Shown here: piece by piece, positions 1-64,000 of the stretch
Numbering within the stretch: position 1 is the first letter of the stretch
How the letters are laid out: every line of letters starts with the position of its first letter
Origin: Draconibacterium orientale
GTDB taxonomy: Bacteria; Bacteroidota; Bacteroidia; Bacteroidales; Prolixibacteraceae
Direction: 5' to 3'
DNA: 64,000 bases
Assembly: GCA_020726265.1 (NCBI GenBank)
Contig: DYSZ01000002.1
Span: 1,262-65,261, forward strand
Notes under the pieces: model-generated
The model's database searches: none
Seen by the model: the letters and a program-made list of their open reading frames with translations, nothing else
Told to the model about the DNA's origin: nothing
Position numbers and translations under genes: made by a program

Positions 1-20
1 CAGCCATAAAAACCACACCC

Positions 21-401
21 ATGAAACAATTAAAATCAAAAAGAAATTTGGCCCGCAAAATCATCGGGGGATTGAGTTTTACCTCGACCCTACTTATTTT
101 CCAAGCTTGTTACGGTACGCCACAGGATTTTGAACCCGATTTGCTGATTGAAGGAAAAGTGAAAGCGCAGGCAACAGGATTGCCAATCAAAAGCATCTGT
201 GTTTCTGTGGTTGGTGAAGAACAGGATTTGCTGACCGACGAAGCCGGAACCTTTTCGTTTTACCTTTTAATGAAAGATTCGATTACGCTTCGGTTTGAAG
301 ACATCGATAATACTCAGAATGGCTCGTTTGCCTCCAAAGATTCTGTTTTAACAGATCTTTCAAATGAGGTTTTTGTAAATATTACTCTGCCCGAAAAGTA
401 G
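21..401 (+). CDS. putative lipoprotein partnered with radical SAM/SPASM enzyme
   Basis: 126-aa ORF with a signal peptide ending in the lipobox-like LIFQAC. Its stop TAG (399-401) directly abuts the ATG of the next gene at 402. The pairing recalls the TIGRFAMs rSAM/lipoprotein system of Bacteroidota. Confidence 0.6.
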   Translation: MKQLKSKRNLARKIIGGLSFTSTLLIFQACYGTPQDFEPDLLIEGKVKAQATGLPIKSICVSVVGEEQDLLTDEAGTFSFYLLMKDSITLRFEDIDNTQNGSFASKDSVLTDLSNEVFVNITLPEK

Positions 402-1478
402 ATGCTTTCCATAATAAAACAGAGTCTGTTCCGGAGATTTCGAGAGTCGGAAACCAAACTGCACGAACTCAGCTATCTTTTCTGGGAATGTACAACACAG
501 TGCAATTTAAGCTGTTTGCATTGTGGCAGTGATTGTTCACAAAACAGTTTACATAACGACATGCCGGCAGAAGATTTTCTGAAAGCTTTGGATACAATCA
601 AAAATCCTGTGCCTGGTTTTACCGTGGTTTTTACCGGTGGCGAGCCGCTTTTGCGCACCGATATTGAAATGTGTGGCAGGGAAATCAGGAAACGGGGCAT
701 GCGCTGGTCGATGGTTACCAACGGACTTTTATACACAAAAGAACGACATGTTTCGCTGCTGAATGCCGGAATGGGCGCTTTGACCATCAGCCTCGATGGA
801 TTGCAGGAATCGCACAACTGGTTAAGAAACAGGGCAAACAGCTACTTAAAAACGGTGGATGCGATTGCGCTGGCAGCCAGTTCTTCGCGGTTGAATTTTG
901 ATGTGGTTACCTGTGTAAACCAGCGCAACATCCAGGAACTTGCCAAAATCAGGGAATTACTAATGGGAAAAAAGGTAAAAGCATGGCGGTTGTTCACCAT
1001 TATCCCCATTGGAAGGGCAGTTAACCACAGCGAGTTGTCGCTGACCGACGCTCAATTTGTTGAATTGATGGATTTTATTGCCGAATCGCGAAAAAGCAAC
1101 ACCATTGATGTAAAATTCAGTTGTGAAGGTTTTGTGGGAAACTACGAACCAAAAGTACGCGACAGCAGTTTTTTCTGTAGGGCAGGAATCAATATTGGCT
1201 CAATACTGATTGACGGTTCCATTTCGGCTTGTCCGAATATCGACAGTTCGTTTGCGCAGGGCAATATTTACACCGATAATTTTTATGAAACATGGGAGAC
1301 AAAATTCCAGCCATTCAGAAACCGCAACTGGACAAAAACCGGGAAATGTGCTTCGTGTAGCAACTACAAAGATTGTAATGGAAACGGATTCCATAATTGG
1401 CACGGCGACAAACAACAGGTTCTGGTTTGCCATAACGAAAAGATTATGAATGGGTTGAAAATTAAGGATAATATTTAA
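402..1478 (+). CDS. radical SAM enzyme with C-terminal SPASM domain
   Basis: CNLSCLHC (CxxxCxxC) near the N-terminus and a GGEPLL motif. Cys-rich C-terminus (CRAG...ACPN...CASCSNYKDC) is typical of SPASM auxiliary clusters. Confidence 0.85.
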   Translation: MLSIIKQSLFRRFRESETKLHELSYLFWECTTQCNLSCLHCGSDCSQNSLHNDMPAEDFLKALDTIKNPVPGFTVVFTGGEPLLRTDIEMCGREIRKRGMRWSMVTNGLLYTKERHVSLLNAGMGALTISLDGLQESHNWLRNRANSYLKTVDAIALAASSSRLNFDVVTCVNQRNIQELAKIRELLMGKKVKAWRLFTIIPIGRAVNHSELSLTDAQFVELMDFIAESRKSNTIDVKFSCEGFVGNYEPKVRDSSFFCRAGINIGSILIDGSISACPNIDSSFAQGNIYTDNFYETWETKFQPFRNRNWTKTGKCASCSNYKDCNGNGFHNWHGDKQQVLVCHNEKIMNGLKIKDNI

Positions 1479-1524
1479 TGCCGTTTAGTTAAGCAAAGAA
1501 GTAAATGTAACAGGAGTTAGAACA

Positions 1525-1605
1525 CCCTTCGACTTCGCTCTCGCCTGAGGCGAGACTGTCAGACTGAGCGAAGTCCCCGCCTGACTGGATGGGCAGGGAA
1601 GTCTG
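1525..1605. repeat. nested palindromic (REP/MITE-like) element, 'cttcgac..gctcag' family
   Basis: gacttcgctc (1531-1540) pairs with gagcgaagtc (1566-1575). Inner hairpin tcgcc-tga-ggcga. Shares gactgtcagactgagcg.agtc with the reverse complement of the 5181-5225 element. Confidence 0.6.
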
Positions 1606-1629
1606 GTTTCACTAATAAACAATCTTGGA

Positions 1630-3252
1630 TTAATATTTATATTCAGCGTCATTCGTTTCGTCACCTGAACTATTTTGAAATGCTTCCGCGTTTTCCGATG
1701 CTGTAGTCTGGTAAAAGAAAAACTCTTCTGTGGTATCTTTGAAGATTCGGCCATTGATTCCGGAATAAGCTGAAATCCCAAACGGTGAAGGCCCGGAACT
1801 GCCATCCATTCCGCGGCTGCCCGACGGGTTGCCAAAACCACCGTTGGCTCCACTGCCGCCACTTCCGGCATTGCCGTGAAAACCCCCGGAGCCGCCATGA
1901 TTTCTGGCTGTAAATAAATAATCAAACGGTGCTGCATCGTCGGTAAAATGGAAGTAAATATAGCCGCCATCGCCGCCATCGCCGCCAAATCCGCCACCGC
2001 CGCCGTCCCCGCCGTTGCCCCCGTTCTCTCCGGGTTCCTGGTGGCTGATGGTTACATTTTCCTGAACCACCACATCAACATAAACCGTTTCAGTGGTCTG
2101 CACATCCACTTCCACTTCCGTCACATTTCCATCGGCATCAGTCACCTGTTTTTTTTCTTTCTTCGTTACAACACGGGTTTGAGGTTTCTTTTCAATCTTT
2201 TCCACCAAAACGGTCTCGTACCATATTTCTCCGTCGCGGCCGTTTCCTCCGTTGCCACCGCGTCCGCCATCACCGCCGTGTCCGCCGCTTCCGCCAATTG
2301 CATGAATGGCAAGGCTTCCGCCGTCGGGATTTATCAGCATAAATTTTTCCTGGCCAGTCCACAGGTTTTGCTTGTACACATACAACAGGTTGCAATTCAA
2401 AATCGAATCGAAATATAGATCGACCCAAACACCCACATCGGGCGCGTGGTCGCCTTGCCCGCCATCCTGACCAAACCCGCCGGAGCCGCCATCGCACCCG
2501 GGAGCGCCGCTTGAACCGCTTGCACCCGAAATACCCCAGCTTCCGCTATGGCCGCTGAGATTGAGTACATAATTTTGTTTATAATCAAGCAGCACCGAAA
2601 AAGTATCGGCAGCCGCAGGGTTCAAAACCGGTGTTACAACAAGCGCTGCGGTATGGTTTTCGATATTCAGAAAATCGGGGTCAATGGTGAATTTTCCTTT
2701 TTGCCAGCGGCCTCCCGAGGTAACGAAACTGAAATTTTCAGTCTGGTTTTCCGTGCGCAGTTTTTCGGTTACACGGGTTATTCCATTATCGTAAACCGAA
2801 ACAATTTTGCCTTCAATTATACTTCCCGGCGATTTGGTAAAAGGCAATTCGGGAATAAACTCAACCGATGTTTCATAGTTGAGCGGAATCAACATCCGTT
2901 CCTTTATTTCAGGCTGTTTGTTGCACGAAACTTTCACCTCAATGTATTTCCCGAAAGACGGTACAAGCTTTTTGCTCACTTCAATTTTATTTCCTTTGAA
3001 TTCTCCACCTGTAACCGTAACGCGGTAGCGCCCCCACGAAACATTTCCACCGGGCGTTCCGCGGGTTTTGCGGATTTTACTATCAGGGTGGTACGAAACA
3101 ATTGTTATACTGAACTTTTCGCCGGGTAAAACCAACTGGTCTTTGTTGTATTCAACTCTGATTGAATCGATTTTAAAGGCGAAAACAATTTGTACGGCAC
3201 TTGTTAAAACCAGGAGGGTAAATGCAATTTTCAGAAAGTAGAATGTTTTCAT
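1630..3252 (-). CDS. secreted glycine-rich repeat protein (hypothetical)
   Basis: 540-aa ORF with an N-terminal signal peptide (MKTFYFLKIAFTLLVLTSAVQIVFA). Four blocks of Gly-Gly-X / Gly-X-X triplets, e.g. GGSGGHGGDGGRGGNGGNGRDG and GENGGNGGDGGGGGFGGDGGDGG. Confidence 0.7.
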   Translation of the reverse strand: MKTFYFLKIAFTLLVLTSAVQIVFAFKIDSIRVEYNKDQLVLPGEKFSITIVSYHPDSKIRKTRGTPGGNVSWGRYRVTVTGGEFKGNKIEVSKKLVPSFGKYIEVKVSCNKQPEIKERMLIPLNYETSVEFIPELPFTKSPGSIIEGKIVSVYDNGITRVTEKLRTENQTENFSFVTSGGRWQKGKFTIDPDFLNIENHTAALVVTPVLNPAAADTFSVLLDYKQNYVLNLSGHSGSWGISGASGSSGAPGCDGGSGGFGQDGGQGDHAPDVGVWVDLYFDSILNCNLLYVYKQNLWTGQEKFMLINPDGGSLAIHAIGGSGGHGGDGGRGGNGGNGRDGEIWYETVLVEKIEKKPQTRVVTKKEKKQVTDADGNVTEVEVDVQTTETVYVDVVVQENVTISHQEPGENGGNGGDGGGGGFGGDGGDGGYIYFHFTDDAAPFDYLFTARNHGGSGGFHGNAGSGGSGANGGFGNPSGSRGMDGSSGPSPFGISAYSGINGRIFKDTTEEFFFYQTTASENAEAFQNSSGDETNDAEYKY

Positions 3253-3387
3253 AGCCGCCGGTTTTTAAGTTTATGATAACCCGGAAAATCAAAAACCGTT
3301 CCATGTATTGTTTAGTTAAACTATATTTTTAACAATCCGATTTTCTAATCTTCAAAAATTCTGATTTTCTAATCTTCTTTTTAAGGA

Positions 3388-3395
3388 TATCTTTG
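3388..3395 (+). promoter_or_regulatory. candidate Bacteroidota -7 promoter box (TAtcTTTG)
   Basis: Matches the TAnnTTTG consensus 13 nt upstream of the ATG at 3409. Preceded by the direct repeat gattttctaatcttc x2. Confidence 0.4.
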
Positions 3396-3408
3396 AAAGC
3401 AAAAAAGT

Positions 3409-4062
3409 ATGTCTCGTTTTACCCACATTATTTTCGACCTCGATGGTACTTTAACCGATAACACCCGTGGAATCAGCAATGCAGTGCGATACGCACTCCG
3501 TAAAATGAATGTACCTGAATGTACAGATGAAACGGTACGTCAATTTATCGGGCCACCCATTCAATGGAGTTTTAAAAACCATTTTGGCATGAACGAGCGC
3601 GAAGTGGCGCTGGCCGTGGATTTTTTCCGCGAGTATTTTAACGAAAAAGGGTGGTACGAAAATGAGCCCTATACAGGCGTAAACGAAATGCTGGAGGAAC
3701 TCTATAATTCAGGTAAAAAGCTGTATCTGGCCACTGCCAAACTCGAAAAGTTTGCCGAAAGGATTCTTACCCATTTTGGTTTCGACCGGTACATTTCGGG
3801 GTTTGTTGGTGCTGATTATTTTGGGAATAAAGCAGAGAAAAATGCGCTGATTGCTTCGCTGCTTGAGAAAGAACGGATTTCAGCATCTGAAAAGGTTGTA
3901 ATGGTGGGTGATACGGTTTACGATATTGAAGGCGGCAAATCCAACGGACTTTCAACAGTTGCCGTTTTTTATGGTTTTGGCGAATCCGAGGAGCTCCGTG
4001 CCACCAATCCCGATTTTCAGGCAGAGAGTGTGGAGAAGTTGTTCGAGGTTTTAAGTGTGTAA
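3409..4062 (+). CDS. HAD-superfamily hydrolase (phosphoglycolate phosphatase-like)
   Basis: N-terminal FDLDGTLTD motif, and VGDTVYDIEGG near the C-terminus. Confidence 0.8.
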   Translation: MSRFTHIIFDLDGTLTDNTRGISNAVRYALRKMNVPECTDETVRQFIGPPIQWSFKNHFGMNEREVALAVDFFREYFNEKGWYENEPYTGVNEMLEELYNSGKKLYLATAKLEKFAERILTHFGFDRYISGFVGADYFGNKAEKNALIASLLEKERISASEKVVMVGDTVYDIEGGKSNGLSTVAVFYGFGESEELRATNPDFQAESVEKLFEVLSV

Positions 4063-4138
4063 CCCACCTTATATTAACGAATGATGATTTTGGGAAGAAG
4101 CAACAAGCATTCCACGCTGAAAATTCGACTGGCAGATA

Positions 4139-4158
4139 AATCTGTGAATCTGTGGCAT
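4139..4158. repeat. half copy of 'gccacagattcacagatt' palindromic repeat family
   Basis: aatctgtgaatctgtggcat matches the right arm of the full palindromes at 9749-9806 and 13059-13117. Confidence 0.55.
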
Positions 4159-4210
4159 TAATAAAAATTATTGTAATTCGTTTTGTAAATTTCAGCCTAA
4201 AATCTGAACA

Positions 4211-5122
4211 ATGAAAACACCACCACCCATAAAACCCGGCGATAAAATCCGCATTGTTTCGCCAGCCGGAAAGGTTGCTGAAAAGTATGTGCTTCCGGCA
4301 GTTGAATGGCTTACCCGCCAAGGCTACAAAGTTGAATTGGGCAAACATGTTTTTGCCGGCCATTTTCAGTTTGCCGGCACCGACAACGAGCGTTTCGAAG
4401 ATTTACAAACCGCACTTGATGACCCCGAAACGGCAGCGATTATCTGCTCGCGCGGCGGTTACGGAACAGTTCGGATTATCGATAAACTCGATTTCAGCGG
4501 ATTTAGAAACAATCCGAATTGGCTGGTGGGTTTCAGTGATATCACCATTTTACACACCTGCATCAATAACCTCGGGGTGGCCACCATTCATGGCACCATG
4601 CCGCGCTACTTCTTCGACGATAACAACCTGCCCACTGAAAACCTTGAAACATTGATGCAACTGCTCAACGTGCAACCTGTTCAATATAAAATTCCAGGTC
4701 AGGATTTCAATCGGTATGGAAAAGCCACTGCCGAACTTGTTGGCGGAAATCTTTCTATTATTTCAAGCTTGCAGGGAACCAGATACGAACTCGATACCCG
4801 TGGCAAAATTCTTTTTCTTGAAGATATCGACGAATTTTTGTACCACACCGACCGCATGATTCATCAACTGAAACTTTCAGGGAAACTGAATAAACTGGCT
4901 GGCATAATTGTTGGCGATTTTACCGACATGAAAGACAACGAATCGCCTTTTGGAAAAACTGTTCACGAAATTATTGCTGAAGCGGTTGCTGAATTTGATT
5001 ACCCGGTTTGTTTTGGTTTTCCTGCTGGTCACGACAAACGAAACCTGGCGCTGGCATTCGGCAAAACCTGGAAAATGGAAGTCGCTGAAAAAGGAGTAGC
5101 TATTGAAATGATTTACGATTGA
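4211..5122 (+). CDS. ldcA: LD-carboxypeptidase (peptidase S66, muramoyltetrapeptide carboxypeptidase)
   Basis: GFSDITILH nucleophile motif, EDIDE, and a C-terminal GFPAGH motif. 303 aa. Confidence 0.8.
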   Translation: MKTPPPIKPGDKIRIVSPAGKVAEKYVLPAVEWLTRQGYKVELGKHVFAGHFQFAGTDNERFEDLQTALDDPETAAIICSRGGYGTVRIIDKLDFSGFRNNPNWLVGFSDITILHTCINNLGVATIHGTMPRYFFDDNNLPTENLETLMQLLNVQPVQYKIPGQDFNRYGKATAELVGGNLSIISSLQGTRYELDTRGKILFLEDIDEFLYHTDRMIHQLKLSGKLNKLAGIIVGDFTDMKDNESPFGKTVHEIIAEAVAEFDYPVCFGFPAGHDKRNLALAFGKTWKMEVAEKGVAIEMIYD

Positions 5123-5152
5123 AGCCCCGAAATATCGGGGGATGATTAACGA

Positions 5153-5276
5153 TTCAATGTCGTTTAATTAGCAAAACAGACTTCGACTACGCTCAGTCTG
5201 ACAGTCACCCTGAGCGTAGTCGAAGGGTGATTTCAATTCAGATTCATCAGCTTTATTTCTAAACTAAACGACATTG
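5153..5276. repeat. nested palindromic MITE-like element
   Basis: Outer inverted repeat tcaatgtcgttta (5153-5165) / taaacgacattga (5264-5276). It encloses a perfect 16-bp inverted repeat cttcgactacgctcag (5181-5196) / ctgagcgtagtcgaag (5210-5225). Confidence 0.65.
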
Positions 5277-5391
5277 ATTAACGATTTGTGATTTAAACAA
5301 AAAACAAAATAAGAAATCAGGAATGAAAAGCAACTTCGGACTCCCGACTTCTGACTTTCTTTAAACTTTAAACCAAAAATTTTAAACTAAC

Positions 5392-5754
5392 ATGGCCACT
5401 CAACAGGAAATAGGCGAAAAAGGCGAACAATTAGCGCAAAAACATTTGCTCGGACTCGGATATAAAATCAGGGAAACCAACTACCAATACGGACATCTTG
5501 AACTTGATATTGTAGCACAGGATGGCGACGAACTGGTGATAGTGGAGGTAAAAGCCCGCAGCGGGTTACGTTACGAACACCCATCGGAAGCAGTTACAAA
5601 CCAGAAAATCAAACGAATTGTGGAAGCCGCCGACGGTTATGTGCAACGCATCAACTGGCAGGGCGACACCCGTTTCGACATAATCACTGTCATCTTTTTT
5701 GGCGATAATTTTGAACTTGAGCATTTTAAAGATGCTTTTTACCCAACACTTTAA
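5392..5754 (+). CDS. YraN-family endonuclease (UPF0102)
   Basis: GEKGEQLAQKHL...GYKI...ELDIVAQDGDELVIVEVKAR is typical of the YraN family. 120 aa. Confidence 0.8.
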   Translation: MATQQEIGEKGEQLAQKHLLGLGYKIRETNYQYGHLELDIVAQDGDELVIVEVKARSGLRYEHPSEAVTNQKIKRIVEAADGYVQRINWQGDTRFDIITVIFFGDNFELEHFKDAFYPTL

Positions 5755-5822
5755 AAAAATGCAGGGTTCCTGCTGATTGTATGCTTAAAAAATTATTTTT
5801 ACCCTAACTAAACTGATTTTGT

Positions 5823-6176
5823 ATGAATGCAGAAGAACTCCGTGAATATTGCCTGTCGCTGAAAGGCGTAACTGAAGATTTTCCGTTTGATGAGGAAACA
5901 CTGGTTTTTAAAGTTGCCGATAAAATGTTTTGCCTGATAAATCTCGACGGTCAACTTTCGGTTAACCTGAAAAATGAGCCGGATAAGAATATCGAACTCC
6001 GGGAGCAATACAATAGCATAAAACCAGGGTACCATATGAGCAAAATTCACTGGAATACTGTGGAAATTGATGGCTCGCTGCCCGACGACCTGGTAAAAAC
6101 ACTGATTGACGAATCGTATGACCTGGTTGTGATGAAATTAAAACGGCACGAGCAACAGTTGTTGAAAAATTATTAA
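5823..6176 (+). CDS. MmcQ/YjbR-family DNA-binding protein
   Basis: The LREYCLSLKGVTEDFPFDEETLVFKV..KMFCL signature resembles the YjbR family. 117 aa. Confidence 0.7.
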   Translation: MNAEELREYCLSLKGVTEDFPFDEETLVFKVADKMFCLINLDGQLSVNLKNEPDKNIELREQYNSIKPGYHMSKIHWNTVEIDGSLPDDLVKTLIDESYDLVVMKLKRHEQQLLKNY

Positions 6177-6178
6177 CG

Positions 6179-7261
6179 ATGAATATGAAAAAAATACTGA
6201 TTTTGGTACTGGCATTTTCTCTGTCGGGAACAATTTATGCACAAACAGAGAAAGAGGTTTTCATCCTCGAAAAAGAGATAAAACATTTGCCGGTAATCAG
6301 TCAGGGCAGCACCGGAACCTGCTGGAGTTTTGCAACCACAAGTTTTATCGAATCCGAAATAATCAGAACAGGAATGCCCAAAACCGACCTCTCCGAGATG
6401 TTTTTTGTATATCACGGCTACCTGAACAAGGCGAAACAATACCTGATGTACCAGGGAAACAACAACTTCGGGCAAGGTGGACAGGCACACGATGTTTTTG
6501 ATGTAATAAGAACCGAAGGCGTGGTTCCGCAATCTGCTTTTGAAGGAGAAAAGGAGGATGGTAAATACAAGCATGGCAAATTAGTTGGTGAAGTTAAAGC
6601 GGAGGTTGATTCTATCAACCTCAAGCGAAAAGACTTTGATATTGAAGATTTAAAATCGCTGGAATCGATATTGAAAAATTACATTGGCAAAGTTCCGGGG
6701 AAGGTTAGAACCGAAGATGGGAAAGAGAATCCGGTGGAGTTTTTTCAACAGTTAAAAATCAACCCCGATGATTATATTGAAATAACATCATACACCCATC
6801 ATCCTTTCTACAAGCCTTTTGTACTCGAAGTGCCCGACAACTGGGCTCATGCGCTGTATTACAATGTGCCTTTAAACGAGTTGATGGAAATAATGGATTA
6901 TGCACTCAACAACGGATTTTCGGTTTGCTGGGATGGAGACACAAGTGAAAAAACCTTTACCCATAAAAAGGGAAAAGCCGATGTGGATGAAAAACACATC
7001 GGGAAGGTTGACCAGGAATTACGGCAAAAAACCTATTTCAACCGCACCACCACCGACGACCACCTGATGCACATTGTCGGGTTATCGAAAGACGGCAGCG
7101 GCAGAAAATGCTATTACACAAAAAACTCATGGGGAGAAACAAGTAACGAATATGGTGGTTACCTGCACATGACCGAAGATTATGTGCAGTTGAAAACCAT
7201 CGCAATTATGGTTCATAAAAACGCAATTCCAAAACACATTCAGGAGAAAATACAATGGTAA
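6179..7261 (+). CDS. C1-family cysteine peptidase (aminopeptidase C / bleomycin hydrolase-like), secreted
   Basis: Signal peptide, and the QGSTGTCWSFA papain-type catalytic Cys motif. 360 aa. Confidence 0.75.
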   Translation: MNMKKILILVLAFSLSGTIYAQTEKEVFILEKEIKHLPVISQGSTGTCWSFATTSFIESEIIRTGMPKTDLSEMFFVYHGYLNKAKQYLMYQGNNNFGQGGQAHDVFDVIRTEGVVPQSAFEGEKEDGKYKHGKLVGEVKAEVDSINLKRKDFDIEDLKSLESILKNYIGKVPGKVRTEDGKENPVEFFQQLKINPDDYIEITSYTHHPFYKPFVLEVPDNWAHALYYNVPLNELMEIMDYALNNGFSVCWDGDTSEKTFTHKKGKADVDEKHIGKVDQELRQKTYFNRTTTDDHLMHIVGLSKDGSGRKCYYTKNSWGETSNEYGGYLHMTEDYVQLKTIAIMVHKNAIPKHIQEKIQW

Positions 7262-7476
7262 CACGCACTTTTAAACTGAAATCGGAATACATTGAGTTGG
7301 TGAAACTCATTAAATTACTGGGTATTGCCGAGACCGGCGGACATGCAAAAAACATGATTGACGAAGGTGAAGTGATGCTTAACGGAATCCGTGAATCGCG
7401 CAAACGGGCAAAACTCAGGCCCGGCGATAAAGTGGAAATGGCTGATATTACAATCCTGATTGAAGCAGGAAATTAA
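7255..7476 (+). CDS. S4-domain RNA-binding protein (YbcJ-like)
   Basis: 73 aa. GGHAKNMIDEGEVMLNGIRESRKRAKLRPGDKV resembles the small S4 domain family. Confidence 0.65.
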   Translation: MVTRTFKLKSEYIELVKLIKLLGIAETGGHAKNMIDEGEVMLNGIRESRKRAKLRPGDKVEMADITILIEAGN

Positions 7477-7483
7477 ATACGCA

Positions 7484-7516
7484 AAAAAGCCGGAATTTCA
7501 AAATTCCGGCTTTTTA
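7484..7516. terminator. bidirectional rho-independent terminator
   Basis: aaaaaa-gccggaattt-ca-aaattccggc-ttttt, between convergent genes. Confidence 0.75.
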
Positions 7517-7538
7517 AAACTTAAATTTTTACCTTTTT

Positions 7539-7775
7539 TCAGGCTGTTTTTCCAAGGTACTGAATGGTTTTTTCCACATTTTCAAGTTTTACCAACTCAT
7601 CATCTTTTATCGAAATGTTAAACATCCCTTCAAGATAATAGGCAAACAACGACCAGTCGGTGGCATCGAACTGCATATCGCTGGTAAACGATGAGTCAGG
7701 TGAAATGTCCCGTTTCTGAACTCCTGTTTTTCTTAAAACCCTGTAAAGGTCTCTTCTGATTCTTTTTTCTTCCAT
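7539..7775 (-). CDS. small acyl-carrier-protein-like protein lacking the canonical Ser (hypothetical)
   Basis: 78 aa. The helix pattern ..DMQFDATDWSLFAYYLEGMFNISI..VEKTIQYL resembles ACP, but DSLD is replaced by DATD. Confidence 0.35.
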   Translation of the reverse strand: MEEKRIRRDLYRVLRKTGVQKRDISPDSSFTSDMQFDATDWSLFAYYLEGMFNISIKDDELVKLENVEKTIQYLGKTA

Positions 7776-8054
7776 TGCTTTGTTGTTCTAAAAAAGCCGA
7801 ACAAATGGTTCAACGGGTCAAATATAAATATAATAAACTGCAGATGTTATGTGTTACCACTATTTAACTGTAAAGATATTTTGTAAATCACTGTATTACA
7901 GACGAGTGAATTGTTTGTGTTTTTTTATCATAAAAGAATTTAACATTCATTTAATTGAAGTCAGCCGGCAGAGATTATTTTCAACTTTTTATCTTTACGC
8001 CGAAATCGGGAAAAAAACGGACAACAATTGATTAGAAATTCAAATCGGAAACTG

Positions 8055-8876
8055 ATGAAAAATATACAACTGCTGGTGTTGATAACGCTGATGATAACAG
8101 GCATTTCGTGTGGAGGAAGCGATAAAAAGTCGGATGAAAAACTTGCACTGATAAAAACAGAGTTTGGTAATATAAAAGTGAAATTATACAACGATACACC
8201 AAAACACCGCGATAACTTTATAAAATTGGTGAGCGAGGGTTTTTATACCGATTTGCTGTTTCACCGCGTAATCAACAAATTTATGATACAAGCCGGCGAC
8301 CCGAATTCGCGTACTGCTGCGCCGGGAGTACAGCTCGGAAATGGCGGCCCCGGATATACCATTCCGGCCGAAATTTTACCTGCGCATTTCCACAAAAAGG
8401 GAGTTCTGGCAGCTGCCCGGCTGGGCGGTCCAAAAAACCCGATGAAAGAGTCGAGCGGTTCGCAGTTTTACATTGTGCAAGGTTTGGTTTTTCGTCCGGG
8501 GCAGCTCGATACACTTGAAATTACAATGAATGCCCGATTAAAAGACCAGCTCCTCCGGGAGAATTTTGATGCTTCAAAACCACAGTTGGCGGAGTTTCAG
8601 GCAAAAAATGACAAGCCGGGGTTCGATTTATTTGTGACCCGAATCCGTGAAAAAACTGACAGCATTTATGCCACAAAACCACAGTTCAAACTTACTCCAG
8701 AACAGCGGAAGGCATACACTACTATTGGCGGCTATCCATCGCTCGATGGCGAATACACTGTGTTTGGCGAAGTGGTTGAGGGCCTCGAAGTAATTGATAA
8801 GATTGCCGTTGTTGAAGTTGATGGCGCAAATCGCCCGAAAACCGATGTGCGAATGAAAATTGAACTGGCTAAATAA
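8055..8876 (+). CDS. cyclophilin-type peptidylprolyl isomerase, lipoprotein
   Basis: Start moved to MKNIQLL..ITGISCGG (lipobox). Motifs FHRVINKFMIQAGDP, SGSQFYIV and YTVFGEVVEG. Confidence 0.85.
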   Translation: MKNIQLLVLITLMITGISCGGSDKKSDEKLALIKTEFGNIKVKLYNDTPKHRDNFIKLVSEGFYTDLLFHRVINKFMIQAGDPNSRTAAPGVQLGNGGPGYTIPAEILPAHFHKKGVLAAARLGGPKNPMKESSGSQFYIVQGLVFRPGQLDTLEITMNARLKDQLLRENFDASKPQLAEFQAKNDKPGFDLFVTRIREKTDSIYATKPQFKLTPEQRKAYTTIGGYPSLDGEYTVFGEVVEGLEVIDKIAVVEVDGANRPKTDVRMKIELAK

Positions 8877-9689
8877 ATGATTAAAGTAACCCTGATTTTT
8901 TGTCTGTCGCTGGTGCTTGTTTTCAACGGTTTTTCACAATCGAAAACAGTTGAAATCTTGACTAACCTAGGAACCATGAAGTTCAGGTTGTATGATGATA
9001 CGCCCAAACATCGGGATGCTTTTCTTCAACTCGCACACGACAAATATTACGACGGGACACTTTTTTACAGGGTAATCAATAATTTTCTGATTCAGGGAGG
9101 GTCAAAAACTTCGCGCGATGCAGCGCCCGGTAAGCGAATCGGGTATGGCGACCCCGATAAAACGGTTGACGACGAAATTTTGAAACATCATTTTCATAAA
9201 AAAGGCGCGTTGTGTGCGCCCCGACAACCTGACGAAATCAACCCTTTTAAACAGTCTGATATTTCACAGTTTTATGTTATCGAAGGGAAAGTTTATTCAA
9301 AAGGGGATCTTGATACGATGGAACTCGTGGTGAACCGCCCCATCAAAAATAAAATTGTAAACGAAGTGATGACACCTGCAGTTCGCGAAGAGCTTAAAAA
9401 ACTGAAGGAAGAAAAAAAGGTGGCTGAGTTCAGGGAGTTGGCGCAACAGGTAAAAGATAAAATTGAAACCGAATATAGTCTCAACCAGAATGTGCTTGTT
9501 TTTTCGGAACAGCAGCGCGAAGCCTACTCAACATTGGGTGGCTATCCCGATTTGGATGGTAAATTCACCATTTTTGGTGAATGTATTTCAGGGTTTGACG
9601 TGATTGATAAAATTGGGGCATTGAAAACCGACAAAAACGACAGGCCGGTTACCGATGTAAAAATTACAGTTCGAATTCTGAATAATTAG
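8877..9689 (+). CDS. cyclophilin-type peptidylprolyl isomerase (paralog 2)
   Basis: FYRVINNFLIQGG, SQFYVI and FTIFGECISG. The ATG overlaps the stop codon of the upstream paralog. Confidence 0.85.
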   Translation: MIKVTLIFCLSLVLVFNGFSQSKTVEILTNLGTMKFRLYDDTPKHRDAFLQLAHDKYYDGTLFYRVINNFLIQGGSKTSRDAAPGKRIGYGDPDKTVDDEILKHHFHKKGALCAPRQPDEINPFKQSDISQFYVIEGKVYSKGDLDTMELVVNRPIKNKIVNEVMTPAVREELKKLKEEKKVAEFRELAQQVKDKIETEYSLNQNVLVFSEQQREAYSTLGGYPDLDGKFTIFGECISGFDVIDKIGALKTDKNDRPVTDVKITVRILNN

Positions 9690-9748
9690 AAAAATGATTC
9701 TCAGTTATTATACCACTTGAAATTTCTAATGTACTTAAAGTTAAATTA

Positions 9749-9806
9749 TGCCACAGATTCACAGATTCAATTTAAAGAATCATTCTTAATCTGTGAATCT
9801 GTGGCA
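9749..9806. repeat. palindromic repeat, 'gccacagattcacagatt' family (full copy)
   Basis: gccacagattcacagatt ... aatctgtgaatctgtggc are perfect 18-bp arms. The central gaatcattctt is shared with the copy at 13059-13117. Confidence 0.7.
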
Positions 9807-9890
9807 ATTTATAAAAGTTTTAATATCAAATCATTTTTCAATTTAGTGGGAAAATACCTATGGCATAAATCCGGATAATCACAATTATAA

Positions 9891-11204
9891 ATGAAAAATT
9901 TTGTATTGATATTGTTGATCTCCCTGCTTTTTTCGTGCAATAAAAAAGAGGAAAAAAAGACCGAAACAGTTGCCCCTACGCTAGTTCAGAAAGAGGCTGA
10001 TGGTGAGTGGGAAGCCATAAGGGGCTCGATTGTTAAATTCGATTCGTACGATGGCGACCGCATTCTGGAAACCGGACAAGGTTTTTTTATCGATAATAAC
10101 CTGATTGTAACCACCTATTCGGTGGTGAAAAATACAACCCGGGTGGTATTTACCCCACTCAACGAAACCAAAACTTATGTCGCCGAAAAATATGTTGCCA
10201 TCGACAGAATTAACGACCTGGTGATCTTGCAGTGCGACAGCATCAGCCGAACGCCGCTCGAACTGCACTTCGATTCGGTTCCGCAATCGGCAAAAAGCAT
10301 GTACATTTTGGCCGAATCGGGTAAAACAGTGCAGCTTTTTACAGGCAAAGTGCTTAACCGTGCCAAAGTAAAAGGCAACGAAGTTTTCAGAATTACGAAC
10401 AGGGTTCGGAAATCATTTTTAGGGATGCCCATTTTCCTTTCGAACCGGAAAGTGCTTGGTTCAGCATTTTCGGCAATTGAAAGTTACGAGGAGCAGAGTT
10501 TTGCAATTCCTGCCGATTATATTGATAATTTGTATAAAAACAGAAGCAAAACGCCTTCAAGCCTGGCATCGCTGAGCAGGGTTGATGAAAAAACAGCAGC
10601 AGAAAACCGCAACATCAAAGGACTTGTGCTCGAAACTACGGCTGGCAATATTATCATCCGTCTTTTTAACGAAACACCAGAATACCGCGATAATTTTATC
10701 AGGCTTGCAAAAGAGAAGTATTTCGACGGACTTTTGTTTCACCGCGTGATCGCAGAGTTCGGAATTCAAAGCGGAGCGCCCGATTCGCGAAACGCAGGAA
10801 AGGGAGATGTGATTGGGTTTAAAGGTCCGGGCTACACATTGCCGGCGCATTTTATCCCGTCGTTGTACCACAAAAGAGGAATGATTGGCTCGCCCCGCAA
10901 ACCCGATAACAAAAACGAGCGGCTGCGGTCCGACGGGTCGCAGTTTTACATTGTTACAGGACGGAAATACAACGACATTGAGTTAAACGAACTTGAAAAA
11001 CAAAATAAGTATAAATTCAGCGCTGAACAACGCGAATATTACAAAACCATTGGTGGAGCACCACATCTCGATGGTTCTTATACCGTTTTTGGCGAGGTGG
11101 TTGAAGGAATTGAAATTGCCGATGAAATTGTAAAAGCTGAAACCGACGACGAATGGCGCCCGGTAAAAGATGTCAGGCTGAAAAAGATGAGAATTTTGAA
11201 ATAA
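9891..11204 (+). CDS. fusion protein: N-terminal trypsin-like (apparently inactive) domain + C-terminal cyclophilin PPIase, lipoprotein
   Basis: Lipobox LLFSC. The N-terminal half resembles the S1C fold (GQGFFIDNNLIVTTYSVV, NDLVILQ, FLGMPIF). The C-terminal half has FHRVIAEFGIQSG, SQFYIV and YTVFGEVVEG. Confidence 0.75.
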   Translation: MKNFVLILLISLLFSCNKKEEKKTETVAPTLVQKEADGEWEAIRGSIVKFDSYDGDRILETGQGFFIDNNLIVTTYSVVKNTTRVVFTPLNETKTYVAEKYVAIDRINDLVILQCDSISRTPLELHFDSVPQSAKSMYILAESGKTVQLFTGKVLNRAKVKGNEVFRITNRVRKSFLGMPIFLSNRKVLGSAFSAIESYEEQSFAIPADYIDNLYKNRSKTPSSLASLSRVDEKTAAENRNIKGLVLETTAGNIIIRLFNETPEYRDNFIRLAKEKYFDGLLFHRVIAEFGIQSGAPDSRNAGKGDVIGFKGPGYTLPAHFIPSLYHKRGMIGSPRKPDNKNERLRSDGSQFYIVTGRKYNDIELNELEKQNKYKFSAEQREYYKTIGGAPHLDGSYTVFGEVVEGIEIADEIVKAETDDEWRPVKDVRLKKMRILK

Positions 11205-11208
11205 CCGG

Positions 11209-11832
11209 TTAAAACAAATCAGCCATTTCCATTCCCTCCTGCAACCAAAAAGTTTTTAATCCCGCTGCCTGCGCACCTGCTATATTCTTTTCAAGGTCAT
11301 CAACAAAAAGTGTTTCATCAGGATTTACCCCTGAATGTGCTATCACTTTCAGGTACGAACTCACGTTGGGTTTGTTGTCGTGAATTTCGTGTGAATGGTA
11401 ATCTTTTACAAAAAGCGACGAAAATGAAAAGCCGTATTCCTGCTGAAATGCAGCGTGAAGCCGTTCGATATGAATCTGGTTGGTATTGCTGAAAAGATAA
11501 ACATTGTACGTTTTTGCAAGTTCCTGTACTTTTTTTACACGGGTTGCAGGAATGTCGAGAATCATCGCATACCAGGCATCTTCAATCTGCTTATCAGAAA
11601 TACCTGGGTTTTCCAACACTTTTCTCACACCTGCGCAAAATTCAGCCTGGGAAATCTTACCTGTTTCGAGCGAATAAAAAACCGGGGCGGAATAAACAAG
11701 ATGCTGGTCGAGCACATCGTTTTTCAGACCTAATTGCTGAAATGCGCGTACCGATGCATTAAAATCGAGATTCAGGAGCACCCGGCCCAAATCGAAGATG
11801 ATGTTTTTTATATTTGTCAAATCAGGTTTCAT
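11209..11832 (-). CDS. HAD-superfamily hydrolase
   Basis: Start moved to MKPDLTNIKNIIFDLGRVLL (DxG variant of the HAD motif I), which removes the overlap with mtnA. C-terminal FVDDLEKN motif. Confidence 0.7.
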   Translation of the reverse strand: MKPDLTNIKNIIFDLGRVLLNLDFNASVRAFQQLGLKNDVLDQHLVYSAPVFYSLETGKISQAEFCAGVRKVLENPGISDKQIEDAWYAMILDIPATRVKKVQELAKTYNVYLFSNTNQIHIERLHAAFQQEYGFSFSSLFVKDYHSHEIHDNKPNVSSYLKVIAHSGVNPDETLFVDDLEKNIAGAQAAGLKTFWLQEGMEMADLF

Positions 11833-11878
11833 ACATAGCTTTTGAGTTCGCGAAAATAATGATATAATTTGGCCGACA

Positions 11879-12997
11879 TTGAAAATACAAGACAAACATT
11901 ATCACACCATTTGGTTAAAAGTGGGCGACAAACGGGTGGTTCAGGTAATTGACCAGCGTAAAATTCCTTTTCAATTTGAAATTTTCGACATCGCAACTGT
12001 TGACGAAGCCTGTTTTGCCATCAGCGAAATGGTTGTCAGGGGTGCACCGCTAATCGGTATTACTGCTGCTTTCGGGATGTACCTTGCCGTTTTGAATTCT
12101 GATGGTTCTGATTTCGAAAATTACATTGCACGGAATGCTGAAAAGCTGAAAGCCACTCGGCCTACCGCTGTAAACCTGGCGTTTGCAGTGGACGAAATCA
12201 GTAATTTCATCCTGAAAAACAAAAGTAGAAATAACCTGCATGAATTGGTATTCGAAAAGGTTGAATCAATGAAGTTACAGGAAGTTATCAATTCAGAAAG
12301 AATAGGTGAATTTGGCCTGTCTTTGATTGAAGCAATTTACGCCCGCACAAAACAAACTGTAAACATACTTACCCACTGCAACGCCGGCTGGCTGGCGTGT
12401 ATCGACTGGGGAACTGCAACTGCACCCATTTATAAGGCACATCTGCAAGGAATTCCTGTTCATGTTTGGGTTGATGAAACCCGTCCGCGAAACCAGGGTG
12501 CCCGGCTTACCGCTTTCGAGTTGGGAGAGCAGGGTGTGCCACACACTGTAATTCCGGATAATACCGGCGGACACCTGATGCAACACGGAATGGTTGATTT
12601 TGTGATTGTGGGCAGCGACCGCACAACTGCCGGCGGCGATGTGGCCAATAAAATAGGTACTTACCTGAAAGCGTTGGCTGCTGCTGACAACGGAATCCCA
12701 TTTTATGTCGCGTTACCATCTTCAACTTTCGATTTTACCATGAGCGATGGAATTCGCGAAATTCCCATCGAACAGCGGAATGTAGTGGAGGTGGCAGAAA
12801 TAGAAGGAATTATCGGCGGACAAATTCAAACCGTGCGGATTATTTCTGAAAAAAGCCCGGTGGCAAATTATGGATTTGATGTTACTCCGGCGCGGCTGGT
12901 TACAGGTTTAATTACCGAACGCGGAATTTGCAAAGCAAATAAAGAAAGCATTCTTGACTTATTCCCTGAACAAAAACAAATAAAAACGCAATGGTAA
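11879..12997 (+). CDS. mtnA: S-methyl-5-thioribose-1-phosphate isomerase
   Basis: DQRKIP..., VRGAPLIG and GSDRTTAGGDVANKIGTY are typical of the MtnA/eIF-2B family. Confidence 0.85.
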   Translation: MKIQDKHYHTIWLKVGDKRVVQVIDQRKIPFQFEIFDIATVDEACFAISEMVVRGAPLIGITAAFGMYLAVLNSDGSDFENYIARNAEKLKATRPTAVNLAFAVDEISNFILKNKSRNNLHELVFEKVESMKLQEVINSERIGEFGLSLIEAIYARTKQTVNILTHCNAGWLACIDWGTATAPIYKAHLQGIPVHVWVDETRPRNQGARLTAFELGEQGVPHTVIPDNTGGHLMQHGMVDFVIVGSDRTTAGGDVANKIGTYLKALAAADNGIPFYVALPSSTFDFTMSDGIREIPIEQRNVVEVAEIEGIIGGQIQTVRIISEKSPVANYGFDVTPARLVTGLITERGICKANKESILDLFPEQKQIKTQW

Positions 12998-13058
12998 ACC
13001 CGATTTACACCTTAAGTTTTTTGCTCAACAATCTGAAAAATTATTTACAAAAAAAGAT

Positions 13059-13117
13059 TGCCACAGATTCACAGATTAAGAATGATTCAATAAGCAGAAT
13101 CCGTGAATCGGTGGCAT
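13059..13117. repeat. palindromic repeat, 'gccacagattcacagatt' family
   Basis: gccacagattcacagattaagaatgattc...gaatccgtgaatcggtggc, with imperfect arms. Lies between mtnA and the MTA phosphorylase gene. Confidence 0.65.
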
Positions 13118-13135
13118 TATAATGGAGAAAAAAAT

Positions 13136-13879
13136 ATGAAAATTGCAATCATCGGAGGTTCAGGTTTTGAAAACCCTGATTTATTAAAAGAACAAAACGA
13201 AATACAGGTTGAAACGCCTTACGGAGCGCCGTCATCGACATTCAGAACCGGAAAAATCGGCAATATTGAAGTTGTTGTTCTTTCGCGCCACGACCGCGAC
13301 CACGCGATTCCACCCACGCAGGTAAACAACCGCGCTAATATTTGGGCGATTAAACAATTGGGTTGCACACACATTCTTGCCACCACTGCCTGCGGCAGTT
13401 TACGCGAAGAAATTATGCGCGGCGACCTTGTGATTTTAGACCAGTTTATCGACTTCACGCGCTTCCGTAAGGTGAGTTTTTTCGAGACTTTTCAGCACGG
13501 TCAGCTAAGCCACACGCCAATGGCCGATCCGTTTCATGCTGAATTGCGCGAAAAACTGATTGAACAGGCAAAAAAACTTAACCTGAGTTTTCATCCGTCC
13601 GGAACTGTGGTTACCATCGAAGGACCACGTTTTTCAACCCGAGCCGAATCGAATATGTTTCGTTTGTGGGGCGCCGATGTAATTAATATGTCGGTTGCAC
13701 CCGAGTGTATTCTGGCCAAAGAACTTCAGATTCCATACGCAGCTATTGCTCTCAGCACCGACTACGACTGTTGGAAAACCAATGAGGAACCAGTAACCTG
13801 GGAAGAAGTGCTCAAGGTTTTTAATCAAAACGCGGAAAATGTAATCAGATTGATTTCAGCCACCGTGGGTAGTTTCTGA
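13136..13879 (+). CDS. mtnP: S-methyl-5'-thioadenosine phosphorylase
   Basis: Start at MKIAIIGGSG. SRHDRDHAIPPTQVNNRANIWAIKQLG is the MTAP-type PNP signature. Confidence 0.85.
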   Translation: MKIAIIGGSGFENPDLLKEQNEIQVETPYGAPSSTFRTGKIGNIEVVVLSRHDRDHAIPPTQVNNRANIWAIKQLGCTHILATTACGSLREEIMRGDLVILDQFIDFTRFRKVSFFETFQHGQLSHTPMADPFHAELREKLIEQAKKLNLSFHPSGTVVTIEGPRFSTRAESNMFRLWGADVINMSVAPECILAKELQIPYAAIALSTDYDCWKTNEEPVTWEEVLKVFNQNAENVIRLISATVGSF

Positions 13880-14163
13880 TATTTCCACGACTTTATTTTT
13901 TGTACTGATTTCGATTAGAATCAACATTGTTTTCGGGCGTTGTGGCATAAGATTTGTAAAATCCCAAATACTGTTTCAAAGCCATGAAAAAATGAATTTT
14001 GCTTAAGTGTTGCGAATTCTCAACCGGTTAGACCGGTTCTTTATTCCCGAGGCTGTCTAAAAAAAGTTCAGCCTCTTTTTTTTGATACAAAGATTTCATA
14101 TAATATGAATATAATTCGTTTATGGTTAGTATATTAACAGTATAAAGATAAACGGATTCAAAA

Positions 14164-14589
14164 ATGTCGAACTCAGTTTTCAAATTAAATTTTCAAGGGC
14201 AAATTTCACTTTCCCCAGCCCGGCTTGACCAAAATTTAGCAGAAGATTCAACTGTTCGGCTGGTGAACCAAATAGTAGATAAGCTTGATTTTACAGATAT
14301 TGAGAAGACATATGCAGGGGGGGACTTCATCGTATCATCCGCGAATGATGCTAAAAGTGCTGTTTTATGCCTACATGAACAACATTTATTCGTGCCGGAA
14401 AAATCGGGAAACAATTGTTGGAAAACATTCATTACATGTGGCTTTCGGGGAATCAAACACCCGATTTCAGGACCATCAACAACTTTCGTTCGCTGCATTT
14501 GAAGGGAACCATTAACAGGCTTTTCAGACAGGTTGTACTGATGTGGATTGAAAAGGGGTATATCAGTTTGCAGACAGTTTATATCGATT
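14164..14589 (+). pseudogene. IS1182-family transposase, N-terminal remnant with two frameshifts and 3' truncation
   Basis: Three successive frames give ...VRLVNQIVDKLDF..YAGG / GGTSSYHPRMMLKVLFYAYMNNIYSCRK / ENIHYMWLSGNQTPDFRTINNFRS..FRQVVLMWIEKGYISLQTVYID. Homology stops there and the catalytic DDE part is absent. Confidence 0.8.
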
Positions 14590-14729
14590 ACGAAAATGGA
14601 ATCACGTGCCGGGCGTTACACATTGTAACCCAACTTGACTTTACAAAAAATGCTGCTTAAAAGTTAAAAAATGAAAGCTGCCCTTTTTTAGATTTTGAAC
14701 AGCTTCCTTATACTAAAAACCAAGTTCTG

Positions 14730-16067
14730 TTATAATTCAATCGGGATTCCGTTGTAGAAATCCAGAATTTTTGTGCGGAAAATATACTCGTATTTTGCCT
14801 GTAACAATTGCGACTGGGCAGATGTAAGTTGATTTTTCTGCAGATTGTAATCAACCGAATTTACCATACCCACATTAAATTTTTCCTCCACATAACGGAA
14901 AGCTTCCTGCATCGATACAACTGCTTTTTCGGTTGAGATGTATCGGTTTAAAGCAGCAAGTGCGTTTGTGTATGCCTGTTCAATTTCTTTGCGGAGCGTG
15001 TTGCTCGATGTTTGCAAACGATATTGATAGTCCTGAATTTGTATTTCGGCATTTGACACCCCGTTTTTTACCTGGAACTGGTTAAAAATCGGGATTCCCA
15101 AAGTTAACCCGAGCGACGACCGGCCATTGTTTTTCAACTGATCGCCAAAAGCGATATCGGCACCGTTAATATCTGTGTATTTATTGTTGTACAAGTTGTA
15201 GTAGTTCGCATTGAAAGCCAGGTTTGGGTAATAATTTCCTTTTGCAATTTCAAGATATTTTTCAGCACTTTTAACCCGCAACTGTGCCGCCTGAATTTCG
15301 GGGCGTACATGTAAAGCATTGTTAAACACGTCGAATGAATTGGCCATCGAAATATTGGCTTTGATTTCGGGCAGCATAGGTTTTTCGATTTTGAAACTTT
15401 CGGCGATGGGTAATTCAAGTAATTGGTACAAACCAAGATAGTACAATTGCAAATTGTTATTGTCGTTCACCATTTGTAATTCCTCGCGAGCTAATTGGGC
15501 TTCAATTTCGAGTTGGGCACCTTTTGCCAGGCTGCCGGCTTCAACCAGTTGTTGTGTACGCGAAAGCTGCTGTTTGGTAACTTCCATCTGCGCTTCATCG
15601 ACCAAAACAAGTTCTTCGGCAAACAAAATCTGGAGATACATGCCGGCAATATTCAGTATCATATCGTCTTTTGCTTTTTGCAGATCTTTTAAAGTAGCCT
15701 GCAAATCAAGCTCCTGCTTTTCGATGGTATTTGTCAGCTGAAAACCATTAAAAATGGTAAAGTTGGTACTTGCACCACCACTGACACTCGATGAGTTTAC
15801 ATTTTTGTAGGTATTCAGATAGGTAAGCGAGCGGCCGAAACTGTTGTCGTTTCCGATTTGTGCATTAAAATTGGGCAACCGGTTCGATTTTGCCTGGCTC
15901 ACCTGGTTCTCGTAATACTGTGTATTCAGTTGTTGCTGTTTTAACTGTATGTTGTTTTCAAGCGCATAATCGATACATTTTTGCAGCGACCACACATTTT
16001 GGGCAACAGAAGTAAAACCTGTAAACACAAAAGCTGCAGCTGTAAACAGAATAAGAAGATGCTTCAT
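14730..16067 (-). CDS. TolC-family outer membrane efflux protein
   Basis: 445 aa with a signal peptide. Two-repeat coiled/beta architecture, and last gene of the efflux operon. Confidence 0.85.
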   Translation of the reverse strand: MKHLLILFTAAAFVFTGFTSVAQNVWSLQKCIDYALENNIQLKQQQLNTQYYENQVSQAKSNRLPNFNAQIGNDNSFGRSLTYLNTYKNVNSSSVSGGASTNFTIFNGFQLTNTIEKQELDLQATLKDLQKAKDDMILNIAGMYLQILFAEELVLVDEAQMEVTKQQLSRTQQLVEAGSLAKGAQLEIEAQLAREELQMVNDNNNLQLYYLGLYQLLELPIAESFKIEKPMLPEIKANISMANSFDVFNNALHVRPEIQAAQLRVKSAEKYLEIAKGNYYPNLAFNANYYNLYNNKYTDINGADIAFGDQLKNNGRSSLGLTLGIPIFNQFQVKNGVSNAEIQIQDYQYRLQTSSNTLRKEIEQAYTNALAALNRYISTEKAVVSMQEAFRYVEEKFNVGMVNSVDYNLQKNQLTSAQSQLLQAKYEYIFRTKILDFYNGIPIEL

Positions 16068-16121
16068 TTTTTCTTTTTTTTAATCGTGCTAAAATATATA
16101 AAGTAATTGACTGCTCAATTA

Positions 16122-17246
16122 TTAACCTTTGCCGGGTTGTTCTTTACCTGTTTTTTTTGGGTCAATTTTGTCGCCTTTCACTTTGTCATCTTTGGTTAAA
16201 CCTTCGGTAATTTCAATGTTTATACCATCAGACAAACCTGTTTTCACGTAACGTTTTTCAAACTGTTGCTCAACGCCTGTCTGAATTTCGACATACGAAG
16301 AGTCGTTTTCAAATTTCAGCATACCTTCCGGAATCACCATCACACTGTCTTTGCTGTCGAGAACGATATTTGCGTTTGCACTGTATCCGGCCCTGATAAA
16401 CTGGCCTTCCTTCAGTTTCACATCTGCTTTTATTTCAAACTGAATTGCTCCGTTTTCTTCTTTTCCTTTCGGAGCGATGTAAGCCAGCACTGCATCAAAT
16501 TTTTCTTTGTCGATTGCCCCGATTTCAAGTTCAATTGGCATTCCTTCCTTTATTTTCCCAACTTCGGTTTCGTCAACTTTGCCTTCAAAAATCATATCGT
16601 GCATATCGGCTACAAGCGCAATGGTCGTTCCGTCGTTAAACGTGTTCGACTGAATTACCGAATTACCTGCTTCAACAGGCACATCGAGCACCATTCCGTC
16701 GTTGTTAGAACGTACAAGTGTATTGGTAGCAGTTTTAGCTGTTTTTGTTACACCATTTTTAATTAATTCGAGATTATTTTCTGCGGCAGTTATTTCTTCT
16801 TTGGCAGCATCAAAAGCAACCTTGGCTGTTTTAAACTCGGTGTACGAAATTACATTCTTATCGAAAAGCTTTTGCTGACGCTCAAAATCGACTTTTGCAT
16901 CCTCAAAATTGATTTTTGCCCTGTTTACCCGGTTTTCGGCGCTGTTCAGATTAACCATATCAGGGATGATTTTAATTTTTGCAATTACCTGGCCTTTTGC
17001 AATCCTGTCGCCGGCCTGTACATAAATTTCGTCGATAATTCCCGAAACCTGTGGTTTGATTTCAATTTCGAACCTTGGCACAACGGAACCGGTTGCCACA
17101 GTTTTCATTATAACATCGCTCACAAATGGCGATTTGGTTTCATACAATTCGGGTTTCTTTTTCGATTTGTTATACAAAAAATACATTGTTCCCCCGAAAA
17201 TCCCCACCAGGATTACAATTCCTGCAATTCTTAATATTCTTTTCAT
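16122..17246 (-). CDS. efflux periplasmic adaptor (HlyD/MacA-type membrane fusion protein)
   Basis: N-terminal TM segment, lipoyl-like and coiled-coil segments, and operon context. Confidence 0.85.
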   Translation of the reverse strand: MKRILRIAGIVILVGIFGGTMYFLYNKSKKKPELYETKSPFVSDVIMKTVATGSVVPRFEIEIKPQVSGIIDEIYVQAGDRIAKGQVIAKIKIIPDMVNLNSAENRVNRAKINFEDAKVDFERQQKLFDKNVISYTEFKTAKVAFDAAKEEITAAENNLELIKNGVTKTAKTATNTLVRSNNDGMVLDVPVEAGNSVIQSNTFNDGTTIALVADMHDMIFEGKVDETEVGKIKEGMPIELEIGAIDKEKFDAVLAYIAPKGKEENGAIQFEIKADVKLKEGQFIRAGYSANANIVLDSKDSVMVIPEGMLKFENDSSYVEIQTGVEQQFEKRYVKTGLSDGINIEITEGLTKDDKVKGDKIDPKKTGKEQPGKG

Positions 17247-17383
17247 GACTTTATTCCTTTATTGTTTTCTGTTTTGATTCCTGATACTTGATATTAGATA
17301 TGGTGTTCTTTATAAATAGTAAATGGTAAATCGGTAAATTGTAACTGCTTTCATTCGTTATTCTTCAATCGTTAATCGTTGTT

Positions 17384-18661
17384 CTATATTCCTTCGTCTC
17401 TTAACGCATCAATTGGTTTTATACTCACAGCTCTTCGTGCCGGAATCAATCCGGCAATAATTCCCGAAACCACCAATACCGATAATGCACCAACTGCCAT
17501 ATTAAAACTCACTTCAGGGCGTTTAAAAAAAACATCATCGGGATTTGCTGAACCTGAAGAAAGCGCCATATCGGCCAGTTCGAGCAACCCGATACCGAGC
17601 GAAAGCCCGATATACCCGGCAATTACCGTGAGAAACACACTTTCGGCAACAATATGCATGATCACGTTTCCGGGTGTTGCCCCGATAGCGCGCTGAATAC
17701 CGATTTCCTGAGTACGTTCTTTGATAATTACCAGCATAATATTGCTGACCCCGATTACACCGGCCAGCAAGGTTCCGATTCCCACAATCCAGGTAAGAAT
17801 CTGGATACCCGTAAAAAGCCCCTGGTATTTTACAAATTCAACTTCAATATTAAACGAGCCCACTGCCTGCACATCATCGGGGGCAACCTTGTGACGTGCT
17901 TTAAGCAAATCTTTCAATTTTGCCTCTAACTGGCTGGCCGGAACTCCCGGCATTGAAGTAACTGCGAAAAAATGCACCACATCACCCATATTGTAGGTTT
18001 GTTGCATGGTCGAAAACGGAATCATAATCGATTCGTTTTTGCGGTTTCCGTTAAAATTCATTCGGGTTTCGGGATGAACCACACCCACTACCTGGAAATA
18101 CACCCCATTGATTTTGAGGTATTCGCCAATCGGATCCTCCTCTTTTTCGAACATCACCTCGGCAACCCGTTCGCCAATAATACATATTTTGCGTTTGTGC
18201 AGAATATCGATATCATTAATAAGGCGTCCTTTAACAGGTACCCACGGGTCGATTTTGTAGAAATCGGGATAATCGCCGGTAATATTAAATACACCTGTTT
18301 TTTTACCCCTGATGGTGTTATCGCCGCTATTTGTATTTGGTCCAAATAGTTTGGGCGATAAATACTGAATTTCCTTTACATTTTCGCGAAGATATTGAAT
18401 ATCCTCATTTTTATAGTTCCATCTTCTTCCGCGCTGAAACCCGTTGTATGGTTTACTGGTCGGCTCAGTCCAGAAAAAAGCCGAGTTGGTGGCAAAAGCC
18501 TTAATTCCGTCCATCACACCGTTTTCGAGTGCGCGGCCTGCCCCCGACATTACTATGAGCATAAATATTCCCCAAAACACACCAAATGCTGTCATAAAAC
18601 TGCGCAACCGGTTTTTTTTCAGGGTGCTCAGAATTTCTTTCCAAAGGTCTAAGTCAAACAT
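17384..18661 (-). CDS. ABC transporter permease, MacB/FtsX type
   Basis: N-terminal MacB periplasmic domain, C-terminal FtsX with ...PARRAVSIKPIDALR. Confidence 0.85.
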   Translation of the reverse strand: MFDLDLWKEILSTLKKNRLRSFMTAFGVFWGIFMLIVMSGAGRALENGVMDGIKAFATNSAFFWTEPTSKPYNGFQRGRRWNYKNEDIQYLRENVKEIQYLSPKLFGPNTNSGDNTIRGKKTGVFNITGDYPDFYKIDPWVPVKGRLINDIDILHKRKICIIGERVAEVMFEKEEDPIGEYLKINGVYFQVVGVVHPETRMNFNGNRKNESIMIPFSTMQQTYNMGDVVHFFAVTSMPGVPASQLEAKLKDLLKARHKVAPDDVQAVGSFNIEVEFVKYQGLFTGIQILTWIVGIGTLLAGVIGVSNIMLVIIKERTQEIGIQRAIGATPGNVIMHIVAESVFLTVIAGYIGLSLGIGLLELADMALSSGSANPDDVFFKRPEVSFNMAVGALSVLVVSGIIAGLIPARRAVSIKPIDALRDEGI

Positions 18662-18664
18662 AAA

Positions 18665-18697
18665 AGCCTCCCCCCTGCCCCTCCGATGGAGGGGTGA
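18665..18697. repeat. GC-rich hairpin repeat ('SPLS.GEG' family), copy 1
   Basis: agcctcccccctg-cccctcc-gat-ggagggg. In the 137-nt spacer between the two permease genes. Confidence 0.7.
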
Positions 18698-18763
18698 TTT
18701 ATTGTTTCGATATATGTTTTTGTTTTCATGTTTTCTGATAATTTCTTATTCCTGTTTCTTCTA

Positions 18764-18796
18764 AAGCCCTCCCTTTTGGAGAGGGTTGGAAGAGGC
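18764..18796. repeat. GC-rich hairpin repeat, copy 2
   Basis: agccctccc-tttt-ggagaggg-ttggaagaggct. Same spacer, inverted relative to copy 1. Confidence 0.65.
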
Positions 18797-18798
18797 TA

Positions 18799-20061
18799 TT
18801 ATTCATCTCTTAACGCTTCAATTGGTTTAATACTTGCCGCCCGTTTTGCCGGAATATAACCGGCAATTGTACCTGCAATTACAAGTAAAACTGTCGCCAT
18901 CACCGCCACATTCAAATCAACTGTGGGGTTTCGAAAAATGGTTTCTCCATTTCCGCCATTGGTTGCAGCCGAGGCGGCATATTGCTGTTCAACAAAAAAG
19001 TTAATCCCTTCCATTAAACCAGTGCCAAGCACCAGCCCGATGTAACCGGCCACTGTGGTAATTAAAATCGACTCGAGTAAAATCAAACCAATTACTGAAG
19101 CGGGACTTGCGCCAATTGCTTTGCGAATTCCTATTTCCTTGGTGCGTTCTTTAACCACAATGAGCATAATATTGCTTACACCAACCACGCCGGCAATTAA
19201 AGTTCCTGTTCCGATAATCCAGATAAAAATTTCGATTGCCTGGAAAATCTTCATGGTTTGCATCACGTCTTCCAGTTTATTGTATGAGCCTAACGCCGAT
19301 TCGTCGGTAGCGTCAAATTTATGTTTTTGTGCCACCTGCTCACGCACTGCGGTTTCAATAGCCTGACTTTCTTCAATGGTTTTAGCATCAACAGTTACAG
19401 CGAAGTTGTGCAGCCGGTTTGAGCCATTGAAAACACGCTGCCCTGTGGTAACCGGAATGTATGCATTGCGATGACGGGTGCCGCCACCTTCTTTGCAAAT
19501 GCCAACCACTTTAAACGGAATGTTATTAACGCGTACATATTCGCCAATTGCATTTTTTCCCTTGAATAGTGCATCGTAAATATCTTTTCCCAATACTACC
19601 GATTTTCGTGCTTCGCGAATGTCAATTTCATTTACAAAACGGCCTTCCACAATATCAATCGATTCTACCTCCTGTAAATCGGGGTGACAGGTTATCGCTG
19701 TGTAACTGCCGTATTCGCTTCCATACGAAAACATGTTGCCACGTATGAAATACCGCCCTGATGTTTTATCAATTCCCGGAATATCTTTAATGATGTCGTA
19801 ATCATCATTGGTTAGTTTAATTTCCCTGCCCTCTTTCATCCCCTGGTACGGAATGCTTGTTTTTCCGCTCCAAAGCCACATGCCGTTAATGGCGTCGCGG
19901 GTAAAATTTTCTGAAACACCATTACTGAGGCCATTTCCCGAACCAAGCAGAATCATGAGCATAAAAATCCCCCAGGCCACACTGAACCCGGTAAGAAAAG
20001 TCCTCATCTTATTTTTTTTTATGGTGGACAGAATCTCCTGCCATTTATCGATATCGAACAT
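18799..20061 (-). CDS. ABC transporter permease, MacB/FtsX type (paralog)
   Basis: Same architecture as 17384-18661. Ends ...PAKRAASIKPIEALRDE. Confidence 0.85.
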   Translation of the reverse strand: MFDIDKWQEILSTIKKNKMRTFLTGFSVAWGIFMLMILLGSGNGLSNGVSENFTRDAINGMWLWSGKTSIPYQGMKEGREIKLTNDDYDIIKDIPGIDKTSGRYFIRGNMFSYGSEYGSYTAITCHPDLQEVESIDIVEGRFVNEIDIREARKSVVLGKDIYDALFKGKNAIGEYVRVNNIPFKVVGICKEGGGTRHRNAYIPVTTGQRVFNGSNRLHNFAVTVDAKTIEESQAIETAVREQVAQKHKFDATDESALGSYNKLEDVMQTMKIFQAIEIFIWIIGTGTLIAGVVGVSNIMLIVVKERTKEIGIRKAIGASPASVIGLILLESILITTVAGYIGLVLGTGLMEGINFFVEQQYAASAATNGGNGETIFRNPTVDLNVAVMATVLLVIAGTIAGYIPAKRAASIKPIEALRDE

Positions 20062-20104
20062 TCAGAATAAGTTTAAAGTTTCCAGTTTAAAGTTCAATGT
20101 TTTT

Positions 20105-20830
20105 TCAGGCAATTTCGAGTTCGCGCTTATACTGGTGCTTCCAGTCTTTCAGTTCACCATTTTCCAGTATTTCGGCAATCTTACCGTCGTGCAGCCTGAT
20201 AATTTTTTGTGTCATGGCGGCAATGTCATGCTCATGCGTTACAATAATCAGTGTAATCCCTTCTTTGTTAATGTCCTGCAAAATATCCATCACTTCGAAT
20301 GAAGTTGCCGAATCGAGAGCTCCGGTGGGTTCGTCGGCGAAAATGATTTTCGGTTTCGAAATCAGCGACCGCGCAATGGCAACACGCTGTTTTTGTCCGC
20401 CCGACATTTCGCTTGGCAGGTGATTTGCCCAAGGCAGTAATCCCATTTTATCGAGGTATTCGAGCGCAATTTTATTTCGTTTTTTACGGTTTACACCCTG
20501 GTAATACAATGGCAACGCCACATTTTCCATGGCATTTTTAAACGAAATCAAATTAAACGACTGAAATACAAAACCCAGCATTTCGTTGCGAAGCTGGGCG
20601 GCCTGTTTTTCCGACATGTTTTTAATGAGTTTCCCATTCAAATGGTATGTACCCTCGTCGTAATTATCCAAAATGCCGAGGATATTCAGCAGGGTCGATT
20701 TCCCCGAACCCGATGAACCCATGATGGAAACAAATTCGCCGTGGGCGATGTGCAGGTCTATGCCTTTCAGCACGTGTAGCTTGCTGCTGCCCATTGCGTA
20801 AGATTTGTGAACATTGCTTAAACTAATCAT
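20105..20830 (-). CDS. ABC transporter ATP-binding protein (MacB/LolD-like)
   Basis: Walker A GSSGSGKST, signature LSGGQKQRVAIARSL, Walker B IIFADEPTGALD. Confidence 0.9.
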   Translation of the reverse strand: MISLSNVHKSYAMGSSKLHVLKGIDLHIAHGEFVSIMGSSGSGKSTLLNILGILDNYDEGTYHLNGKLIKNMSEKQAAQLRNEMLGFVFQSFNLISFKNAMENVALPLYYQGVNRKKRNKIALEYLDKMGLLPWANHLPSEMSGGQKQRVAIARSLISKPKIIFADEPTGALDSATSFEVMDILQDINKEGITLIIVTHEHDIAAMTQKIIRLHDGKIAEILENGELKDWKHQYKRELEIA

Positions 20831-21110
20831 TACTTTACAATTTGTTTTTTGGCTGTTTTCTGTTTTCGCTGTTAAAATTCTGTTTTTAAAACTTTATCGC
20901 CACAATTTTTTCGATAAACGGTCGAAAAACGGGTGTGAAAGTGTTTTTTCGCAAGTTGTTTCGTCTTCTGGTTGCCGGTTTTTTTCTACACCGACATAAA
21001 ACTGACGCACAACTTTAATTTATGTTACAACAGTGAATTATTATCAGTCTCAGTTTTTATATTGGTCTCCAGGGTGTAACTTCCTACTTTTAAAGTGAAT
21101 TCCTTTTCCA

Positions 21111-21118
21111 TACTTTTG
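21111..21118 (+). promoter_or_regulatory. candidate -7 promoter box (TActTTTG)
   Basis: TAnnTTTG 20 nt upstream of the ATG at 21139. Confidence 0.4.
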
Positions 21119-21138
21119 CACTATACAAAATCTGATTT

Positions 21139-22680
21139 ATGGGATTTAAAACCATTTCGCTGAAACTGCCCACTGATTTTACCACTGAAATGCTGCAAAA
21201 CCGCATTTCTAAGGAATTGCGTCTTAAACAATTCTCGTTTCATATCGAAAATAAAAGTCTCGATGCCCGCAACAAAGCCAATATTTACTGGCTGGTGCAG
21301 GTTATTGTTCAATCTGACGAAATCAAAGGCGGAGATGAAATTAAAACTGAAAAACTTGTCATTCCACATAAAAAACGGAATGAACGTGTGGTTGTGGTTG
21401 GTAGCGGTCCTGCCGGTTTTTTTGCCGCTTTTGTTTTGCAAAAAGCCGGTTTTAATGTCACACTGATTGAACGTGGTTCGCAGGTGGACAAACGCGGAAA
21501 ATCGATTTTGAATTTCGAACGCACAGGCAATTTCGATGCACAAAACAATTATGCTTTTGGCGAAGGTGGCGCCGGCACTTTTTCTGATGGCAAACTTACT
21601 TCGCGCTCAAAACACATTTCACTTGAAAAGGAGTTTATTCTGAGAAGTTATGTGGAAGCGGGCGCTCCCGCCGAAATTGAATATATGGCACATCCACATC
21701 TTGGCACCGACAACTTGCGGAACATTGTGGTTAATCTGCGTGCCCAATTCGAGAATTTGGGTGGAAAAATGCTTTTCGAAAACTTGCTAACCGATATTGT
21801 GGTTAAAAATTCGAAAGTAACTGAGGTGGTCACTTCCACCGGAATGTTTCCGGTGGAAGCGCTTTTCATTGCACCCGGCCACTCGGCGTATGAAACTTAT
21901 GAAATGTTGATTCGCCGCGGTGTTCCTTTCCGAACAAAGAATTTTGCCATTGGCAGTCGCATGGAACACCGGCAGGAAACGATAAATGTGGCGCAGTGGG
22001 GTACGCCTGAACTGCCGGGTGTTAAAGCGGCTGAATACCGTGTTACTTCACCAGCCGATGGGAAGCACCAGGTTTTTTCGTTTTGCATGTGCCCGGGTGG
22101 TATTGTGGTTCCGGCTGCTGCATATGCCGAAACCAATATTGTAAACGGAATGAGCTTTTACAGTCGCAGCGGCAATTTTGCCAATGCGGCGTGTGTGGCA
22201 GGTATCCACCCCGATGAGCTTGCAGGCAAAACAGTTTCGGCTTTGGATGCACTCGCCAACCTGCGAAAAATTGAAGAACAGTTTTACCAGTTTACGCGAA
22301 GCTATTCAGCGCCAGCCTGTTCGATTGCCGGATTTATGCGGATGAAAACCGGCAGCGAAAAACTGCAGAGCAGCTACCCATTGGGTCTCACCTCCGCTCC
22401 GCTTTGGGAGTTATTACCAAAGCCTGTGGTAAATTCGATGCAGGCCGGATTGCTAGATTTTAACCGCAAAATGCGCGGGTTTGAAACCGGAACCCTGATT
22501 GGTTTCGAAAGCAAAACCTCATCGCCGGTGCAGGTGGTGCGCGAATCCAACGGACGATGTGAAAGCTTTGAAAACCTTTATATTGTTGGCGAAGGCAGCG
22601 GTTATGCAGGTGGTATAATTTCGAGCGCTGCGGATGGGGTAAAGGCGGCAATGGGGCTGGTGGGGAAAAGCCCCTCCTAA
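21139..22680 (+). CDS. FAD-dependent oxidoreductase (COG2509-like uncharacterised dehydrogenase)
   Basis: VVVVGSGPAGFFAAFVLQKAG dinucleotide-binding motif. 513 aa. The last about 4 codons are supplied by hairpin repeat copy 3. Confidence 0.75.
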   Translation: MGFKTISLKLPTDFTTEMLQNRISKELRLKQFSFHIENKSLDARNKANIYWLVQVIVQSDEIKGGDEIKTEKLVIPHKKRNERVVVVGSGPAGFFAAFVLQKAGFNVTLIERGSQVDKRGKSILNFERTGNFDAQNNYAFGEGGAGTFSDGKLTSRSKHISLEKEFILRSYVEAGAPAEIEYMAHPHLGTDNLRNIVVNLRAQFENLGGKMLFENLLTDIVVKNSKVTEVVTSTGMFPVEALFIAPGHSAYETYEMLIRRGVPFRTKNFAIGSRMEHRQETINVAQWGTPELPGVKAAEYRVTSPADGKHQVFSFCMCPGGIVVPAAAYAETNIVNGMSFYSRSGNFANAACVAGIHPDELAGKTVSALDALANLRKIEEQFYQFTRSYSAPACSIAGFMRMKTGSEKLQSSYPLGLTSAPLWELLPKPVVNSMQAGLLDFNRKMRGFETGTLIGFESKTSSPVQVVRESNGRCESFENLYIVGEGSGYAGGIISSAADGVKAAMGLVGKSPS

Positions 22681-22698
22681 CCTCCCCGGGGGGAGGAA
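22668..22698. repeat. GC-rich hairpin repeat, copy 3
   Basis: agcccctcc-taa-cctcccc-ggg-gggagg. Contains the stop codon of the FAD-protein gene. Confidence 0.65.
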
Positions 22699-22769
22699 CA
22701 GGTAAATAGGTTATTCTTCTTTGATATGGCAATTTTTGTAACTTTGGTCAATAATTTAAAAGCTGCAAA

Positions 22770-22955
22770 ATGACAACAATAACGATTACAGTAAACGAAA
22801 AAACAGCAAAGGGGGAAAAAATTGTTGAATTTATAAAAACACTCGACTTTGTAAAATTTGACGAAAGCCCTTACAATCCTCATTTTGTAAAAGAAATACA
22901 AAAATCGCGAGAGAGTAAAGGCAAGGTTATCAAAACCGAAGATTTATGGAAGTAG
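22770..22955 (+). CDS. putative antitoxin of YoeB-like toxin (DUF2683-like)
   Basis: 61 aa. Overlaps the downstream toxin gene by 10 nt. Small acidic/basic protein. Confidence 0.55.
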   Translation: MTTITITVNEKTAKGEKIVEFIKTLDFVKFDESPYNPHFVKEIQKSRESKGKVIKTEDLWK

Positions 22956-23212
22956 TCTATAAAGATAAAGCCATCGAAGATATTAAGTTCTGGAAAAAGA
23001 GTGGTCAAAAAGATATACAGTTTCGCATAACAAAACTCATCGAAGATATACAGCTTCACCCTCAAACAGGATTGGGGAATACAGAAGCAACGAAATACGA
23101 ACTTTCCGGTTTGTGGTCGCAGAAAATTGATAAAGGAAACCGATTAATTTATGAGATTTTCGAAAATAACATTCACGCAATTTCAATGCGCGGTCACTAT
23201 TCTGATAAATAG
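22946..23212 (+). CDS. Txe/YoeB-family type II toxin (mRNA interferase)
   Basis: 88 aa. ...KKSGQKDIQFRITKLIEDIQLHPQTGLGNTEATKYELSGLWSQKIDKGNRLIYEI....MRGHY matches the YoeB pattern. Confidence 0.75.
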   Translation: MEVVYKDKAIEDIKFWKKSGQKDIQFRITKLIEDIQLHPQTGLGNTEATKYELSGLWSQKIDKGNRLIYEIFENNIHAISMRGHYSDK

Positions 23213-23297
23213 GTTAACTCCACCAACCTGCGGAAATATTGATTTCCTGAAAAACAAAAACAACCATGAGATTAGCCAATAAATAAAAATATGTTTT

Positions 23298-23771
23298 ATG
23301 TATGTTTCAATCCTTTACGAGTCGTTTTTTGGCAATACAGAAAAAATTGCACAGGCAATGGCCGAACCATTTGGCAGTGCAGTTTTGTTGAAAAAGATTG
23401 ACAATGTCAGTTTCGATGAACTGACGGAAGTTGAATTGCTGGTTGTTGGCTCACCAACCCGCGGATTCAGGCCTTGTGAAAAGACAAAGGCGTTTTTAAA
23501 AAGTATCCCTGAAAACGGGTTAAATGGAGTTAAGGTTGCAGCTTTTGATACAAGAATTATGTTGGAAACCATCAAATCGAAACCACTTCGATTTATGGTG
23601 AAAACCGGAGGTTATGCCGCGAAACATATTGCCAAAACCTTGCAAAAGAAAGGCGGAAAACTTGTGGCTCCGCCAGAAGGGTTCATGGTAACCGGAGAAG
23701 AAGGCCCGCTGGCCGACGAAGAGTTGGAAAGGGCACGAAACTGGGCTGTTCAAATCATTCAGCAAGGTTAA
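23298..23771 (+). CDS. flavodoxin-family protein
   Basis: ILYESFFGNTEKIAQAM is an N-terminal flavodoxin-like FMN loop. 157 aa. Confidence 0.7.
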   Translation: MYVSILYESFFGNTEKIAQAMAEPFGSAVLLKKIDNVSFDELTEVELLVVGSPTRGFRPCEKTKAFLKSIPENGLNGVKVAAFDTRIMLETIKSKPLRFMVKTGGYAAKHIAKTLQKKGGKLVAPPEGFMVTGEEGPLADEELERARNWAVQIIQQG

Positions 23772-23830
23772 TTAAACTCAATTTTTCAATTCACAATTTA
23801 GAACAATTCCACATTTTTCAGGTTTAATTG

Positions 23831-23838
23831 TACATTTG
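23831..23838 (+). promoter_or_regulatory. candidate -7 promoter box (TAcaTTTG)
   Basis: TAnnTTTG 27 nt upstream of the ATG at 23866. Confidence 0.4.
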
Positions 23839-23865
23839 CAATCCTTTACAAAAAAAATTTTGAAT

Positions 23866-25131
23866 ATGACAACGAAAAATATTCCCTTTTCGAAGGAACA
23901 ACTTGAAAAGATAATTGAAACCCACCCAACTCCATTTCATATTTACGACGAAAAAGCGATGCGTGAAAACGCCCGAAACTTTGTAAAAGTCTTTTCGTGG
24001 AACGAAGGATTTAGGGAATTTTATGCGATAAAAGCTGCTCCAAATCCGTACCTGATGAAAATTCTGAGGGAAGAGGGTTTTGGTATCGACTGCAGTTCGG
24101 TTACCGAACTCGAAATTGCCAAGCGGGTTGGTATGAGCGGCGACGAAATCATGCTTACTTCGAACGACACGCCAGCAAGCGAGTTTCAAATGGCCAAAGA
24201 TTTGGGCGCAATTATTAATCTCGACGATATTTCGCACATTGAATATCTTGAAAAGAATGTGGGTTTACCCGAAACCATTTGTTTGCGCTACAATCCCGGC
24301 GACCTGAAACAAGGCAACCTGATTATCGGTCACCCGGAGGAAGCGAAATATGGTTTTACGCATGAGCAAATGATTGAAGGTTATGCCATGCTGAAAGAAA
24401 AAGGAGTGAAACGGTTTGGCGTTCACACTATGGTGGCATCCAACGAACTAGACCCCGATTATTTTATCGAAACCGCTGAAATTCTGTTCAAGTTGATTAT
24501 TGAGGTTTATGAAAAAACCGGAATCAAAGTTGAATTTGCCAACCTTGGCGGCGGTATTGGTATTCCGTACAAACCTGAGCAAAAAGCTGTTAACCTTGAA
24601 TATGTGAGCGCCGGAATCAGGAAGTTGTACGATGAAATGATTGTGGGCAACGGATTGGCTCCGCTGAAACTGTATTTCGAATCGGGCCGTATGATAACCG
24701 GACCTTACGGATATTTGGTAACCACAGTGCGCCACATAAAAAATACATTTAAAAAGTTCGCTGGTCTCGATGCCAGCATGGCCAACCTGATGCGGCCTGC
24801 ACTTTACGGTGCTTATCATCACATAACAGTTGTTGGCAAGGAAAAGCAGCCGCTTAATACAATGTACGATGTTACAGGTTCACTTTGCGAAAACAACGAC
24901 AAATTCGCCATCGACCGCATGTTTCCGGAACTGGAACCCGGTGATTTTGTTGTCATTCACGATACCGGCGCACACGGTCATTCGATGGGGTTTAACTATA
25001 ATGGCAAACCACGGTCGGCCGAATTGTTGTTGCGTGAAAATGGCGAAGTCGCCCAAATCCGACGTGCTGAAACTATTGACGACCTGTTTATTACATTAGA
25101 TTTTGATGAGTTGAAGGATTTTGAAGTGTAA
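23866..25131 (+). CDS. PLP-dependent group IV decarboxylase (diaminopimelate decarboxylase family)
   Basis: YAIKAAPNP (PLP Lys), GGGIGIPY, GSLCENNDKF and GAHGHSMGFNYNGKPRSAELL. Confidence 0.75.
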   Translation: MTTKNIPFSKEQLEKIIETHPTPFHIYDEKAMRENARNFVKVFSWNEGFREFYAIKAAPNPYLMKILREEGFGIDCSSVTELEIAKRVGMSGDEIMLTSNDTPASEFQMAKDLGAIINLDDISHIEYLEKNVGLPETICLRYNPGDLKQGNLIIGHPEEAKYGFTHEQMIEGYAMLKEKGVKRFGVHTMVASNELDPDYFIETAEILFKLIIEVYEKTGIKVEFANLGGGIGIPYKPEQKAVNLEYVSAGIRKLYDEMIVGNGLAPLKLYFESGRMITGPYGYLVTTVRHIKNTFKKFAGLDASMANLMRPALYGAYHHITVVGKEKQPLNTMYDVTGSLCENNDKFAIDRMFPELEPGDFVVIHDTGAHGHSMGFNYNGKPRSAELLLRENGEVAQIRRAETIDDLFITLDFDELKDFEV

Positions 25132-25152
25132 CTGAAGCAACAAATATTTGCA

Positions 25153-25188
25153 AAGGCCGGAACTAAACCCGGCCTTTTTTGTATTTTT
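25153..25188 (+). terminator. rho-independent terminator (left copy of a duplicated 20-nt segment)
   Basis: aaggccgg-aactaaac-ccggcctttttt. The 20 nt ccggccttttttgtattttt (25169-25188) recur at 25920-25939. Confidence 0.7.
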
Positions 25189-25193
25189 GTTTT

Positions 25194-25520
25194 ATGACAA
25201 AGAAAAACCAGATATTACAAGCCGTGAAAACGATATTAAAATCGGCATTTGGCGACCGAATATCAGATGTTGTTTTGTTTGGTTCGCAAGCTAAAAACAC
25301 GGCAAAAAGATATTCAGATTATGACATTTTAATTGTTACCACTGTTATTTTTACCTGGCAGGAAAGAAGAGAAATCCGCAATTTGTGTTACGAAGTAATG
25401 CTGAAATACGATATTTTGATTGATTCAAAAATTATAACAAAACCTGAAATTGAAACAAAATTTTGGGGGAAACATCCGTTAATAACCGATGCACTTGCTT
25501 ATGGAATTTACGCAGGATAG
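25194..25520 (+). CDS. nucleotidyltransferase-domain protein (MNT-type antitoxin)
   Basis: LFGSQAKNTAKRYSDYDILIV is the GSxxxG..DxD minimal NTase motif. Confidence 0.75.
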   Translation: MTKKNQILQAVKTILKSAFGDRISDVVLFGSQAKNTAKRYSDYDILIVTTVIFTWQERREIRNLCYEVMLKYDILIDSKIITKPEIETKFWGKHPLITDALAYGIYAG

Positions 25521-25905
25521 CCAGGAAGAACTGATTAAATACAGAATTGAACAGGCGAAAGAAGCTATTTTGGAAGTGGAAATATTAATCGAAAAGAATC
25601 TTCTGAAAATAGCCATAAACCGGATATATTACGGTATGTTTTATATTCTTCTGGCATTAGCTCTGAAAAACAGATTCAAAACATCAAAACATAATCAACT
25701 AATTGGTTGGTTTAATAAAGAGTTTGTAAAACCATAGATTATTAATCAGAAATTTGGGAAAATCATAATTAATGGATTTGAAGATAGATCAGATGGTGAT
25801 TACGGAATTTTTATTCAGTTTAATAAAGATGAAGTTTTGTTAAAGTTTGAAGATATGAAGGAATTTATTGCTGAACTGGAAAAATTAATAAAGAACCAAA
25901 GTTGA
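25501..25905 (+). pseudogene. HEPN-domain protein interrupted by in-frame TAG (25735-25737)
   Basis: The N-terminal part reads QEELIKYRIEQAKEAILE...NRIYYGMFY. After the TAG the same frame continues IINQKFGKIIINGFEDRSDGDY...FIAELEKLIKNQS to the TGA at 25903-25905. Confidence 0.65.
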
Positions 25906-25940
25906 AGGCTGGCTGTAAACCGGCCTTTTTTGTATTTTTA
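25906..25940 (+). terminator. rho-independent terminator (right copy of duplicated segment)
   Basis: aaggctgg-ctgtaaa-ccggcctttttt. Its 20-nt tail is identical to 25169-25188. Confidence 0.65.
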
Positions 25941-25945
25941 ATGCC

Positions 25946-27064
25946 ATGAGAATAGGATTTGATGCAAAACGTGCTTTTCTGAATGCTTCCGGTCTGGGAA
26001 ACTACAGCCGGAACACAATCAACACTTTGCAACATTACGCGCCTGAAAATCAGTTTGTATTATACACACCCGAAATCAGGGAAAATCAGTTTGACGACTA
26101 CCGGAAATTTGAAGTGTATTCACCCGAGACCCGGTTATTCAAGCTTCTCAAACCACTTTGGAGAAGTTATGCGGCGGGGCATATAAAGAAACAGAATATT
26201 GAGCTGTACCACGGACTGAGCAACGAACTTCCGCATGGTATTCACAAACTCAATATTCCTTCGGTAGTCACAATCCACGACCTGATTTTCTTGCGTTACC
26301 CTGAATTTTATAAACTCATCGACCGGAAAATTTACTACGGTAAAGTAAAATATGCCTGCGAAACTGCCAATAAAATCATCGCCATCAGTGAACAAACCAG
26401 GGACGATATTATTCGCTTTTTTCAGGTTGAACCAGATAAAATTGAAGTGGTTTACCAATCAGTTGCACCGGTTTTTTACGAAAAACAGGAAACCGAAAAA
26501 CTCAGTCTTAAATACAAGCTTCCCAAACGTTTTATCCTTTCGGTGGGTTCGCTTGAACCCAGAAAAAACCAGTTGGCCATATTAAAAGCGATTAAGTCGG
26601 AGAAATTGGATATTCCGGTGGTATTTGTTGGAAAACACACTTCGTATTTCAACAAAATGAAACAGTTTATCGATGCAAACGGGTTGGAAAAACAGATAAT
26701 ATTTCTGCCACATATTGATGATGCCGAACTAGCCGGGTTGTACCAAATGGCAAGGTTTTCGGTTTACATTTCTTTTTTCGAAGGATTTGGTCTGCCTGTG
26801 ATTGAGGCGATGGCTAGTAGCTGCCCTGTAATTACATCGAACGTTTCGTGTTTGCCCGAAACTGCCGGAGGTGCAGCATTGCTCTGTTCTCCGGGCGATT
26901 TTGCCAGACTTGGTAAAAACATCAGGTTGATTCTTGAAAATGAAGAACAACGAAATAACATGATTTTTAAAGGAAATGAACGTGCAGCAAAATTTCATCC
27001 ACAACTTTTTGCTGAAAAAATGATTGATTTGTACTCATCTGTTTTAAAAAGAAGTGATGATTGA
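25946..27064 (+). CDS. glycosyltransferase, GT4/GT1-fold family
   Basis: C-terminal EGFGLPVIEAMASSCPVITSN motif. 372 aa. Confidence 0.8.
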   Translation: MRIGFDAKRAFLNASGLGNYSRNTINTLQHYAPENQFVLYTPEIRENQFDDYRKFEVYSPETRLFKLLKPLWRSYAAGHIKKQNIELYHGLSNELPHGIHKLNIPSVVTIHDLIFLRYPEFYKLIDRKIYYGKVKYACETANKIIAISEQTRDDIIRFFQVEPDKIEVVYQSVAPVFYEKQETEKLSLKYKLPKRFILSVGSLEPRKNQLAILKAIKSEKLDIPVVFVGKHTSYFNKMKQFIDANGLEKQIIFLPHIDDAELAGLYQMARFSVYISFFEGFGLPVIEAMASSCPVITSNVSCLPETAGGAALLCSPGDFARLGKNIRLILENEEQRNNMIFKGNERAAKFHPQLFAEKMIDLYSSVLKRSDD

Positions 27065-27620
27065 CGACATAAAAAGGGCACTTGAAGTGCTGAAAAACGG
27101 GGGTGTTATTCTCTACCCTACAGATACCATATGGGGAATCGGGTGCGATGCCACCAACGAAACTGCTGTGCAACGCATTTACCAGATAAAAAAACGTGCC
27201 GACAGTAAAAGTATGCTGGTTTTAATGGAAAACCCTGCGCTGCTTGACCGTTATGTAGCTGAAGTTCCGGAAATTGCATGGGATTTGGTTGAGGTGGCAA
27301 CAACGCCGTTAACAGTAATTTATCCGGGGGCAAAAAACCTCGCTAAAAACCTGGTTGCCGACGACGGCAGTGTTGGAATTCGTTTTACTAAAGAAACTTT
27401 CTCAAGTCAGTTACTGCAGCGTTTCCGCCGCCCGATAGTTTCCACTTCGGCGAATGTCAGTGGCGAAAAATCTCCTGCTGTTTTTGCCGAAATTTCAGAA
27501 GAAATAAAATCTCAGGTTGACTATATAGTTGAATACCGGCAAAACGACAATGCACCTGCTCAACCTTCTTCCATCATCAAACTGGGAGCTGGCGGGCAAA
27601 TCGAAATTTTAAGAAAATAA
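27054..27620 (+). CDS. tsaC: L-threonylcarbamoyladenylate synthase (YrdC/TsaC type)
   Basis: YPTDTIWGIGCDATN and SANVSG motifs. 188 aa. Confidence 0.8.
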   Translation: MMIDDIKRALEVLKNGGVILYPTDTIWGIGCDATNETAVQRIYQIKKRADSKSMLVLMENPALLDRYVAEVPEIAWDLVEVATTPLTVIYPGAKNLAKNLVADDGSVGIRFTKETFSSQLLQRFRRPIVSTSANVSGEKSPAVFAEISEEIKSQVDYIVEYRQNDNAPAQPSSIIKLGAGGQIEILRK

Positions 27621-27650
27621 AAGGCTGTCCATTTCCTGAGCAGCCTTTCA
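27620..27650. terminator. bidirectional terminator hairpin
   Basis: aaggctg-tccatttcctgag-cagcctt, between convergent tsaC and mscL. Confidence 0.5.
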
Positions 27651-27665
27651 AAATATTGTTCCTGA

Positions 27666-28088
27666 TTATTTGGTTTTCAAAAGATCACGGATTTCAGTTA
27701 AAAGTACTTCTTCTTTAGTTGGTTCCGGAACGACTGGCGCAGGAGCTGGTTCTTCCTCTTTCTTCCGGTTCATTTTGTTGATCAGTTTAATAAACATGAA
27801 GATGGCAAATGCAACAATAATAAAATCAAAAGTCATTTGCAGGAAATTACCATATTTAATGGCAACAGCCGCTTTCTCAACTCCATCAACAATTTCTCCC
27901 GGTTTTAATTCCATTTTTAAATCGGTAAAGTTCACGCCACCAACCAATAAACCGATGGGTGGCATTATTACATCGGCAACAAGCGATGCCACAATTTTCC
28001 CGAATGCACCACCTATTACAACACCGACAGCCAGATCAATCACGTTGCCACGCATGGCAAATTCTTTAAACTCCTTTAACATTCCCAT
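27666..28088 (-). CDS. mscL: large-conductance mechanosensitive channel
   Basis: Start moved to [33 protein letters not shown]. The upstream extension in the ORF track is AT-rich leader. Confidence 0.9.
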
Positions 28089-28205
28089 AATTTCAATTTT
28101 TAGATGATTTTTGTGCTTGTAATTTAAAAAAAAATTCAAGGTCTTCGATGAACGAAAAAAATAGGTCGTTGAATTCAACGACCTATTCAAATTTATGTGA
28201 ATATT

Positions 28206-28907
28206 CTATCTTTTCTTAACTTTTCCGGAACCCGAGATTGAGGAATCGATGGCAGGATTACCACTGTAATATACATTTCCTGAACCTGAAACCCTAACAT
28301 TCAGCTGACCATTCGAAATTACTGAACAATTGCCGGAGCCTGAAGTTTGTACATCAACCGTATTGGCTTCAAAAACTGATGCGTTTACATTTCCCGAACC
28401 CGAAATCCGGATCCGCAGATTTTCAGCAATTCCACCCGATTCAAGGTTAATATTTCCGGAACCTGAAATAACTGCATCCACTTTCTCTGCACCTAATTTT
28501 TCAATCCTTATATTTCCGCTTCCACTGATTGCCAGATCGAGAATACGGGTCTTAATATTTTCAGAGACGATATCGCCGGAACCTGAAACTGTTAGTCCGT
28601 CAACTTCAGGAACAGTAATATAGACCTCTACTTTACCAGGGTTCCAGTTACGAAACATATTCGTGTTGGGGTACCTGATATTCAAGGTTCTGTCTTTAAC
28701 TTCCGTGATAATTTCCTCGAGTGTTTCGGGTTCAGCAACAATTTTTACACTTTGCTTTTCGCCCTGTACAACATAAACTTTTGCTGAAATACGAAGTGCA
28801 ATTTTTGAAAATGCCGGCATCTCACGTATTTCTTCTTTGGCCTGCAACGTCGTATTCAGTATAAAAGCCAACAGCAAAAGCGCGATAAAACTGATTTTGT
28901 TCATCAT
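28206..28907 (-). CDS. DUF2807 / head GIN-domain protein (putative adhesin-like beta-helix), secreted
   Basis: Signal peptide and repeated SGSGN/SGSGD beta-helix rungs. Confidence 0.7.
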   Translation of the reverse strand: MMNKISFIALLLLAFILNTTLQAKEEIREMPAFSKIALRISAKVYVVQGEKQSVKIVAEPETLEEIITEVKDRTLNIRYPNTNMFRNWNPGKVEVYITVPEVDGLTVSGSGDIVSENIKTRILDLAISGSGNIRIEKLGAEKVDAVISGSGNINLESGGIAENLRIRISGSGNVNASVFEANTVDVQTSGSGNCSVISNGQLNVRVSGSGNVYYSGNPAIDSSISGSGKVKKR

Positions 28908-29023
28908 GATTTCTTTCTGATTAATTGTTTCGACTTTCTTTTCAATTCAAATTTCATTTTACCAATGACGTCGAAATCACACCGAAGTTGCATAAAATGA
29001 AAATTATTTTTACTGACTTCCCT

Positions 29024-29551
29024 TTATTCTATTAATCCTTCCGGTAACCTAAGCTGAATAATTTTTTTATCGGCATCAATTTCAACAAGAAAATCTTCAT
29101 TAAACGGCACCAAAAGTTCGGTTCTTTTATACCTTACCGTAAATACAATATTTCCTGAATAATCGTCGATATGTTCAATTTTACCGATTTCACCTAAAGT
29201 TGTATCCCAAACAGTAAATCCTTCAAAACGGTCGTCAGACTCAGCATCGGGTTCCAGCTGAATTTCATCGGAGAAAAGGAAAACGGAACAACCTACCAAC
29301 CGTTTGGCATATTTTTCGGTTTCCACCCCATCTAAAGTTAAAATGGCTGTGTCGTCGGTTTTGTATCTGAAGCCATCACCAACCAGAAAAAATGGCACCA
29401 ACAAACCATCGATTTCAACAAAAAACCGATTAGCATTTTCAATTGAAAACTCAAATTGTGGTTCGAATTCAAGAACCAGTTCTCCGTGCACTCCGTGAGT
29501 TTTTTTGAAGTACCCGATTTTTTCGCATTCAGATTTTGGTATTGTTTCCAT
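29024..29551 (-). CDS. rimM: 16S rRNA processing protein RimM
   Basis: IGYFKKTHGVHGELVLEF, and a PRC-barrel-like C-terminus ...VPFNEDFLVEIDADKKIIQLRLPEGL. Confidence 0.85.
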   Translation of the reverse strand: METIPKSECEKIGYFKKTHGVHGELVLEFEPQFEFSIENANRFFVEIDGLLVPFFLVGDGFRYKTDDTAILTLDGVETEKYAKRLVGCSVFLFSDEIQLEPDAESDDRFEGFTVWDTTLGEIGKIEHIDDYSGNIVFTVRYKRTELLVPFNEDFLVEIDADKKIIQLRLPEGLIE

Positions 29552-29905
29552 TTGGGCAAAGATAATTAAGTATTTACAATTAAGTGATTTACAATTTACA
29601 ATTTGGCTTTTGCCCCACTTAATCTGTAACTGGGTGAAAAAAATGTTGTTAAACCAATTAAATTACGTTTTGGTTAAGCCTGAATCGAGTAGGAGGAAAA
29701 TAAAATAGGTTTTTCTTTTTAACAAACGGGAATCTCCGATATAAATACTTACGGACTTGATGCCAGTCTGGTATCAATAGAGTTACTCCTGTAAACAATA
29801 CCGAGTAAAATGAAGATTTCATTTATATCAAAAAGATGATTGAAATAAAAAACGGCTGACTCTTTTCAGAATCAACCGTTTCCTTTTTTTGATTTTATTT
29901 GTTGC

Positions 29906-30841
29906 TTATAAAATATTCATTCCATTGAGCACGTCCATAATTCCTTTTACCGAATTGGCCGATGCGTGAAGCAGTTCAAGTTCAGCATCATTCAGCGAAA
30001 CTTCAATGATTTTTTCTACCCCGTTTTTACCCAGTTTCACCGGAGCGCCAACAAACATGTTGTTCAAACCGTATTCGCCATCGAGTTTCACGCAGCAGGG
30101 GAAAATACGTTTCTGGTCCATCACAATGGCTTCAACCATTTGGGCAGCAGCCGAACCCGGAGCATACCAGGCCGATGTTCCCATCAGGTTAACCAGTTCG
30201 CCACCGCCCGATTTTGTGCGTTCAACAATAGCGTTCAGTTTATCGGCATCAATTAATTCGGTTACCGGAATACCCGAAACAGTGGTGTAACGAGGCAGCG
30301 GAACCATGGTATCGCCGTGGCCACCCATCAATAACGCCTGAATATCGCGTGGCGAACAATCAAGTGCTTCGGCTAAAAATGCGCGGTAACGGGCAGTATC
30401 AAGAATACCTGCCATACCCATTACTTCGGTTCTTGGTTTTTTTGCGGTAACAAAAGCGGCATAAGTCATTACATCGAGCGGATTGGAAACAATAATGATT
30501 TTTGCCTTTGGCGAATACTTCACCACATTTTCAGTCACGTTTTTTACGATTCCGGCATTGATTGAGATCAGGTCGTCGCGGCTCATTCCGGGTTTACGCG
30601 GAATACCCGAAGTAATTACAACCACTTCCGAATCAGCAGTTTTTGCATAGTCGTTTGTCGAACCCACAAGGCGGGTATCGTATTCATTGATCGGGGCAGT
30701 TTGCCACAAATCGAGCGACTTGCCTTCCGAAATTCCTTCTTTGATATCGAGAAGAACTACTTCCTGTACGATATTTTTTTCGGCAACAATCTGTGCACAG
30801 GTAGCACCCACATTGCCAGCTCCAACTACTGTTACTTTCAT
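29906..30841 (-). CDS. mdh: malate dehydrogenase
   Basis: MKVTVVGAGNVGATCA and IPRKPGMSRDDL. LDH-like MDH, 311 aa. Confidence 0.9.
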   Translation of the reverse strand: MKVTVVGAGNVGATCAQIVAEKNIVQEVVLLDIKEGISEGKSLDLWQTAPINEYDTRLVGSTNDYAKTADSEVVVITSGIPRKPGMSRDDLISINAGIVKNVTENVVKYSPKAKIIIVSNPLDVMTYAAFVTAKKPRTEVMGMAGILDTARYRAFLAEALDCSPRDIQALLMGGHGDTMVPLPRYTTVSGIPVTELIDADKLNAIVERTKSGGGELVNLMGTSAWYAPGSAAAQMVEAIVMDQKRIFPCCVKLDGEYGLNNMFVGAPVKLGKNGVEKIIEVSLNDAELELLHASANSVKGIMDVLNGMNIL

Positions 30842-30908
30842 TTTAATAATACGTTATTTTATTATAAATCTTTTTATTTTAAAGGTAATTTCTTTTTAGA
30901 AAGAATTG

Positions 30909-30916
30909 CAAATATA
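30909..30916 (-). promoter_or_regulatory. candidate -7 promoter box for mdh (TAtaTTTG on minus strand)
   Basis: caaatata on the + strand, about 68 nt upstream of the mdh ATG. Confidence 0.35.
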
Positions 30917-30987
30917 AATGATTTTACCAAAGTGAAAAATTTATAAAACAAGCAAAATCCGGGTTAACATCTTGGGAAAAGAGAAGA

Positions 30988-31020
30988 AGCCCCTCCCCTG
31001 CTCTCCCCAGGTGGAGGGGG
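30988..31020. repeat. GC-rich hairpin repeat, copy 4
   Basis: agcccctcccc-tg-ctctcccc-aggt-ggaggggg. Confidence 0.65.
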
Positions 31021-31143
31021 ATGGAAAACAGGAGTAAATTACGATTTACTGATTTACTATTTATGTGAATTAAGTGGAAAATCCGTATTTTCATTCTTTA
31101 ACTTATCCTGATTTTCAGACAGTTGCTTTTTTGATGTTTTTTT

Positions 31144-31305
31144 CCGCAGGTCGATGACCATGCGGTTTTGAAAATCTGACTTTTCAAGTCAGTTCTGCAA
31201 TTTGTCCTGAAAGGACTTATTTTCATAACCACAGGTTGTGACCTGTGGTTGTAGCATAATAGAACCAAACTGCCTGTAAGGCAGGATTTCTCGACAGAAT
31301 TGCAA
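31144..31305. repeat. cluster of five short tandem hairpins (REP-like array or structured RNA)
   Basis: ccgca..tgcgg; ctgact-tttca-agtcag; gtcc-tgaaa-ggac; aaccacagg-ttgtga-cctgtggtt; ctgcc-tgtaa-ggcag. A possible enclosing helix is tgcaatt..tgtc / gaca..aattgca. Confidence 0.45.
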
Positions 31306-31449
31306 TGAATAAAACCGTTCAATACAGGTTACTAACTCTTGATTCGCATTAATTGCCTTTTATTATGGAATCCAGAATCCGGGTTCCGAATCTCCAAAAA
31401 TTCCAATATCAAGTATCGGGAATCAAGAATCAAGTATCCGATTTCAATC

Positions 31450-33636
31450 TCAATTCAGCCAATAAGTAATTTTGAGTACAAGTGCACGATTACGGGAACT
31501 CCAGTCGCCGGTGAAATAATTGTCGGTGTACACAAGGTAGATATCCGAAACCGGTTGGTAACGCCACTGTAAACGCATGTTTATATTCATGTTTTCAATC
31601 TGTTCGTTGTATTGCACAAAGGTTGTCCAGAATATTTTGTCGGTAAAAGTTACATCGAGTTTAGGTCCGACAAGCAGGAATTTAGTACGCTCGAACGGAT
31701 CGCCCAAATCCATGTAGGTATAATTAAAATTCATTGTCAAATTTATGAAGGGTTGTATGCGGTAACCCACAATGCCATCAATGTACTGAATTTCACCAGT
31801 ATAATATGATCCTTTTGCCGCTTCAAACGAATAACTCAGCATATTTTTCCGGGTTGACATGTACGCAACAAAAGCACCACCAAAATCATACGATGAACCG
31901 GTTGGCAGATAACGATCGCCGCTGTGTGTTGGGTCGAAATCATCCTGCAATTCAACAAAAAAATCTTTGTATCCGAATTGGAGATGCGACATGTTTTGAA
32001 ATTCCAACTTATAAGAAAACGTGTTTTCGTGTTCAATTTTCCGGTAATCAGCATCAAAATAATTTTCATTTTCAACCGAAGGACCGTGACTGACAATCTG
32101 CCCGTTGGGAACAAAAAGGTAAGTAATTTCGGGCCCAAGAAAATTGTACCCTGTGCGGCGTACATAGCCTGTTTCGGCTAGGTAGTTTTGGCCAACCGAA
32201 GTCTGCGAAACCCTTGCCTGAATGTGTGTTGTGTTGTATGCAAGTGTTGCTCCCTGCGCGTATTGTTTATCAGGGTTTCCAGGCTGAAACGAGCGGTGGT
32301 AAAAAAACTTGCCACTCCAGAAATTATTGCCGGAAGCCAGGTTATAATCAAAACCAAAAACACGGTTAAACATGGTAGTATCAGCAGGCTGGTTGAAATA
32401 TTCCTTGTTCACAAATATGAACCCGAAATTGGAGCGTGCAAAAACCTTTTGCTGAACCGAGGCCACTGTAAAATTGCGTGCAAGAAAATCCCCGGTTTCG
32501 CGGGTTGTCATATTAATTAAACCAATACGGAGATTATTTCCGATTTTACCGGTAAGCCGGGCGCCAGCCAAAACTGGTGCATCGAGCCCGATGCGGCGAG
32601 AGAAAAACGGGGTAACCGACTCATAACCATAATTGGCAAATAAATCGCTGTTTTCGAGAAAAAACTGGCGCTTTTCAGGGAAAAGCAGCTCGAAGCGGTC
32701 GATGTTAGCAATTTGCCTGTCAACTTCAACCTGCGAAAAATCGGGGTTGTAGGTAAGGTCAAGATTAAGTGATGATGAAAGACCTACTTTGGCGTCGAAT
32801 CCAAAATCTTTGCGGTACTCAGCCCCGGTTCCAGCCTCATAATCGTTGGCATAACTCCCGAAGACATAAGGTATAAACGAAAGTTGCGTGCGGGGTTTTG
32901 GCAGTGGCTCGTCAAATTTCATCACTCCGGTATAAGCCAGCGAAGCCGTAGGGAATTGACGTGGCACAGATGCCCACGATGACTTTTCATTCGACTTTAA
33001 ATCCAAACGGCTGAAATTCACGTTCCACATTTTTGAATCGGCAGGGTAACGCACCGATTTAAATGGAATTCTTAATTCAGAAACCCATTTGTCGGCATAA
33101 TTTTTTGTTTTCGATTCCCATTTGATATCCCACATCAATGAAATTTTAACTCCACCGTTCGACATCAACCCGTCCCATTTGGCACCAGAGGCTGAAACGC
33201 CAAACGAAAATCCGTTTGTTTGGTCGAGAAACGTATCGAAGAAAATTAACAGGTTATCGTTGTTACTGAAAATAAAATCGGGGCGGAATGACTCCATGAT
33301 TCGTTTACCCGGAATTGAATCGTAAAAAACCTGGGCTACATACAAAGCTTTGTCGTCATAAGTCATCATTATCTCTGAAGGTTGCGCTGCAAATCCCGAA
33401 TCGATCGGCAAAACAAGGTTAAAATCGGTTGCCTTTTGAGCCACCTGCCAAGCTGCCTCATCAATAACTCCATCGATTTTAATATCCGAGTTCCGTTTTT
33501 TTACAACGTACACATAATCTTTGTTATGCGTTTCGATTACAGTGTCGTTTTTAAGGCTGAAAACTTCATTTGCGACAGCTGATGAAGCATTGAAAATCAA
33601 CATAATAATAAATATCCACGAAAAAGTTCTATTCAT
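31450..33636 (-). CDS. CBM9-like + DUF5916 outer-membrane-associated protein
   Basis: Signal peptide and IKIDGVIDEAAWQVAQKATDF (CBM9-like). 728 aa and beta-rich. Ends in an aromatic-rich beta-strand terminus. Confidence 0.65.
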   Translation of the reverse strand: MNRTFSWIFIIMLIFNASSAVANEVFSLKNDTVIETHNKDYVYVVKKRNSDIKIDGVIDEAAWQVAQKATDFNLVLPIDSGFAAQPSEIMMTYDDKALYVAQVFYDSIPGKRIMESFRPDFIFSNNDNLLIFFDTFLDQTNGFSFGVSASGAKWDGLMSNGGVKISLMWDIKWESKTKNYADKWVSELRIPFKSVRYPADSKMWNVNFSRLDLKSNEKSSWASVPRQFPTASLAYTGVMKFDEPLPKPRTQLSFIPYVFGSYANDYEAGTGAEYRKDFGFDAKVGLSSSLNLDLTYNPDFSQVEVDRQIANIDRFELLFPEKRQFFLENSDLFANYGYESVTPFFSRRIGLDAPVLAGARLTGKIGNNLRIGLINMTTRETGDFLARNFTVASVQQKVFARSNFGFIFVNKEYFNQPADTTMFNRVFGFDYNLASGNNFWSGKFFYHRSFQPGNPDKQYAQGATLAYNTTHIQARVSQTSVGQNYLAETGYVRRTGYNFLGPEITYLFVPNGQIVSHGPSVENENYFDADYRKIEHENTFSYKLEFQNMSHLQFGYKDFFVELQDDFDPTHSGDRYLPTGSSYDFGGAFVAYMSTRKNMLSYSFEAAKGSYYTGEIQYIDGIVGYRIQPFINLTMNFNYTYMDLGDPFERTKFLLVGPKLDVTFTDKIFWTTFVQYNEQIENMNINMRLQWRYQPVSDIYLVYTDNYFTGDWSSRNRALVLKITYWLN

Positions 33637-33907
33637 GTGGTTTAACCGATTTAGGTGAGGCGCAAATATATAGAATTTGTTGAAAACAAAAGCTGAATCA
33701 GGTTCATTCTCATTGGCATTTGAGTCACGCGAGGCAAAAAAATGGCTGAATTTTTCTGTGAAAACCTGTTCTGTATTATTTATTTTCAGCTTTTAGTAAC
33801 AGTAATCTTTATTTTTATCAGTAAAACAGATACAAAATATCGTTTTCAGTTTTAGATTTGTAGTTGAAAATTTCAAAATTAATTATTAACCTTTAAAATA
33901 GCGGGTT

Positions 33908-34009
33908 ATGTCAAAAGGAATGGATGTAAAAAAAGCGGCTAAAAAAGAACCACTAAAAACTGCCAAGGAAAAAAAAGCAGAGAAAAGAGAAAAGAAATCA
34001 AAATATTAG
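33908..34009 (+). CDS. candidate 33-aa lysine-rich small protein
   Basis: MSKGMDVKKAAKKEPLKTAKEKKAEKREKKSKY. Followed by the strong terminator at 34030-34073. Not in the ORF track because it is shorter than 60 aa. Confidence 0.3.
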   Translation: MSKGMDVKKAAKKEPLKTAKEKKAEKREKKSKY

Positions 34010-34029
34010 TGGTAGTAAAATCGCTGGGA

Positions 34030-34073
34030 ATACCCTTGCAGAAATCAGATAGATGGATGCAAGGGTATTTTTT
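34030..34073. terminator. rho-independent terminator
   Basis: atacccttgca-(17 nt)-tgcaagggtat-ttttt. Confidence 0.7.
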
Positions 34074-35466
34074 ATAATAATTTTTTTATCAGCTTGAAAT
34101 ATTTAAACGGCGCAAATTTAAACGGGAGGTCAATCCAGGTTGGGGTTGTTACAATTGCACGTTGATTGCTGAAAGCCAGGAAGCTGAATTTACCATGGTA
34201 CTTTCCAAGTCCGCTGTTGCCAACTCCACCGAATGGCAGGTTATGATTCACAAAATGCATCAGGGTATCGTTGATACAACCACCGCCCGAAGTTGTTGCT
34301 AAAATCATTTTTCTTGCTGATTTGTTTCTCCCGAAATAGTAAAATGCCAGCGGTTTTTCGTTACTATTTACATATAAAATTGCCTCGTCTGTTTCCCTGA
34401 AGGTGATAACAGGTAAAATTGGTCCAAAAATCTCTTCCTGCAAAATTGGATATTCTGGTTTGATTTCATCGATAATCGTAAAATCAATGAATTTTTGTGT
34501 ACGATCGGCTTTCCCACCAAAAATTATTTTACCGTGTTTCATCAGATTTTCAAGCCTGTCAAAAGTCTGTTCATTTACGATGTGAGGAAATATTGGGCTG
34601 TTTTCTCGGTCGATTCCATACATTTCATTCACATTATCACCAATCAATCTGAGCAATTCATCCTTTACTGATTCATGCACCAAAAGATAGTCGGGGGCAA
34701 TGCAAGTCTGACCCGCATTGATACATTTTCCAAAAGCAATTCGTCGGGCAGCTACCTTTATATCAGCATCCTTTTCAACAATACACGGGCTTTTCCCGCC
34801 GAGTTCAAGTACAACTGGGGTCAGAAATTCAGCAGCGGCTTTCATTACCACTTTTCCAACTTGCGGGCTGCCAGTGAAAAAAATAAAATCAAAACGCTGT
34901 TCCAGCAAAATCTCGTTCACTTTCCGGCTTCCCTGAACCATTGCGATGTATTTGGGCGCGAAAGTTTCAGCAATCATTTCTTCCATTGCCAGCGCAACAT
35001 TGGGTGTGTAAGGCGAAGGTTTCAGTATTGCAGTGCAACCCGAAGAAATAGCTCCGACAACTGCATTCATCAGCAACATAAACGGATAATTCCAAGGGGC
35101 CATTATCAAAGACACACCCAGTGGTTCAAAAAAGATATGGCTTGATGAAGGCTGCAAAACCAACGGAGTTCTGATTCGTTTTGATTTTGACCACTTTGTA
35201 ACGTTTTTAATGTGGTAATCAATTTCACCAAGAACGATTCCGATTTCGGTTAAATAAGTTTCTTCGTATGATTTGTGCAGGTCAGTCCAAAAGGCTCCTG
35301 CAATGCTTTTTTCGTGTTTGAGAATGGCAGTTTTAAACTTCTTCAGCATTTCAATCTTGAATCCGATATCCTTGGTTTTTCCGGAAGCAAAAAAAACACG
35401 CTGTTTTTCAATCAGTAACTCAATTGTAACCCTTGAAGTATCATTCATAAATTCATTTTTCAACAA
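34072..35466 (-). CDS. NAD(P)-dependent aldehyde dehydrogenase (class 3-like)
   Basis: ELGGKSPCIV and GQTCIAPDY (catalytic Cys). The start could be the M at 35448. Confidence 0.85.
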   Translation of the reverse strand: MLKNEFMNDTSRVTIELLIEKQRVFFASGKTKDIGFKIEMLKKFKTAILKHEKSIAGAFWTDLHKSYEETYLTEIGIVLGEIDYHIKNVTKWSKSKRIRTPLVLQPSSSHIFFEPLGVSLIMAPWNYPFMLLMNAVVGAISSGCTAILKPSPYTPNVALAMEEMIAETFAPKYIAMVQGSRKVNEILLEQRFDFIFFTGSPQVGKVVMKAAAEFLTPVVLELGGKSPCIVEKDADIKVAARRIAFGKCINAGQTCIAPDYLLVHESVKDELLRLIGDNVNEMYGIDRENSPIFPHIVNEQTFDRLENLMKHGKIIFGGKADRTQKFIDFTIIDEIKPEYPILQEEIFGPILPVITFRETDEAILYVNSNEKPLAFYYFGRNKSARKMILATTSGGGCINDTLMHFVNHNLPFGGVGNSGLGKYHGKFSFLAFSNQRAIVTTPTWIDLPFKFAPFKYFKLIKKLL

Positions 35467-35482
35467 TATTTAAAGTTGTTTA

Positions 35483-37723
35483 TCAGAACAGAAAACCAAT
35501 TTTTACGTGGTGGTAAAAAGCCCCTATTTCGGGGGAGTACATTACATTGTATTCCATTGGCATGGCACTCAGGTTGTAGGCCAATCCAAGTGAAAAACCA
35601 TTTATCCATTCCATTTTTTCGGTATCGAAAAATTTGTCGTCGGTCGTAAAACTATGGATGCCGGTATTGGCGCGGCCAATAAGCAGAAAGCTGCCCATAA
35701 AATTATATTGCAATCCAACCAAAGCGGATCCTATTGAAGAAGAGTTGATTTGGGTATCATTCAGTCCGACAAAGGTCATTTGGTTTGCTGTAACTTTCTG
35801 AATGCCACCAATTGTGAAATTATCAAAAATAAAGTTTTGGGAATTAAGCAGAAGTCCGGTTTGCAGATTGAAAAGAAGAACTGTTCCTTTGTTAAAGGAA
35901 TGATATTTATTAAAATTCAGCGCAAAGCGGTAAAAGGCAGGCTGCCCGTTAATCAGGTCAGAAACATCAGCAGTGGTTCTCTCTGAATTGTAAATCTCTA
36001 TTTTTGCTCTGCGGTGCCAGAGAAAACCAGCTTCGGCCCTGAATTCATGACCTTTTGTTGGATAAAACGGCCTGTCGATGGTGGTTGATTCGGTTTTTAA
36101 ATAGGTATGGTAATTTTTTGAATTGCCTTTAATTTTTAGGTTATCGGCTATACTTGGGTTGAATGAAACTTTTTGAAACATTGTGCCCACAGCAATCCGC
36201 CAGTCGTTTTCAAGTGTAATTGCATAATTCATATCAGCGGTTGTATTCAGCATGTTGTAAACCGATGTTTTTTCGCTTCCATCGTACATATTTAAAGGGA
36301 GGTTTTCGCTGATAAAGATTCCGTTGATATACTGGTTTCCTTTTTGGCCAAAAGCCTGGTTGTGTTCGAGTTGAATGCCCATGTATTCACCAACTCCGAC
36401 TTTAACGAAAGTACGCGATTTGTTGAGGAGCAAATTCCGGATTGTTGCATTTGCAATCAAAGCTGGTCCGGCATAAGAATGGTACAACAGTCCGGCTTTT
36501 ACCTGCGTCATTTGTGTTTCCTGAACAATACAATGCATTCGGGCGTGTCTGCGGGAGGTGGGGTATAAATGATAATATACTTTATCGTAATACCTGCTTG
36601 AATATGCCTTTCTGAACCCTTTGTTGATTTCTTCGGCTGTGTAGCTGTCACCGGTTTTAATTTGCAGTTTATCAAGTAGTTGATTTTGGCTTGTTTTGTC
36701 GAGTCCTTCGAAAGTAATTTCGTCAATAATTATCGACTCACGCTCAGGCAACCGATTGTCGGGATTGAATTTTACTTTTTCGATAGCGTTAAGTGAATCG
36801 GCTAGGTGTTTGAAATACGGATAATATTTTTTGCCTATTTCTTCCCCGATTTTCATAATCTCATCAACAGATACAAAACTACCGGCACTATAATTTTCAA
36901 CCGGAGGTTCGATAATAAGGTTACAAAGTTTTTTTTCCTTTACAAGATCCTCAGCATCGCGGTATTGTGTAATCTGGTAAAACACATCCAGAATGTTGTT
37001 TAGTTTCGAAACATCGGGTAATCCCAGAAAAAGATTCACGCCAATCACAATGTCGGCTCCCATTTTATTTACGTCTGTAACCGGAAAATTTCTGATAATT
37101 CCGCCATCAACAAGTTTTGTGGAGTCATAATCTATGGCTGTAAAAACACTCGGGATCGCCATGCTTGAACGAAGAGCAGTCACAATTTCGCCTTTGTCGA
37201 GAACAACAGCATTGCCATTGGATAAATCGGTGGCAATACATTTAAACGGGATATTGAACTTTGAAAAGTCTTTGACATTGTACACCGGCAAAAAAAGCTC
37301 GTTTAATTTCAGCCAGAGTTCCTCCGACTCAATCAAACCGGTAGCAATCTGAGGCTTCATATTTTTTAAACCTATTTCCACCGAGTATTTGCCATATTCA
37401 TCTTTTTCTTCGATTGCGATATCGCTATAACTGGGCTTGTTACTTAAAATAACATTCCAGTCGAGGTCGTTTGATATTATTTCAATTTCTTTTCCTGAAT
37501 ACCCAACGGCATAAAGTGCTCCAACAATACTGCCCATGCTGGTACCGGTAATGTAATCGATTTTTAATCCGGCACTGTCGATGGCCTGTAAAATGCCCAC
37601 ATGCGAAATGCCTTTTGCTCCACCACCACTAAGTACCAGACCAACCTGGGGGCGTTGAGCCTGGGTTGTGATGGCAGCAGTCAAAATAAAAACCATGAAA
37701 ATAAAGCTGGTTCGTTTTTCCAT
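35483..37723 (-). CDS. patatin-like phospholipase with C-terminal Omp85-like beta-barrel
   Basis: LVLSGGGAKG oxyanion motif, GTSMGS nucleophile, DGG. Long beta-rich C-terminal half ending in F. Confidence 0.8.
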   Translation of the reverse strand: MEKRTSFIFMVFILTAAITTQAQRPQVGLVLSGGGAKGISHVGILQAIDSAGLKIDYITGTSMGSIVGALYAVGYSGKEIEIISNDLDWNVILSNKPSYSDIAIEEKDEYGKYSVEIGLKNMKPQIATGLIESEELWLKLNELFLPVYNVKDFSKFNIPFKCIATDLSNGNAVVLDKGEIVTALRSSMAIPSVFTAIDYDSTKLVDGGIIRNFPVTDVNKMGADIVIGVNLFLGLPDVSKLNNILDVFYQITQYRDAEDLVKEKKLCNLIIEPPVENYSAGSFVSVDEIMKIGEEIGKKYYPYFKHLADSLNAIEKVKFNPDNRLPERESIIIDEITFEGLDKTSQNQLLDKLQIKTGDSYTAEEINKGFRKAYSSRYYDKVYYHLYPTSRRHARMHCIVQETQMTQVKAGLLYHSYAGPALIANATIRNLLLNKSRTFVKVGVGEYMGIQLEHNQAFGQKGNQYINGIFISENLPLNMYDGSEKTSVYNMLNTTADMNYAITLENDWRIAVGTMFQKVSFNPSIADNLKIKGNSKNYHTYLKTESTTIDRPFYPTKGHEFRAEAGFLWHRRAKIEIYNSERTTADVSDLINGQPAFYRFALNFNKYHSFNKGTVLLFNLQTGLLLNSQNFIFDNFTIGGIQKVTANQMTFVGLNDTQINSSSIGSALVGLQYNFMGSFLLIGRANTGIHSFTTDDKFFDTEKMEWINGFSLGLAYNLSAMPMEYNVMYSPEIGAFYHHVKIGFLF

Positions 37724-37973
37724 TTTTCTTCTACTGATTGGTTTTCAATGCCAAGATATTAAAATCTACGATTCAAAAATATGTTTTCCTCTGTTATGCC
37801 AGCCTGATTTTTTATTGCAGAATTTCTTTTCCGAAATTATCGATCAGGTTTTTTAATTGCTAAATGACAAGTAATTGAAAAGTAAGTTCATAATTCAATA
37901 AGAATGATTTGGATTTTATTTTAATTTTATAATGAATAGGTATATCAAAAATCTGAATCGAAACTAAAAACTT

Positions 37974-38882
37974 ATGAAAACTACACGAAGAGATTTTATC
38001 AGAACAGGTGCAGTTGCTGCGACTGGTATTTCATTGCTCGGGCATATTGCCTGTAACCCAATCGCTCCAGGTGCCAACTTTTTAACTGCGGTGCAATTGT
38101 ATTGTGTGCGCGTCGAAATGCAAGCCGATCCGCTTGGGTCGCTTACCAAACTGGCCAAAATGGGTTACACTCATGTAGAACATGCCAATTATGTCGATCA
38201 CAAATTTTATGGTTGGACGGCCGCAGAATTCAAAAAAGTACTTGGCGATTTGGGATTGAAAATGCCATCAGGGCATACAGTTCTGGGGAAAGACCACTGG
38301 GATGCTGCCGCCGGCGATTTTACCGCTGTATGGAAAAAAACAGTGGAAGACGCGGCGCTGCTGGAACAGCAGTTTGTGGTAAGTCCGTGGCTTGACGATA
38401 GCCTCAGACAAACCTATGACGATTTGTTGCGGTTTATGGAAGTGTTTAATAAATGCGGTGAGTTGTGTCAGAAATCGGGGATGCAATTTGGTTACCACAA
38501 CCACGATTTTGAATTTAGTGCTACACTGAATGGCGAAAAAGTTTTCGATCTGATGATGAAAAATACAGATGCCGATAAAGTGGTGATGCAGCTCGATATG
38601 GGAAACATGTACATTGCCGGTGCACTTGCTAAAGATGTAATTGCCCAATATCCGGGCCGTTATGGAACAATTCATGTCAAAGACATGATAAAAACAAGCG
38701 AAGGCGAAGGTTTTGAAAGCACAATACTGGGCAGTGGGCTCGTTGGCTCGAAAGAAGTTACTGACCTTGCCAAAGCTTTGGGGACAAAACTCTTTGTGAT
38801 TGAACAGGAATCGTACCAGGGTAAAACTCCGATGGAATGCATGGAAGAAGATTTAAAAGTGATGAAATCGTGGGGATATTAA
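37974..38882 (+). CDS. sugar phosphate isomerase/epimerase (xylose isomerase-like TIM barrel) with Tat signal
   Basis: MKTTRRDFIRTGAVAATG twin-arginine signal. 302 aa. Confidence 0.7.
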   Translation: MKTTRRDFIRTGAVAATGISLLGHIACNPIAPGANFLTAVQLYCVRVEMQADPLGSLTKLAKMGYTHVEHANYVDHKFYGWTAAEFKKVLGDLGLKMPSGHTVLGKDHWDAAAGDFTAVWKKTVEDAALLEQQFVVSPWLDDSLRQTYDDLLRFMEVFNKCGELCQKSGMQFGYHNHDFEFSATLNGEKVFDLMMKNTDADKVVMQLDMGNMYIAGALAKDVIAQYPGRYGTIHVKDMIKTSEGEGFESTILGSGLVGSKEVTDLAKALGTKLFVIEQESYQGKTPMECMEEDLKVMKSWGY

Positions 38883-38895
38883 TCCGATGACAGCT

Positions 38896-38931
38896 AAAAA
38901 AAGGTTGAAATTTTGAATTTCAGCCTCTTTT
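38896..38931. terminator. bidirectional terminator
   Basis: aaaaaaa-ggttgaaa-ttttga-atttcagcc-tcttttt. Confidence 0.55.
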
Positions 38932-38941
38932 TGTTAGCTGG

Positions 38942-39151
38942 CTACCCCAGATACTTAAACGAAACTTTCAGTTTTACACGGTAAAACTCAATTTTGCCGT
39001 CTTTGATGTGCATGTCCATCTTTTTAACTTCGGCAATTCTCATTTCCCGCAGCGATTTCGCGGCTGCGGCAATGGCGTTTTGAGCAGCTTTTTCCCACGA
39101 TTCGGAGCTGCTACCCACCAATTCGATAATTTTGTAAACACTGTCGGGCAT
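38942..39151 (-). CDS. dodecin-family flavin-binding protein
   Basis: 69 aa. VYKIIELVGSSSESWEKAAQNAI...RIAEV is typical of dodecin. Confidence 0.8.
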   Translation of the reverse strand: MPDSVYKIIELVGSSSESWEKAAQNAIAAAAKSLREMRIAEVKKMDMHIKDGKIEFYRVKLKVSFKYLG

Positions 39152-39317
39152 AAATTTAAAATTTAAGGTGAACTTTTAAAAACTTATTTCACTTCGGTCT
39201 TATTTCAAAAGCTGTCCTTTTTTACGTTCATTTTTTTGTATGGTTTGCTGATTTACAAGTGAAGAATTATTAATGTATTTTAGGCACATCATAAAAATGA
39301 TAAACGACATTAGATTG

Positions 39318-40430
39318 TTATTTCTTGTAAACCCAGAGTTTCCAATCCGGGTTTTCGTGCATTCTACGGTTTAGTTCGGTAAACGCTTCTTCTTCTGTAT
39401 TATACGATGCGATGCCGACAAGAAAAATTTTGCCTTTCTGCCCGAGCAAACTTCCTTCGATTCCCTTGTTTTTTAGCTGGGCAATGAATTTCAGCGCATT
39501 TTCCTCGCTTTTAAAACTCCCACCTACCAGGAAATATTTTTGTGTTGATATGGATGACTGTGTTTGTGAAACTTCCACAGCCACAGTATCAGTCGGTTGA
39601 ATTGCGCCAGGGTTAATAACTTCTGGCTGAATTAATTCTGTTTTGATTTCGACAGATGGTGTGTCTTTAGGAGTCTTCTTCATGTTTTCAAAAATGAGGA
39701 AAGAAACCACAAAAATGGCAATCACCAGCAGAAATATCCATAACCATGTTCTGCTTTTTTTCGTTTCTTTTTTTAATTCGGCCACTTCAGTCTTTGGTTC
39801 AACAACTGTTGTTTTGGCGCTGTTGGGTTCAGTAATTATGGGTTTCCCAACGGGTTCTTCATGCAGAACAGAAACAGGGGGTTCCTCAGGTTGCACTTCA
39901 TTTACAATTTCAATTGCAGGTTTTGCCATTACTTCAGGTTCGTTTTCAATCTGAGTTTCTTCTTGTTCATTTAGGTCTTCAAACGAAAGTGGCTCAAAAC
40001 CAGCACCCTGAACAAACTGATTTTTATGGTACGAAATGAATGTAATTTCGTGGTTTTCGTTGTAAGAAAATTCTCCCAGGTCTCCAAAAATCACTGTTTC
40101 ACCTTTGTCGAGCTGGTACAGAATTTTTGTAACAGCCCTTTCAATTTTTTTGAAAGCATCATCGTAACTTACTTTTTTCGATCGGGCAATGTGCATGGCA
40201 AGCATCCCATCGTTGTTTTTCACCTGGTGAAAAAAGCGAACCTCCTTTCCCGGAGGAAGAATTTCCTTTTCTCTGATCACTGCTGGTTTGTACACCAAAA
40301 CAAAAGCGCCAAAATCAGGCACGATAACGGTTTGGTTATCAGATAATAATGCTGTAATAAAAATTGAAAGATCCACTTTTTGTTTTTTTTTGATTTGCTG
40401 TAAAAGTAGAAAAACATCGTGTTTTGGCAT
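39318..40430 (-). CDS. HU-like (HU-CCDC81) + SPOR domain protein
   Basis: N-terminal VIVPDFGAFV motif, central TM segment, C-terminal SPOR-like YFLVGGSFKSEENALKF... Confidence 0.65.
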   Translation of the reverse strand: MPKHDVFLLLQQIKKKQKVDLSIFITALLSDNQTVIVPDFGAFVLVYKPAVIREKEILPPGKEVRFFHQVKNNDGMLAMHIARSKKVSYDDAFKKIERAVTKILYQLDKGETVIFGDLGEFSYNENHEITFISYHKNQFVQGAGFEPLSFEDLNEQEETQIENEPEVMAKPAIEIVNEVQPEEPPVSVLHEEPVGKPIITEPNSAKTTVVEPKTEVAELKKETKKSRTWLWIFLLVIAIFVVSFLIFENMKKTPKDTPSVEIKTELIQPEVINPGAIQPTDTVAVEVSQTQSSISTQKYFLVGGSFKSEENALKFIAQLKNKGIEGSLLGQKGKIFLVGIASYNTEEEAFTELNRRMHENPDWKLWVYKK

Positions 40431-40528
40431 TATTAAAATACAATAACTTCATCGAAAACAATAATACAACATGGAAGTGTCAGGTTAATTTTAATTACTT
40501 TTACAATTCAGTAAAAATTGATTATACA

Positions 40529-41557
40529 ATGGCAAAAAAAATTTTGGTTACAGGTGGTACAGGTTACATCGGGTCACATACCGTGGTCGAGTTGCAGCAA
40601 TTTGGATTTGAGGTAATTGTGGTTGACAATCTTTCTAATTCAGGAATTGAAGTATTGGAGAATATCGAAAGAATTACCGGATTAAAACCGGCCTTCGAAG
40701 AGTTTGATCTGGCAGACAGGATATTGACCGATGATTTTTTTGCAAGAAACAATGACATCGATGCCATTATTCATTTTGCAGCTTTTAAAGCAGTTGGCGA
40801 ATCGGTGCAAAAACCACTGAATTATTACCGGAACAACTTGGTTTCGCTGATGAATATACTTGAAAATCAGATCAGGTTTGGTATTTCAAACCTGGTATTT
40901 TCGTCGTCGTGTACAGTTTACGGGCAACCCGATGTTCTGCCGGTAACCGAACAAACACCCCGAAAAGATGCCGAGTCGCCATATGGAAATACAAAACGCA
41001 TCAGCGAGGATATTTTACGCGAAACAATTGCTGTAAATCCGCAAATTAAAGGAATTGCATTGCGCTACTTTAATCCGGTTGGAGCACATTCTTCGGCGCT
41101 GATTGGCGAATTGCCACTGGGTGTTCCGCAAAATCTTGTGCCGTTTATTACACAAACTGCTGCCGGATTGCGCAACGAATTAAAGGTTTTCGGAAATGAT
41201 TACAACACCCCCGATGGTTCGGCTGTGCGCGATTATATTAATGTGGTTGACCTGGCCAAAGCCCATGTTATTGCAATTGAGCGATTGCTGAAAGCGAAAA
41301 ATAAATCCAACTACGAAGTGTTTAATCTGGGTACCGGAACCGGACTTTCAGTTCTTGAAGTGGTCACGGGTTTTGAAAGGGCTACTGGTGTTAAACTGAA
41401 CTATGAAATTGTTGACCGACGCGCCGGCGATGTAGAAAAAATTTGGGCCGATACTTCCTTTGCCAACGAAGAACTGGGCTGGAAAGCAGAAAAAGGACTG
41501 GATGAAACATTGCTTTCGGCCTGGAGTTGGGAAAAGAGAGTCAGGGGAATTAAATAA
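40529..41557 (+). CDS. galE: UDP-glucose 4-epimerase
   Basis: Start moved to MAKKILVTGGTGYIGSH. YGNTK active-site motif. Confidence 0.9.
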   Translation: MAKKILVTGGTGYIGSHTVVELQQFGFEVIVVDNLSNSGIEVLENIERITGLKPAFEEFDLADRILTDDFFARNNDIDAIIHFAAFKAVGESVQKPLNYYRNNLVSLMNILENQIRFGISNLVFSSSCTVYGQPDVLPVTEQTPRKDAESPYGNTKRISEDILRETIAVNPQIKGIALRYFNPVGAHSSALIGELPLGVPQNLVPFITQTAAGLRNELKVFGNDYNTPDGSAVRDYINVVDLAKAHVIAIERLLKAKNKSNYEVFNLGTGTGLSVLEVVTGFERATGVKLNYEIVDRRAGDVEKIWADTSFANEELGWKAEKGLDETLLSAWSWEKRVRGIK

Positions 41558-41564
41558 GTAAAAT

Positions 41565-42617
41565 ATGAAAACTATTCTCATTACCGGCGGTGCCGGATTT
41601 ATCGGTTCGCATGTGGTGCGGCTGTTTGTGAATAAATATCCTGATTATAAAATTGTTAACCTCGATAAACTGACTTATGCGGGAAATTTGAACAACTTAA
41701 ACGATGTTGAAAATAAGGCCAATTATGAGTTTGTAAAAGGTGATATCGTTGACGGAGAATTTATTCAGCGGCTGTTTACTGAAAAACAGTTCGACGGGGT
41801 TGTCCATCTTGCTGCCGAATCGCACGTTGACCGCTCAATTTCGAACCCCACTGAGTTTGTTTTTACCAATGTGATTGGTACTGTGAACCTGCTGAATGCT
41901 GCCAAAACCATCTGGAAGGATAATTTCGAAGGGAAAAAGTTCTACCATATTTCAACCGATGAGGTATATGGCTCGCTGGGCGATGAGGGTATGTTTACCG
42001 AAGAAACAAAATATGACCCGCACAGTCCGTATTCAGCATCAAAAGCCAGTTCCGACCATTTTGTACGTGCATATCTCGATACTTTTGGTGTGCCATCGGT
42101 GATTTCAAACTGCTCAAACAATTACGGATCGTTTCAGTTTCCCGAAAAACTGATCCCGCTTTTTATTCATAACATCAAAAATAACATGCCGTTGCCTGTT
42201 TACGGGAAAGGCGAAAACGTGCGCGACTGGCTTTGGGTAGTCGATCATGCACGCGCTATTGATGTGATTTTTCATCGAGGCAAAGTTGGCGAAACTTACA
42301 ACATTGGCGGTTTTAACGAGTGGACAAACATCGACCTGATAAAACTGATGTGCCGCAAAATGGACGAAAAACTGGGCCGTCAGGCAGGAGAATCAGAAAA
42401 GCTTATAAACCATGTGAAAGACCGCGCCGGACACGATTTGCGTTACGCTATTGATGCCACAAAAATAAAAAGGGAACTGGGTTGGGAGCCTTCACTGCAA
42501 TTTGAGGAAGGCATTGAAAAAACCATCGATTGGTACCTCGAAAACGAAGCCTGGCTCAACAATGTAACCTCGGGCGATTACCAGAAATATTACGAACAGC
42601 AGTATGTAAAACGGTAG
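41565..42617 (+). CDS. rfbB: dTDP-glucose 4,6-dehydratase
   Basis: ILITGGAGFIGSH, YSASKASSDH, and 350 aa. Confidence 0.9.
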   Translation: MKTILITGGAGFIGSHVVRLFVNKYPDYKIVNLDKLTYAGNLNNLNDVENKANYEFVKGDIVDGEFIQRLFTEKQFDGVVHLAAESHVDRSISNPTEFVFTNVIGTVNLLNAAKTIWKDNFEGKKFYHISTDEVYGSLGDEGMFTEETKYDPHSPYSASKASSDHFVRAYLDTFGVPSVISNCSNNYGSFQFPEKLIPLFIHNIKNNMPLPVYGKGENVRDWLWVVDHARAIDVIFHRGKVGETYNIGGFNEWTNIDLIKLMCRKMDEKLGRQAGESEKLINHVKDRAGHDLRYAIDATKIKRELGWEPSLQFEEGIEKTIDWYLENEAWLNNVTSGDYQKYYEQQYVKR

Positions 42618-42618
42618 A

Positions 42619-42662
42619 AAGCCTGTCAACCTCTCCCCGGTCCTCTCCAGGGGAGAGAGAGA
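42619..42662. repeat. GC-rich hairpin repeat, copy 5
   Basis: agcctgtcaacctctcccc-gg-tcctctcc-agg-ggagagag. Immediately after the rfbB stop. Confidence 0.65.
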
Positions 42663-42690
42663 TAGAAAAATTTAAGCTCAATCCCTTGGA

Positions 42691-43461
42691 TCATTTCACG
42701 CGAATAAAAGGTTCACCTTCGGAGGAAGGAATGTATTGCTGAATTGCCTTTTCCCATATCAAATATCCTTGACCATTTAGGTGTAGTCCATCATTCGACA
42801 GAGATTTGTTTAACACATTAAAATCTGTTTTCAATAAATCAAAAAGATTAATGAATGTAAGATTGTATTTCTGAGCTAATGATTCTAATCCACTATTAAT
42901 TAAAACTATATCCGTATTTTGTAAATTTGCTCGATTATCTGTTGGTAGAATACTTTGAATAAATAGATTTGTTTCTAGTGATTTTTCAATTATAAGTTCA
43001 ATAAGCTTTTTATAATCTGATAAAATTTGCTCAACCTTTCTTCTTCTTGACAAATCGTTTATTCCAATCATTAGAAAAATCTTACTCGGCTTTGATTCGG
43101 TTACTTCGTCTAATCTATCAATAACACCATTGATTACATCACCACCAATCCCTCTATTTTTAATATTTTGTTTTCCAAAGAGTTCATTCCAATCACAATA
43201 GTCTGTAATACTGTTTCCCAAAAATATGATTTCCGCTGAGTCATTGGGCATAATTTCGAAAATGCTTTTTTTAGCATAGTAATAAGTACCATAATCTTTA
43301 ACCGGCAGCGTATTTGATTGGATATTAAATTTGAGTTTTAAATAATTTAAACCGCCTTTTTTATGAATTACATAGAAAATAAACAAAATAAAACTGAAAT
43401 TGAAAATTAATGAGATTGTAAAGATTCTTTTCATTTGTGTTGATTTTATATTAGTTGTCAT
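42691..43461 (-). CDS. SGNH/GDSL-family hydrolase
   Basis: FLGNSITD (block I), GINDL and DGLHLN (block V). Visibly AT-richer than its neighbours. Confidence 0.75.
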   Translation of the reverse strand: MTTNIKSTQMKRIFTISLIFNFSFILFIFYVIHKKGGLNYLKLKFNIQSNTLPVKDYGTYYYAKKSIFEIMPNDSAEIIFLGNSITDYCDWNELFGKQNIKNRGIGGDVINGVIDRLDEVTESKPSKIFLMIGINDLSRRRKVEQILSDYKKLIELIIEKSLETNLFIQSILPTDNRANLQNTDIVLINSGLESLAQKYNLTFINLFDLLKTDFNVLNKSLSNDGLHLNGQGYLIWEKAIQQYIPSSEGEPFIRVK

Positions 43462-43519
43462 ATATGATAACCGAAGGGCGGATATAAAACAAAATCTTAG
43501 TTGTCGTGAATGACAACTG

Positions 43520-43738
43520 ATGAAAAAGGAGGAACTTCAAAAAATTATTGGTAATCGTATCAAGCTTTTAAGAGAGTCTAAGGGAATCTCACAACAAGTT
43601 TTAGCTGCGATGTGCAATTTTGAGAAGGGAAATATGTCAAGAATTGAAGCAAGAAGAGCGAATCCGACTCTTACAACTTTATATAAAATCAGTCAGTCCT
43701 TAGGAATAAAAGTTACAGACATTGTAGATTTTGAATAA
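43520..43738 (+). CDS. XRE-family helix-turn-helix transcriptional regulator
   Basis: 72 aa. IKLLRESKGISQQVLAAMCNFEKGNMSRIE is the Cro/C1 HTH pattern. Confidence 0.8.
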   Translation: MKKEELQKIIGNRIKLLRESKGISQQVLAAMCNFEKGNMSRIEARRANPTLTTLYKISQSLGIKVTDIVDFE

Positions 43739-43810
43739 TTGAATTACTCTCACAACTAAGTTTACATTTCAAAATAATCAGCCAAAAATTTCTCAAACAG
43801 TTTTTTATTC

Positions 43811-43818
43811 TATCTTTG
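43811..43818 (+). promoter_or_regulatory. candidate -7 promoter box for rpsP (TAtcTTTG)
   Basis: TAnnTTTG 23 nt upstream of the ATG at 43842. Confidence 0.45.
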
Positions 43819-43841
43819 CGCCACATTTTTAAAAAATAAGT

Positions 43842-44390
43842 ATGTCAGTAAAAATGAGACTAGCGCGGCATGGCCGCAAACGTTATGCCTACTACCACAT
43901 TGTGGTGGCAGATAGCAGGGCGCCACGAGATGGCAGGTATATTGAATTAATAGGAACGTACAATCCGAATTCAAATCCTGCTACTATAAATCTCGATTTT
44001 GACAAAGCTTACGATTGGCTTACAAAAGGCGCACAACCAACCGACACTGTACGTGCAATTTTGTCGTACAAAGGTGTGCTCTACAAAAAACACCTCATGG
44101 GTGGTGTGAAAAAAGGTGCATTCGATGCAGTTGAAGCTGAAAAACGCCTCGACGCATGGATGACAGAAAAAGATGCCAAAATTCAGGCAAAAATCGACCG
44201 TTTAGCTGTTGACGCTGATAAAGAAGTAAAACAACAGCTGGCTGCCGAAGTAAAAGTGAAGGAACAAAAAGCTGTTGCTATTGCTGCTAAAAATGCAGAA
44301 TTGGCTGCCGAAGCCAGAGCAGCAAAAGAAGCTGAAGCACAGGCTGAAACACCTGCCGAAGCTCCGGAAACAGAAGGTGCTGAATCTTAA
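43842..44390 (+). CDS. rpsP: 30S ribosomal protein S16 with Ala/Glu/Lys-rich C-terminal extension
   Basis: [41 protein letters not shown]. Confidence 0.9.
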
Positions 44391-44412
44391 TCAGAAATCA
44401 TCATCTCGAAAT

Positions 44413-44447
44413 AAAACCATTCATCGTTACGTTGAGTGGTTTTTTTT
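44413..44447 (+). terminator. rpsP rho-independent terminator
   Basis: aaccattca-(9 nt)-tgagtggtt followed by a T7 run. Confidence 0.75.
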
Positions 44448-44450
44448 ATT

Positions 44451-44950
44451 GTGCGCCGTACATGCTTATCATTTTGAAGGAGTAATTCCTTTATGGGGGT
44501 CGGGTAGTTCAACCATTAGCCAAGAGCAAGGGTGTGCATTGTGAGGTGGAATCTGAAGGATGCTGGCGGCAAAGTACTGAACCGTGGAACACGAACCACC
44601 TCAGGCATTTCCAACCGGACGGGTTTGCAATACAAAACGAAGTACAACAACTACCCGGAGGTTGAGGGTGTAAACAGATATGGAAACAATGGAAAAATAT
44701 CAAGACGAAACGTCGAACCCTTATAAACCTTGGCATTCCAAAACAAAAAGCTTGGGAATATGCAAATACAAGGAAAGGTTTCTGGCGCACAGCCCAAAGC
44801 CCAATACTGCAAGTAGGCATATCCGATGACCGGTTACGTCAATGGGGTTACGTCTTTTGCTCGGATTGCTATAAAACTGTTCATCGTGTACAATAAAGAA
44901 CCGCCGTGTACCGAACGGTACGCACGGTGGTGTGAGAGGTCGGAACATGA
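44451..44950 (+). ncRNA. ORF-less group II intron ribozyme, class C (IIC)-like; 3' boundary uncertain (44945-44995)
   Basis: Starts GTGCG 3 nt after the terminator T-run. The domain V-like hairpin at 44899-44932 (aaccgccgtgtacc-gaac-ggtacgcacggtggtg) has a CGC triad, a G.U wobble and a 2-nt CG bulge. No RT-sized ORF is present. Internal stretches (ggaatctgaagga..cggcaaa, ggaacacgaac, tttgcaatacaaaac) match my recollection of the Oceanobacillus iheyensis IIC intron. Confidence 0.75.
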
Positions 44951-45053
44951 AATAGGAGAAAAACCTATTTTATTTTCCTCTTGCTCGATTGTAATTTTGT
45001 GAGGTTTAAATGTTCAGTTTTAGTCTGAACTTCAGTGATGACCGAAATGTTTT

Positions 45054-45061
45054 TATATTTG
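45054..45061 (+). promoter_or_regulatory. candidate -7 promoter box (TAtaTTTG)
   Basis: 18 nt upstream of the ATG at 45080. Confidence 0.4.
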
Positions 45062-45079
45062 TGACCAATTGACGCATTG

Positions 45080-45982
45080 ATGGAAATTCTTTCACATTCT
45101 TATATCGATATTCTCATCAGCATTGTGTTGGCGGCCATCATGTTCGGACTTGGGCTATCGCTGACTTTTGCCAATTTCAAAAATGTATTACTGCACCCAA
45201 AAGCTTTTTTTGTAGGATTGGGGGCACAAATGCTGTTTTTACCGGCGGTCGCCTTTATCATTCTGTTGTTCTCAAATCTTCCGAATGAGTTTAAAGTCGG
45301 GATTATGATTCTAGCTGTTTGTCCGGGTGGCACAACTTCAGGGTTTGTTACCTATCTTTTTAAGGGGAATGTAGCTTTGTCAATCGCATTAACTGTAATT
45401 AACAGTATTCTCACACTTTTTACAATTCCGCTTGTTGTAAATCTGGCGCTAAGGTATTTTATGGGTCGCGAAGCCGAATTGCACTTGCCAATATTTGAGT
45501 CAGTTGCCCAAATGTTTCTGATAACATTGTTCCCAGCTTTCATTGGCGTAATGGTTCGTACTTTTAAACCAGCTGCCGCCGATGTGATGCAAAAACCGGT
45601 TAAATACATGATGATTATGTTGCTTGCATTAGTTTACCTCATCAAGTTTTTTGCCGGCGACGAACATGGCGGTTCAGGAATTACCTTCCACGAAATGTGG
45701 AGCATCTTCCCTTACGTTTTTATTTTCAATGTGGTTTGTTTTGTCTTCAGTATTTTTATCGGCAAAGTTGCAAAACTGTGGATTCGCGATGCATTTACAA
45801 TTGCCATTGAAGTTGCGTTGCACAATACAACACTGGCTTTGCTTATTGCCGGAACATTATTGCATAACCAGGAAATGGCAAAACCCGCATTATTATACTC
45901 GTTGTTTTCGTTTTGGACAGCCCTGATTTTTGGTTTAATCATGCTGAAGTTTTACAAAAAGCAATTCAACGAAAACAAATAA
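45080..45982 (+). CDS. bile acid:sodium symporter (BASS/SBF) family transporter
   Basis: Polytopic membrane protein. FGLGLSL..F, and AVCPGGTTSG is typical of the SBF family. Confidence 0.75.
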   Translation: MEILSHSYIDILISIVLAAIMFGLGLSLTFANFKNVLLHPKAFFVGLGAQMLFLPAVAFIILLFSNLPNEFKVGIMILAVCPGGTTSGFVTYLFKGNVALSIALTVINSILTLFTIPLVVNLALRYFMGREAELHLPIFESVAQMFLITLFPAFIGVMVRTFKPAAADVMQKPVKYMMIMLLALVYLIKFFAGDEHGGSGITFHEMWSIFPYVFIFNVVCFVFSIFIGKVAKLWIRDAFTIAIEVALHNTTLALLIAGTLLHNQEMAKPALLYSLFSFWTALIFGLIMLKFYKKQFNENK

Positions 45983-46009
45983 ATTTGTATCGTAAAATTA
46001 TATGATATC

Positions 46010-47299
46010 ATGTTTACCGATATTTTAATTACTCTCGTTCTGGTTTCGTTAAACGGCTTCTTTGTTGCCGCCGAGTTCGCAATCGTAAAGGTTCGTTCGT
46101 CGCAGATTGAGGTAAAAGTGAAAGAGGGAGTTGGGGTTGCTGTACTTGCCAAACACATTGTTTCGCATCTCGACGGATACCTTGCAGCCACCCAACTGGG
46201 TATCACACTGGCAAGTCTTGGACTCGGTTGGATTGGTGAACCTGTTGTTTCGAAAATTATTATCAACTTAATGAATGTGGTTGGTGTTGAACTTACCGCA
46301 GAACTTGCCCATCAGATTGCATTGCCTGTGGCATTTGTCATCATCACCATTTTACACATTGTTTTTGGTGAGCTTGCACCAAAATCAATGGCCATTCAGC
46401 GTCCTGAAAAAGTTACCCTTTTTATCGCTTACCCATTACAGTTTTTCTTTTTTGTTTTCCGCCCGTTTATATGGTTGTTAAACGGAATTGCCAACCTGTT
46501 GCTGAAAAGTATCGGAATATCATCGGTTCACGGTTCCGAAATTCATTCAAGCGAAGAGCTGAAATACCTTGTGGAACAGGGACAGCAAAGTGGAAGGATT
46601 GACGAGGATGAATACAAAATCATCAGAAATGCATTTGATTTTTCAGAGCAAACAGTAAAGCAGATTATGGTTCCGCGCATTCAGGTTTTTGCCGTAGATG
46701 TTAACAGTTTCGGGACTAAAACACTTGAGAAAATTATCGGGGAAAGCTATTCCCGTATCCCGGTTTACGACGGAAATATTGATAATATTCTTGGAGTTGT
46801 TTACCTTAAAGATGTGTTGATTGCAGCATTGAAAACAGATAAACCTGATATTCGCGACCTGATAAGAGCCATGATTATTGTTCCTGATTCGAAAAATATT
46901 GGAAAATTGTTGAATGAATTCCAGGTGAGGCACCAGCAAATGGCACTTGTGGTGAATGAGTACGGCGGAACTGAGGGAATCATTACGATGGAAGATATTC
47001 TTGAAGAGTTGGTCGGCGAAATTCAGGATGAATTCGATAATGAAATCCCGTTTGTTGAAAAAACTGCCGAGAAAATATATCAGGTAATGGCATCGGCATC
47101 GATTGACGATATTAACGAAATGCTGCCTCACCCGGTTAGCAAGGACAAAAAATACGAAACACTTGCGGGTTTCCTGATTTTCAAATTTGGCAAAATCCCC
47201 AATGTAAGGGAGCGAATTCAGATTGACGATTACGAATTTATCGTTTTAAAACGGAGTAAGAGTTCGGTTTTGCTTGTGCAAATGAACGACTTACTGTGA
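46010..47299 (+). CDS. CNNM/HlyC-type hemolysin-family protein (DUF21 + CBS pair + CorC_HlyC)
   Basis: NGFFVAAEFAIVKVR, FGELAPKS, CBS region, and the C-terminal transporter-associated domain. Confidence 0.85.
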   Translation: MFTDILITLVLVSLNGFFVAAEFAIVKVRSSQIEVKVKEGVGVAVLAKHIVSHLDGYLAATQLGITLASLGLGWIGEPVVSKIIINLMNVVGVELTAELAHQIALPVAFVIITILHIVFGELAPKSMAIQRPEKVTLFIAYPLQFFFFVFRPFIWLLNGIANLLLKSIGISSVHGSEIHSSEELKYLVEQGQQSGRIDEDEYKIIRNAFDFSEQTVKQIMVPRIQVFAVDVNSFGTKTLEKIIGESYSRIPVYDGNIDNILGVVYLKDVLIAALKTDKPDIRDLIRAMIIVPDSKNIGKLLNEFQVRHQQMALVVNEYGGTEGIITMEDILEELVGEIQDEFDNEIPFVEKTAEKIYQVMASASIDDINEMLPHPVSKDKKYETLAGFLIFKFGKIPNVRERIQIDDYEFIVLKRSKSSVLLVQMNDLL

Positions 47300-47355
47300 T
47301 TGGATCAGTAAACAGATTTAATGTTCGGTTTCTAACCATGCAAACGCTCAATTTG

Positions 47356-47363
47356 TATATTTG
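47356..47363 (+). promoter_or_regulatory. candidate -7 promoter box (TAtaTTTG)
   Basis: 20 nt upstream of the ATG at 47384. Confidence 0.4.
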
Positions 47364-47383
47364 TGAGTTTTAAAAAAGCAGCG

Positions 47384-47653
47384 ATGATAAACAATCTATT
47401 ATTCATAAGTGGGGGTGAAATTATTTTGGTGATGATGCTCGCCCTGCTTTTTTTCGGGGCCGACGCCATTCCGGGTATCGCCAAAACAGTGGGAAAAGCC
47501 ATGTACGAATTTAAAAAGGCTTCAAACGAAATTCAACGCGAAATAAACGAGCATACTTCCGACATAAAAAAAGACATCAACGAAGTATCGTCAACAGTTG
47601 ACAAGGAAACAAGCGAAATTAAAAAAGGTATTTCCGATAATTTTCAGGATTAG
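47384..47653 (+). CDS. tatA: twin-arginine translocase TatA/TatE subunit
   Basis: [37 protein letters not shown]. Start moved to the ATG at 47384, because the ORF-track start is GTG. Confidence 0.8.
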
Positions 47654-47661
47654 AAACGGTT

Positions 47662-48351
47662 TTGCCTGCTCAGAATCGGTCAAAGTTTAATGATTACCCA
47701 TTGATAACAGCTGAAAAGATAACAAAGTCGTTTGGTACTTTACAGGTACTCAAAGGAATCGACCTGCAAATTGAAAAGGGTAAAATCCATTCAATTGTGG
47801 GTGCCAGCGGTGCCGGAAAAACCACTTTACTGCAAATTCTGGGTACATTAAGTAAGCCCGACAGCGGCAGAATACTTTTTGATAATCAGAATATTGCCTC
47901 ATTTTCCGACAAGGAAATTTCAGCTTTCCGTAACCGGCAAATCGGATTTGTATTTCAGTTTCACCATTTATTGCCAGAGTTTACGGCACTCGAAAATGTT
48001 TGCATTCCGGCTTACATCGCTAAAAAGTCGAAAATAGAAGCCGAAAAAAGGGCGCTCGAGCTTTTTGGCTACCTTGGTTTATCGCAACGAAAAGACCACA
48101 AACCCTCTGAACTTTCGGGCGGAGAGCGTCAACGAGTGGCTGTTGCCCGTGCACTTATCAATTCACCAGCAGTGGTTCTGGCCGATGAACCATCGGGTAA
48201 TCTCGATTCTGAAAACCGGAATGAACTTCATGAACTGCTTTTCAGGTTGCGCGACGATTTCGGACAAACTTTTATTATTGTAACACACGACGATGGATTT
48301 GCCGACCGCTCCGACCGGATTTTTCACATCAAAGATGGCATTTTGGCTTAA
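47662..48351 (+). CDS. lolD: lipoprotein-releasing system ATP-binding protein LolD-like ABC ATPase
   Basis: [24 protein letters not shown] and [11 protein letters not shown]. Non-ATG start (TTG), so the exact start is uncertain. Confidence 0.8.
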
Positions 48352-48501
48352 TGCGTGAGTGCGAGAATTAAAATTTACGATTTACGGATTTACGATTGAC
48401 TATTTAGCTGTCAACACTGATCCGGCATCTGAAAAATCAAGTATCAAATATCTAAAAACATCCAGAATCAAGAATCCATCATCCAGAAGCATCCAGCATC
48501 A

Positions 48502-49281
48502 ATGACCAACAACAACTTCTTCCTTCCCGATTTGAAATCCTTTTTAGACGAAAAAGTTGTTCAATACAACCAACCCTTTTTTATCGAATCTGACCCGATT
48601 CAGATTCCACGGTTGTTTACCCAAAAGGAAGATGTTGAAATTGCCGGTTTTTTAACAGCTACAATTGCCTGGGGAAACCGGCTGTCGATAATAAAAAATG
48701 CCAGAAAACTTGTTTTGCTGATGGATGAACAACCACATGATTTTGTACTGAACGCTTCTGAGCAAGAGTTGAAAACGCTGCAACGATTTGTACATCGCAC
48801 TTTCAATGGCGATGATTGTATCTTCTTTGTGAGGTCGTTGCAAAATATCTATAAAAATTGTGGCGGATTGCAGGCTGTTTTTCAGGATGGTTTTGAAAAT
48901 GACCACACAGTAAAAGCTGCGTTTGCCGGGTTTTTTACCAGGTTTTTTGAAATTGGAGGAGAACGTACCCGCCGTCATGTTTCGAATGTGGAAAAGGATG
49001 CAGCGGCAAAACGACTGAATTTGTTTTTACGATGGATGGTCAGAAGCGATAAAAGCAAAATCGATTTTGGTTTGTGGAACGGAATTCCTGCATCGGCACT
49101 CATGCTGCCACTCGATGTGCACACAGGAAATGTTGCGCGCAGACTTGGGCTGTTAACCCGTCGCTCGAACGACTGGAAAGCCGTGGAAGAAGTTACCTGC
49201 CAACTGCGTAAATTCGATAACGAAGACCCGGTGAAATACGATTTTGCTTTGTTCGGCCTCGGGGTTTTTGAGAAATTCTGA
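48502..49281 (+). CDS. TIGR02757/DUF2400-family protein
   Basis: EIAGFLTATIAWGNR and LPLDVHTGNVARRLGL motifs. 259 aa. Confidence 0.65.
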   Translation: MTNNNFFLPDLKSFLDEKVVQYNQPFFIESDPIQIPRLFTQKEDVEIAGFLTATIAWGNRLSIIKNARKLVLLMDEQPHDFVLNASEQELKTLQRFVHRTFNGDDCIFFVRSLQNIYKNCGGLQAVFQDGFENDHTVKAAFAGFFTRFFEIGGERTRRHVSNVEKDAAAKRLNLFLRWMVRSDKSKIDFGLWNGIPASALMLPLDVHTGNVARRLGLLTRRSNDWKAVEEVTCQLRKFDNEDPVKYDFALFGLGVFEKF

Positions 49282-49289
49282 ACAAAATC

Positions 49290-49381
49290 TTTGAGTTTCT
49301 TAGTGCTTTCTTAGTGCAACTTTGTGTAATTTTAAAGTCACACAAAGGTTCACAAAGTATTCACAAAAAACACAAAGTGAT
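49290..49381 (+). repeat. short direct/inverted repeats in leader of GxxExxY gene
   Basis: ttcttagtgc x2, cacaaag x4, and the hairpin actttgtgt-(12)-acacaaagg. Confidence 0.5.
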
Positions 49382-49753
49382 ATGAATGAGAATGAATTGT
49401 CCAATCTGATTATCGGAAAAGCTATCGAAATTCATAAGGAACTTGGTCCGGGGTTATTGGAATCAGCCTACAAAGAATGTTTGTATTACGAATTGATTAC
49501 AGCAGGTCTGAAAGTGGAAAAGGAAAAACCACTTCCCGTAATTTACAAGGATATAAAACTTGACCAGGGATACAGAATTGATTTATTAATTGAGAATAAA
49601 GTTGTTATAGAATTGAAAACTGTTGATTCATTTACTGATGTTCATATGGCACAGGTTCTTACTTATCTGAAATTTGGTCACTTTAAACTGGGTTTGCTTT
49701 TTAATTTTAATGTTACGTTATTAAAAAACGGAATTAAACGGTTTGTAATGTAA
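49382..49753 (+). CDS. GxxExxY protein (PD-(D/E)XK-like)
   Basis: Start moved to MNENELSNLIIGKAIEIHKELGPGLLESAYKECL, which contains the G..E..Y motif. Confidence 0.8.
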   Translation: MNENELSNLIIGKAIEIHKELGPGLLESAYKECLYYELITAGLKVEKEKPLPVIYKDIKLDQGYRIDLLIENKVVIELKTVDSFTDVHMAQVLTYLKFGHFKLGLLFNFNVTLLKNGIKRFVM

Positions 49754-50469
49754 TGAGCCACAACAAATATTTTCAATTCAAGCAATTCCGCATCGAACAG
49801 CACCACGCTGCCATGAAAGTGAACACCGACGGGGTTTTGCTTGGCGCCTGGGGCAACGTTGAAAATGTAAACACAGTTTTAGATATTGGAACAGGAACCG
49901 GTCTTATCGCACTTATGTTGGCGCAACGATGTAACGCCTCAATCACCGGAATTGAAATCGAAAATAAAGCCGCTGAAGAAGCTCTTCAGAATGTGAAGCA
50001 ATCGAAATGGAACGACAGAATTTCAATCCTTCCGGTTTCCTTTCAGCAGTTTGTTGCCACTACTGAATTGCGGTTTGATTTAATTATTTCAAATCCCCCG
50101 TTTTTTTCGAATAGCGAAAAAAGCACAAATCCTGATTTGTTAATAGCCAGGCACAACGATTTGTTGCCTTTTACCGATATTATTAGCGGAGCTTGTAAGC
50201 TACTAACTATTCGGGGCCGATTATCACTCATCTTACCATCGTCTGAAGCTTCAGGATTTATTGCGCTGGCGCAGAAACAACGGTTATATTTGAATCGGGT
50301 AACTGGCGTGAAGCCATTTTCCGGCAAAGAACAAAACAGGATTCTGATGGAATTTGGACGTCAAAAATCTCCATTTATTGAAAATGAGATTTCTGTTTAC
50401 GACAACTCCAGGAAGGAGTATTCAACTGAATTTAAAATACTTGCCCGCGATTTTTATCTGAAACTATAA
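49753..50469 (+). CDS. tRNA1(Val) (adenine37-N6)-methyltransferase (YfiC/TrmN6-like)
   Basis: FKQFRIEQHHAAMKVNTDGVLLGAW, DIGTGTGLIAL and NPPFF. Confidence 0.8.
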   Translation: MSHNKYFQFKQFRIEQHHAAMKVNTDGVLLGAWGNVENVNTVLDIGTGTGLIALMLAQRCNASITGIEIENKAAEEALQNVKQSKWNDRISILPVSFQQFVATTELRFDLIISNPPFFSNSEKSTNPDLLIARHNDLLPFTDIISGACKLLTIRGRLSLILPSSEASGFIALAQKQRLYLNRVTGVKPFSGKEQNRILMEFGRQKSPFIENEISVYDNSRKEYSTEFKILARDFYLKL

Positions 50470-50617
50470 CCTGGGAATTTTAGCATTATCAGGTTTTTCT
50501 ATCGTGGGTTGAAAAAAGCAAACAGGAAGAACTGAACAATTGTATTAATACTGGGTTAATTCTCGGAAAGAAAGATATTTAATAAGAGACTTAAATGTCT
50601 GATTATAAATAAAGCAT

Positions 50618-50625
50618 TAATTTTG
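50618..50625 (+). promoter_or_regulatory. candidate -7 promoter box (TAatTTTG)
   Basis: 24 nt upstream of the ATG at 50650. Confidence 0.4.
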
Positions 50626-50649
50626 CCACTTAATTTACAATAATACACC

Positions 50650-51330
50650 ATGAACGTTGATATGAAACCCGATTTACATATTGATACTCACTATTATAAA
50701 GTTACTGAACTCAGGAGTTTAACTGAAAATACCTTTGTGCTTTCATTGCCAAAAAGCCGCTTTAAATTTGAAGCTGGCCAGCACATTTCTTTATCGATTA
50801 TGGGCGATTACCAAAGTCGTGAATATTCGATTTACAGTGCGGAGGAAGGTGAAAGCCTTGAAATTCTGGTGAAAGAAGTAGAAGGCGGGTATTTTTCCCC
50901 TAAACTTAAACACCTTAGAACCGGCGATTTGGTTGAAGTTCACGGGTCTTTCGGGAAATTTGGGCTCGACGAAAAGAAACGCGATACACACCAGCATATT
51001 TTTATTGCCAGCGGCACTGGAATTGCCCCGTTTCACAGTATGGTAAAAACCAATCCGGGTTTAAATTACCACTTAATTCACGGTGTGCGTTACCTTAACG
51101 AAGCTTACGAAATTGGCGAATACGAACGCAGCCGGGTAACTGTTTGTACCTCGCGCGACGAAAAGGGTGATTTCTATGGTCGTTTAACTGATTACCTGAA
51201 AAAAACTGACTTCGTAAAAAACACCTGTTTTTACCTGTGCGGCAACAGTGATATGATTTTCGATGCCATGGAAATCCTTAAATCAAAAGGTTTCGACCGC
51301 GATAGTGTTACAGTTGAGGTTTATTTTTAA
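50650..51330 (+). CDS. ferredoxin-NADP reductase-like FAD/NAD(P)-binding oxidoreductase
   Basis: SREYSIYS (RxYS FAD motif), ASGTGIAPF and YLCGN. Confidence 0.75.
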   Translation: MNVDMKPDLHIDTHYYKVTELRSLTENTFVLSLPKSRFKFEAGQHISLSIMGDYQSREYSIYSAEEGESLEILVKEVEGGYFSPKLKHLRTGDLVEVHGSFGKFGLDEKKRDTHQHIFIASGTGIAPFHSMVKTNPGLNYHLIHGVRYLNEAYEIGEYERSRVTVCTSRDEKGDFYGRLTDYLKKTDFVKNTCFYLCGNSDMIFDAMEILKSKGFDRDSVTVEVYF

Positions 51331-51424
51331 TTCATCTGGTTTTTTCTGATGAATATTCTTGTCAGCTGATTGTGAGTTTTGTATCTTCGGTTCCTTTAAA
51401 TCAAAAAACCTAAAAATTTGTAAG

Positions 51425-52027
51425 ATGAAGATTATATCAGCATTGACTTTGTTGCTTGTATTTTCAGCAACTTGTTTTGCCGGGAAGAAAGACGGCAAAT
51501 CGATTTTCAATGGTAAAAATCTCGATGGCTGGGTAATTCACGGTACCGAAAAATGGTACGTGGAAGAAGGTTTGTTGATTTGTGAAAGTGGTCCTGACAA
51601 AGGTTATGGTTATCTTTCGACTGAAAAATTCTACGATAATTTTGAAGTTGAAGTTGAATTTTTGCAGGAAGCGAACGGAAACAGCGGCGTTTTTTTCCGT
51701 TCTACTTTCGAAGGTACAAAAGTAAGTGGCTGGCAGGTTGAAGTAGCTCCGCCAAACCACGACACCGGTGGAATTTACGAATCGTACGGTCGTGGCTGGC
51801 TGGTACAGATTCCCGATGAGAAAGAAAACATCCTGAAAATGGGAGAATGGAACAAAATGAAAATCAGGGCTGAAGGCGGCCGTGTTACTACCTGGCTTAA
51901 TGGTCAGCTGATGGTTGAAATTACCGACGATAAAATTGCAGATGGAAAAGGTGCGATTGCATTACAGATTCACGATGGTGGTGGTATTAAAGTGAAATGG
52001 CGCAACCTGAAAGTGAGGGAATTGTAA
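51425..52027 (+). CDS. DUF1080 (3-keto-disaccharide hydrolase-like) secreted protein
   Basis: Start moved to MKIISALTLLLVFS. FNGKNLDGW and ALQIHDGG...WRNLKVREL. Confidence 0.75.
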   Translation: MKIISALTLLLVFSATCFAGKKDGKSIFNGKNLDGWVIHGTEKWYVEEGLLICESGPDKGYGYLSTEKFYDNFEVEVEFLQEANGNSGVFFRSTFEGTKVSGWQVEVAPPNHDTGGIYESYGRGWLVQIPDEKENILKMGEWNKMKIRAEGGRVTTWLNGQLMVEITDDKIADGKGAIALQIHDGGGIKVKWRNLKVREL

Positions 52028-52030
52028 AGG

Positions 52031-52064
52031 AAGCCTCTCCCCAGCCCTCTCCAAAGGAGAGGGA
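52031..52064. repeat. GC-rich hairpin repeat, copy 6
   Basis: agcctctcccc-ag-ccctctcc-aaa-ggagaggg. Confidence 0.7.
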
Positions 52065-52069
52065 GTAAG

Positions 52070-52112
52070 AAAAAGTTCCAAACTTACGTCAACATAAGTT
52101 TGGAACTTTTTT
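52070..52112. terminator. bidirectional rho-independent terminator
   Basis: aaaa-agttccaaactta-cgtcaaca-taagtttggaact-tttttt. Confidence 0.8.
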
Positions 52113-52114
52113 AT

Positions 52115-52172
52115 TTCCCTCCTTCGGAGTGAATAAGGGAGGCTTATTTTGGAGAGGGCAGCGGAGAGGCTT
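52115..52172. repeat. GC-rich hairpin repeat, copy 7 (inverted, composite)
   Basis: ccctcc..gggaggct..ggagaggg-cagc-ggagaggct. Supplies the last codons (..ASPLPSPK*) of the 52144-52920 gene. Confidence 0.6.
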
Positions 52173-52920
52173 GTTGTGTCTTTTCGATCTGGTAATAATG
52201 AAGGAACTCAATAACTGTTGCACGTACCTCATATTCTGACGACAAGTAAGGCAAAACGTCCTGACTGTTAAACCACACCATAAACGAATCGGCTGCAGAT
52301 TCATTCAACCCTGTGAGCATCATCACTTTGTCTTTGTTGTAGTTTTGTGAATGCATTTCCCAGTTTTTCTGTACTACCATTTCTTTTCGTACCTCACGTT
52401 TCCTTTTTTCCTTTTTGCTTAAATAATATTGCCAATACGAAATAGGGTTAAAGAAAGCAGCGAGCACCGGCGGTGCGTCGTTAAAAGCATCACCTCTCAG
52501 TTCGGGTGCTAATTCGGTTGGCCGGCCGGTTTCAAACCCAAGGTCCACTTTTGGTTTTTCACCATCCACTTTTACTTCGCCCAAACCATAACTCACCGGT
52601 TGAATATAAAAATTAAGTGTTGAGTAGCCCGAATAGTTCGCCGGTACTTTCAGTACACTTTTTTGAAATCCAATTGATGTAATTATCAGGCTGTCAATAT
52701 TTAACATTTCAAGGGTAAAATAACCGCCGTTGTTGGTGATGGTTCCGCTGTGGGTACGCAGGTTCAGCACGTTGGCATACGGAACCGGCACACTGTCAGC
52801 AAGACTTAAAATATTGGCTTTAATTTTAATGAGCACAGGATCAATTTCTTCATCCTGCGCTGCAACTTTGAGTATCGCGAAAATCAAAAAAAGAAAAGTG
52901 ATGCTGGTAAATATCTTCAT
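52144..52920 (-). CDS. CarboxypepD_reg-like domain protein, secreted (hypothetical)
   Basis: Start moved to MKIFTSITFLFLIFAILKVAAQ. PVPYANVLNL..GTITNNGGYFTL is carboxypeptidase-regulatory-like. Confidence 0.6.
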   Translation of the reverse strand: MKIFTSITFLFLIFAILKVAAQDEEIDPVLIKIKANILSLADSVPVPYANVLNLRTHSGTITNNGGYFTLEMLNIDSLIITSIGFQKSVLKVPANYSGYSTLNFYIQPVSYGLGEVKVDGEKPKVDLGFETGRPTELAPELRGDAFNDAPPVLAAFFNPISYWQYYLSKKEKRKREVRKEMVVQKNWEMHSQNYNKDKVMMLTGLNESAADSFMVWFNSQDVLPYLSSEYEVRATVIEFLHYYQIEKTQQASPLPSPK

Positions 52921-52941
52921 GTTAATGTGTTCGATATATGT

Positions 52942-52949
52942 CAAAAATA
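52942..52949 (-). promoter_or_regulatory. candidate -7 box (TAttTTTG on minus strand)
   Basis: 21 nt upstream of the ATG at 52920. Confidence 0.4.
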
Positions 52950-52996
52950 GGGAAAAGTTTGGTCTGAAGTCTTCGGTCCTATTATGTAATACACAT

Positions 52997-53013
52997 TTTA
53001 ACATGATTTAAGA
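52997..53013 (-). promoter_or_regulatory. shared 17-mer upstream motif, copy 1
   Basis: + strand tttaacatgatttaaga, minus strand tcTTAAAtcatgTTAAA. Lies 47 nt upstream of the -7 box. Confidence 0.45.
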
Positions 53014-53045
53014 TGATTAAAGAAATTGTACGGCAGCTTTGGCCG

Positions 53046-53750
53046 TTAAAATTCAATCCGGAGTTTTGAATTGAAATTGTTCATCATCTTCAGTTGATGG
53101 TCGTAGCCCGACATAATCTGAAAATCGATGAGCCTGTTTTTCATGCTGGTTTTAATCCCGGCGCCCGTTCCCGATTGGAGAAACAGTGAATTGTTGTACA
53201 TAAATGCATCGAAATAATCATTGGGTTTGTTAAACGGTGAAGCCACATAACGCCCGAAAACGTGGGCATTCAGGTTGTGGGTGATGGCAAATTCGACACA
53301 AACTCCCAGCGAATATTGATAATTTGGAACCCAGGGATTGAGAACTGTGTTTTGAATGGCGAGACCACCTTCTAAGCCCAAAGTGATTTTTTCGCCAGCT
53401 TTCAGCTGTAGTTGGTTGTTAAACCATTGCGATGTTCCCAAACCGCTCATGTTTATTTCAGTATATTTTTGGTTGAATGAAAATGCGGATTTTGAAACAG
53501 GTTGCTGAAATTGGAAAACAGGAATCTGGTTTTTAAATTCGGGGAAAGCAGTGTTAAATTGATTGGTAAGCTTCAGATTCAGATTTTCTGTTGGCTGAAG
53601 TGCTTTGAATAAATCAGTCGTTTTAATTTTGGTTGAATCCTTTTCCGTAGCCCGAAGTTGAGACTCGGTTTGTGCCCGTATTAATCCAACGGACAAAATG
53701 TGTATTACGGAAACAAGGAAAATGTTTATTGCTGCTTTTTTGAGTCTCAT
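53046..53750 (-). CDS. hypothetical secreted/outer-membrane protein
   Basis: 234 aa with a signal peptide (..LIRAQ). Beta-rich, and ends in ...KLRIEF. Confidence 0.55.
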   Translation of the reverse strand: MRLKKAAINIFLVSVIHILSVGLIRAQTESQLRATEKDSTKIKTTDLFKALQPTENLNLKLTNQFNTAFPEFKNQIPVFQFQQPVSKSAFSFNQKYTEINMSGLGTSQWFNNQLQLKAGEKITLGLEGGLAIQNTVLNPWVPNYQYSLGVCVEFAITHNLNAHVFGRYVASPFNKPNDYFDAFMYNNSLFLQSGTGAGIKTSMKNRLIDFQIMSGYDHQLKMMNNFNSKLRIEF

Positions 53751-53794
53751 TTGATTTTAGTCTGATGTTTCCAACGTTCTAATCTAAAGAAAAT

Positions 53795-53802
53795 CAAATT
53801 TA
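53795..53802 (-). promoter_or_regulatory. candidate -7 box (TAaaTTTG on minus strand)
   Basis: 44 nt upstream of the ATG at 53750. Confidence 0.4.
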
Positions 53803-53850
53803 TACAGTTTTATAATCTGAATTGATTGATTTGGATATTTTAACAGAGAG

Positions 53851-53867
53851 TTTAACATGATTTAAGA
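53851..53867 (-). promoter_or_regulatory. shared 17-mer upstream motif, copy 2
   Basis: Identical 17-mer tttaacatgatttaaga, 48 nt upstream of the -7 box. Confidence 0.45.
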
Positions 53868-53892
53868 GGTTATGACAGTGGTAATGCAAAAA

Positions 53893-53931
53893 GGCGCTAA
53901 GCAGTTTCAACCCGCTAAGCGCCTTTCTTCG
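53893..53931 (-). terminator. valS rho-independent terminator
   Basis: Minus strand: ggcgcttagc-gggttgaaact-gcttagcgcc-ttttt. Confidence 0.7.
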
Positions 53932-53974
53932 AACTTGACAACCATGACAACCCGACAACAACGACAACCTCTTC

Positions 53975-56900
53975 CTATTTCAACCCCGCAATCCGCTCTT
54001 CAATCACTTTTATCTTTGCTTCTGCGTCGGCTTGTTTGGCGCGTTCGGTGGCAACAACGGCTGCAGGTGCGCTACTGACAAAACGTTCGTTACTGAGTTT
54101 TTTCATAACTGAGTCCAAAAATCCTCGGGTGTATTTTAATTCTTCTTCAAGCTTTTTCACTTCTTCCTCAACATCGATAAAACTACCCAGCGGAACAAAG
54201 AAGTTGGTCGATTTTACAAGGAACGAAGCTGCGCCTTTTACCTCTTCTGTCACCATTTCGAGCGACGAAAGATTGCCCATTTTTATCACCACACTGTTAA
54301 ACTGTGCTTCAAAACCTTTGTCACCCTGCTGAACTTTCAGTTCCAGCGTTTCCTTTTGAGCAATGTTTTTGTCTGTGCGGATTTTGCGGATTCCCGAAAT
54401 GGCTTCCTTTACATTTTCAAAGGAAGCAATTAATTCAGTATCATATTTTTCAGCTTTTGGCATTTGGCAAATCATAATACTTTCACCAGCCTTTCTTTCA
54501 GTTAACATCTGCCAGATTTCCTCGGTGATAAACGGCATAAACGGGTGCATCAGCCGCAACATCTGGTCGAAAAGTTCAACCAGCTCGTTGTATGTTTTTG
54601 TATCAATTGGCTGCTGATAGGCGGGTTTTACAACTTCGAGTAACCACCCTGAAAATTCGTCGCGAACAGTGGTGTAAACAGTCATCAACGCTTCAGAAAT
54701 ACGGAATTGTGTAAACTGTTCATCAAGTGTAGTAATCACTTCGCCCAACTTATTTTTGAACCATTCGATGGCTAATTTTGAGTGTTCAGGTTGTTCGAAA
54801 TTTGAATCTACTTCCCAGTTTTTTACAAGCCGGAAAGCATTCCAGATTTTTGTGGCAAACCCTGAACCCTGCTGCGGCAGACTTTCGTCGAACAACAAAT
54901 CGCCACCGGCAGGTGAACAAAGCAACATTCCCACACGGACACCGTCGGCGCCGTATTTTTCAATCAGGTCGAGCGGGTCGGGGGAGTTGCCAAGTGATTT
55001 CGACATTTTACGTCTCTGTGCATCGCGCACCATTCCTGTGAAATAGACGTTTTTGTAGGGCAGTTCATTCCTGTATTCATACCCTGCAATAATCATTCTC
55101 GCCACCCAAAAAAAGATGATGTCGGGTGCTGTCACCAAATCAGTAGTGGGGTAGTAGTATTTTATTTCGTCGTTATCGGGTTTACGGATTCCGTCGAAAA
55201 CTGAAATCGGCCACAGCCAGCTTGAAAACCAGGTGTCAAGCGCATCTTCATCCTGTTTAAGGGAAAAGCCTTCCCCATCCCCTCCGAGGGAGGGGTGTTT
55301 TGCTATTACCAATTTTCGAGCCTCTTCTTCATTTTCAGCAACCACAAATCCGTAGTTCTTTTCTCCCTCTCCTTTGGAGAGGGCCGGGGAGAGGCTTTCA
55401 ATATACCAAACCGGAATCTGGTGGCCCCACCACAACTGGCGGCTGATGCACCAGTCTTTTACGTTGCTCATCCAGTGGTTGTAAATATTTTTGAATTTGG
55501 GCGGATGAAATTTGATGGTGTCATTCATCACATTTTCAAGGGCTGGTTTCACCAGTTCTTCCATTTTCAGAAACCACTGTGCCGAAAGTTTGGGTTCAAT
55601 CGGAATATGAGTTCTTTCAGAGTACCCAACTTTGTTGTTGTAGTCTTCAATTTTGGCAATGTTCCCCGCTTTTTCAAGTTCGGGAATGATTTCGTCACGT
55701 ACATCAAACCGGTCTTTTCCAATAAAAAGACCGGCTTTTTCGCTGAGAGTTCCGTCGTCGTTAAAAATATCGATTGAAGGGAGGTTGTGCCGCATCCCTA
55801 TTTCATAATCGTTAATGTCGTGTGCCGGCGTAATTTTCAGACAGCCGGTTCCAAATTCCATATCCACATAATCGTCTTCAATAATTGGAATTGAACGATT
55901 AATGAGTGGAACCAGAACTCTTTTTCCGACAAGATGTTTGAAGCGAGGGTCAGCAGGATTTACACAAACCGCAGTATCTCCTAAAATCGTTTCCGGACGC
56001 GTGGTTGCTATCGTAACAAAAGCCCCCTCCAACTCCCTCGAAGGGGGAGAGTTTAGAGCATCTTCGATGGATTGTAATACTGCTTCAATATTGCCAATTA
56101 CTTCTTCATTCGTAAAACGCAAAATCCGGTAACCTAATTCAGTTAGAATATCAGTTTTGATTTTGTCTAATTCCTGAATTTCAGGTTGATTGTGATAGCC
56201 ACCATCAACTTCTATAACAAGGCTTTTAGAAAGGCAAACAAAATCTACAATAATATCATTGATAATGTGTTGTCGTCTGAACTTTTCCCCCAATTTATTA
56301 GAACGAAGCATTTCCCACAAAACATTTTCAGCCTCTGTTGAAAAACGACGTAATTCTTTTGCATTCTTTTTTAATAACTCATACTCCGTTTTTCGCGCTG
56401 TCTTGTATTGTGGGTTTAGTTTCCCCCCCACGGGGGGATTAAGGGGGGCTTCTATTTTATATTTCAGATAATACAATTTTGATTGAACTTCCCGGTAAAT
56501 CACCTCTTCATCCGACAAAGCAGTTTTGGCAGCCGGGTCCCAATTTACCATTCGTACGCCTCGGTAAACAAGTCCTTTGTTGTACAAATCAACAAAAACT
56601 TTAATAACCGATTCGCTGCGCGGTTCGTCCATGGTGAAGGCGGTTCTGTCCCAATCGCACGAAGCACCCAGTTTTTTAAGCTGTTCGAGAATAATTCCAC
56701 CATGTTTGTCGGTCCAGTCCCATGCATGTTTCAGAAATTCTTCCCTCGAAAGGTCGTATTTATCAATTCCGGCTTTACGGAGTTTATCAACTACTTTGGC
56801 CTCAGTAGCAATCGAAGCGTGGTCGGTTCCCGGAACCCAGCAGGCATTTTTGCCTGTCATTCGGGCGCGGCGTACAAGAATGTCCTGAATGGTATTGTTG

Positions 56901-57064
56901 AGCATGTGCCCCATGTGTAAAACACCAGTTACATTGGGTGGCGGAATTACGATGGTATAAGGTTCACGTTCGTCGGGTACCGAATGGAAAAATTTGTTGT
57001 CCATCCAGTATTTATACCATTTATTTTCAACCGCAGCGGGATTGTACTTGCTCGCAATTTCCAT
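53975..57064 (-). CDS. valS: valine--tRNA ligase carrying four in-frame repeat insertions and an embedded DUF559 endonuclease module
   Basis: Start moved to [24 protein letters not shown] and KMSKS motifs, [11 protein letters not shown] and ISRQLWWGH. 1029 aa against roughly 870-880 aa as I recall for Bacteroidota ValS. Confidence 0.9.
55266..55300. repeat. GC-rich hairpin repeat, copy 8 (in frame in valS)
   Basis: agccttcccc-at-cccctcc-gag-ggagggg. Translated on the minus strand as [11 protein letters not shown]. Confidence 0.7.
55361..55398. repeat. GC-rich hairpin repeat, copy 9 (in frame in valS)
   Basis: ccctctcc-ttt-ggagaggg-cc-ggggagaggct. Translated on the minus strand as [13 protein letters not shown]. 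Confidence 0.75.
56019..56452 (-). mobile_element. in-frame insertion in valS: DUF559/Vsr-like endonuclease module bracketed by inverted hairpin repeats (copies 10 and 11)
   Basis: Left hairpin, 56019-56056: agccccctcc-aa-ctccctc-gaa-gggggag. Right hairpin, 56415-56452: tccccccc-ac-gggggga-tt-aaggggggct. The interior encodes ...[85 protein letters not shown]. Confidence 0.75.
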
Positions 57065-57173
57065 AAAACTGTTTGTAAAAATTGAGGTGCAAATGTACAA
57101 GGAAAAGTTCAGAGTTTAAAGTTTTAAGTTTGTCCATTTAAAGTTTGCAGGATGAATGAGGAGGTAATTTTAA

Positions 57174-57599
57174 TCAGATATCCGAAATGATTGTTTTAAC
57201 GAAATTTCCGGGGGTCATAACGCCAATCTTGCTGTTTTTAAAGTCTTTGACATTCCGGGTGATAATCAAATCAATCTGCCCGTTCAATTCGGCTGAAAAA
57301 TTTTGTAATGCGTCCTCAAAATCTCTGAAATCAGAGTTTAATGCCTGAATGATAGTGTTTTTATCGGTAGTCAGAACGTCAAGTATTGAAATAAGCTGGG
57401 TTAGCTTTTCAATCACTTTTTCATGGGTTGCTGTTTGCCGCAAAAGATAATATACATTACTGATAATTACTGAAGTGATAAAGCCTGTAATTTCTTTTGA
57501 TTCACAGAGTGCCAGCACTTTTGCCGCATTTTCTGAGAATGGCTTTTTGTCAAAAAGGAAATCCAGAATAACATCTGTGTCAATCAATACCCGGTTCAT
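57174..57599 (-). CDS. vapC: PIN-domain toxin (VapC-like)
   Basis: MNRVLIDTDVILDFL is the N-terminal PIN acidic motif. 141 aa, 3 nt downstream of the antitoxin gene. Confidence 0.75.
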   Translation of the reverse strand: MNRVLIDTDVILDFLFDKKPFSENAAKVLALCESKEITGFITSVIISNVYYLLRQTATHEKVIEKLTQLISILDVLTTDKNTIIQALNSDFRDFEDALQNFSAELNGQIDLIITRNVKDFKNSKIGVMTPGNFVKTIISDI

Positions 57600-57602
57600 T
57601 TG

Positions 57603-57851
57603 TTACAGATATTTTTTTGTAAGGCTTTTAGCAAGTTCTTTTTTGTAATCCACATCTTTTGGTGCTTGAAATGAACCCTTTAATGATTTTACAATCGGTG
57701 TTAACTCAACCTTTTCAAGTTTATTTTCATTTGTGATTGCCTTTAAGTAGTTTTCTATAATACCCGATAAACTGCGACCTTTGTTGTTCGCATACTTTTT
57801 AGCCTTTTCAATTATTGTATGCTCTATTGTTAATGTCAACTTGGCATTCAT
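57603..57851 (-). CDS. putative antitoxin (DUF6364-like)
   Basis: 82 aa. KLTLTIEHTIIEKAKKYANNKGRSLSGIIENYLK is an RHH-like N-terminus. Adjacent to the PIN toxin. Confidence 0.6.
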   Translation of the reverse strand: MNAKLTLTIEHTIIEKAKKYANNKGRSLSGIIENYLKAITNENKLEKVELTPIVKSLKGSFQAPKDVDYKKELAKSLTKKYL

Positions 57852-57900
57852 AATCCATAATTTTTTTTGTAAATATTATACGTGCAAATATATGGATAAA

Positions 57901-57944
57901 AACACGACACGTGCAAATATGTTTTCTATTGCACGTGTCGTGTT
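57901..57944 (-). terminator. 16-bp perfect-stem hairpin, terminator of exonuclease gene (possibly also TA operator)
   Basis: aacacgacacgtgcaa-(12 nt)-ttgcacgtgtcgtgtt, followed by TTTTT on the minus strand. A third partial copy acgtgcaaatat lies at 57880-57891. Confidence 0.6.
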
Positions 57945-57998
57945 TCCCTTTTGTGAGCAGCCAGAAACCATAAGCCAGAAACTTTCAAAAACATTGTG

Positions 57999-58568
57999 TT
58001 AAATTTTTCCCAGCCTTTTAAGTTCCCAAAAACACCTTGCTGTTGCCGAAATATCGACGGCAGCATTGTGTGCTTCTTCAAAATTTGTTTTGAAAAGTTT
58101 GTAGTGCAGTTCAGAAAGTTTTGGCCATTTATAACCATACGGACCCGGGAGGCCACAAAAATTAGTGGTTCTTTCCATGGTGCAAATTCTGTTTTTTGCC
58201 GGAATGCTGTTTTTCATTCCATTTCGCAAAAATTCGCAACCTACAATTTTTTCATCGAACGACATATTGTGGGCAACTAGGAAGTTTGCCTGCTCAATTA
58301 AAAGGTTAAAATGCTCAAGTACCGTATGTAAAGGTTGGCCTTCAATTATTGCCCTTTCATGAGTAATTCCGTGGATTCGCGAAACATCGGCAGGAATCGT
58401 AAAACCATCAGGTTTTATAATGAAATTGCCATCGGAAATTCTGGTTCCGTCGCTATCATAAAGAAGATAAGCGAGTTGTACTAATCTTGGCCAGTTGTTC
58501 AGGTCAGTTACCGGAGCTTTCCAGTTTTTTGGTAACCCTGTTGTTTCAGTATCGAAAAACAGATACAT
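57999..58568 (-). CDS. DnaQ-like 3'-5' exonuclease (DEDD family)
   Basis: Start moved to MYLFFDTETTGLP (ExoI). LVAHNMSFD (ExoII) and HNAAVD (ExoIII). Confidence 0.8.
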   Translation of the reverse strand: MYLFFDTETTGLPKNWKAPVTDLNNWPRLVQLAYLLYDSDGTRISDGNFIIKPDGFTIPADVSRIHGITHERAIIEGQPLHTVLEHFNLLIEQANFLVAHNMSFDEKIVGCEFLRNGMKNSIPAKNRICTMERTTNFCGLPGPYGYKWPKLSELHYKLFKTNFEEAHNAAVDISATARCFWELKRLGKI

Positions 58569-58611
58569 TTTTATACAAATGGTATTTAAATATTTATGTT
58601 GGACAACCAAA

Positions 58612-59694
58612 CTATTCCCACTTGTACACAATGGAGTTGATGTTCATTCCGGCGCCAACCGAGCAAAGCACAATATAATCGCCTTTCTCAACGCGGTGGC
58701 CATTCATTTTCTGTTTTATCACAAGGTCGAGCAATGTAGGTACGGTAGCTGTGGAAGAGTTGCCTAATTTGCTGATACTCATCGGCATAATTTCCATAAC
58801 ATTGCCTGATTCTCCATACAGTTTGTACACATTGTTGAGAATCACTTCGTCCATTTTTTCGTTGGCCTGGTGAATAAACACCTTTTTAATATCGGTGAGG
58901 TGAAGTCCTGCCTTATCGAGACTTTCCTTAACAACCTGTGGCACAGTACTGATGGCATATACATACAATTTGTGCCCTGTCATTTTAATAAACTGGTCGT
59001 TGCCCTTAAAAACGGGGTTATTTGAACCACCAAGCATGAGGAGCGAAGCATGTTGAGCGGAATCGGAGCGGCTTGCATGAGAAATGATTCCGGTTGGCGC
59101 GTCGCTTTCAATTACTTCAACAATGGTTGCACCAGCGCCATCGGCATAAATCATCGAGTCGCGGTCGTGCGGGTCGGAGATACGCGAAAGCACATCGGCA
59201 CCTACAACCACACCACGTTTCATGAAACCGCTTTTTATATAAGCATCAGCAATAATCATTCCCTGGGTCCAGCCTGGGCATCCTGAAATTACATCGTGGC
59301 AAATACACGCCGGGTTTTTAATGTTGAGCTTCATTTTTACCTTATTCGACAAGGCTGGCAGAGCATCCATCCGTACATTTCCTTCGCGGATATCACCAAA
59401 ATTGTGGCATACAATAATAAATTCGAGGCTTTCCATTGAAACTCCGGCCGATTCGCAGGCATCAGTAACAGCATAAGTTGCGATGTCCGAAGTTACCTGA
59501 CCATCAGCAACATAGCGACGTTCGGCAATATTGGTGATTTCATAAAATTTGTTTATAATCTCTTCGTTGCTTTTTTCTACTTTTTTCTTCGAGGCTTCGT
59601 AAAATTCGTGATTTAAAAAGTAATCATTCTTAATCACAACCGGTGGAAGATAGCTTCCGGTTCCAATAATCCGTGTGTATTTTTCCTTGCTCAT
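58612..59694 (-). CDS. 3-oxoacyl-ACP synthase III family (FabH-like)
   Basis: 360 aa, thiolase fold. ISGCPGW (active Cys), HQAN and GAGMN motifs. Confidence 0.8.
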   Translation of the reverse strand: MSKEKYTRIIGTGSYLPPVVIKNDYFLNHEFYEASKKKVEKSNEEIINKFYEITNIAERRYVADGQVTSDIATYAVTDACESAGVSMESLEFIIVCHNFGDIREGNVRMDALPALSNKVKMKLNIKNPACICHDVISGCPGWTQGMIIADAYIKSGFMKRGVVVGADVLSRISDPHDRDSMIYADGAGATIVEVIESDAPTGIISHASRSDSAQHASLLMLGGSNNPVFKGNDQFIKMTGHKLYVYAISTVPQVVKESLDKAGLHLTDIKKVFIHQANEKMDEVILNNVYKLYGESGNVMEIMPMSISKLGNSSTATVPTLLDLVIKQKMNGHRVEKGDYIVLCSVGAGMNINSIVYKWE

Positions 59695-59714
59695 TCTTTA
59701 AAAACTTATCAACT

Positions 59715-60470
59715 TCATGCTAATCTATCATATTTTTTAATTTCGAAATTCTGACCGTCCAGCACTCCGTAGGTGAAGTGCCTTATCCAGTCGCCCAGCA
59801 GGATAAATCTCGAATTTTCATTGATATCAACATTCGCAACCTGATGACGGTGGCCAAAAATAAAGTAATCAATTTGTTCCTGCTGTAAAAATTCGGTGGC
59901 AAAGCGGAACATTCCTTCATTTTTAACTTTAAATTCTTTTTCGAAACCCATTTTCGAAGTACGGCTTTTTTTCGACCACTGGTGTGCAACATGTAGTGCA
60001 AAATTGGGATGTAGCCTCGAAAACCACCATTGCAGCCGGCGGTTCGTAAATATCTTTTTTAGCCTGATATATCCTTTATCTGTTTCATCAAGGCCATCGC
60101 CATGTGCCATGAAGAATTTCTTTCCATTCAACGTGGTGATAAATTCATTTTTGTGAAGTATCACACCTGTTTCCGCGGGCAAATAATCAAAAACCCATAA
60201 GTCGTGGTTGCCAGTGAAAAAATGAACCGGGATACCGCGGTCAGTAAGATTGGCAATACGTCCCAGAATCCTCGTAAAGCCACGGGGTACAACCTTTTTG
60301 TATTCCCACCAGAAGTCAAAGATGTCGCCTAATAGGTACAATTCGCTCACATCGGCTGAAATTTCATCGAGCCAGCGTGCGAAGAGCAGTTCACGTTCGT
60401 GGTTGTTATTCATAGCCGGCGCGCCCAGGTGCACGTCGGAAACAAAATATATTTTTCCTTTTGTTGACAA
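59715..60470 (-). CDS. lpxH: UDP-2,3-diacylglucosamine diphosphatase
   Basis: YFVSDVHLG, GDIFDFW, GNHD and GHRH metallophosphoesterase motifs. Confidence 0.85.
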   Translation of the reverse strand: MSTKGKIYFVSDVHLGAPAMNNNHERELLFARWLDEISADVSELYLLGDIFDFWWEYKKVVPRGFTRILGRIANLTDRGIPVHFFTGNHDLWVFDYLPAETGVILHKNEFITTLNGKKFFMAHGDGLDETDKGYIRLKKIFTNRRLQWWFSRLHPNFALHVAHQWSKKSRTSKMGFEKEFKVKNEGMFRFATEFLQQEQIDYFIFGHRHQVANVDINENSRFILLGDWIRHFTYGVLDGQNFEIKKYDRLA

Positions 60471-60505
60471 AACTGGATTTTAATTGCTGACTATAAAAAT
60501 GTTTT

Positions 60506-61663
60506 TTATTTCGTCATTGTCGTTGAAAGCGCCTTGTCGAGAGCAGAACCCGTGAGATTTTTGGCAACAATTGCTCCATCGCGGTTGAGCAGATAATTGT
60601 ACGGAATTGACTGGATATTATAGTTGAGCACAGCATCATTGCTGCCATTCAGGTCGCCCACGTTTATCCATTTCAATCCATCGGTATCGATAGCATCGAG
60701 CCATTCGCTCCGGCTGTTACCCACATTTACCTGGTAAATTTCAAATCCTTTTGAATGATATTTTGCATAAGCATCAACAAGCAGCGGATTTAACAGTCGC
60801 GAACCTGCATCTTCAGCAGCCCAGAAATGAAGCAAAACAACTTTACCGCGCAGCGATGAAAGCGCCACTTTGCGGTTATTGATATCTGGAAGTTCAATTT
60901 CAGGACTGTTGATGCCGTGTTCGGCAACAAGTTGTTTCATCTCTGCAGCTTTCTGTTCGCGCAGGTATTGTAGTGTATTTTCGTAAAGCGCCTTCACCAT
61001 TACCGAGTTCGGATAAATGGCATTGAGTGCCGAAGCAGCCGTGCGCATGGTTTGCAGGTCTTTTATTACATAACTGCCATCTTTGTATTTTTGATAAAGC
61101 GCATAAACACTGGCCATCGAAAAAGGGTTTTTCAATACAAAGTTAACTGAGTACAGGTTCTGGTCATCAATTATTTTTGTGTACTCCTGATTCCAGCGTT
61201 CTTTCAATAGCTCATAATCCGAACTCCCCTGTGAAAGTGTGTTTAACGATCGCAATGAATCAAGTTTATATTCGGTACGATTTAAAGTCTCGGTAAGTTC
61301 CTTAACCTGTATCGACCCCAGTGAGCCTTCAACCACGTATTCCTTTCCGAAGTTGGCTGCATCAGCCTCAATGTGCACATTATCAACTGAATCTACTAAC
61401 AATGTGATAAAATTATGATTGGCAAGTTTAAGCAGGTAAAATGTTGGAATGGTGGTATTTCCTTTAAGTTTAAACTCACCATTGCCGTTAATTTTAACTT
61501 TTGCAACGGGTTTAACAGTCGAAACCTGTAGCTCTTCAAGGTAAATGGTATCGCTACCGGCATGAGTAATTTTCCCTTGTATTGTAAATTGATTCTCTTT
61601 TTTACAACCCCCGGCAACTACCAGCGCTGCCAAAAGAAAAAACATCATTCGCCTGAAAATCAT
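60506..61663 (-). CDS. TlpA/AhpC-like thioredoxin-fold lipoprotein lacking the CxxC motif (DUF4369-like N-domain)
   Basis: Start moved to MIFRRMMFFLLAALVVAGGCKK (lipobox). VVLLHFWAAEDAGSR stands where FWASWCGPCR is expected. Confidence 0.7.
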   Translation of the reverse strand: MIFRRMMFFLLAALVVAGGCKKENQFTIQGKITHAGSDTIYLEELQVSTVKPVAKVKINGNGEFKLKGNTTIPTFYLLKLANHNFITLLVDSVDNVHIEADAANFGKEYVVEGSLGSIQVKELTETLNRTEYKLDSLRSLNTLSQGSSDYELLKERWNQEYTKIIDDQNLYSVNFVLKNPFSMASVYALYQKYKDGSYVIKDLQTMRTAASALNAIYPNSVMVKALYENTLQYLREQKAAEMKQLVAEHGINSPEIELPDINNRKVALSSLRGKVVLLHFWAAEDAGSRLLNPLLVDAYAKYHSKGFEIYQVNVGNSRSEWLDAIDTDGLKWINVGDLNGSNDAVLNYNIQSIPYNYLLNRDGAIVAKNLTGSALDKALSTTMTK

Positions 61664-61824
61664 ACTGTAATTTTTTAGAGGCGGTAAAATTAACATTTTC
61701 CGCTACAACAGAAACTGTATCACAGAAAATAACAAAAATTAAGAACTTTGTGTGTGTGCGATTTTTGTACTTTTACAACCGGCGAGATACAAGCAAACCC
61801 AGTTTTTTAAACAGTTCAGAAAAG

Positions 61825-62757
61825 GTGAAAATTTATACCGATTTAAACCAGTTTCAGGTGAAACGACCGGTGGTAACCATCGGCACTTTTGATGGTATTC
61901 ATCTCGGGCACCAGAAAGTGATTGCGCGGTTGCGCGATTTTGCGTGGCAACACAATGGCGAATCGGTTATTTTTACTTTTCACACCCACCCGAGGCTTGT
62001 CACTTCGCCCGACGAAACAAGCCTTCGTTTGCTTACAACACTTAAAGAAAAAACTGAATTACTTGAAAAGTTCGGGATCGACCACCTGATTATTTACCCA
62101 TTTAACCGCGATTTTGCCAATTTCACCTATCATGAATTTGTGGAGAAAATCCTTGTGGAAAAGCTGAGAACGCATTGTCTGGTTGTGGGTTATGACCATA
62201 AATTTGGGAGAAATCGTGAAGGAGGGTTTGAGTACCTGCAAAAATGTGCCGATAAATATCACTTTCACATAGAAAAGCTGGATGCTTTGCTTGTTGAAGC
62301 CGACAGTGTAAGTTCAACGAAAATCAGGAATGCTCTTGAAAATGGCGATATACAAAAAGCCAACCAGTTTCTGGGTTACCCGTTTACTTTGCATGGAACT
62401 GTGGTAAGTGGGAACCAATTGGGCCGCAAACTTGGCTTTCCGACAGCAAACATCGAATCATCTGATAAATACAAAATCATTCCGGGTTATGGTGTTTATG
62501 CAGTAAAAGTAAGGCTGAAACAGGGCGAATACAACGGAATGCTGAATATTGGAACACGTCCTACTTTTAATAACAATGCCGACAACCGAAGCATTGAAGT
62601 AAACATTTTTGATTTTGACGGCGATATTTACGGACAGGAAATCACGCTCCGATTTGTAGGTAAAATCAGGGATGAACAGAAATTCAGCGACATGCATCGG
62701 TTAGCTGCTCAATTGGAAAAAGACCGCGAAACAGCACAATCACTTCTTTCGAAATAG
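61825..62757 (+). CDS. ribF: bifunctional riboflavin kinase / FMN adenylyltransferase
   Basis: TIGTFDGIHLGHQKV, GYDHKFG and GFPTANI. Probable GTG start at 61825, while the ORF track starts further upstream. Confidence 0.85.
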   Translation: MKIYTDLNQFQVKRPVVTIGTFDGIHLGHQKVIARLRDFAWQHNGESVIFTFHTHPRLVTSPDETSLRLLTTLKEKTELLEKFGIDHLIIYPFNRDFANFTYHEFVEKILVEKLRTHCLVVGYDHKFGRNREGGFEYLQKCADKYHFHIEKLDALLVEADSVSSTKIRNALENGDIQKANQFLGYPFTLHGTVVSGNQLGRKLGFPTANIESSDKYKIIPGYGVYAVKVRLKQGEYNGMLNIGTRPTFNNNADNRSIEVNIFDFDGDIYGQEITLRFVGKIRDEQKFSDMHRLAAQLEKDRETAQSLLSK

Positions 62758-62759
62758 AT

Positions 62760-63821
62760 TTATTTTTTGATTAGTTTACACGAAACCGGCAAATGGTCTG
62801 ACATGCGGAAGTTAGCGGTTTTGAAATTGTAAGCTTTAAAGTCGTTGCTGTAAAAAATATTATCAATACGGAACGACGGTAGTTTTCCAATGTAAGTACG
62901 ACCGAACCCACTCCCTGCTTTTACAAAAGCATCGTTGCGGTTTCCTAAAATCTGTTGATAAGCATACGAAACCGGCGTATCATTAAAATCGCCGCAAATA
63001 ATCACCGGGTAAGGCGTTTGTTCAATAAAATCACTGATTTCGCGTACTTGTCCGGCCCTGAACTGAAACGCCCTTTTCAACTTCGACCCAATTTCGCGCA
63101 TCTCTTTCAGGTCTCGTTCGTCATCAATTCCAGGCGATTCGATAATCGCATATTTTCGCGGGTCGATTTTGTACGATTGCAGGTGGATGTTGAAAATCCG
63201 AACCGTGTCTGAATCAATCAGAACATCGGTGTAAATCGCAATATTACTTGAATTCTTAGTTCTGATTTCGCCCATTTTCAGAATAGGGTAGCGGGTAAAA
63301 GTAACCACACCGTAAGTTACGCTCGAACGGCCAAAATGGTAATGTTCAATGGTTTTGAGTTCCTTCACCGCATTGGCAGCGTTGAAAGCGTTGTTCCTCC
63401 CGAGTTGTACATCCTGAAGGCAAATGATGTCGGCATTTTGCTGGTTCAGATAGTCCACAATTTTGTTAGCATTTGACCGCTGGTTCGAACCTTTTTCGCC
63501 ACCAAAAAGCATCACATTGTACGATACAACACGAATCCCTTCATCGCTGGTTGATTTTCCGGTTAACTGAAAATAGCGGTTGACAAAAACTCCTCCCAAA
63601 AGAATTGCAACCAGAGAAAGCAACAAAATACGTGGTTTTATAAAAATCCAGAAAGCAACAAAAAGCAGGTTGGCCCAAAGAATAAACGGGTAAGCCAACC
63701 CAAAAATAGCCGGAAGCCAAAGTTTGTCGGGTGCAATAAAAACTGCAAGGTAACTCACCAATAAGGCAGCTACAGTCATAATATTCAAGATGAACAGAAG
63801 GAAAATGAAGGTTTTTCTCAT
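62760..63821 (-). CDS. endonuclease/exonuclease/phosphatase (EEP) family membrane protein
   Basis: Three N-terminal TM helices, SYNV..., C-terminal SDHLPV motif. Confidence 0.75.
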   Translation of the reverse strand: MRKTFIFLLFILNIMTVAALLVSYLAVFIAPDKLWLPAIFGLAYPFILWANLLFVAFWIFIKPRILLLSLVAILLGGVFVNRYFQLTGKSTSDEGIRVVSYNVMLFGGEKGSNQRSNANKIVDYLNQQNADIICLQDVQLGRNNAFNAANAVKELKTIEHYHFGRSSVTYGVVTFTRYPILKMGEIRTKNSSNIAIYTDVLIDSDTVRIFNIHLQSYKIDPRKYAIIESPGIDDERDLKEMREIGSKLKRAFQFRAGQVREISDFIEQTPYPVIICGDFNDTPVSYAYQQILGNRNDAFVKAGSGFGRTYIGKLPSFRIDNIFYSNDFKAYNFKTANFRMSDHLPVSCKLIKK

Positions 63822-64000
63822 TTACTTTTTGTTGGTTCAAACAGATTGCAAGATAGAAAAAAACGATTTAAAACAGTTTGCACTCTGAATCTGAAAGTGT
63901 TGAGATTGAAAACTGATGGTTCATAAAGCCGGCCGGATTGCTTTTACAAACCTGTTTTTTCCGTGAATATCAGTTACAATATCAATTTTTACAAAGCCAA

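Follow-up and report, generated by a model that had tools for sequence, protein, structure and literature searches.

An element of 539 nucleotides located immediately downstream of rpsP is, with a probability that we place at about nine in ten, an inactivated and internally deleted copy of a group IIC intron that encoded a reverse transcriptase (RT). It resides in the window, by which we mean the whole stretch of 64,000 nucleotides that was analysed. A sequence-only reading had announced an ORF-less group IIC ribozyme at this site. This headline does not hold, because about 1370 nucleotides of the ribozyme core and the open reading frame (ORF) are deleted and the branch-site adenosine is changed to guanosine. 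The same reading had offered two alternatives, namely that the copy depends on a protein supplied in trans or that it is a fossil. The fossil is upheld and the trans-dependent copy is not, since the ribozyme core is incomplete. The features discussed below are as follows, with the evidence for each in brackets.

43842-44390, plus strand: rpsP, encoding ribosomal protein S16 (182 amino acids), the 5' exon context (ORF; PF00886 on the identical protein in nine public contigs; homologues)
44413-44450, plus strand: intrinsic terminator of rpsP, an A-run/hairpin followed by T8 and ATT (sequence, RNAfold, relatives)
44447-44450, plus strand: IBS1, UAUU (the last four exon nucleotides, TATT)
44451-44989, plus strand: whole intron relic, 539 nucleotides, from GTGCG to CTCGAT (BLAST against full-length metagenomic relatives; alignments A1 and A2)
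44451-44674, plus strand: domain I fragment, the 5' ~2/3 to 5/6 of domain I, including the RF02001 match and the EBS1 loop (profile, Rfam, RNAalifold)
44628-44631, plus strand: EBS1 (AAUA) in the domain I loop GCAAUACAAAAC (pairs with IBS1 at 4/4 positions)
44666-44896, plus strand: open frame lacking a start codon, 76 codons followed by TAA, also the former 3' side of domain IV (translation, tblastn, homologues)
44672-44678, plus strand: internal deletion junction, ~1370 nucleotides missing (ends of homology, profile, motif search)
44900-44931, plus strand: domain V, intact (sequence, Rfam, 30-mer)
44934-44986, plus strand: domain VI, a helix of ~22 bp with its distal hairpin and U-run at ~44950-44977 (alignment A1, fold)
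44990, plus strand: first nucleotide of the 3' exon (T), presumed IBS3 (base following CTCGAT)
29683-29716, minus strand: second intron fragment, 5'-truncated, the last 33 nucleotides of domain VI plus the +1 T (repeat match; full-length references align to the very last nucleotide)

Locus, boundaries and insertion site

There are 12 public contigs that encode an identical S16 protein, and the nine that were retrieved derive from Prolixibacteraceae-like metagenome-assembled genomes (MAGs) and bog-lake metagenomes. All nine carry the element, always at the same rpsP locus. The interval from rpsP to the SBF transporter gene is 99.3-100% identical on eight of them over the length that each contig covers, and the ninth contig ends just inside the element. 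Thus, the element is real and is fixed in the species, as represented by these nine contigs. An exact empty site was sought among them, and every retrieved contig with the identical rpsP has the element. The nearest relatives, whose S16 protein is 93% identical, exhibit the order rpsP-terminator-rimM with no insert, such that the terminator is shared but the 3' flank is not.

Further upstream, a GDSL-lipase gene (minus strand) and a small HTH_3 gene (plus strand) occupy positions 42691-43738, between the second epimerase gene and rpsP. In relatives the epimerase gene is followed directly by rpsP, and this block is therefore an insertion specific to the lineage of the window.

The GTGCG that had been noticed three nucleotides past the T-run of the rpsP terminator is present at 44451-44455, and the other terminus is a ...CTCGAT that ends at 44989. 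Both fit the 5' GUGYG and 3' AY ends expected from the GU-AY rule for group II introns (PMC4424553). The 3' end, which is uncertain by ±1 nucleotide, was placed where conservation stops in 105 distinct flanks, the 3' region having been aligned with relatives L139, L032 and L109 and then with 120 metagenome loci that share the lineage-specific 3' strand of domain VI. Across the lineage, the conserved 3' end reads ...CCUC(C)U(A)CUCGAU. The base that follows CTCGAT is T in 95 of the 105 distinct flanks, so it is not invariant, and subsequent positions vary.

The hairpin behind rpsP is the native terminator of this gene. It extends from 44413 to 44443 with a GC-containing core stem at 44417-44439, and is followed by T8 (44440-44447) and then ATT. 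These features directly precede the 5' end of the element, in agreement with the proposal that an intron had docked behind the rpsP terminator. RNAfold predicts -11.8 kcal/mol for the hairpin (44410-44450). In relatives that lack the element, a stronger hairpin with a T-run (-18 to -21 kcal/mol) is found in the same place, and this shared position identifies the terminator as native. A terminator scan gave no call here, as the hairpin of rpsP contains an internal mismatch; we nevertheless accept it as a terminator because of its conservation in relatives and its folding energy.

Insertion at terminators is the signature of class C introns (PMC4424553). The element combines such a location with a short IBS1-EBS1 pairing of the 3-4 nucleotides typical of this class, and thus occupies a cognate class C target. 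EBS1 is formed by the four bases that follow TTGC in the domain I loop. Across 33 distinct copies of the lineage, EBS1 and IBS1 pair at a mean of 3.36 of the four positions, which indicates that the loop and the 5' flank covary; 1000 shuffles of the partners give a mean of 2.46 ± 0.12 and a maximum of 2.94. The 5' flanks examined in the 33 distinct copies are all terminator-like, mostly a hairpin plus T-run, and two of them lie behind another intron copy.

At two metagenome loci, L214 and L249, intron copies stand in tandem, one starting right behind the 3' end (...CUCGAU(U)) of the other. With its long domain VI hairpin and U-run, this lineage apparently offers later insertions a target that resembles a terminator.

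Group II identity and the missing core

Domain V had been predicted some 450 nucleotides downstream of GTGCG, and it is located 448 nucleotides further on. Its lower helix is formed by 44900-44908 and 44923-44931. The CGC triad at 44902-44904, the G44903-U44928 pair, the CG bulge of the 3' strand (44921-44922), the 4-bp upper helix and the GAAC loop (44913-44916) are all present as described from the sequence. A 30-mer from this hairpin occurs once in the window and not at all in 100 shuffles. When made degenerate at two positions, the 30-mer is found in more than 120 genome stretches, mostly class C introns of Bacillota, among the matches listed. Where the full 5' part of such copies is recoverable, domain I lies ~1.8 kb upstream of domain V in almost all of them, and these copies are therefore RT-encoding. 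This search is too generic, and many of its loci are cut at contig ends, but it still yielded four complete relatives.

The hairpin was also likened to domain V of the Oceanobacillus iheyensis IIC intron, from which it would differ at two positions. This likeness is plausible because the two differences form one compensated base pair. There are no Oceanobacillus records among the 120 matches listed for the 30-mer, and a full-text search for the sequence returned nothing.

The recommended cmscan check gave group II matches, one above its cut-off and one just below. RF02001 (group-II-D1D4-3) scores 72.1 bits at 44535-44699 (cut-off 32, E 2e-12), and it is the sole Rfam match at gathering thresholds in the 64-kb window. 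RF00029 (D5-D6) reaches 38.3 bits at 44899-44973 in a permissive scan (local E 8e-6), which is 1.7 bits short of its cut-off of 40. It falls under the gathering score because the long domain VI is misaligned, and the Rfam alignment of D6 stops too early, at 44973, because of the domain VI extension of this lineage. With a domain V that has both the CGC triad and the 2-nucleotide bulge characteristic of class C, and with these two covariance-model matches, the proposed group IIC origin is well founded. A positive cmscan match cannot separate complete from broken copies, because the complete relatives obtain 138-158 bits from RF02001 versus 72 here.

The ~220 nucleotides that separate domain V from the domain I fragment are a remnant of a protein gene and not a set of RNA domains. 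The last ~68 codons of its open frame (44678-44881) correspond to residues 401-468 of a 472-amino acid relative protein that has RVT_1 and GIIM domains (66% identity, E 6e-24, tblastn), and the stop codon is located 3 nucleotides before domain V, as in relatives. Homologues of the remnant (P0121-P0127) are maturase fragments, one of which (P0121, 76% identical) is apparently a frameshifted full-length protein. A Pfam search with the 76-amino acid remnant alone gave no match, and the remnant was assigned by its homologues and by tblastn. The element was correctly said to carry no RT ORF: where a mobile intron has an RT/maturase ORF in domain IV, there is only this start-less C-terminal remnant. 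No other RT-like sequence was found in the 64-kb window. The predicted ORFs of 30-103 amino acids within the element (four on the plus strand, the rest on the minus strand) all lie outside the frame of the intron protein, and a gene is called there in none of the nine public contigs, which agrees with their earlier dismissal as spurious.

Because the frame matches the protein from 44678 onwards, the deletion spans from approximately nucleotide 224 of domain I to approximately codon 400. BLAST comparison with full-length environmental relatives (1906-1958 nucleotides) resolves the element into nucleotides 1-223 and ~1595-1906 (the last ~312 nucleotides) of a relative of 1906 nucleotides, and identity to the two closest full-length relatives, L223 and L245, is 80-82% and 76-77%. 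Domain I homology stops at 44674 and ORF homology begins at 44677-44678; the 25-mer of the junction reads GTGTAAACAGATATGGAAACAATGG. The tetranucleotide TGAT is located on both sides of the junction, and the deletion may have arisen at this microhomology. In agreement with these limits, an nhmmer profile of nucleotides 1-250 from 14 full-length relatives matches 44451-44674 (E 8e-41), and the profile of nucleotides 250-410 has no match in the 64-kb window (best E 0.38, off-locus).

The missing ~1370 nucleotides comprise the 3' strands of domain I, domain II (DII), the J2/3 linker, domain III (DIII), DIVa and ~400 RT codons. In alignment A2, ~190 nucleotides conserved in four full-length relatives are absent past the break point of the window. 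They constitute the closing strands of domain I, DII, the GAGAAGUCAGCAGA..CAUAGUA block of J2/3-DIII, and DIII. The J2/3-DIII motif is present in six relatives and has no match in the 64-kb window with up to three mismatches. When the consensus pairs derived by RNAalifold from 40 full-length copies are mapped onto the window, 37 of the 69 domain I pairs keep both partners (35 of these are canonical), 32 are left without their 3' partner, and 19 of 19 pairs of DII/DIII are lost. RF01998, which covers DII-DIII in two complete ORF-less relatives, has no match in the window. For the 539 nucleotides, the minimum-free-energy structure reaches a z-score of only -1.96, and no alternative closure of domain I was found in it.

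The ribozyme is built on domain I as its scaffold, and its catalytic triple helix consists of J2/3 and domain V (PMC4424553). Here the scaffold is not closed by its 3' strands, and DII, DIII and the J2/3 linker are not found. No consistent six-domain fold can accommodate domain V, since the 3' strands of domain I, DII, DIII and J2/3 are absent from the window, and this is an outcome that the sequence-only reading had itself named as counting against its proposal. Because these parts are lost, the RNA should be unable to form a group II active site. In model introns, D1 and D5 alone can support weak hydrolysis. Unlike that case, D1 of the element in the window is itself incomplete.

One possibility is that the element is nevertheless a functional ORF-less IIC ribozyme, either spliced or mobilised by an intron-encoded protein (IEP) acting in trans or operating as a HYER-like hydrolytic endonuclease. 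It has the right 5' GUGCG, a perfect domain V, a cognate EBS1-IBS1 pairing, a 3' GAU end and a terminator site. Moreover, passages of PMC11754743 and PMC12990946 describe DNA-cleaving ORF-less class C ribozymes (HYERs), and complete ORF-less copies of 668-676 nucleotides are found in the same lineage. We consider a working ribozyme highly improbable, because the element lacks the 3' third of domain I along with DII, DIII, J2/3 and DIVa, scores half as much on RF02001 as the complete copies do and has no RF01998 match. Furthermore, the complete copies L208 and L253 illustrate that a working derivative of this lineage retains nucleotides 1-579 plus the last ~100, a set that the element does not have, its branch-site adenosine is a guanosine, and otherwise conserved positions are polymorphic within the species.

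Another possibility is that the element is one piece of a fragmented group II intron that assembles as in trans-splicing, with the missing 3' part of domain I, DII and DIII supplied from elsewhere. Bipartite and tripartite group II introns do exist in organelles (PMC4424553), but here the two retained parts adjoin each other in a single transcript, coding exons that could be joined are lacking, and the junction lies inside a protein ORF, as is usual for a deletion. The missing segment has no match in the 64 kb, and the branch site is mutated. Such an assembly is the least credible of the explanations that we weighed and is almost certainly incorrect.

Decay, relatives and a possible rearrangement

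The second hairpin and T-run (44951-44977) had been assigned either to domain VI or to a replacement terminator. It lies inside domain VI, of whose lineage-conserved extension it forms the distal part. The bulged branch site of domain VI is G at 44983, and 44981 is T (U); these positions are A and C, respectively, in 68 of 68 distinct lineage sequences, which were collected with a search pattern that also permitted T and G at 44981 and 44983. Domain VI thus has no bulged branch-site adenosine, and an A to C change at 44946 breaks one of its pairs. The domain I fragment exhibits 12 deviations at 128 columns that are at least 90% conserved (junction excluded), where full-length copies have a mean of 2.9 and a maximum of 12. 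Strain L007 differs from the window at five sites. At three of them (44486, 44536 and 44622) it has the consensus base and the window does not, and at 44536 the base of the window disrupts a helix pair. In strain L002, one nucleotide is deleted at 44653. As far as these sequence comparisons go, the pattern fits neutral drift.

These observations suggest the following history for an inactivated copy. Its footprint suggests that a full-length intron of ~1.9 kb retrohomed just downstream of the rpsP intrinsic terminator, and it would have been targeted in the class C manner by the terminator hairpin, the 4-nucleotide IBS1 (UAUU with EBS1 AAUA) and a 1-nucleotide IBS3. A single deletion of ~1.37 kb, which the alignment shows, afterwards fused domain I at nucleotide ~224 to IEP codon ~400, removing the domain I-closing 3' strands, DII, DIII, J2/3, the protein-binding site DIVa and the RT. 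From this anatomy, the RNA could not fold into a group II active site, and presumably neither splicing nor reverse splicing would occur, even with protein in trans. Neutral drift since then would account for the change of the branch-site A to G, the broken pairs in domains VI and I, and the differences among strains at conserved positions. The relic probably persists because an intergenic position behind a terminator makes it harmless. The frame of 76 codons has stayed open and domain V has no defect, which may mean that the deletion occurred rather recently or that some parts of the relic are still under constraint.

Perhaps the relic has been co-opted by its host, for example with the domain VI hairpin and U-run serving as a spare terminator or insulating the SBF gene from rpsP. 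A 10-bp domain VI hairpin is indeed followed by UUUUAUUUU, the insertion of a second copy behind domain VI in L214 and L249 implies that this hairpin resembles a terminator to the intron machinery, and the element is fixed in the species, being carried by all nine contigs. Yet the domain VI stem is AU-rich with two GC pairs at its top, the terminator scan is negative there, and the hairpin is inherited from the intron lineage and did not evolve at the rpsP locus. In addition, rpsP has its own terminator, and a neutral relic is equally expected to be fixed within one species. A role for the host is therefore improbable.

Among the 120 metagenome loci there are many full-length copies, complete ORF-less derivatives, internal deletions and many 5'-truncated stubs. 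The complete ORF-less copies are L208, L253 and L258 (676 nucleotides) and L232 (668 nucleotides). They retain nucleotides 1-579 plus the last ~100, and those of 676 nucleotides include D1 to DIII, a short domain IV, domain V and a domain VI with the branch-site A. L208 (ends at 5672) and L253 (ends at 2801) are 99.4% identical, are located behind two different terminators on one 96-kb fermentation-metagenome contig, and also match RF01998 over DII-DIII. Because they are nearly identical behind two terminators, they resemble, to judge from sequence comparison, a HYER-like element that is mobilised but not autonomous.

Other internal-deletion copies that lack DII/DIII measure 215-337 nucleotides. 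The 5'-truncated stubs of 29-45 nucleotides include L141, L160, L170, L205, L216 and L233, and longer 5'-truncated copies of 243-790 nucleotides occur at L159, L220, L237 and L240. In 5'-truncated copies the truncation point varies and the 3' end is intact, a pattern that is expected of aborted reverse transcription or later deletion. In bacteria, truncated or inactivated copies make up the majority of group II introns, and copies without an ORF are rare (PMC4424553).

Two other short class C copies measure 285 nucleotides (L020, Lachnospiraceae MAG) and 598 nucleotides (L104, saline MAG) from the 5' end to domain V. They show that deletion derivatives are common in genomes among unrelated class C lineages.

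The window contains a second fragment of the intron in the form of a 34-nucleotide inverted repeat, wherein 44957-44990 (plus strand) matches 29716-29683 (minus strand) at 32 of 34 positions. This fragment has the consensus branch-site A and is located 133 nucleotides upstream of rimM (29024-29551, minus strand), which here is ~15 kb from rpsP and on the opposite strand. Three relatives have rpsP and rimM adjacent, and flipping 29717-44956 would restore the order rpsP-terminator-intron-rimM. This restoration suggests that the relic and the stub are the two ends of an inversion of ~15 kb, formed by recombination between inverted intron copies, a proposal that is rather doubtful but that we retain tentatively. 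A simple inversion was rejected as an explanation of the SBF side, where relatives have SecDF, not mdh, upstream of SBF; at least one more rearrangement is therefore needed. The 35 nucleotides at 44990-45024, between the intron 3' end and the homology with relatives upstream of SBF, have no recognisable origin. A conserved promoter-like element, TAnnTTTG at 45054-45061, belongs to the SBF transporter gene itself, as recognised by inspection.

An ORF of 1041 amino acids was considered as SecDF and proved to be valyl-tRNA synthetase instead; SecDF is not in the window. A full DUF559 domain (Vsr-like endonuclease) interrupts this valyl-tRNA synthetase ORF (53975-57100, minus strand) at residues 243-349. 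The insertion falls inside the catalytic tRNA-synt_1 domain, which is unusual for an essential gene.

Significance and comparison with known systems

The biological weight of the element is small, as it is one more inactivated group II copy and affects no gene. Its practical lesson is that a working ORF-less ribozyme is not established by a start of GUGYG together with a textbook domain V and Rfam matches. HYERs are now mined as programmable nucleases, and candidates need to be checked for domain I closure and for DII, DIII and J2/3; the complete ORF-less copies of 668-676 nucleotides are a useful positive control for such mining. The lineage survey records every stage of decay in one environmental class C lineage. 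For genome evolution, it is of small interest that intron remnants may be linked to an inversion that split rpsP from rimM. If the inversion is true, dead class C copies would have broken a conserved ribosomal-protein/rimM operon and reshaped the chromosome.

The RT-encoding class C introns located behind intrinsic terminators, such as B.h.I1 (Bacillus halodurans) and O.i.I1 (Oceanobacillus iheyensis), are the first group with which the relic can be compared. Over the parts that the relic retains, identity to their environmental full-length representatives L223 and L245 is 77-82%. It shares with RT-encoding IIC introns the 5' GUGCG, domain I including the EBS1 loop, the CGC-triad domain V with its 2-nucleotide bulge, the extended domain VI, the 3' GAU, the 4-nucleotide IBS1 site and the C-terminus of the RT/maturase. 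It differs from them in that the middle ~1370 nucleotides are gone, the branch-site A is G, and several conserved positions are mutated.

According to passages of PMC11754743 and PMC12990946, which draw on Liu et al. (Science 2024), HYERs are active ORF-less class C ribozymes. The relic resembles HYERs and ORF-less class C introns in its class C origin, the lack of an IEP, a size in the range of ~0.5-0.7 kb and a position behind a terminator. However, those elements keep a complete ribozyme core, with D1 to DIII and domain V intact, whereas the relic has neither an IEP nor a complete core, and it is known from a single locus.

The closest likeness is to the truncated or inactivated group II copies of bacteria (PMC4424553). 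The relic shares with them an internal deletion, an intergenic location, the lack of an effect on host genes and signs of neutral decay, and the 5'-truncated stub at 29683-29716 is likewise typical of such copies. There is no essential difference between the relic and these copies, and its host is a freshwater Prolixibacteraceae-like member of the Bacteroidota. Thus, the relic is a fresh example of a well-known kind, an ordinary dead copy of a retroelement.

Follow-up and report, generated by a model that had tools for sequence, protein, structure and literature searches.

The gene for valine-tRNA ligase (valyl-tRNA synthetase, ValS), valS, lies on the minus strand at 53975..57064 of the 64,000-nucleotide stretch of Draconibacterium orientale DNA analysed here (the window) and comprises 1029 codons and a stop. 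Its assignment follows from the reading frame, Pfam and database identity. The ORF list contains a single valS frame, 53975..57100 (−), counted from a TTG codon; translation probably begins at the ATG at 57064, for a product of 1029 aa. This product is 100% identical to database protein P0121, and the Pfam scan recovered the domains tRNA-synt_1, Anticodon_1 and Val_tRNA-synt_C. valS is an essential gene. It hosts a cassette of 144 codons at 56018..56452 (−), inserted in frame and made up of a 5′ unit, an N-terminal extension, a DUF559 domain and a 3′ unit. The minus-strand translation of 56019–56452 is free of stops and in frame with valS, and the GC-content of the insert is 0.32–0.37 vs. 0.43–0.52 in the surrounding valS.

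The boundaries of the cassette were set by the comparison of filled and empty alleles and by alignment with Thermus thermophilus ValRS (1GAX), in which G206 is the last residue before the insert and G207 the first after it. The insertion point in this alignment is the N-terminal border of the CP1 editing domain. Empty ValS alleles read KYKI-EGEDG-FVTIATT, and the junctions of the cassette with ValS are KYKIE/APLNP and ELEGA/FVTI; comparison of filled and empty alleles indicates that the cassette substitutes about 4 loop codons (about 10–16 nt).

The DUF559 domain, a Vsr-like PD-(D/E)XK nuclease, occupies 56054..56374 (−), insert residues 27–133, and is supported by Pfam, PDB, AF2/Foldseek, invariant columns and dN/dS. 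The match to PF04480 (E = 5.4e-33, 113.6 bits with a cut-off of 20.6) covers profile positions 3–108 of 109, and the only Pfam matches of the insert are DUF559, MTES_1575 and DUF2726. Upstream of the Pfam domain, a conserved N-terminal extension at 56375..56421 (−) was recognised from the conservation line and junction peptides and is found in every host-gene class; the catalytic domain of about 110 aa has about 25 conserved residues ahead of it, with no further Pfam domain in the insert. Residues D70, E81, D83, H87 and D96 of the nuclease are invariant across 70 relatives, and the VDF, E.D and H signatures are invariant in 56 of 56 ValS carriers. The dN/dS of the nuclease core is 0.09 and that of the host (ValS) parts is 0.055–0.083, with dS close to saturation; the former value points to purifying selection on the core, and because of the latter a pseudogene copy of valS was ruled out.

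An initial annotation made from the sequence alone had described the insert as a complete, AT-rich DUF559/Vsr-like module with intact acidic and histidine residues, inserted in the editing-domain region of valS. Its translation of 56019–56452 was reproduced exactly, and the composition, the Pfam search, the conserved acidic and His residues and the site (G206/G207 of 1GAX) all agree with that description. It had also counted about 143 extra residues in ValS; the insert itself stands, while the net gain is about 138–141 codons, with about 4 loop codons replaced.

The AF2 model of the insert alone has a pLDDT of 84, and the nuclease and its linkers fill all 144 aa; the model of full-length ValS, built from a 121-sequence alignment, reaches a mean pLDDT of only 52. 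Foldseek searches with the insert model returned 3hrl (TM 0.86) and 3r3p, I-Bth0305I (TM 0.76, E = 5e-5). The profile of the cassette-nuclease family also matches 3r3p, at E = 9.1e-7, and 3hrl was found by profile and Foldseek searches alike. By these matches the cassette nuclease is a homologue of I-Bth0305I, an enzyme proven to be a homing endonuclease. The Vsr structures 1cw0 and 1vsr were matched with a probability of 0.99 and weak E-values of 0.03–0.05. The likeness to Vsr is one of fold superfamily and is far weaker than that to 3r3p or 3hrl. Vsr itself works in repair as a free-standing enzyme and is linked to a cytosine methyltransferase, whereas the cassette nuclease gives no hint of T:G mismatch repair.

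Terminal and solo units

The ends of the cassette are imperfect inverted copies of one unit of about 31 nt with C/G runs. The 5′ terminal unit, 56422..56452 (−), consists of GAAGCC, box1 CCCCCCT, a spacer, box2 TCCCCCC, the loop GTG and box3 GGGGGGA; it is a match under the strict criteria, with a hairpin of −7.3 kcal/mol. The 3′ terminal unit, 56019..56049 (+), consists of AAAGCC, box1 CCCCCTC, the spacer CAA, box2 CTCCCTC, the loop GAA and box3 GGGGGAG. It is the inverted copy, with its AAGCC end facing outward and one G-T wobble, and it is translated on the minus strand; on the coding strand it also matches a terminator-like pattern. The coding-strand sequence of the 5′ end is GAAGCCCCCCTTAATCCCCCCGTGGGGGGGA and the reverse complement of the 3′ end is AAAGCCCCCTCCAACTCCCTCGAAGGGGGAG. 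Both units translate as disordered Pro/Gly/Ser-rich linkers, and neither matches an Rfam family.

Under the strict definition (a perfect 6–7-bp stem and a mirror box), the window contains 6 units vs. 0.05 in shuffled sequence, and at least 10 when looser copies are included. Two solo units lie in valS itself: one at 55262..55296 (+), in frame and translated as the peptide PSLGGDGEG, and another at 55365..55400 (−), also in frame and of the same family as the cassette ends. Solo units are numerous both across the window and in the flanks of ValS-class cassettes. RecG-borne cassettes likewise have terminal units, yet 124 kb of their flanks contain no solo units; the terminal units thus belong to the element and not to the genome background.

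Every host-gene class of the family has cassettes with inverted units at their termini, and the repeats of one locus (L006) are perfect over 30 nt. A perfect hairpin of at least 5 bp is formed by 143 of 162 termini in 15 stem variants, with C-G to T-A swaps at 5 of 7 stem pairs, i.e., the hairpin covaries. Of the 131 informative termini, 96 have a box1 that mirrors box2; an arrangement as direct repeats was tried and rejected by the same testing. The dS of the linkers is 0.38–0.80 vs. 1.5–1.8 elsewhere, and these data show that the terminal units are constrained at the nucleotide level. With a pyrimidine mirror repeat and a hairpin in each end, the units could adopt an intramolecular triplex or H-DNA fold.

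Terminal inverted repeats are also a feature of TIR transposons and MITEs, and the ends described above, with their covariation, mirror symmetry and low dS, would suit a hairpin-dependent transposon. Under this explanation DUF559 would act as a transposase-like nuclease that recognises or cuts the terminal units and moves the cassette and, in trans, the solo units, in a RAYT/REP-like manner, the in-frame copies being the survivors of selection. The many solo units fit it, as do free-standing DUF559 copies located between such units. However, DUF559 is the only protein encoded in the cassette and no recognised transposase was found there, including an HUH Y1 transposase of the REP/RAYT type; a transposase role is not known for any Vsr-clade PD-(D/E)XK enzyme. 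No target-site duplication was found at filled/empty junctions, and the RecG-class genomes possess the ends but lack the solo copies. We regard this explanation as unlikely, also in the light of the distribution of the cassettes.

Distribution at the valS site and in other genes

The 120 closest ValS proteins comprise 56 with the full module, about 35 that are empty (EGEDG loop) and 29 in-frame remnants, which include both linkers only or linkers with nuclease stubs. Full, empty and deleted states are interleaved at every depth of the ValS host tree (all trees are neighbour-joining trees without support values). As empty and filled sites interleave among close relatives, an ancestral ValS domain was ruled out, and as 56 independent ValS clusters and 32 genome loci have the insert, an assembly artefact was rejected too. 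The initial annotation had named both of these, along with a pseudogene, as readings that would undo its own; none of the three holds.

In a pair of alleles, one filled (L002) and one empty (L003), the flanks are 96% identical, which suggests a recent gain or loss of the insert. Mismatches per 100 nt, counted upstream from the junction, are 8, 10, 3, 2, 0, 0, 0, 0, 6 and 0, a profile that looks like a co-conversion tract. A second allele pair shows 86.6% identity beside the junction vs. 93.9% on the other side, and the co-conversion signal is based on these two pairs. Two nuclease types, about 60% identical to one another, share the one ValS site in closely related hosts: protein P0126 shares 91.7% identity with the ValS encoded in the window over its host part and 59.7% over its insert. 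The identities of insert and host correlate weakly (rho 0.26), and one valS nucleotide position is used in both Marinilabiliales and Bacteroidales. On these comparisons, the insert is mobile.

The insert could also be an inert passenger, with one or few entries and an inactive nuclease, its patchiness resulting from vertical descent, deletion and ordinary valS recombination. Decayed forms are indeed numerous at the ValS site, and flanking sequence lets any insertion in a conserved gene move between relatives. Against this stand the low dN/dS of the nuclease core and the catalytic residues that are invariant in the 56 carriers, the two divergent nuclease types at one site and an architecture kept in at least 15 host gene families; the passenger explanation is accordingly improbable. 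A domesticated appendage, employed by the hosts for nucleic-acid binding, defence, quality control or similar, would agree with the strong purifying selection on the domain, and exaptation had been raised as a possibility in the initial annotation. Aminoacyl-tRNA synthetases often gain appended domains. Nevertheless, the insert is absent from close relatives, including the alleles with 96% identical flanks, the domain is lost by in-frame deletions with ValS still intact, and the hosts have no function in common (synthetases, helicases, glycosyltransferases, MetH, SpoIID). Domestication is therefore considered very improbable.

A genome scan with one genome per species retained 80 loci, the closest relatives of the cassette, and all of them are in-frame insertions: 32 in ValS, 26 in RecG, 18 in IleRS, 3 in SpoIID-like and 1 in CapF-like genes. 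The wider set of host genes in Bacteroidota includes those for IleRS, RecG, SpoIID, LeuRS, RecQ, RecJ, MnmE, MetH and glycosyltransferases or sugar-modifying enzymes, and 51 of 149 best representatives are embedded in a host gene. This variety of hosts would be expected of a transposon as well. In the tree of the 80 loci, however, the nucleases group by host gene and not by taxon, and a lineage stays with a single gene site through different genera and orders; Winogradskyella nucleases fall in the IleRS as well as the RecG clade, and so do those of Polaribacter. In addition, no genome sampled in the scan has more than one of the 80 kept loci, and the identical valS position in two orders also speaks against transposition. 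By this grouping the nuclease lineages are specific to one gene site, and part of it could stem from old vertical inheritance within each gene.

Insertion points adjoin the highly conserved motifs TTRPET, DQTRGWF, MTATPIPRT and FDVCxDDHCQ. A search for a target motif common to ValS, IleRS and RecJ-type junctions revealed only a purine-rich GAA/AAA that precedes the unit and a TT that follows it, both probably part of the terminal unit. In phage and plasmid collections, no close relative of the cassette was found as a possible vector; the best matches there are stand-alone DUF559 genes with 38–50% identity.

Reading frame and fate of the insert

At both junctions the reading frame is intact in 80 of 80 DNA loci, and the deletion derivatives and remnants, whatever their length, all keep it too. 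This bears on the explanation that the insert is removed by RNA splicing, hairpin-directed translational bypass or protein splicing, with mature ValS lacking it, because a removed segment would not need to keep the frame. The stable hairpins on both sides of the insert would accord with removal, and so would the record of Draconibacterium halophilum, in which the nuclease ORF is out of frame with both ValS parts and every frame change falls inside a hairpin unit. But these shifts lie in C/G homopolymers and one of them is uncompensated, so that homopolymer sequencing error is the more likely cause, and the record was set aside as a sign of RNA-level removal. No Rfam match to a group I or II intron at the gathering score was found in valS when the whole window was scanned, and a ribozyme would not fit into the insert; the sole match of the window at that score is at 44535–44699. 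ValS junctions vary among the 56 carriers with no conserved nucleophile; inspection of the junctions and the Pfam search detected neither an N-junction nucleophile, nor a C-junction His-Asn, nor a Hint domain, and deletion derivatives incapable of splicing stay in frame. Any form of removal is thus extremely unlikely.

The explanation that we favour as probable is that the insert is a non-splicing, read-through, selfish and site-specific homing-endonuclease cassette. The cassette would be a Vsr-like DUF559 gene of the I-Bth0305I PD-(D/E)XK clade between two inverted units of about 31 nt, placed in a β-turn at the entrance to the ValS editing domain. The ribosome would read through it, and the nuclease would therefore loop out of ValS as an additional domain; that the reading frame is conserved is indirect evidence suggesting that this display is permanent. 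The nuclease would cut cassette-less valS alleles near the conserved sequence at the insertion site, and recombinational repair templated by the filled allele would then copy the cassette and some flanking DNA. The filled allele would be immune, as its target site is interrupted. When spread does not continue, the cassette would decay through in-frame internal deletions to hairpin-only scars. We infer from sequence comparison the activity of the nuclease, its cleavage site and any role of the hairpins and mirror repeats beyond that of linkers. The initial annotation had likewise proposed a selfish nuclease gene that carries its own inverted terminal hairpins, sits in frame in an essential gene and is not an intein. 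Mobility, the conserved frame, the missing intein hallmarks and the ends, which RecG copies keep without solo units nearby, speak for each part of that proposal.

Some observations count against homing, the frame difference in the D. halophilum record among them. The module consists of only the catalytic domain of about 110 aa and the extension of about 25 aa, compared with I-Bth0305I and its large N-terminal DNA-binding region, and homing has no need of terminal inverted repeats. The nucleotide conservation and covariation of the ends hint at a DNA-level step beyond the homing model. It is possible, though we put it somewhat short of an even chance, that the cassettes form an unrecognised class of bacterial mobile elements, 'read-through homing cassettes': a minimal nuclease with its own structured ends, which double as mobility or recombination signals and flexible linkers and so open conserved genes to an element that lacks an intron or intein, with solo units as non-autonomous offspring, and a general route to protein loops and domains.

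Comparison with known systems

The nuclease family has been placed among Vsr-like homing endonucleases (PMC3239194, PMC2677866, PMC3424549). Similar to EDxHD homing endonucleases such as I-Bth0305I, the cassette nuclease has the catalytic fold of the clade (3r3p, E = 9e-7, TM 0.76), conserved acidic and His residues, which may correspond to the catalytic ones of I-Bth0305I, and conserved sites in conserved genes, patchy among alleles. Known EDxHD enzymes are multidomain with a large DNA-binding part; their ORFs stand free between the halves of split inteins, lie in group I introns or break a gene up into two ORFs (PMC2677866, PMC3239194); in I-Bth0305I, a large N-terminal DNA-binding region is needed for the footprint of about 60 bp (PMC3239194). 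In the cassette, by contrast, the catalytic domain stands alone and is translated within the host protein; neither an intron nor an intein is present, and inverted hairpin units form the two ends. With homing-endonuclease inteins the cassette shares an in-frame position in the region of conserved motifs of essential genes, successive phases of invasion, decay and loss, and nuclease lineages each bound to a single site. Unlike inteins, it has no Hint blocks, junction nucleophile or His-Asn and is not expected to leave the protein, being tolerated as a linker-tethered extra domain.

The solo units in valS and the hairpin-only scars behave like Rickettsia palindromic elements, which reportedly encode no enzyme and are longer than the cassette units (Ogata et al. 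2000 are said to have described them); the cassette units differ in flanking a nuclease gene, in their mirror-repeat and hairpin design and in their unrelated sequence. In fungal mitochondrial rps3, LAGLIDADG endonuclease genes are reported to lie in frame (Sethuraman et al. 2009), likewise a homing endonuclease ORF fused within a host protein gene with no intron or intein of its own. Those cases are organellar and isolated, involve another nuclease family and have no terminal hairpin units, whereas the cassettes constitute a family across many bacterial genes. In REPtrons, RAYT belongs to the HUH Y1 transposases (IS200/IS605 type), and the elements are intergenic and not in-frame inserts. The cassette resembles REP/RAYT in layout only: an enzyme gene between inverted short structured repeats that also exist as many solo intergenic copies, with a PD-(D/E)XK DUF559 enzyme and an in-frame position as the differences. 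REP sequences are surveyed in PMC3733652.

A literature search, with most subscription journals outside its scope, found no description of a DUF559 cassette-in-gene arrangement. The common view is that a homing endonuclease gene can occupy an essential gene only when concealed within a self-splicing intron or intein, and would in other cases lie between genes or split the gene. The cassette family seems to represent a third solution, staying in the protein as a linker-tethered extra domain. DUF559 is a very large family of unknown function, and the proposed explanation, if true, would provide a concrete biological role for at least one branch of it. It would also supply naturally occurring cases of core enzymes with sites that tolerate an inserted domain, a source of small nucleases with presumably long, gene-specific targets and a testable model for the entry of short structured repeats and whole domains into proteins. 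Carrier genes are at present annotated merely as 'valine--tRNA ligase', and in error-prone assemblies the C/G runs of the cassette ends break the ORF and give rise to false pseudogenes and false stand-alone 'endonuclease' genes.

An in-frame nuclease cassette in valS

The valS gene of the window is a single ORF on the − strand (53975–57100, read from TTG). From its probable start codon, an ATG at 57064, it encodes a protein of 1029 aa that is 100% identical to database protein P0121. The initial annotation described a complete, AT-rich DUF559 module with inverted hairpin repeats at its ends, lying in frame inside this essential gene. The same stop-free segment (56019–56452, − strand) and the same end peptides were found. 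The Pfam match to DUF559 (E = 5.4e-33) covers almost the entire profile, GC-content is 0.32–0.37 within the insert vs. 0.43–0.52 in the surroundings, and a unit of about 31 nt stands at each end, the two copies being inverted with their AAGCC ends outward. The selfish-element reading is supported, the insert being real, and extends to cassettes in many other host genes. The alignment with Thermus thermophilus ValRS (1GAX) matches up to G206 before the insert and again from G207 after it, which places the insert where the CP1 editing domain borders on the rest of the protein. The carrier proteins are public and annotated simply as valine--tRNA ligase.

Removal of the insert from the valS product seems unlikely. 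As had been claimed, it is not an intein: neither intein junction residues (56 carriers) nor a Hint domain (Pfam) were found. No Rfam intron model matched the insert, and there is no non-coding room for a ribozyme. All of the best 80 loci keep the frame, as do all remnants, whatever their length. The sole exception is Draconibacterium halophilum CP048409 (locus L001, 5304–8388), with valS as four ORFs and the nuclease out of frame; NCBI lists the nuclease on its own, as an "endonuclease domain-containing protein" of 138 aa. The three frame shifts all fall within C/G runs of hairpin units, and one of them has no compensating shift; hence, they fit homopolymer sequencing error better than biology, and such error has probably created false pseudogenes.

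Two other features of the window were recorded. Directly upstream of valS (57174–57851, − strand) lies a toxin–antitoxin-like pair, consisting of a PIN_3 domain gene with a DUF6364 gene. Positions 44535–44699 (+ strand) match Rfam group-II-D1D4-3 (RF02001) with 72 bits. The match is not followed by an ORF for a reverse transcriptase or maturase; the ORFs that come next encode an SBF symporter and, after it, a CNNM/CorC transporter. The stretch resembles a group II intron fragment without an ORF.

Filled, empty and remnant alleles of valS

The 120 closest ValS proteins belong to Prolixibacteraceae (Draconibacterium, Tangfeifania, Maribellus and many MAGs). The full module is present in 56 of them, 46 of type A (as in the window) and 10 of type B; the two nucleases are only about 60% identical and share one ValS site. 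About 35 of the 120 are empty, with the loop EGEDG. The other 29 carry in-frame remnants, consisting of both linkers (the translated terminal units) only, reading APSQPSPKGKE-FSPPSGELEGA, of linkers with nuclease stubs (proteins P0210, P0235 and P0229) or of a single unit. In a neighbor-joining tree of the ValS host part, filled, empty and remnant states are interleaved at every depth, which rules out an ancestral ValS domain, a possibility raised in the initial annotation, and argues for a mobile insert.

Insert identity correlates weakly with host identity (rho 0.26); protein P0126 and the window share 91.7% identity in ValS and 59.7% in the insert. Filled locus L002 and empty locus L003 have flanks 96% identical, with 439 nt in L002 in place of 16 nt. 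Their mismatches per 100 nt, upstream from the junction, are 8, 10, 3, 2, 0, 0, 0, 0, 6 and 0, as would be expected of a donor flank that had been co-converted. In a second pair (L005/L004), identity is 86.6% adjoining the junction and 93.9% on the other side. No target-site duplication was found at filled vs. empty ValS junctions.

The nuclease and its host genes

Pairwise Nei–Gojobori estimates for 21 ValS carriers gave a dN/dS of 0.09 (dS 1.5) for the DUF559 core and 0.055–0.083 for ValS host regions (dS 1.7–1.9, near saturation). The VDF, E.D and H motifs are invariant in all 56 full ValS carriers, and D70, E81, D83, H87 and D96 across 70 wider relatives. The nuclease is thus maintained. 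The family profile matches PDB entries 3hrl (4e-38) and 3r3p, the catalytic domain of homing endonuclease I-Bth0305I (9e-7). An AF2 model of the insert (pLDDT 84; below 50 for linker residues 5–15 and 142–144) matches 3hrl with TM 0.86 and 3r3p with TM 0.76, its match to Vsr being weaker. In a survey of PD-(D/E)XK nucleases, VSR, DUF559 and 3r3p fall into one clade (PMC3424549). I-Bth0305I cuts the recA allele that lacks the intron, next to the point of insertion (PMC3239194). Members of its family were found between split inteins, where they are free-standing ORFs, within group I introns and, in one case, breaking up a gene that has no intein (PMC2677866).

A DNA-level scan with one genome per species yielded 159 relatives, of which the best 80 (49–86% identity) were analyzed. 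All 80 are embedded in long ORFs, in frame over both junctions. They comprise 32 loci in ValS before TTRPET (a site identical in Bacteroidales families), 18 in IleRS between YPFE and FPADFIAEGVDQTRGWF, 26 in RecG between DEQHRFGV...KKG and PPHILVMTATPIPRT, three in SpoIID-like genes before FDVCADDHCQ and one in a CapF-like gene before HMLPGYTHNI. When 1.84 billion representatives were searched in full with HMMER, 22,386 matched; of the 149 best matches, 51 are embedded, each with 60 aa or more on both sides. Pfam analysis of 20 embedded representatives added LeuRS (two sites), RecQ, RecJ, MnmE, the MetH activation domain, adenine deaminase, DegT aminotransferase, GT1 and GT2 glycosyltransferases, MobA-like transferase and SpoIIE phosphatases as hosts. 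Pro/Gly-rich junction peptides of the same kind occur in nearly all embedded hosts. Free-standing copies are more distant relatives; they have start and stop codons of their own, and units flank them as well.

Several individual copies deserve description. The free-standing DUF559 gene of locus L088 (1330–2010), between leuD and leuA, has flanking inverted units with GAAG ends inward and is also flanked by a diverged duplication of about 110 bp including the leuA start region. The LeuRS representative P0389 (1079 aa) contains both a DUF559 insert (residues 283–384) and a NUDIX domain (520–643). Locus L006 (1–960) is an IleRS fragment whose cassette has perfect 30-nt terminal inverted repeats, a frameshifted and internally deleted nuclease and a truncated host; it is either a decaying copy or an assembly chimera.

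The tree of 81 nuclease cores groups by host gene, not by taxon. Winogradskyella and Polaribacter each occur in both the IleRS and RecG clades, and the IleRS insert of one Prolixibacteraceae member is placed among flavobacterial IleRS inserts, not among the ValS inserts of its own family. Transfer from one gene to another is therefore infrequent relative to persistence and spread at a given gene site, which is the pattern of homing elements. The tree is neighbor-joining and has no support values, and ancient vertical descent within each gene would produce part of the same grouping. We consider a read-through homing-endonuclease cassette the best explanation, with reasonable though not high confidence. 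A search of the available literature found no description of the arrangement; its kin, homing endonuclease genes and in-frame selfish elements, are both already known kinds. A RecG cassette locus labelled as a Limnohabitans (Betaproteobacteria) MAG (L077) has a nuclease grouping with Flavobacterium RecG copies and is probably a binning contaminant.

Terminal and solo units

Each unit comprises (A/G)AAGCC, pyrimidine box 1, a spacer of 2–3 nt, pyrimidine box 2, a loop and purine box 3. A perfect pyrimidine/purine hairpin of at least 5 bp, usually 7 bp, is present in 143 of 162 termini, with 15 stem variants. Among 61 distinct termini, selected for having a hairpin so that the percentage paired is uninformative, C-G to T-A exchanges occur at five of seven stem pairs, with 72 compensated stem cells vs. 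23 ± 8 in shuffles and 3–11 in slid controls. Box 1 is a perfect mirror of box 2 in 96 of 131 informative termini and a perfect direct copy in none; mean identity to the mirror is 0.93 vs. 0.78 in mismatched controls. The mirror repeat (box 1/box 2) stands beside the hairpin (box 2/box 3) in all cassette termini (L008–L087), and the mirror relation covaries across elements. Where a pyrimidine mirror repeat precedes its complementary purine tract, the layout is that of an intramolecular triplex of the pyrimidine motif (Y-R-Y), or of H-DNA in a duplex. From this layout we infer that the units may fold in such a way in vivo.

Linker dN/dS in the 21 ValS carriers is 0.47–0.60 (pairwise Nei–Gojobori) with a low dS of 0.38–0.80, which indicates that the terminal-unit sequence is held at the nucleotide rather than the protein level. 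RecG-class elements carry terminal units even though 124 kb of their flanks contain no solo unit (a copy standing without the nuclease), so the units belong to the cassette; ValS-class flanks have about three solo units per 10 kb. The main rival to homing is a hairpin-dependent transposon, with DUF559 acting on the terminal units, which we regard as rather improbable. Homing and transposition could also be combined: a cassette would occasionally transpose to a new gene and then home within that gene.

The window contains six strict units vs. 0.05 in shuffles, and at least 10 with looser copies. Most are intergenic near gene 3′ ends; four lie within valS, all in frame. Both mirror repeat and hairpin are present at 18667, 22671, 52034, 55270, 55365 and 56422. 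Two solo units inside valS (55262–55296 and 55365–55400), in frame and with AAGCC ends outward, bracket a native ValS segment in the geometry of the nuclease cassette ends. At 56023–56047 (− strand), midway through an essential gene, the 3′ terminal unit and the CTTTTGTT that follows it on the coding strand together fit the pattern of a simple intrinsic terminator.
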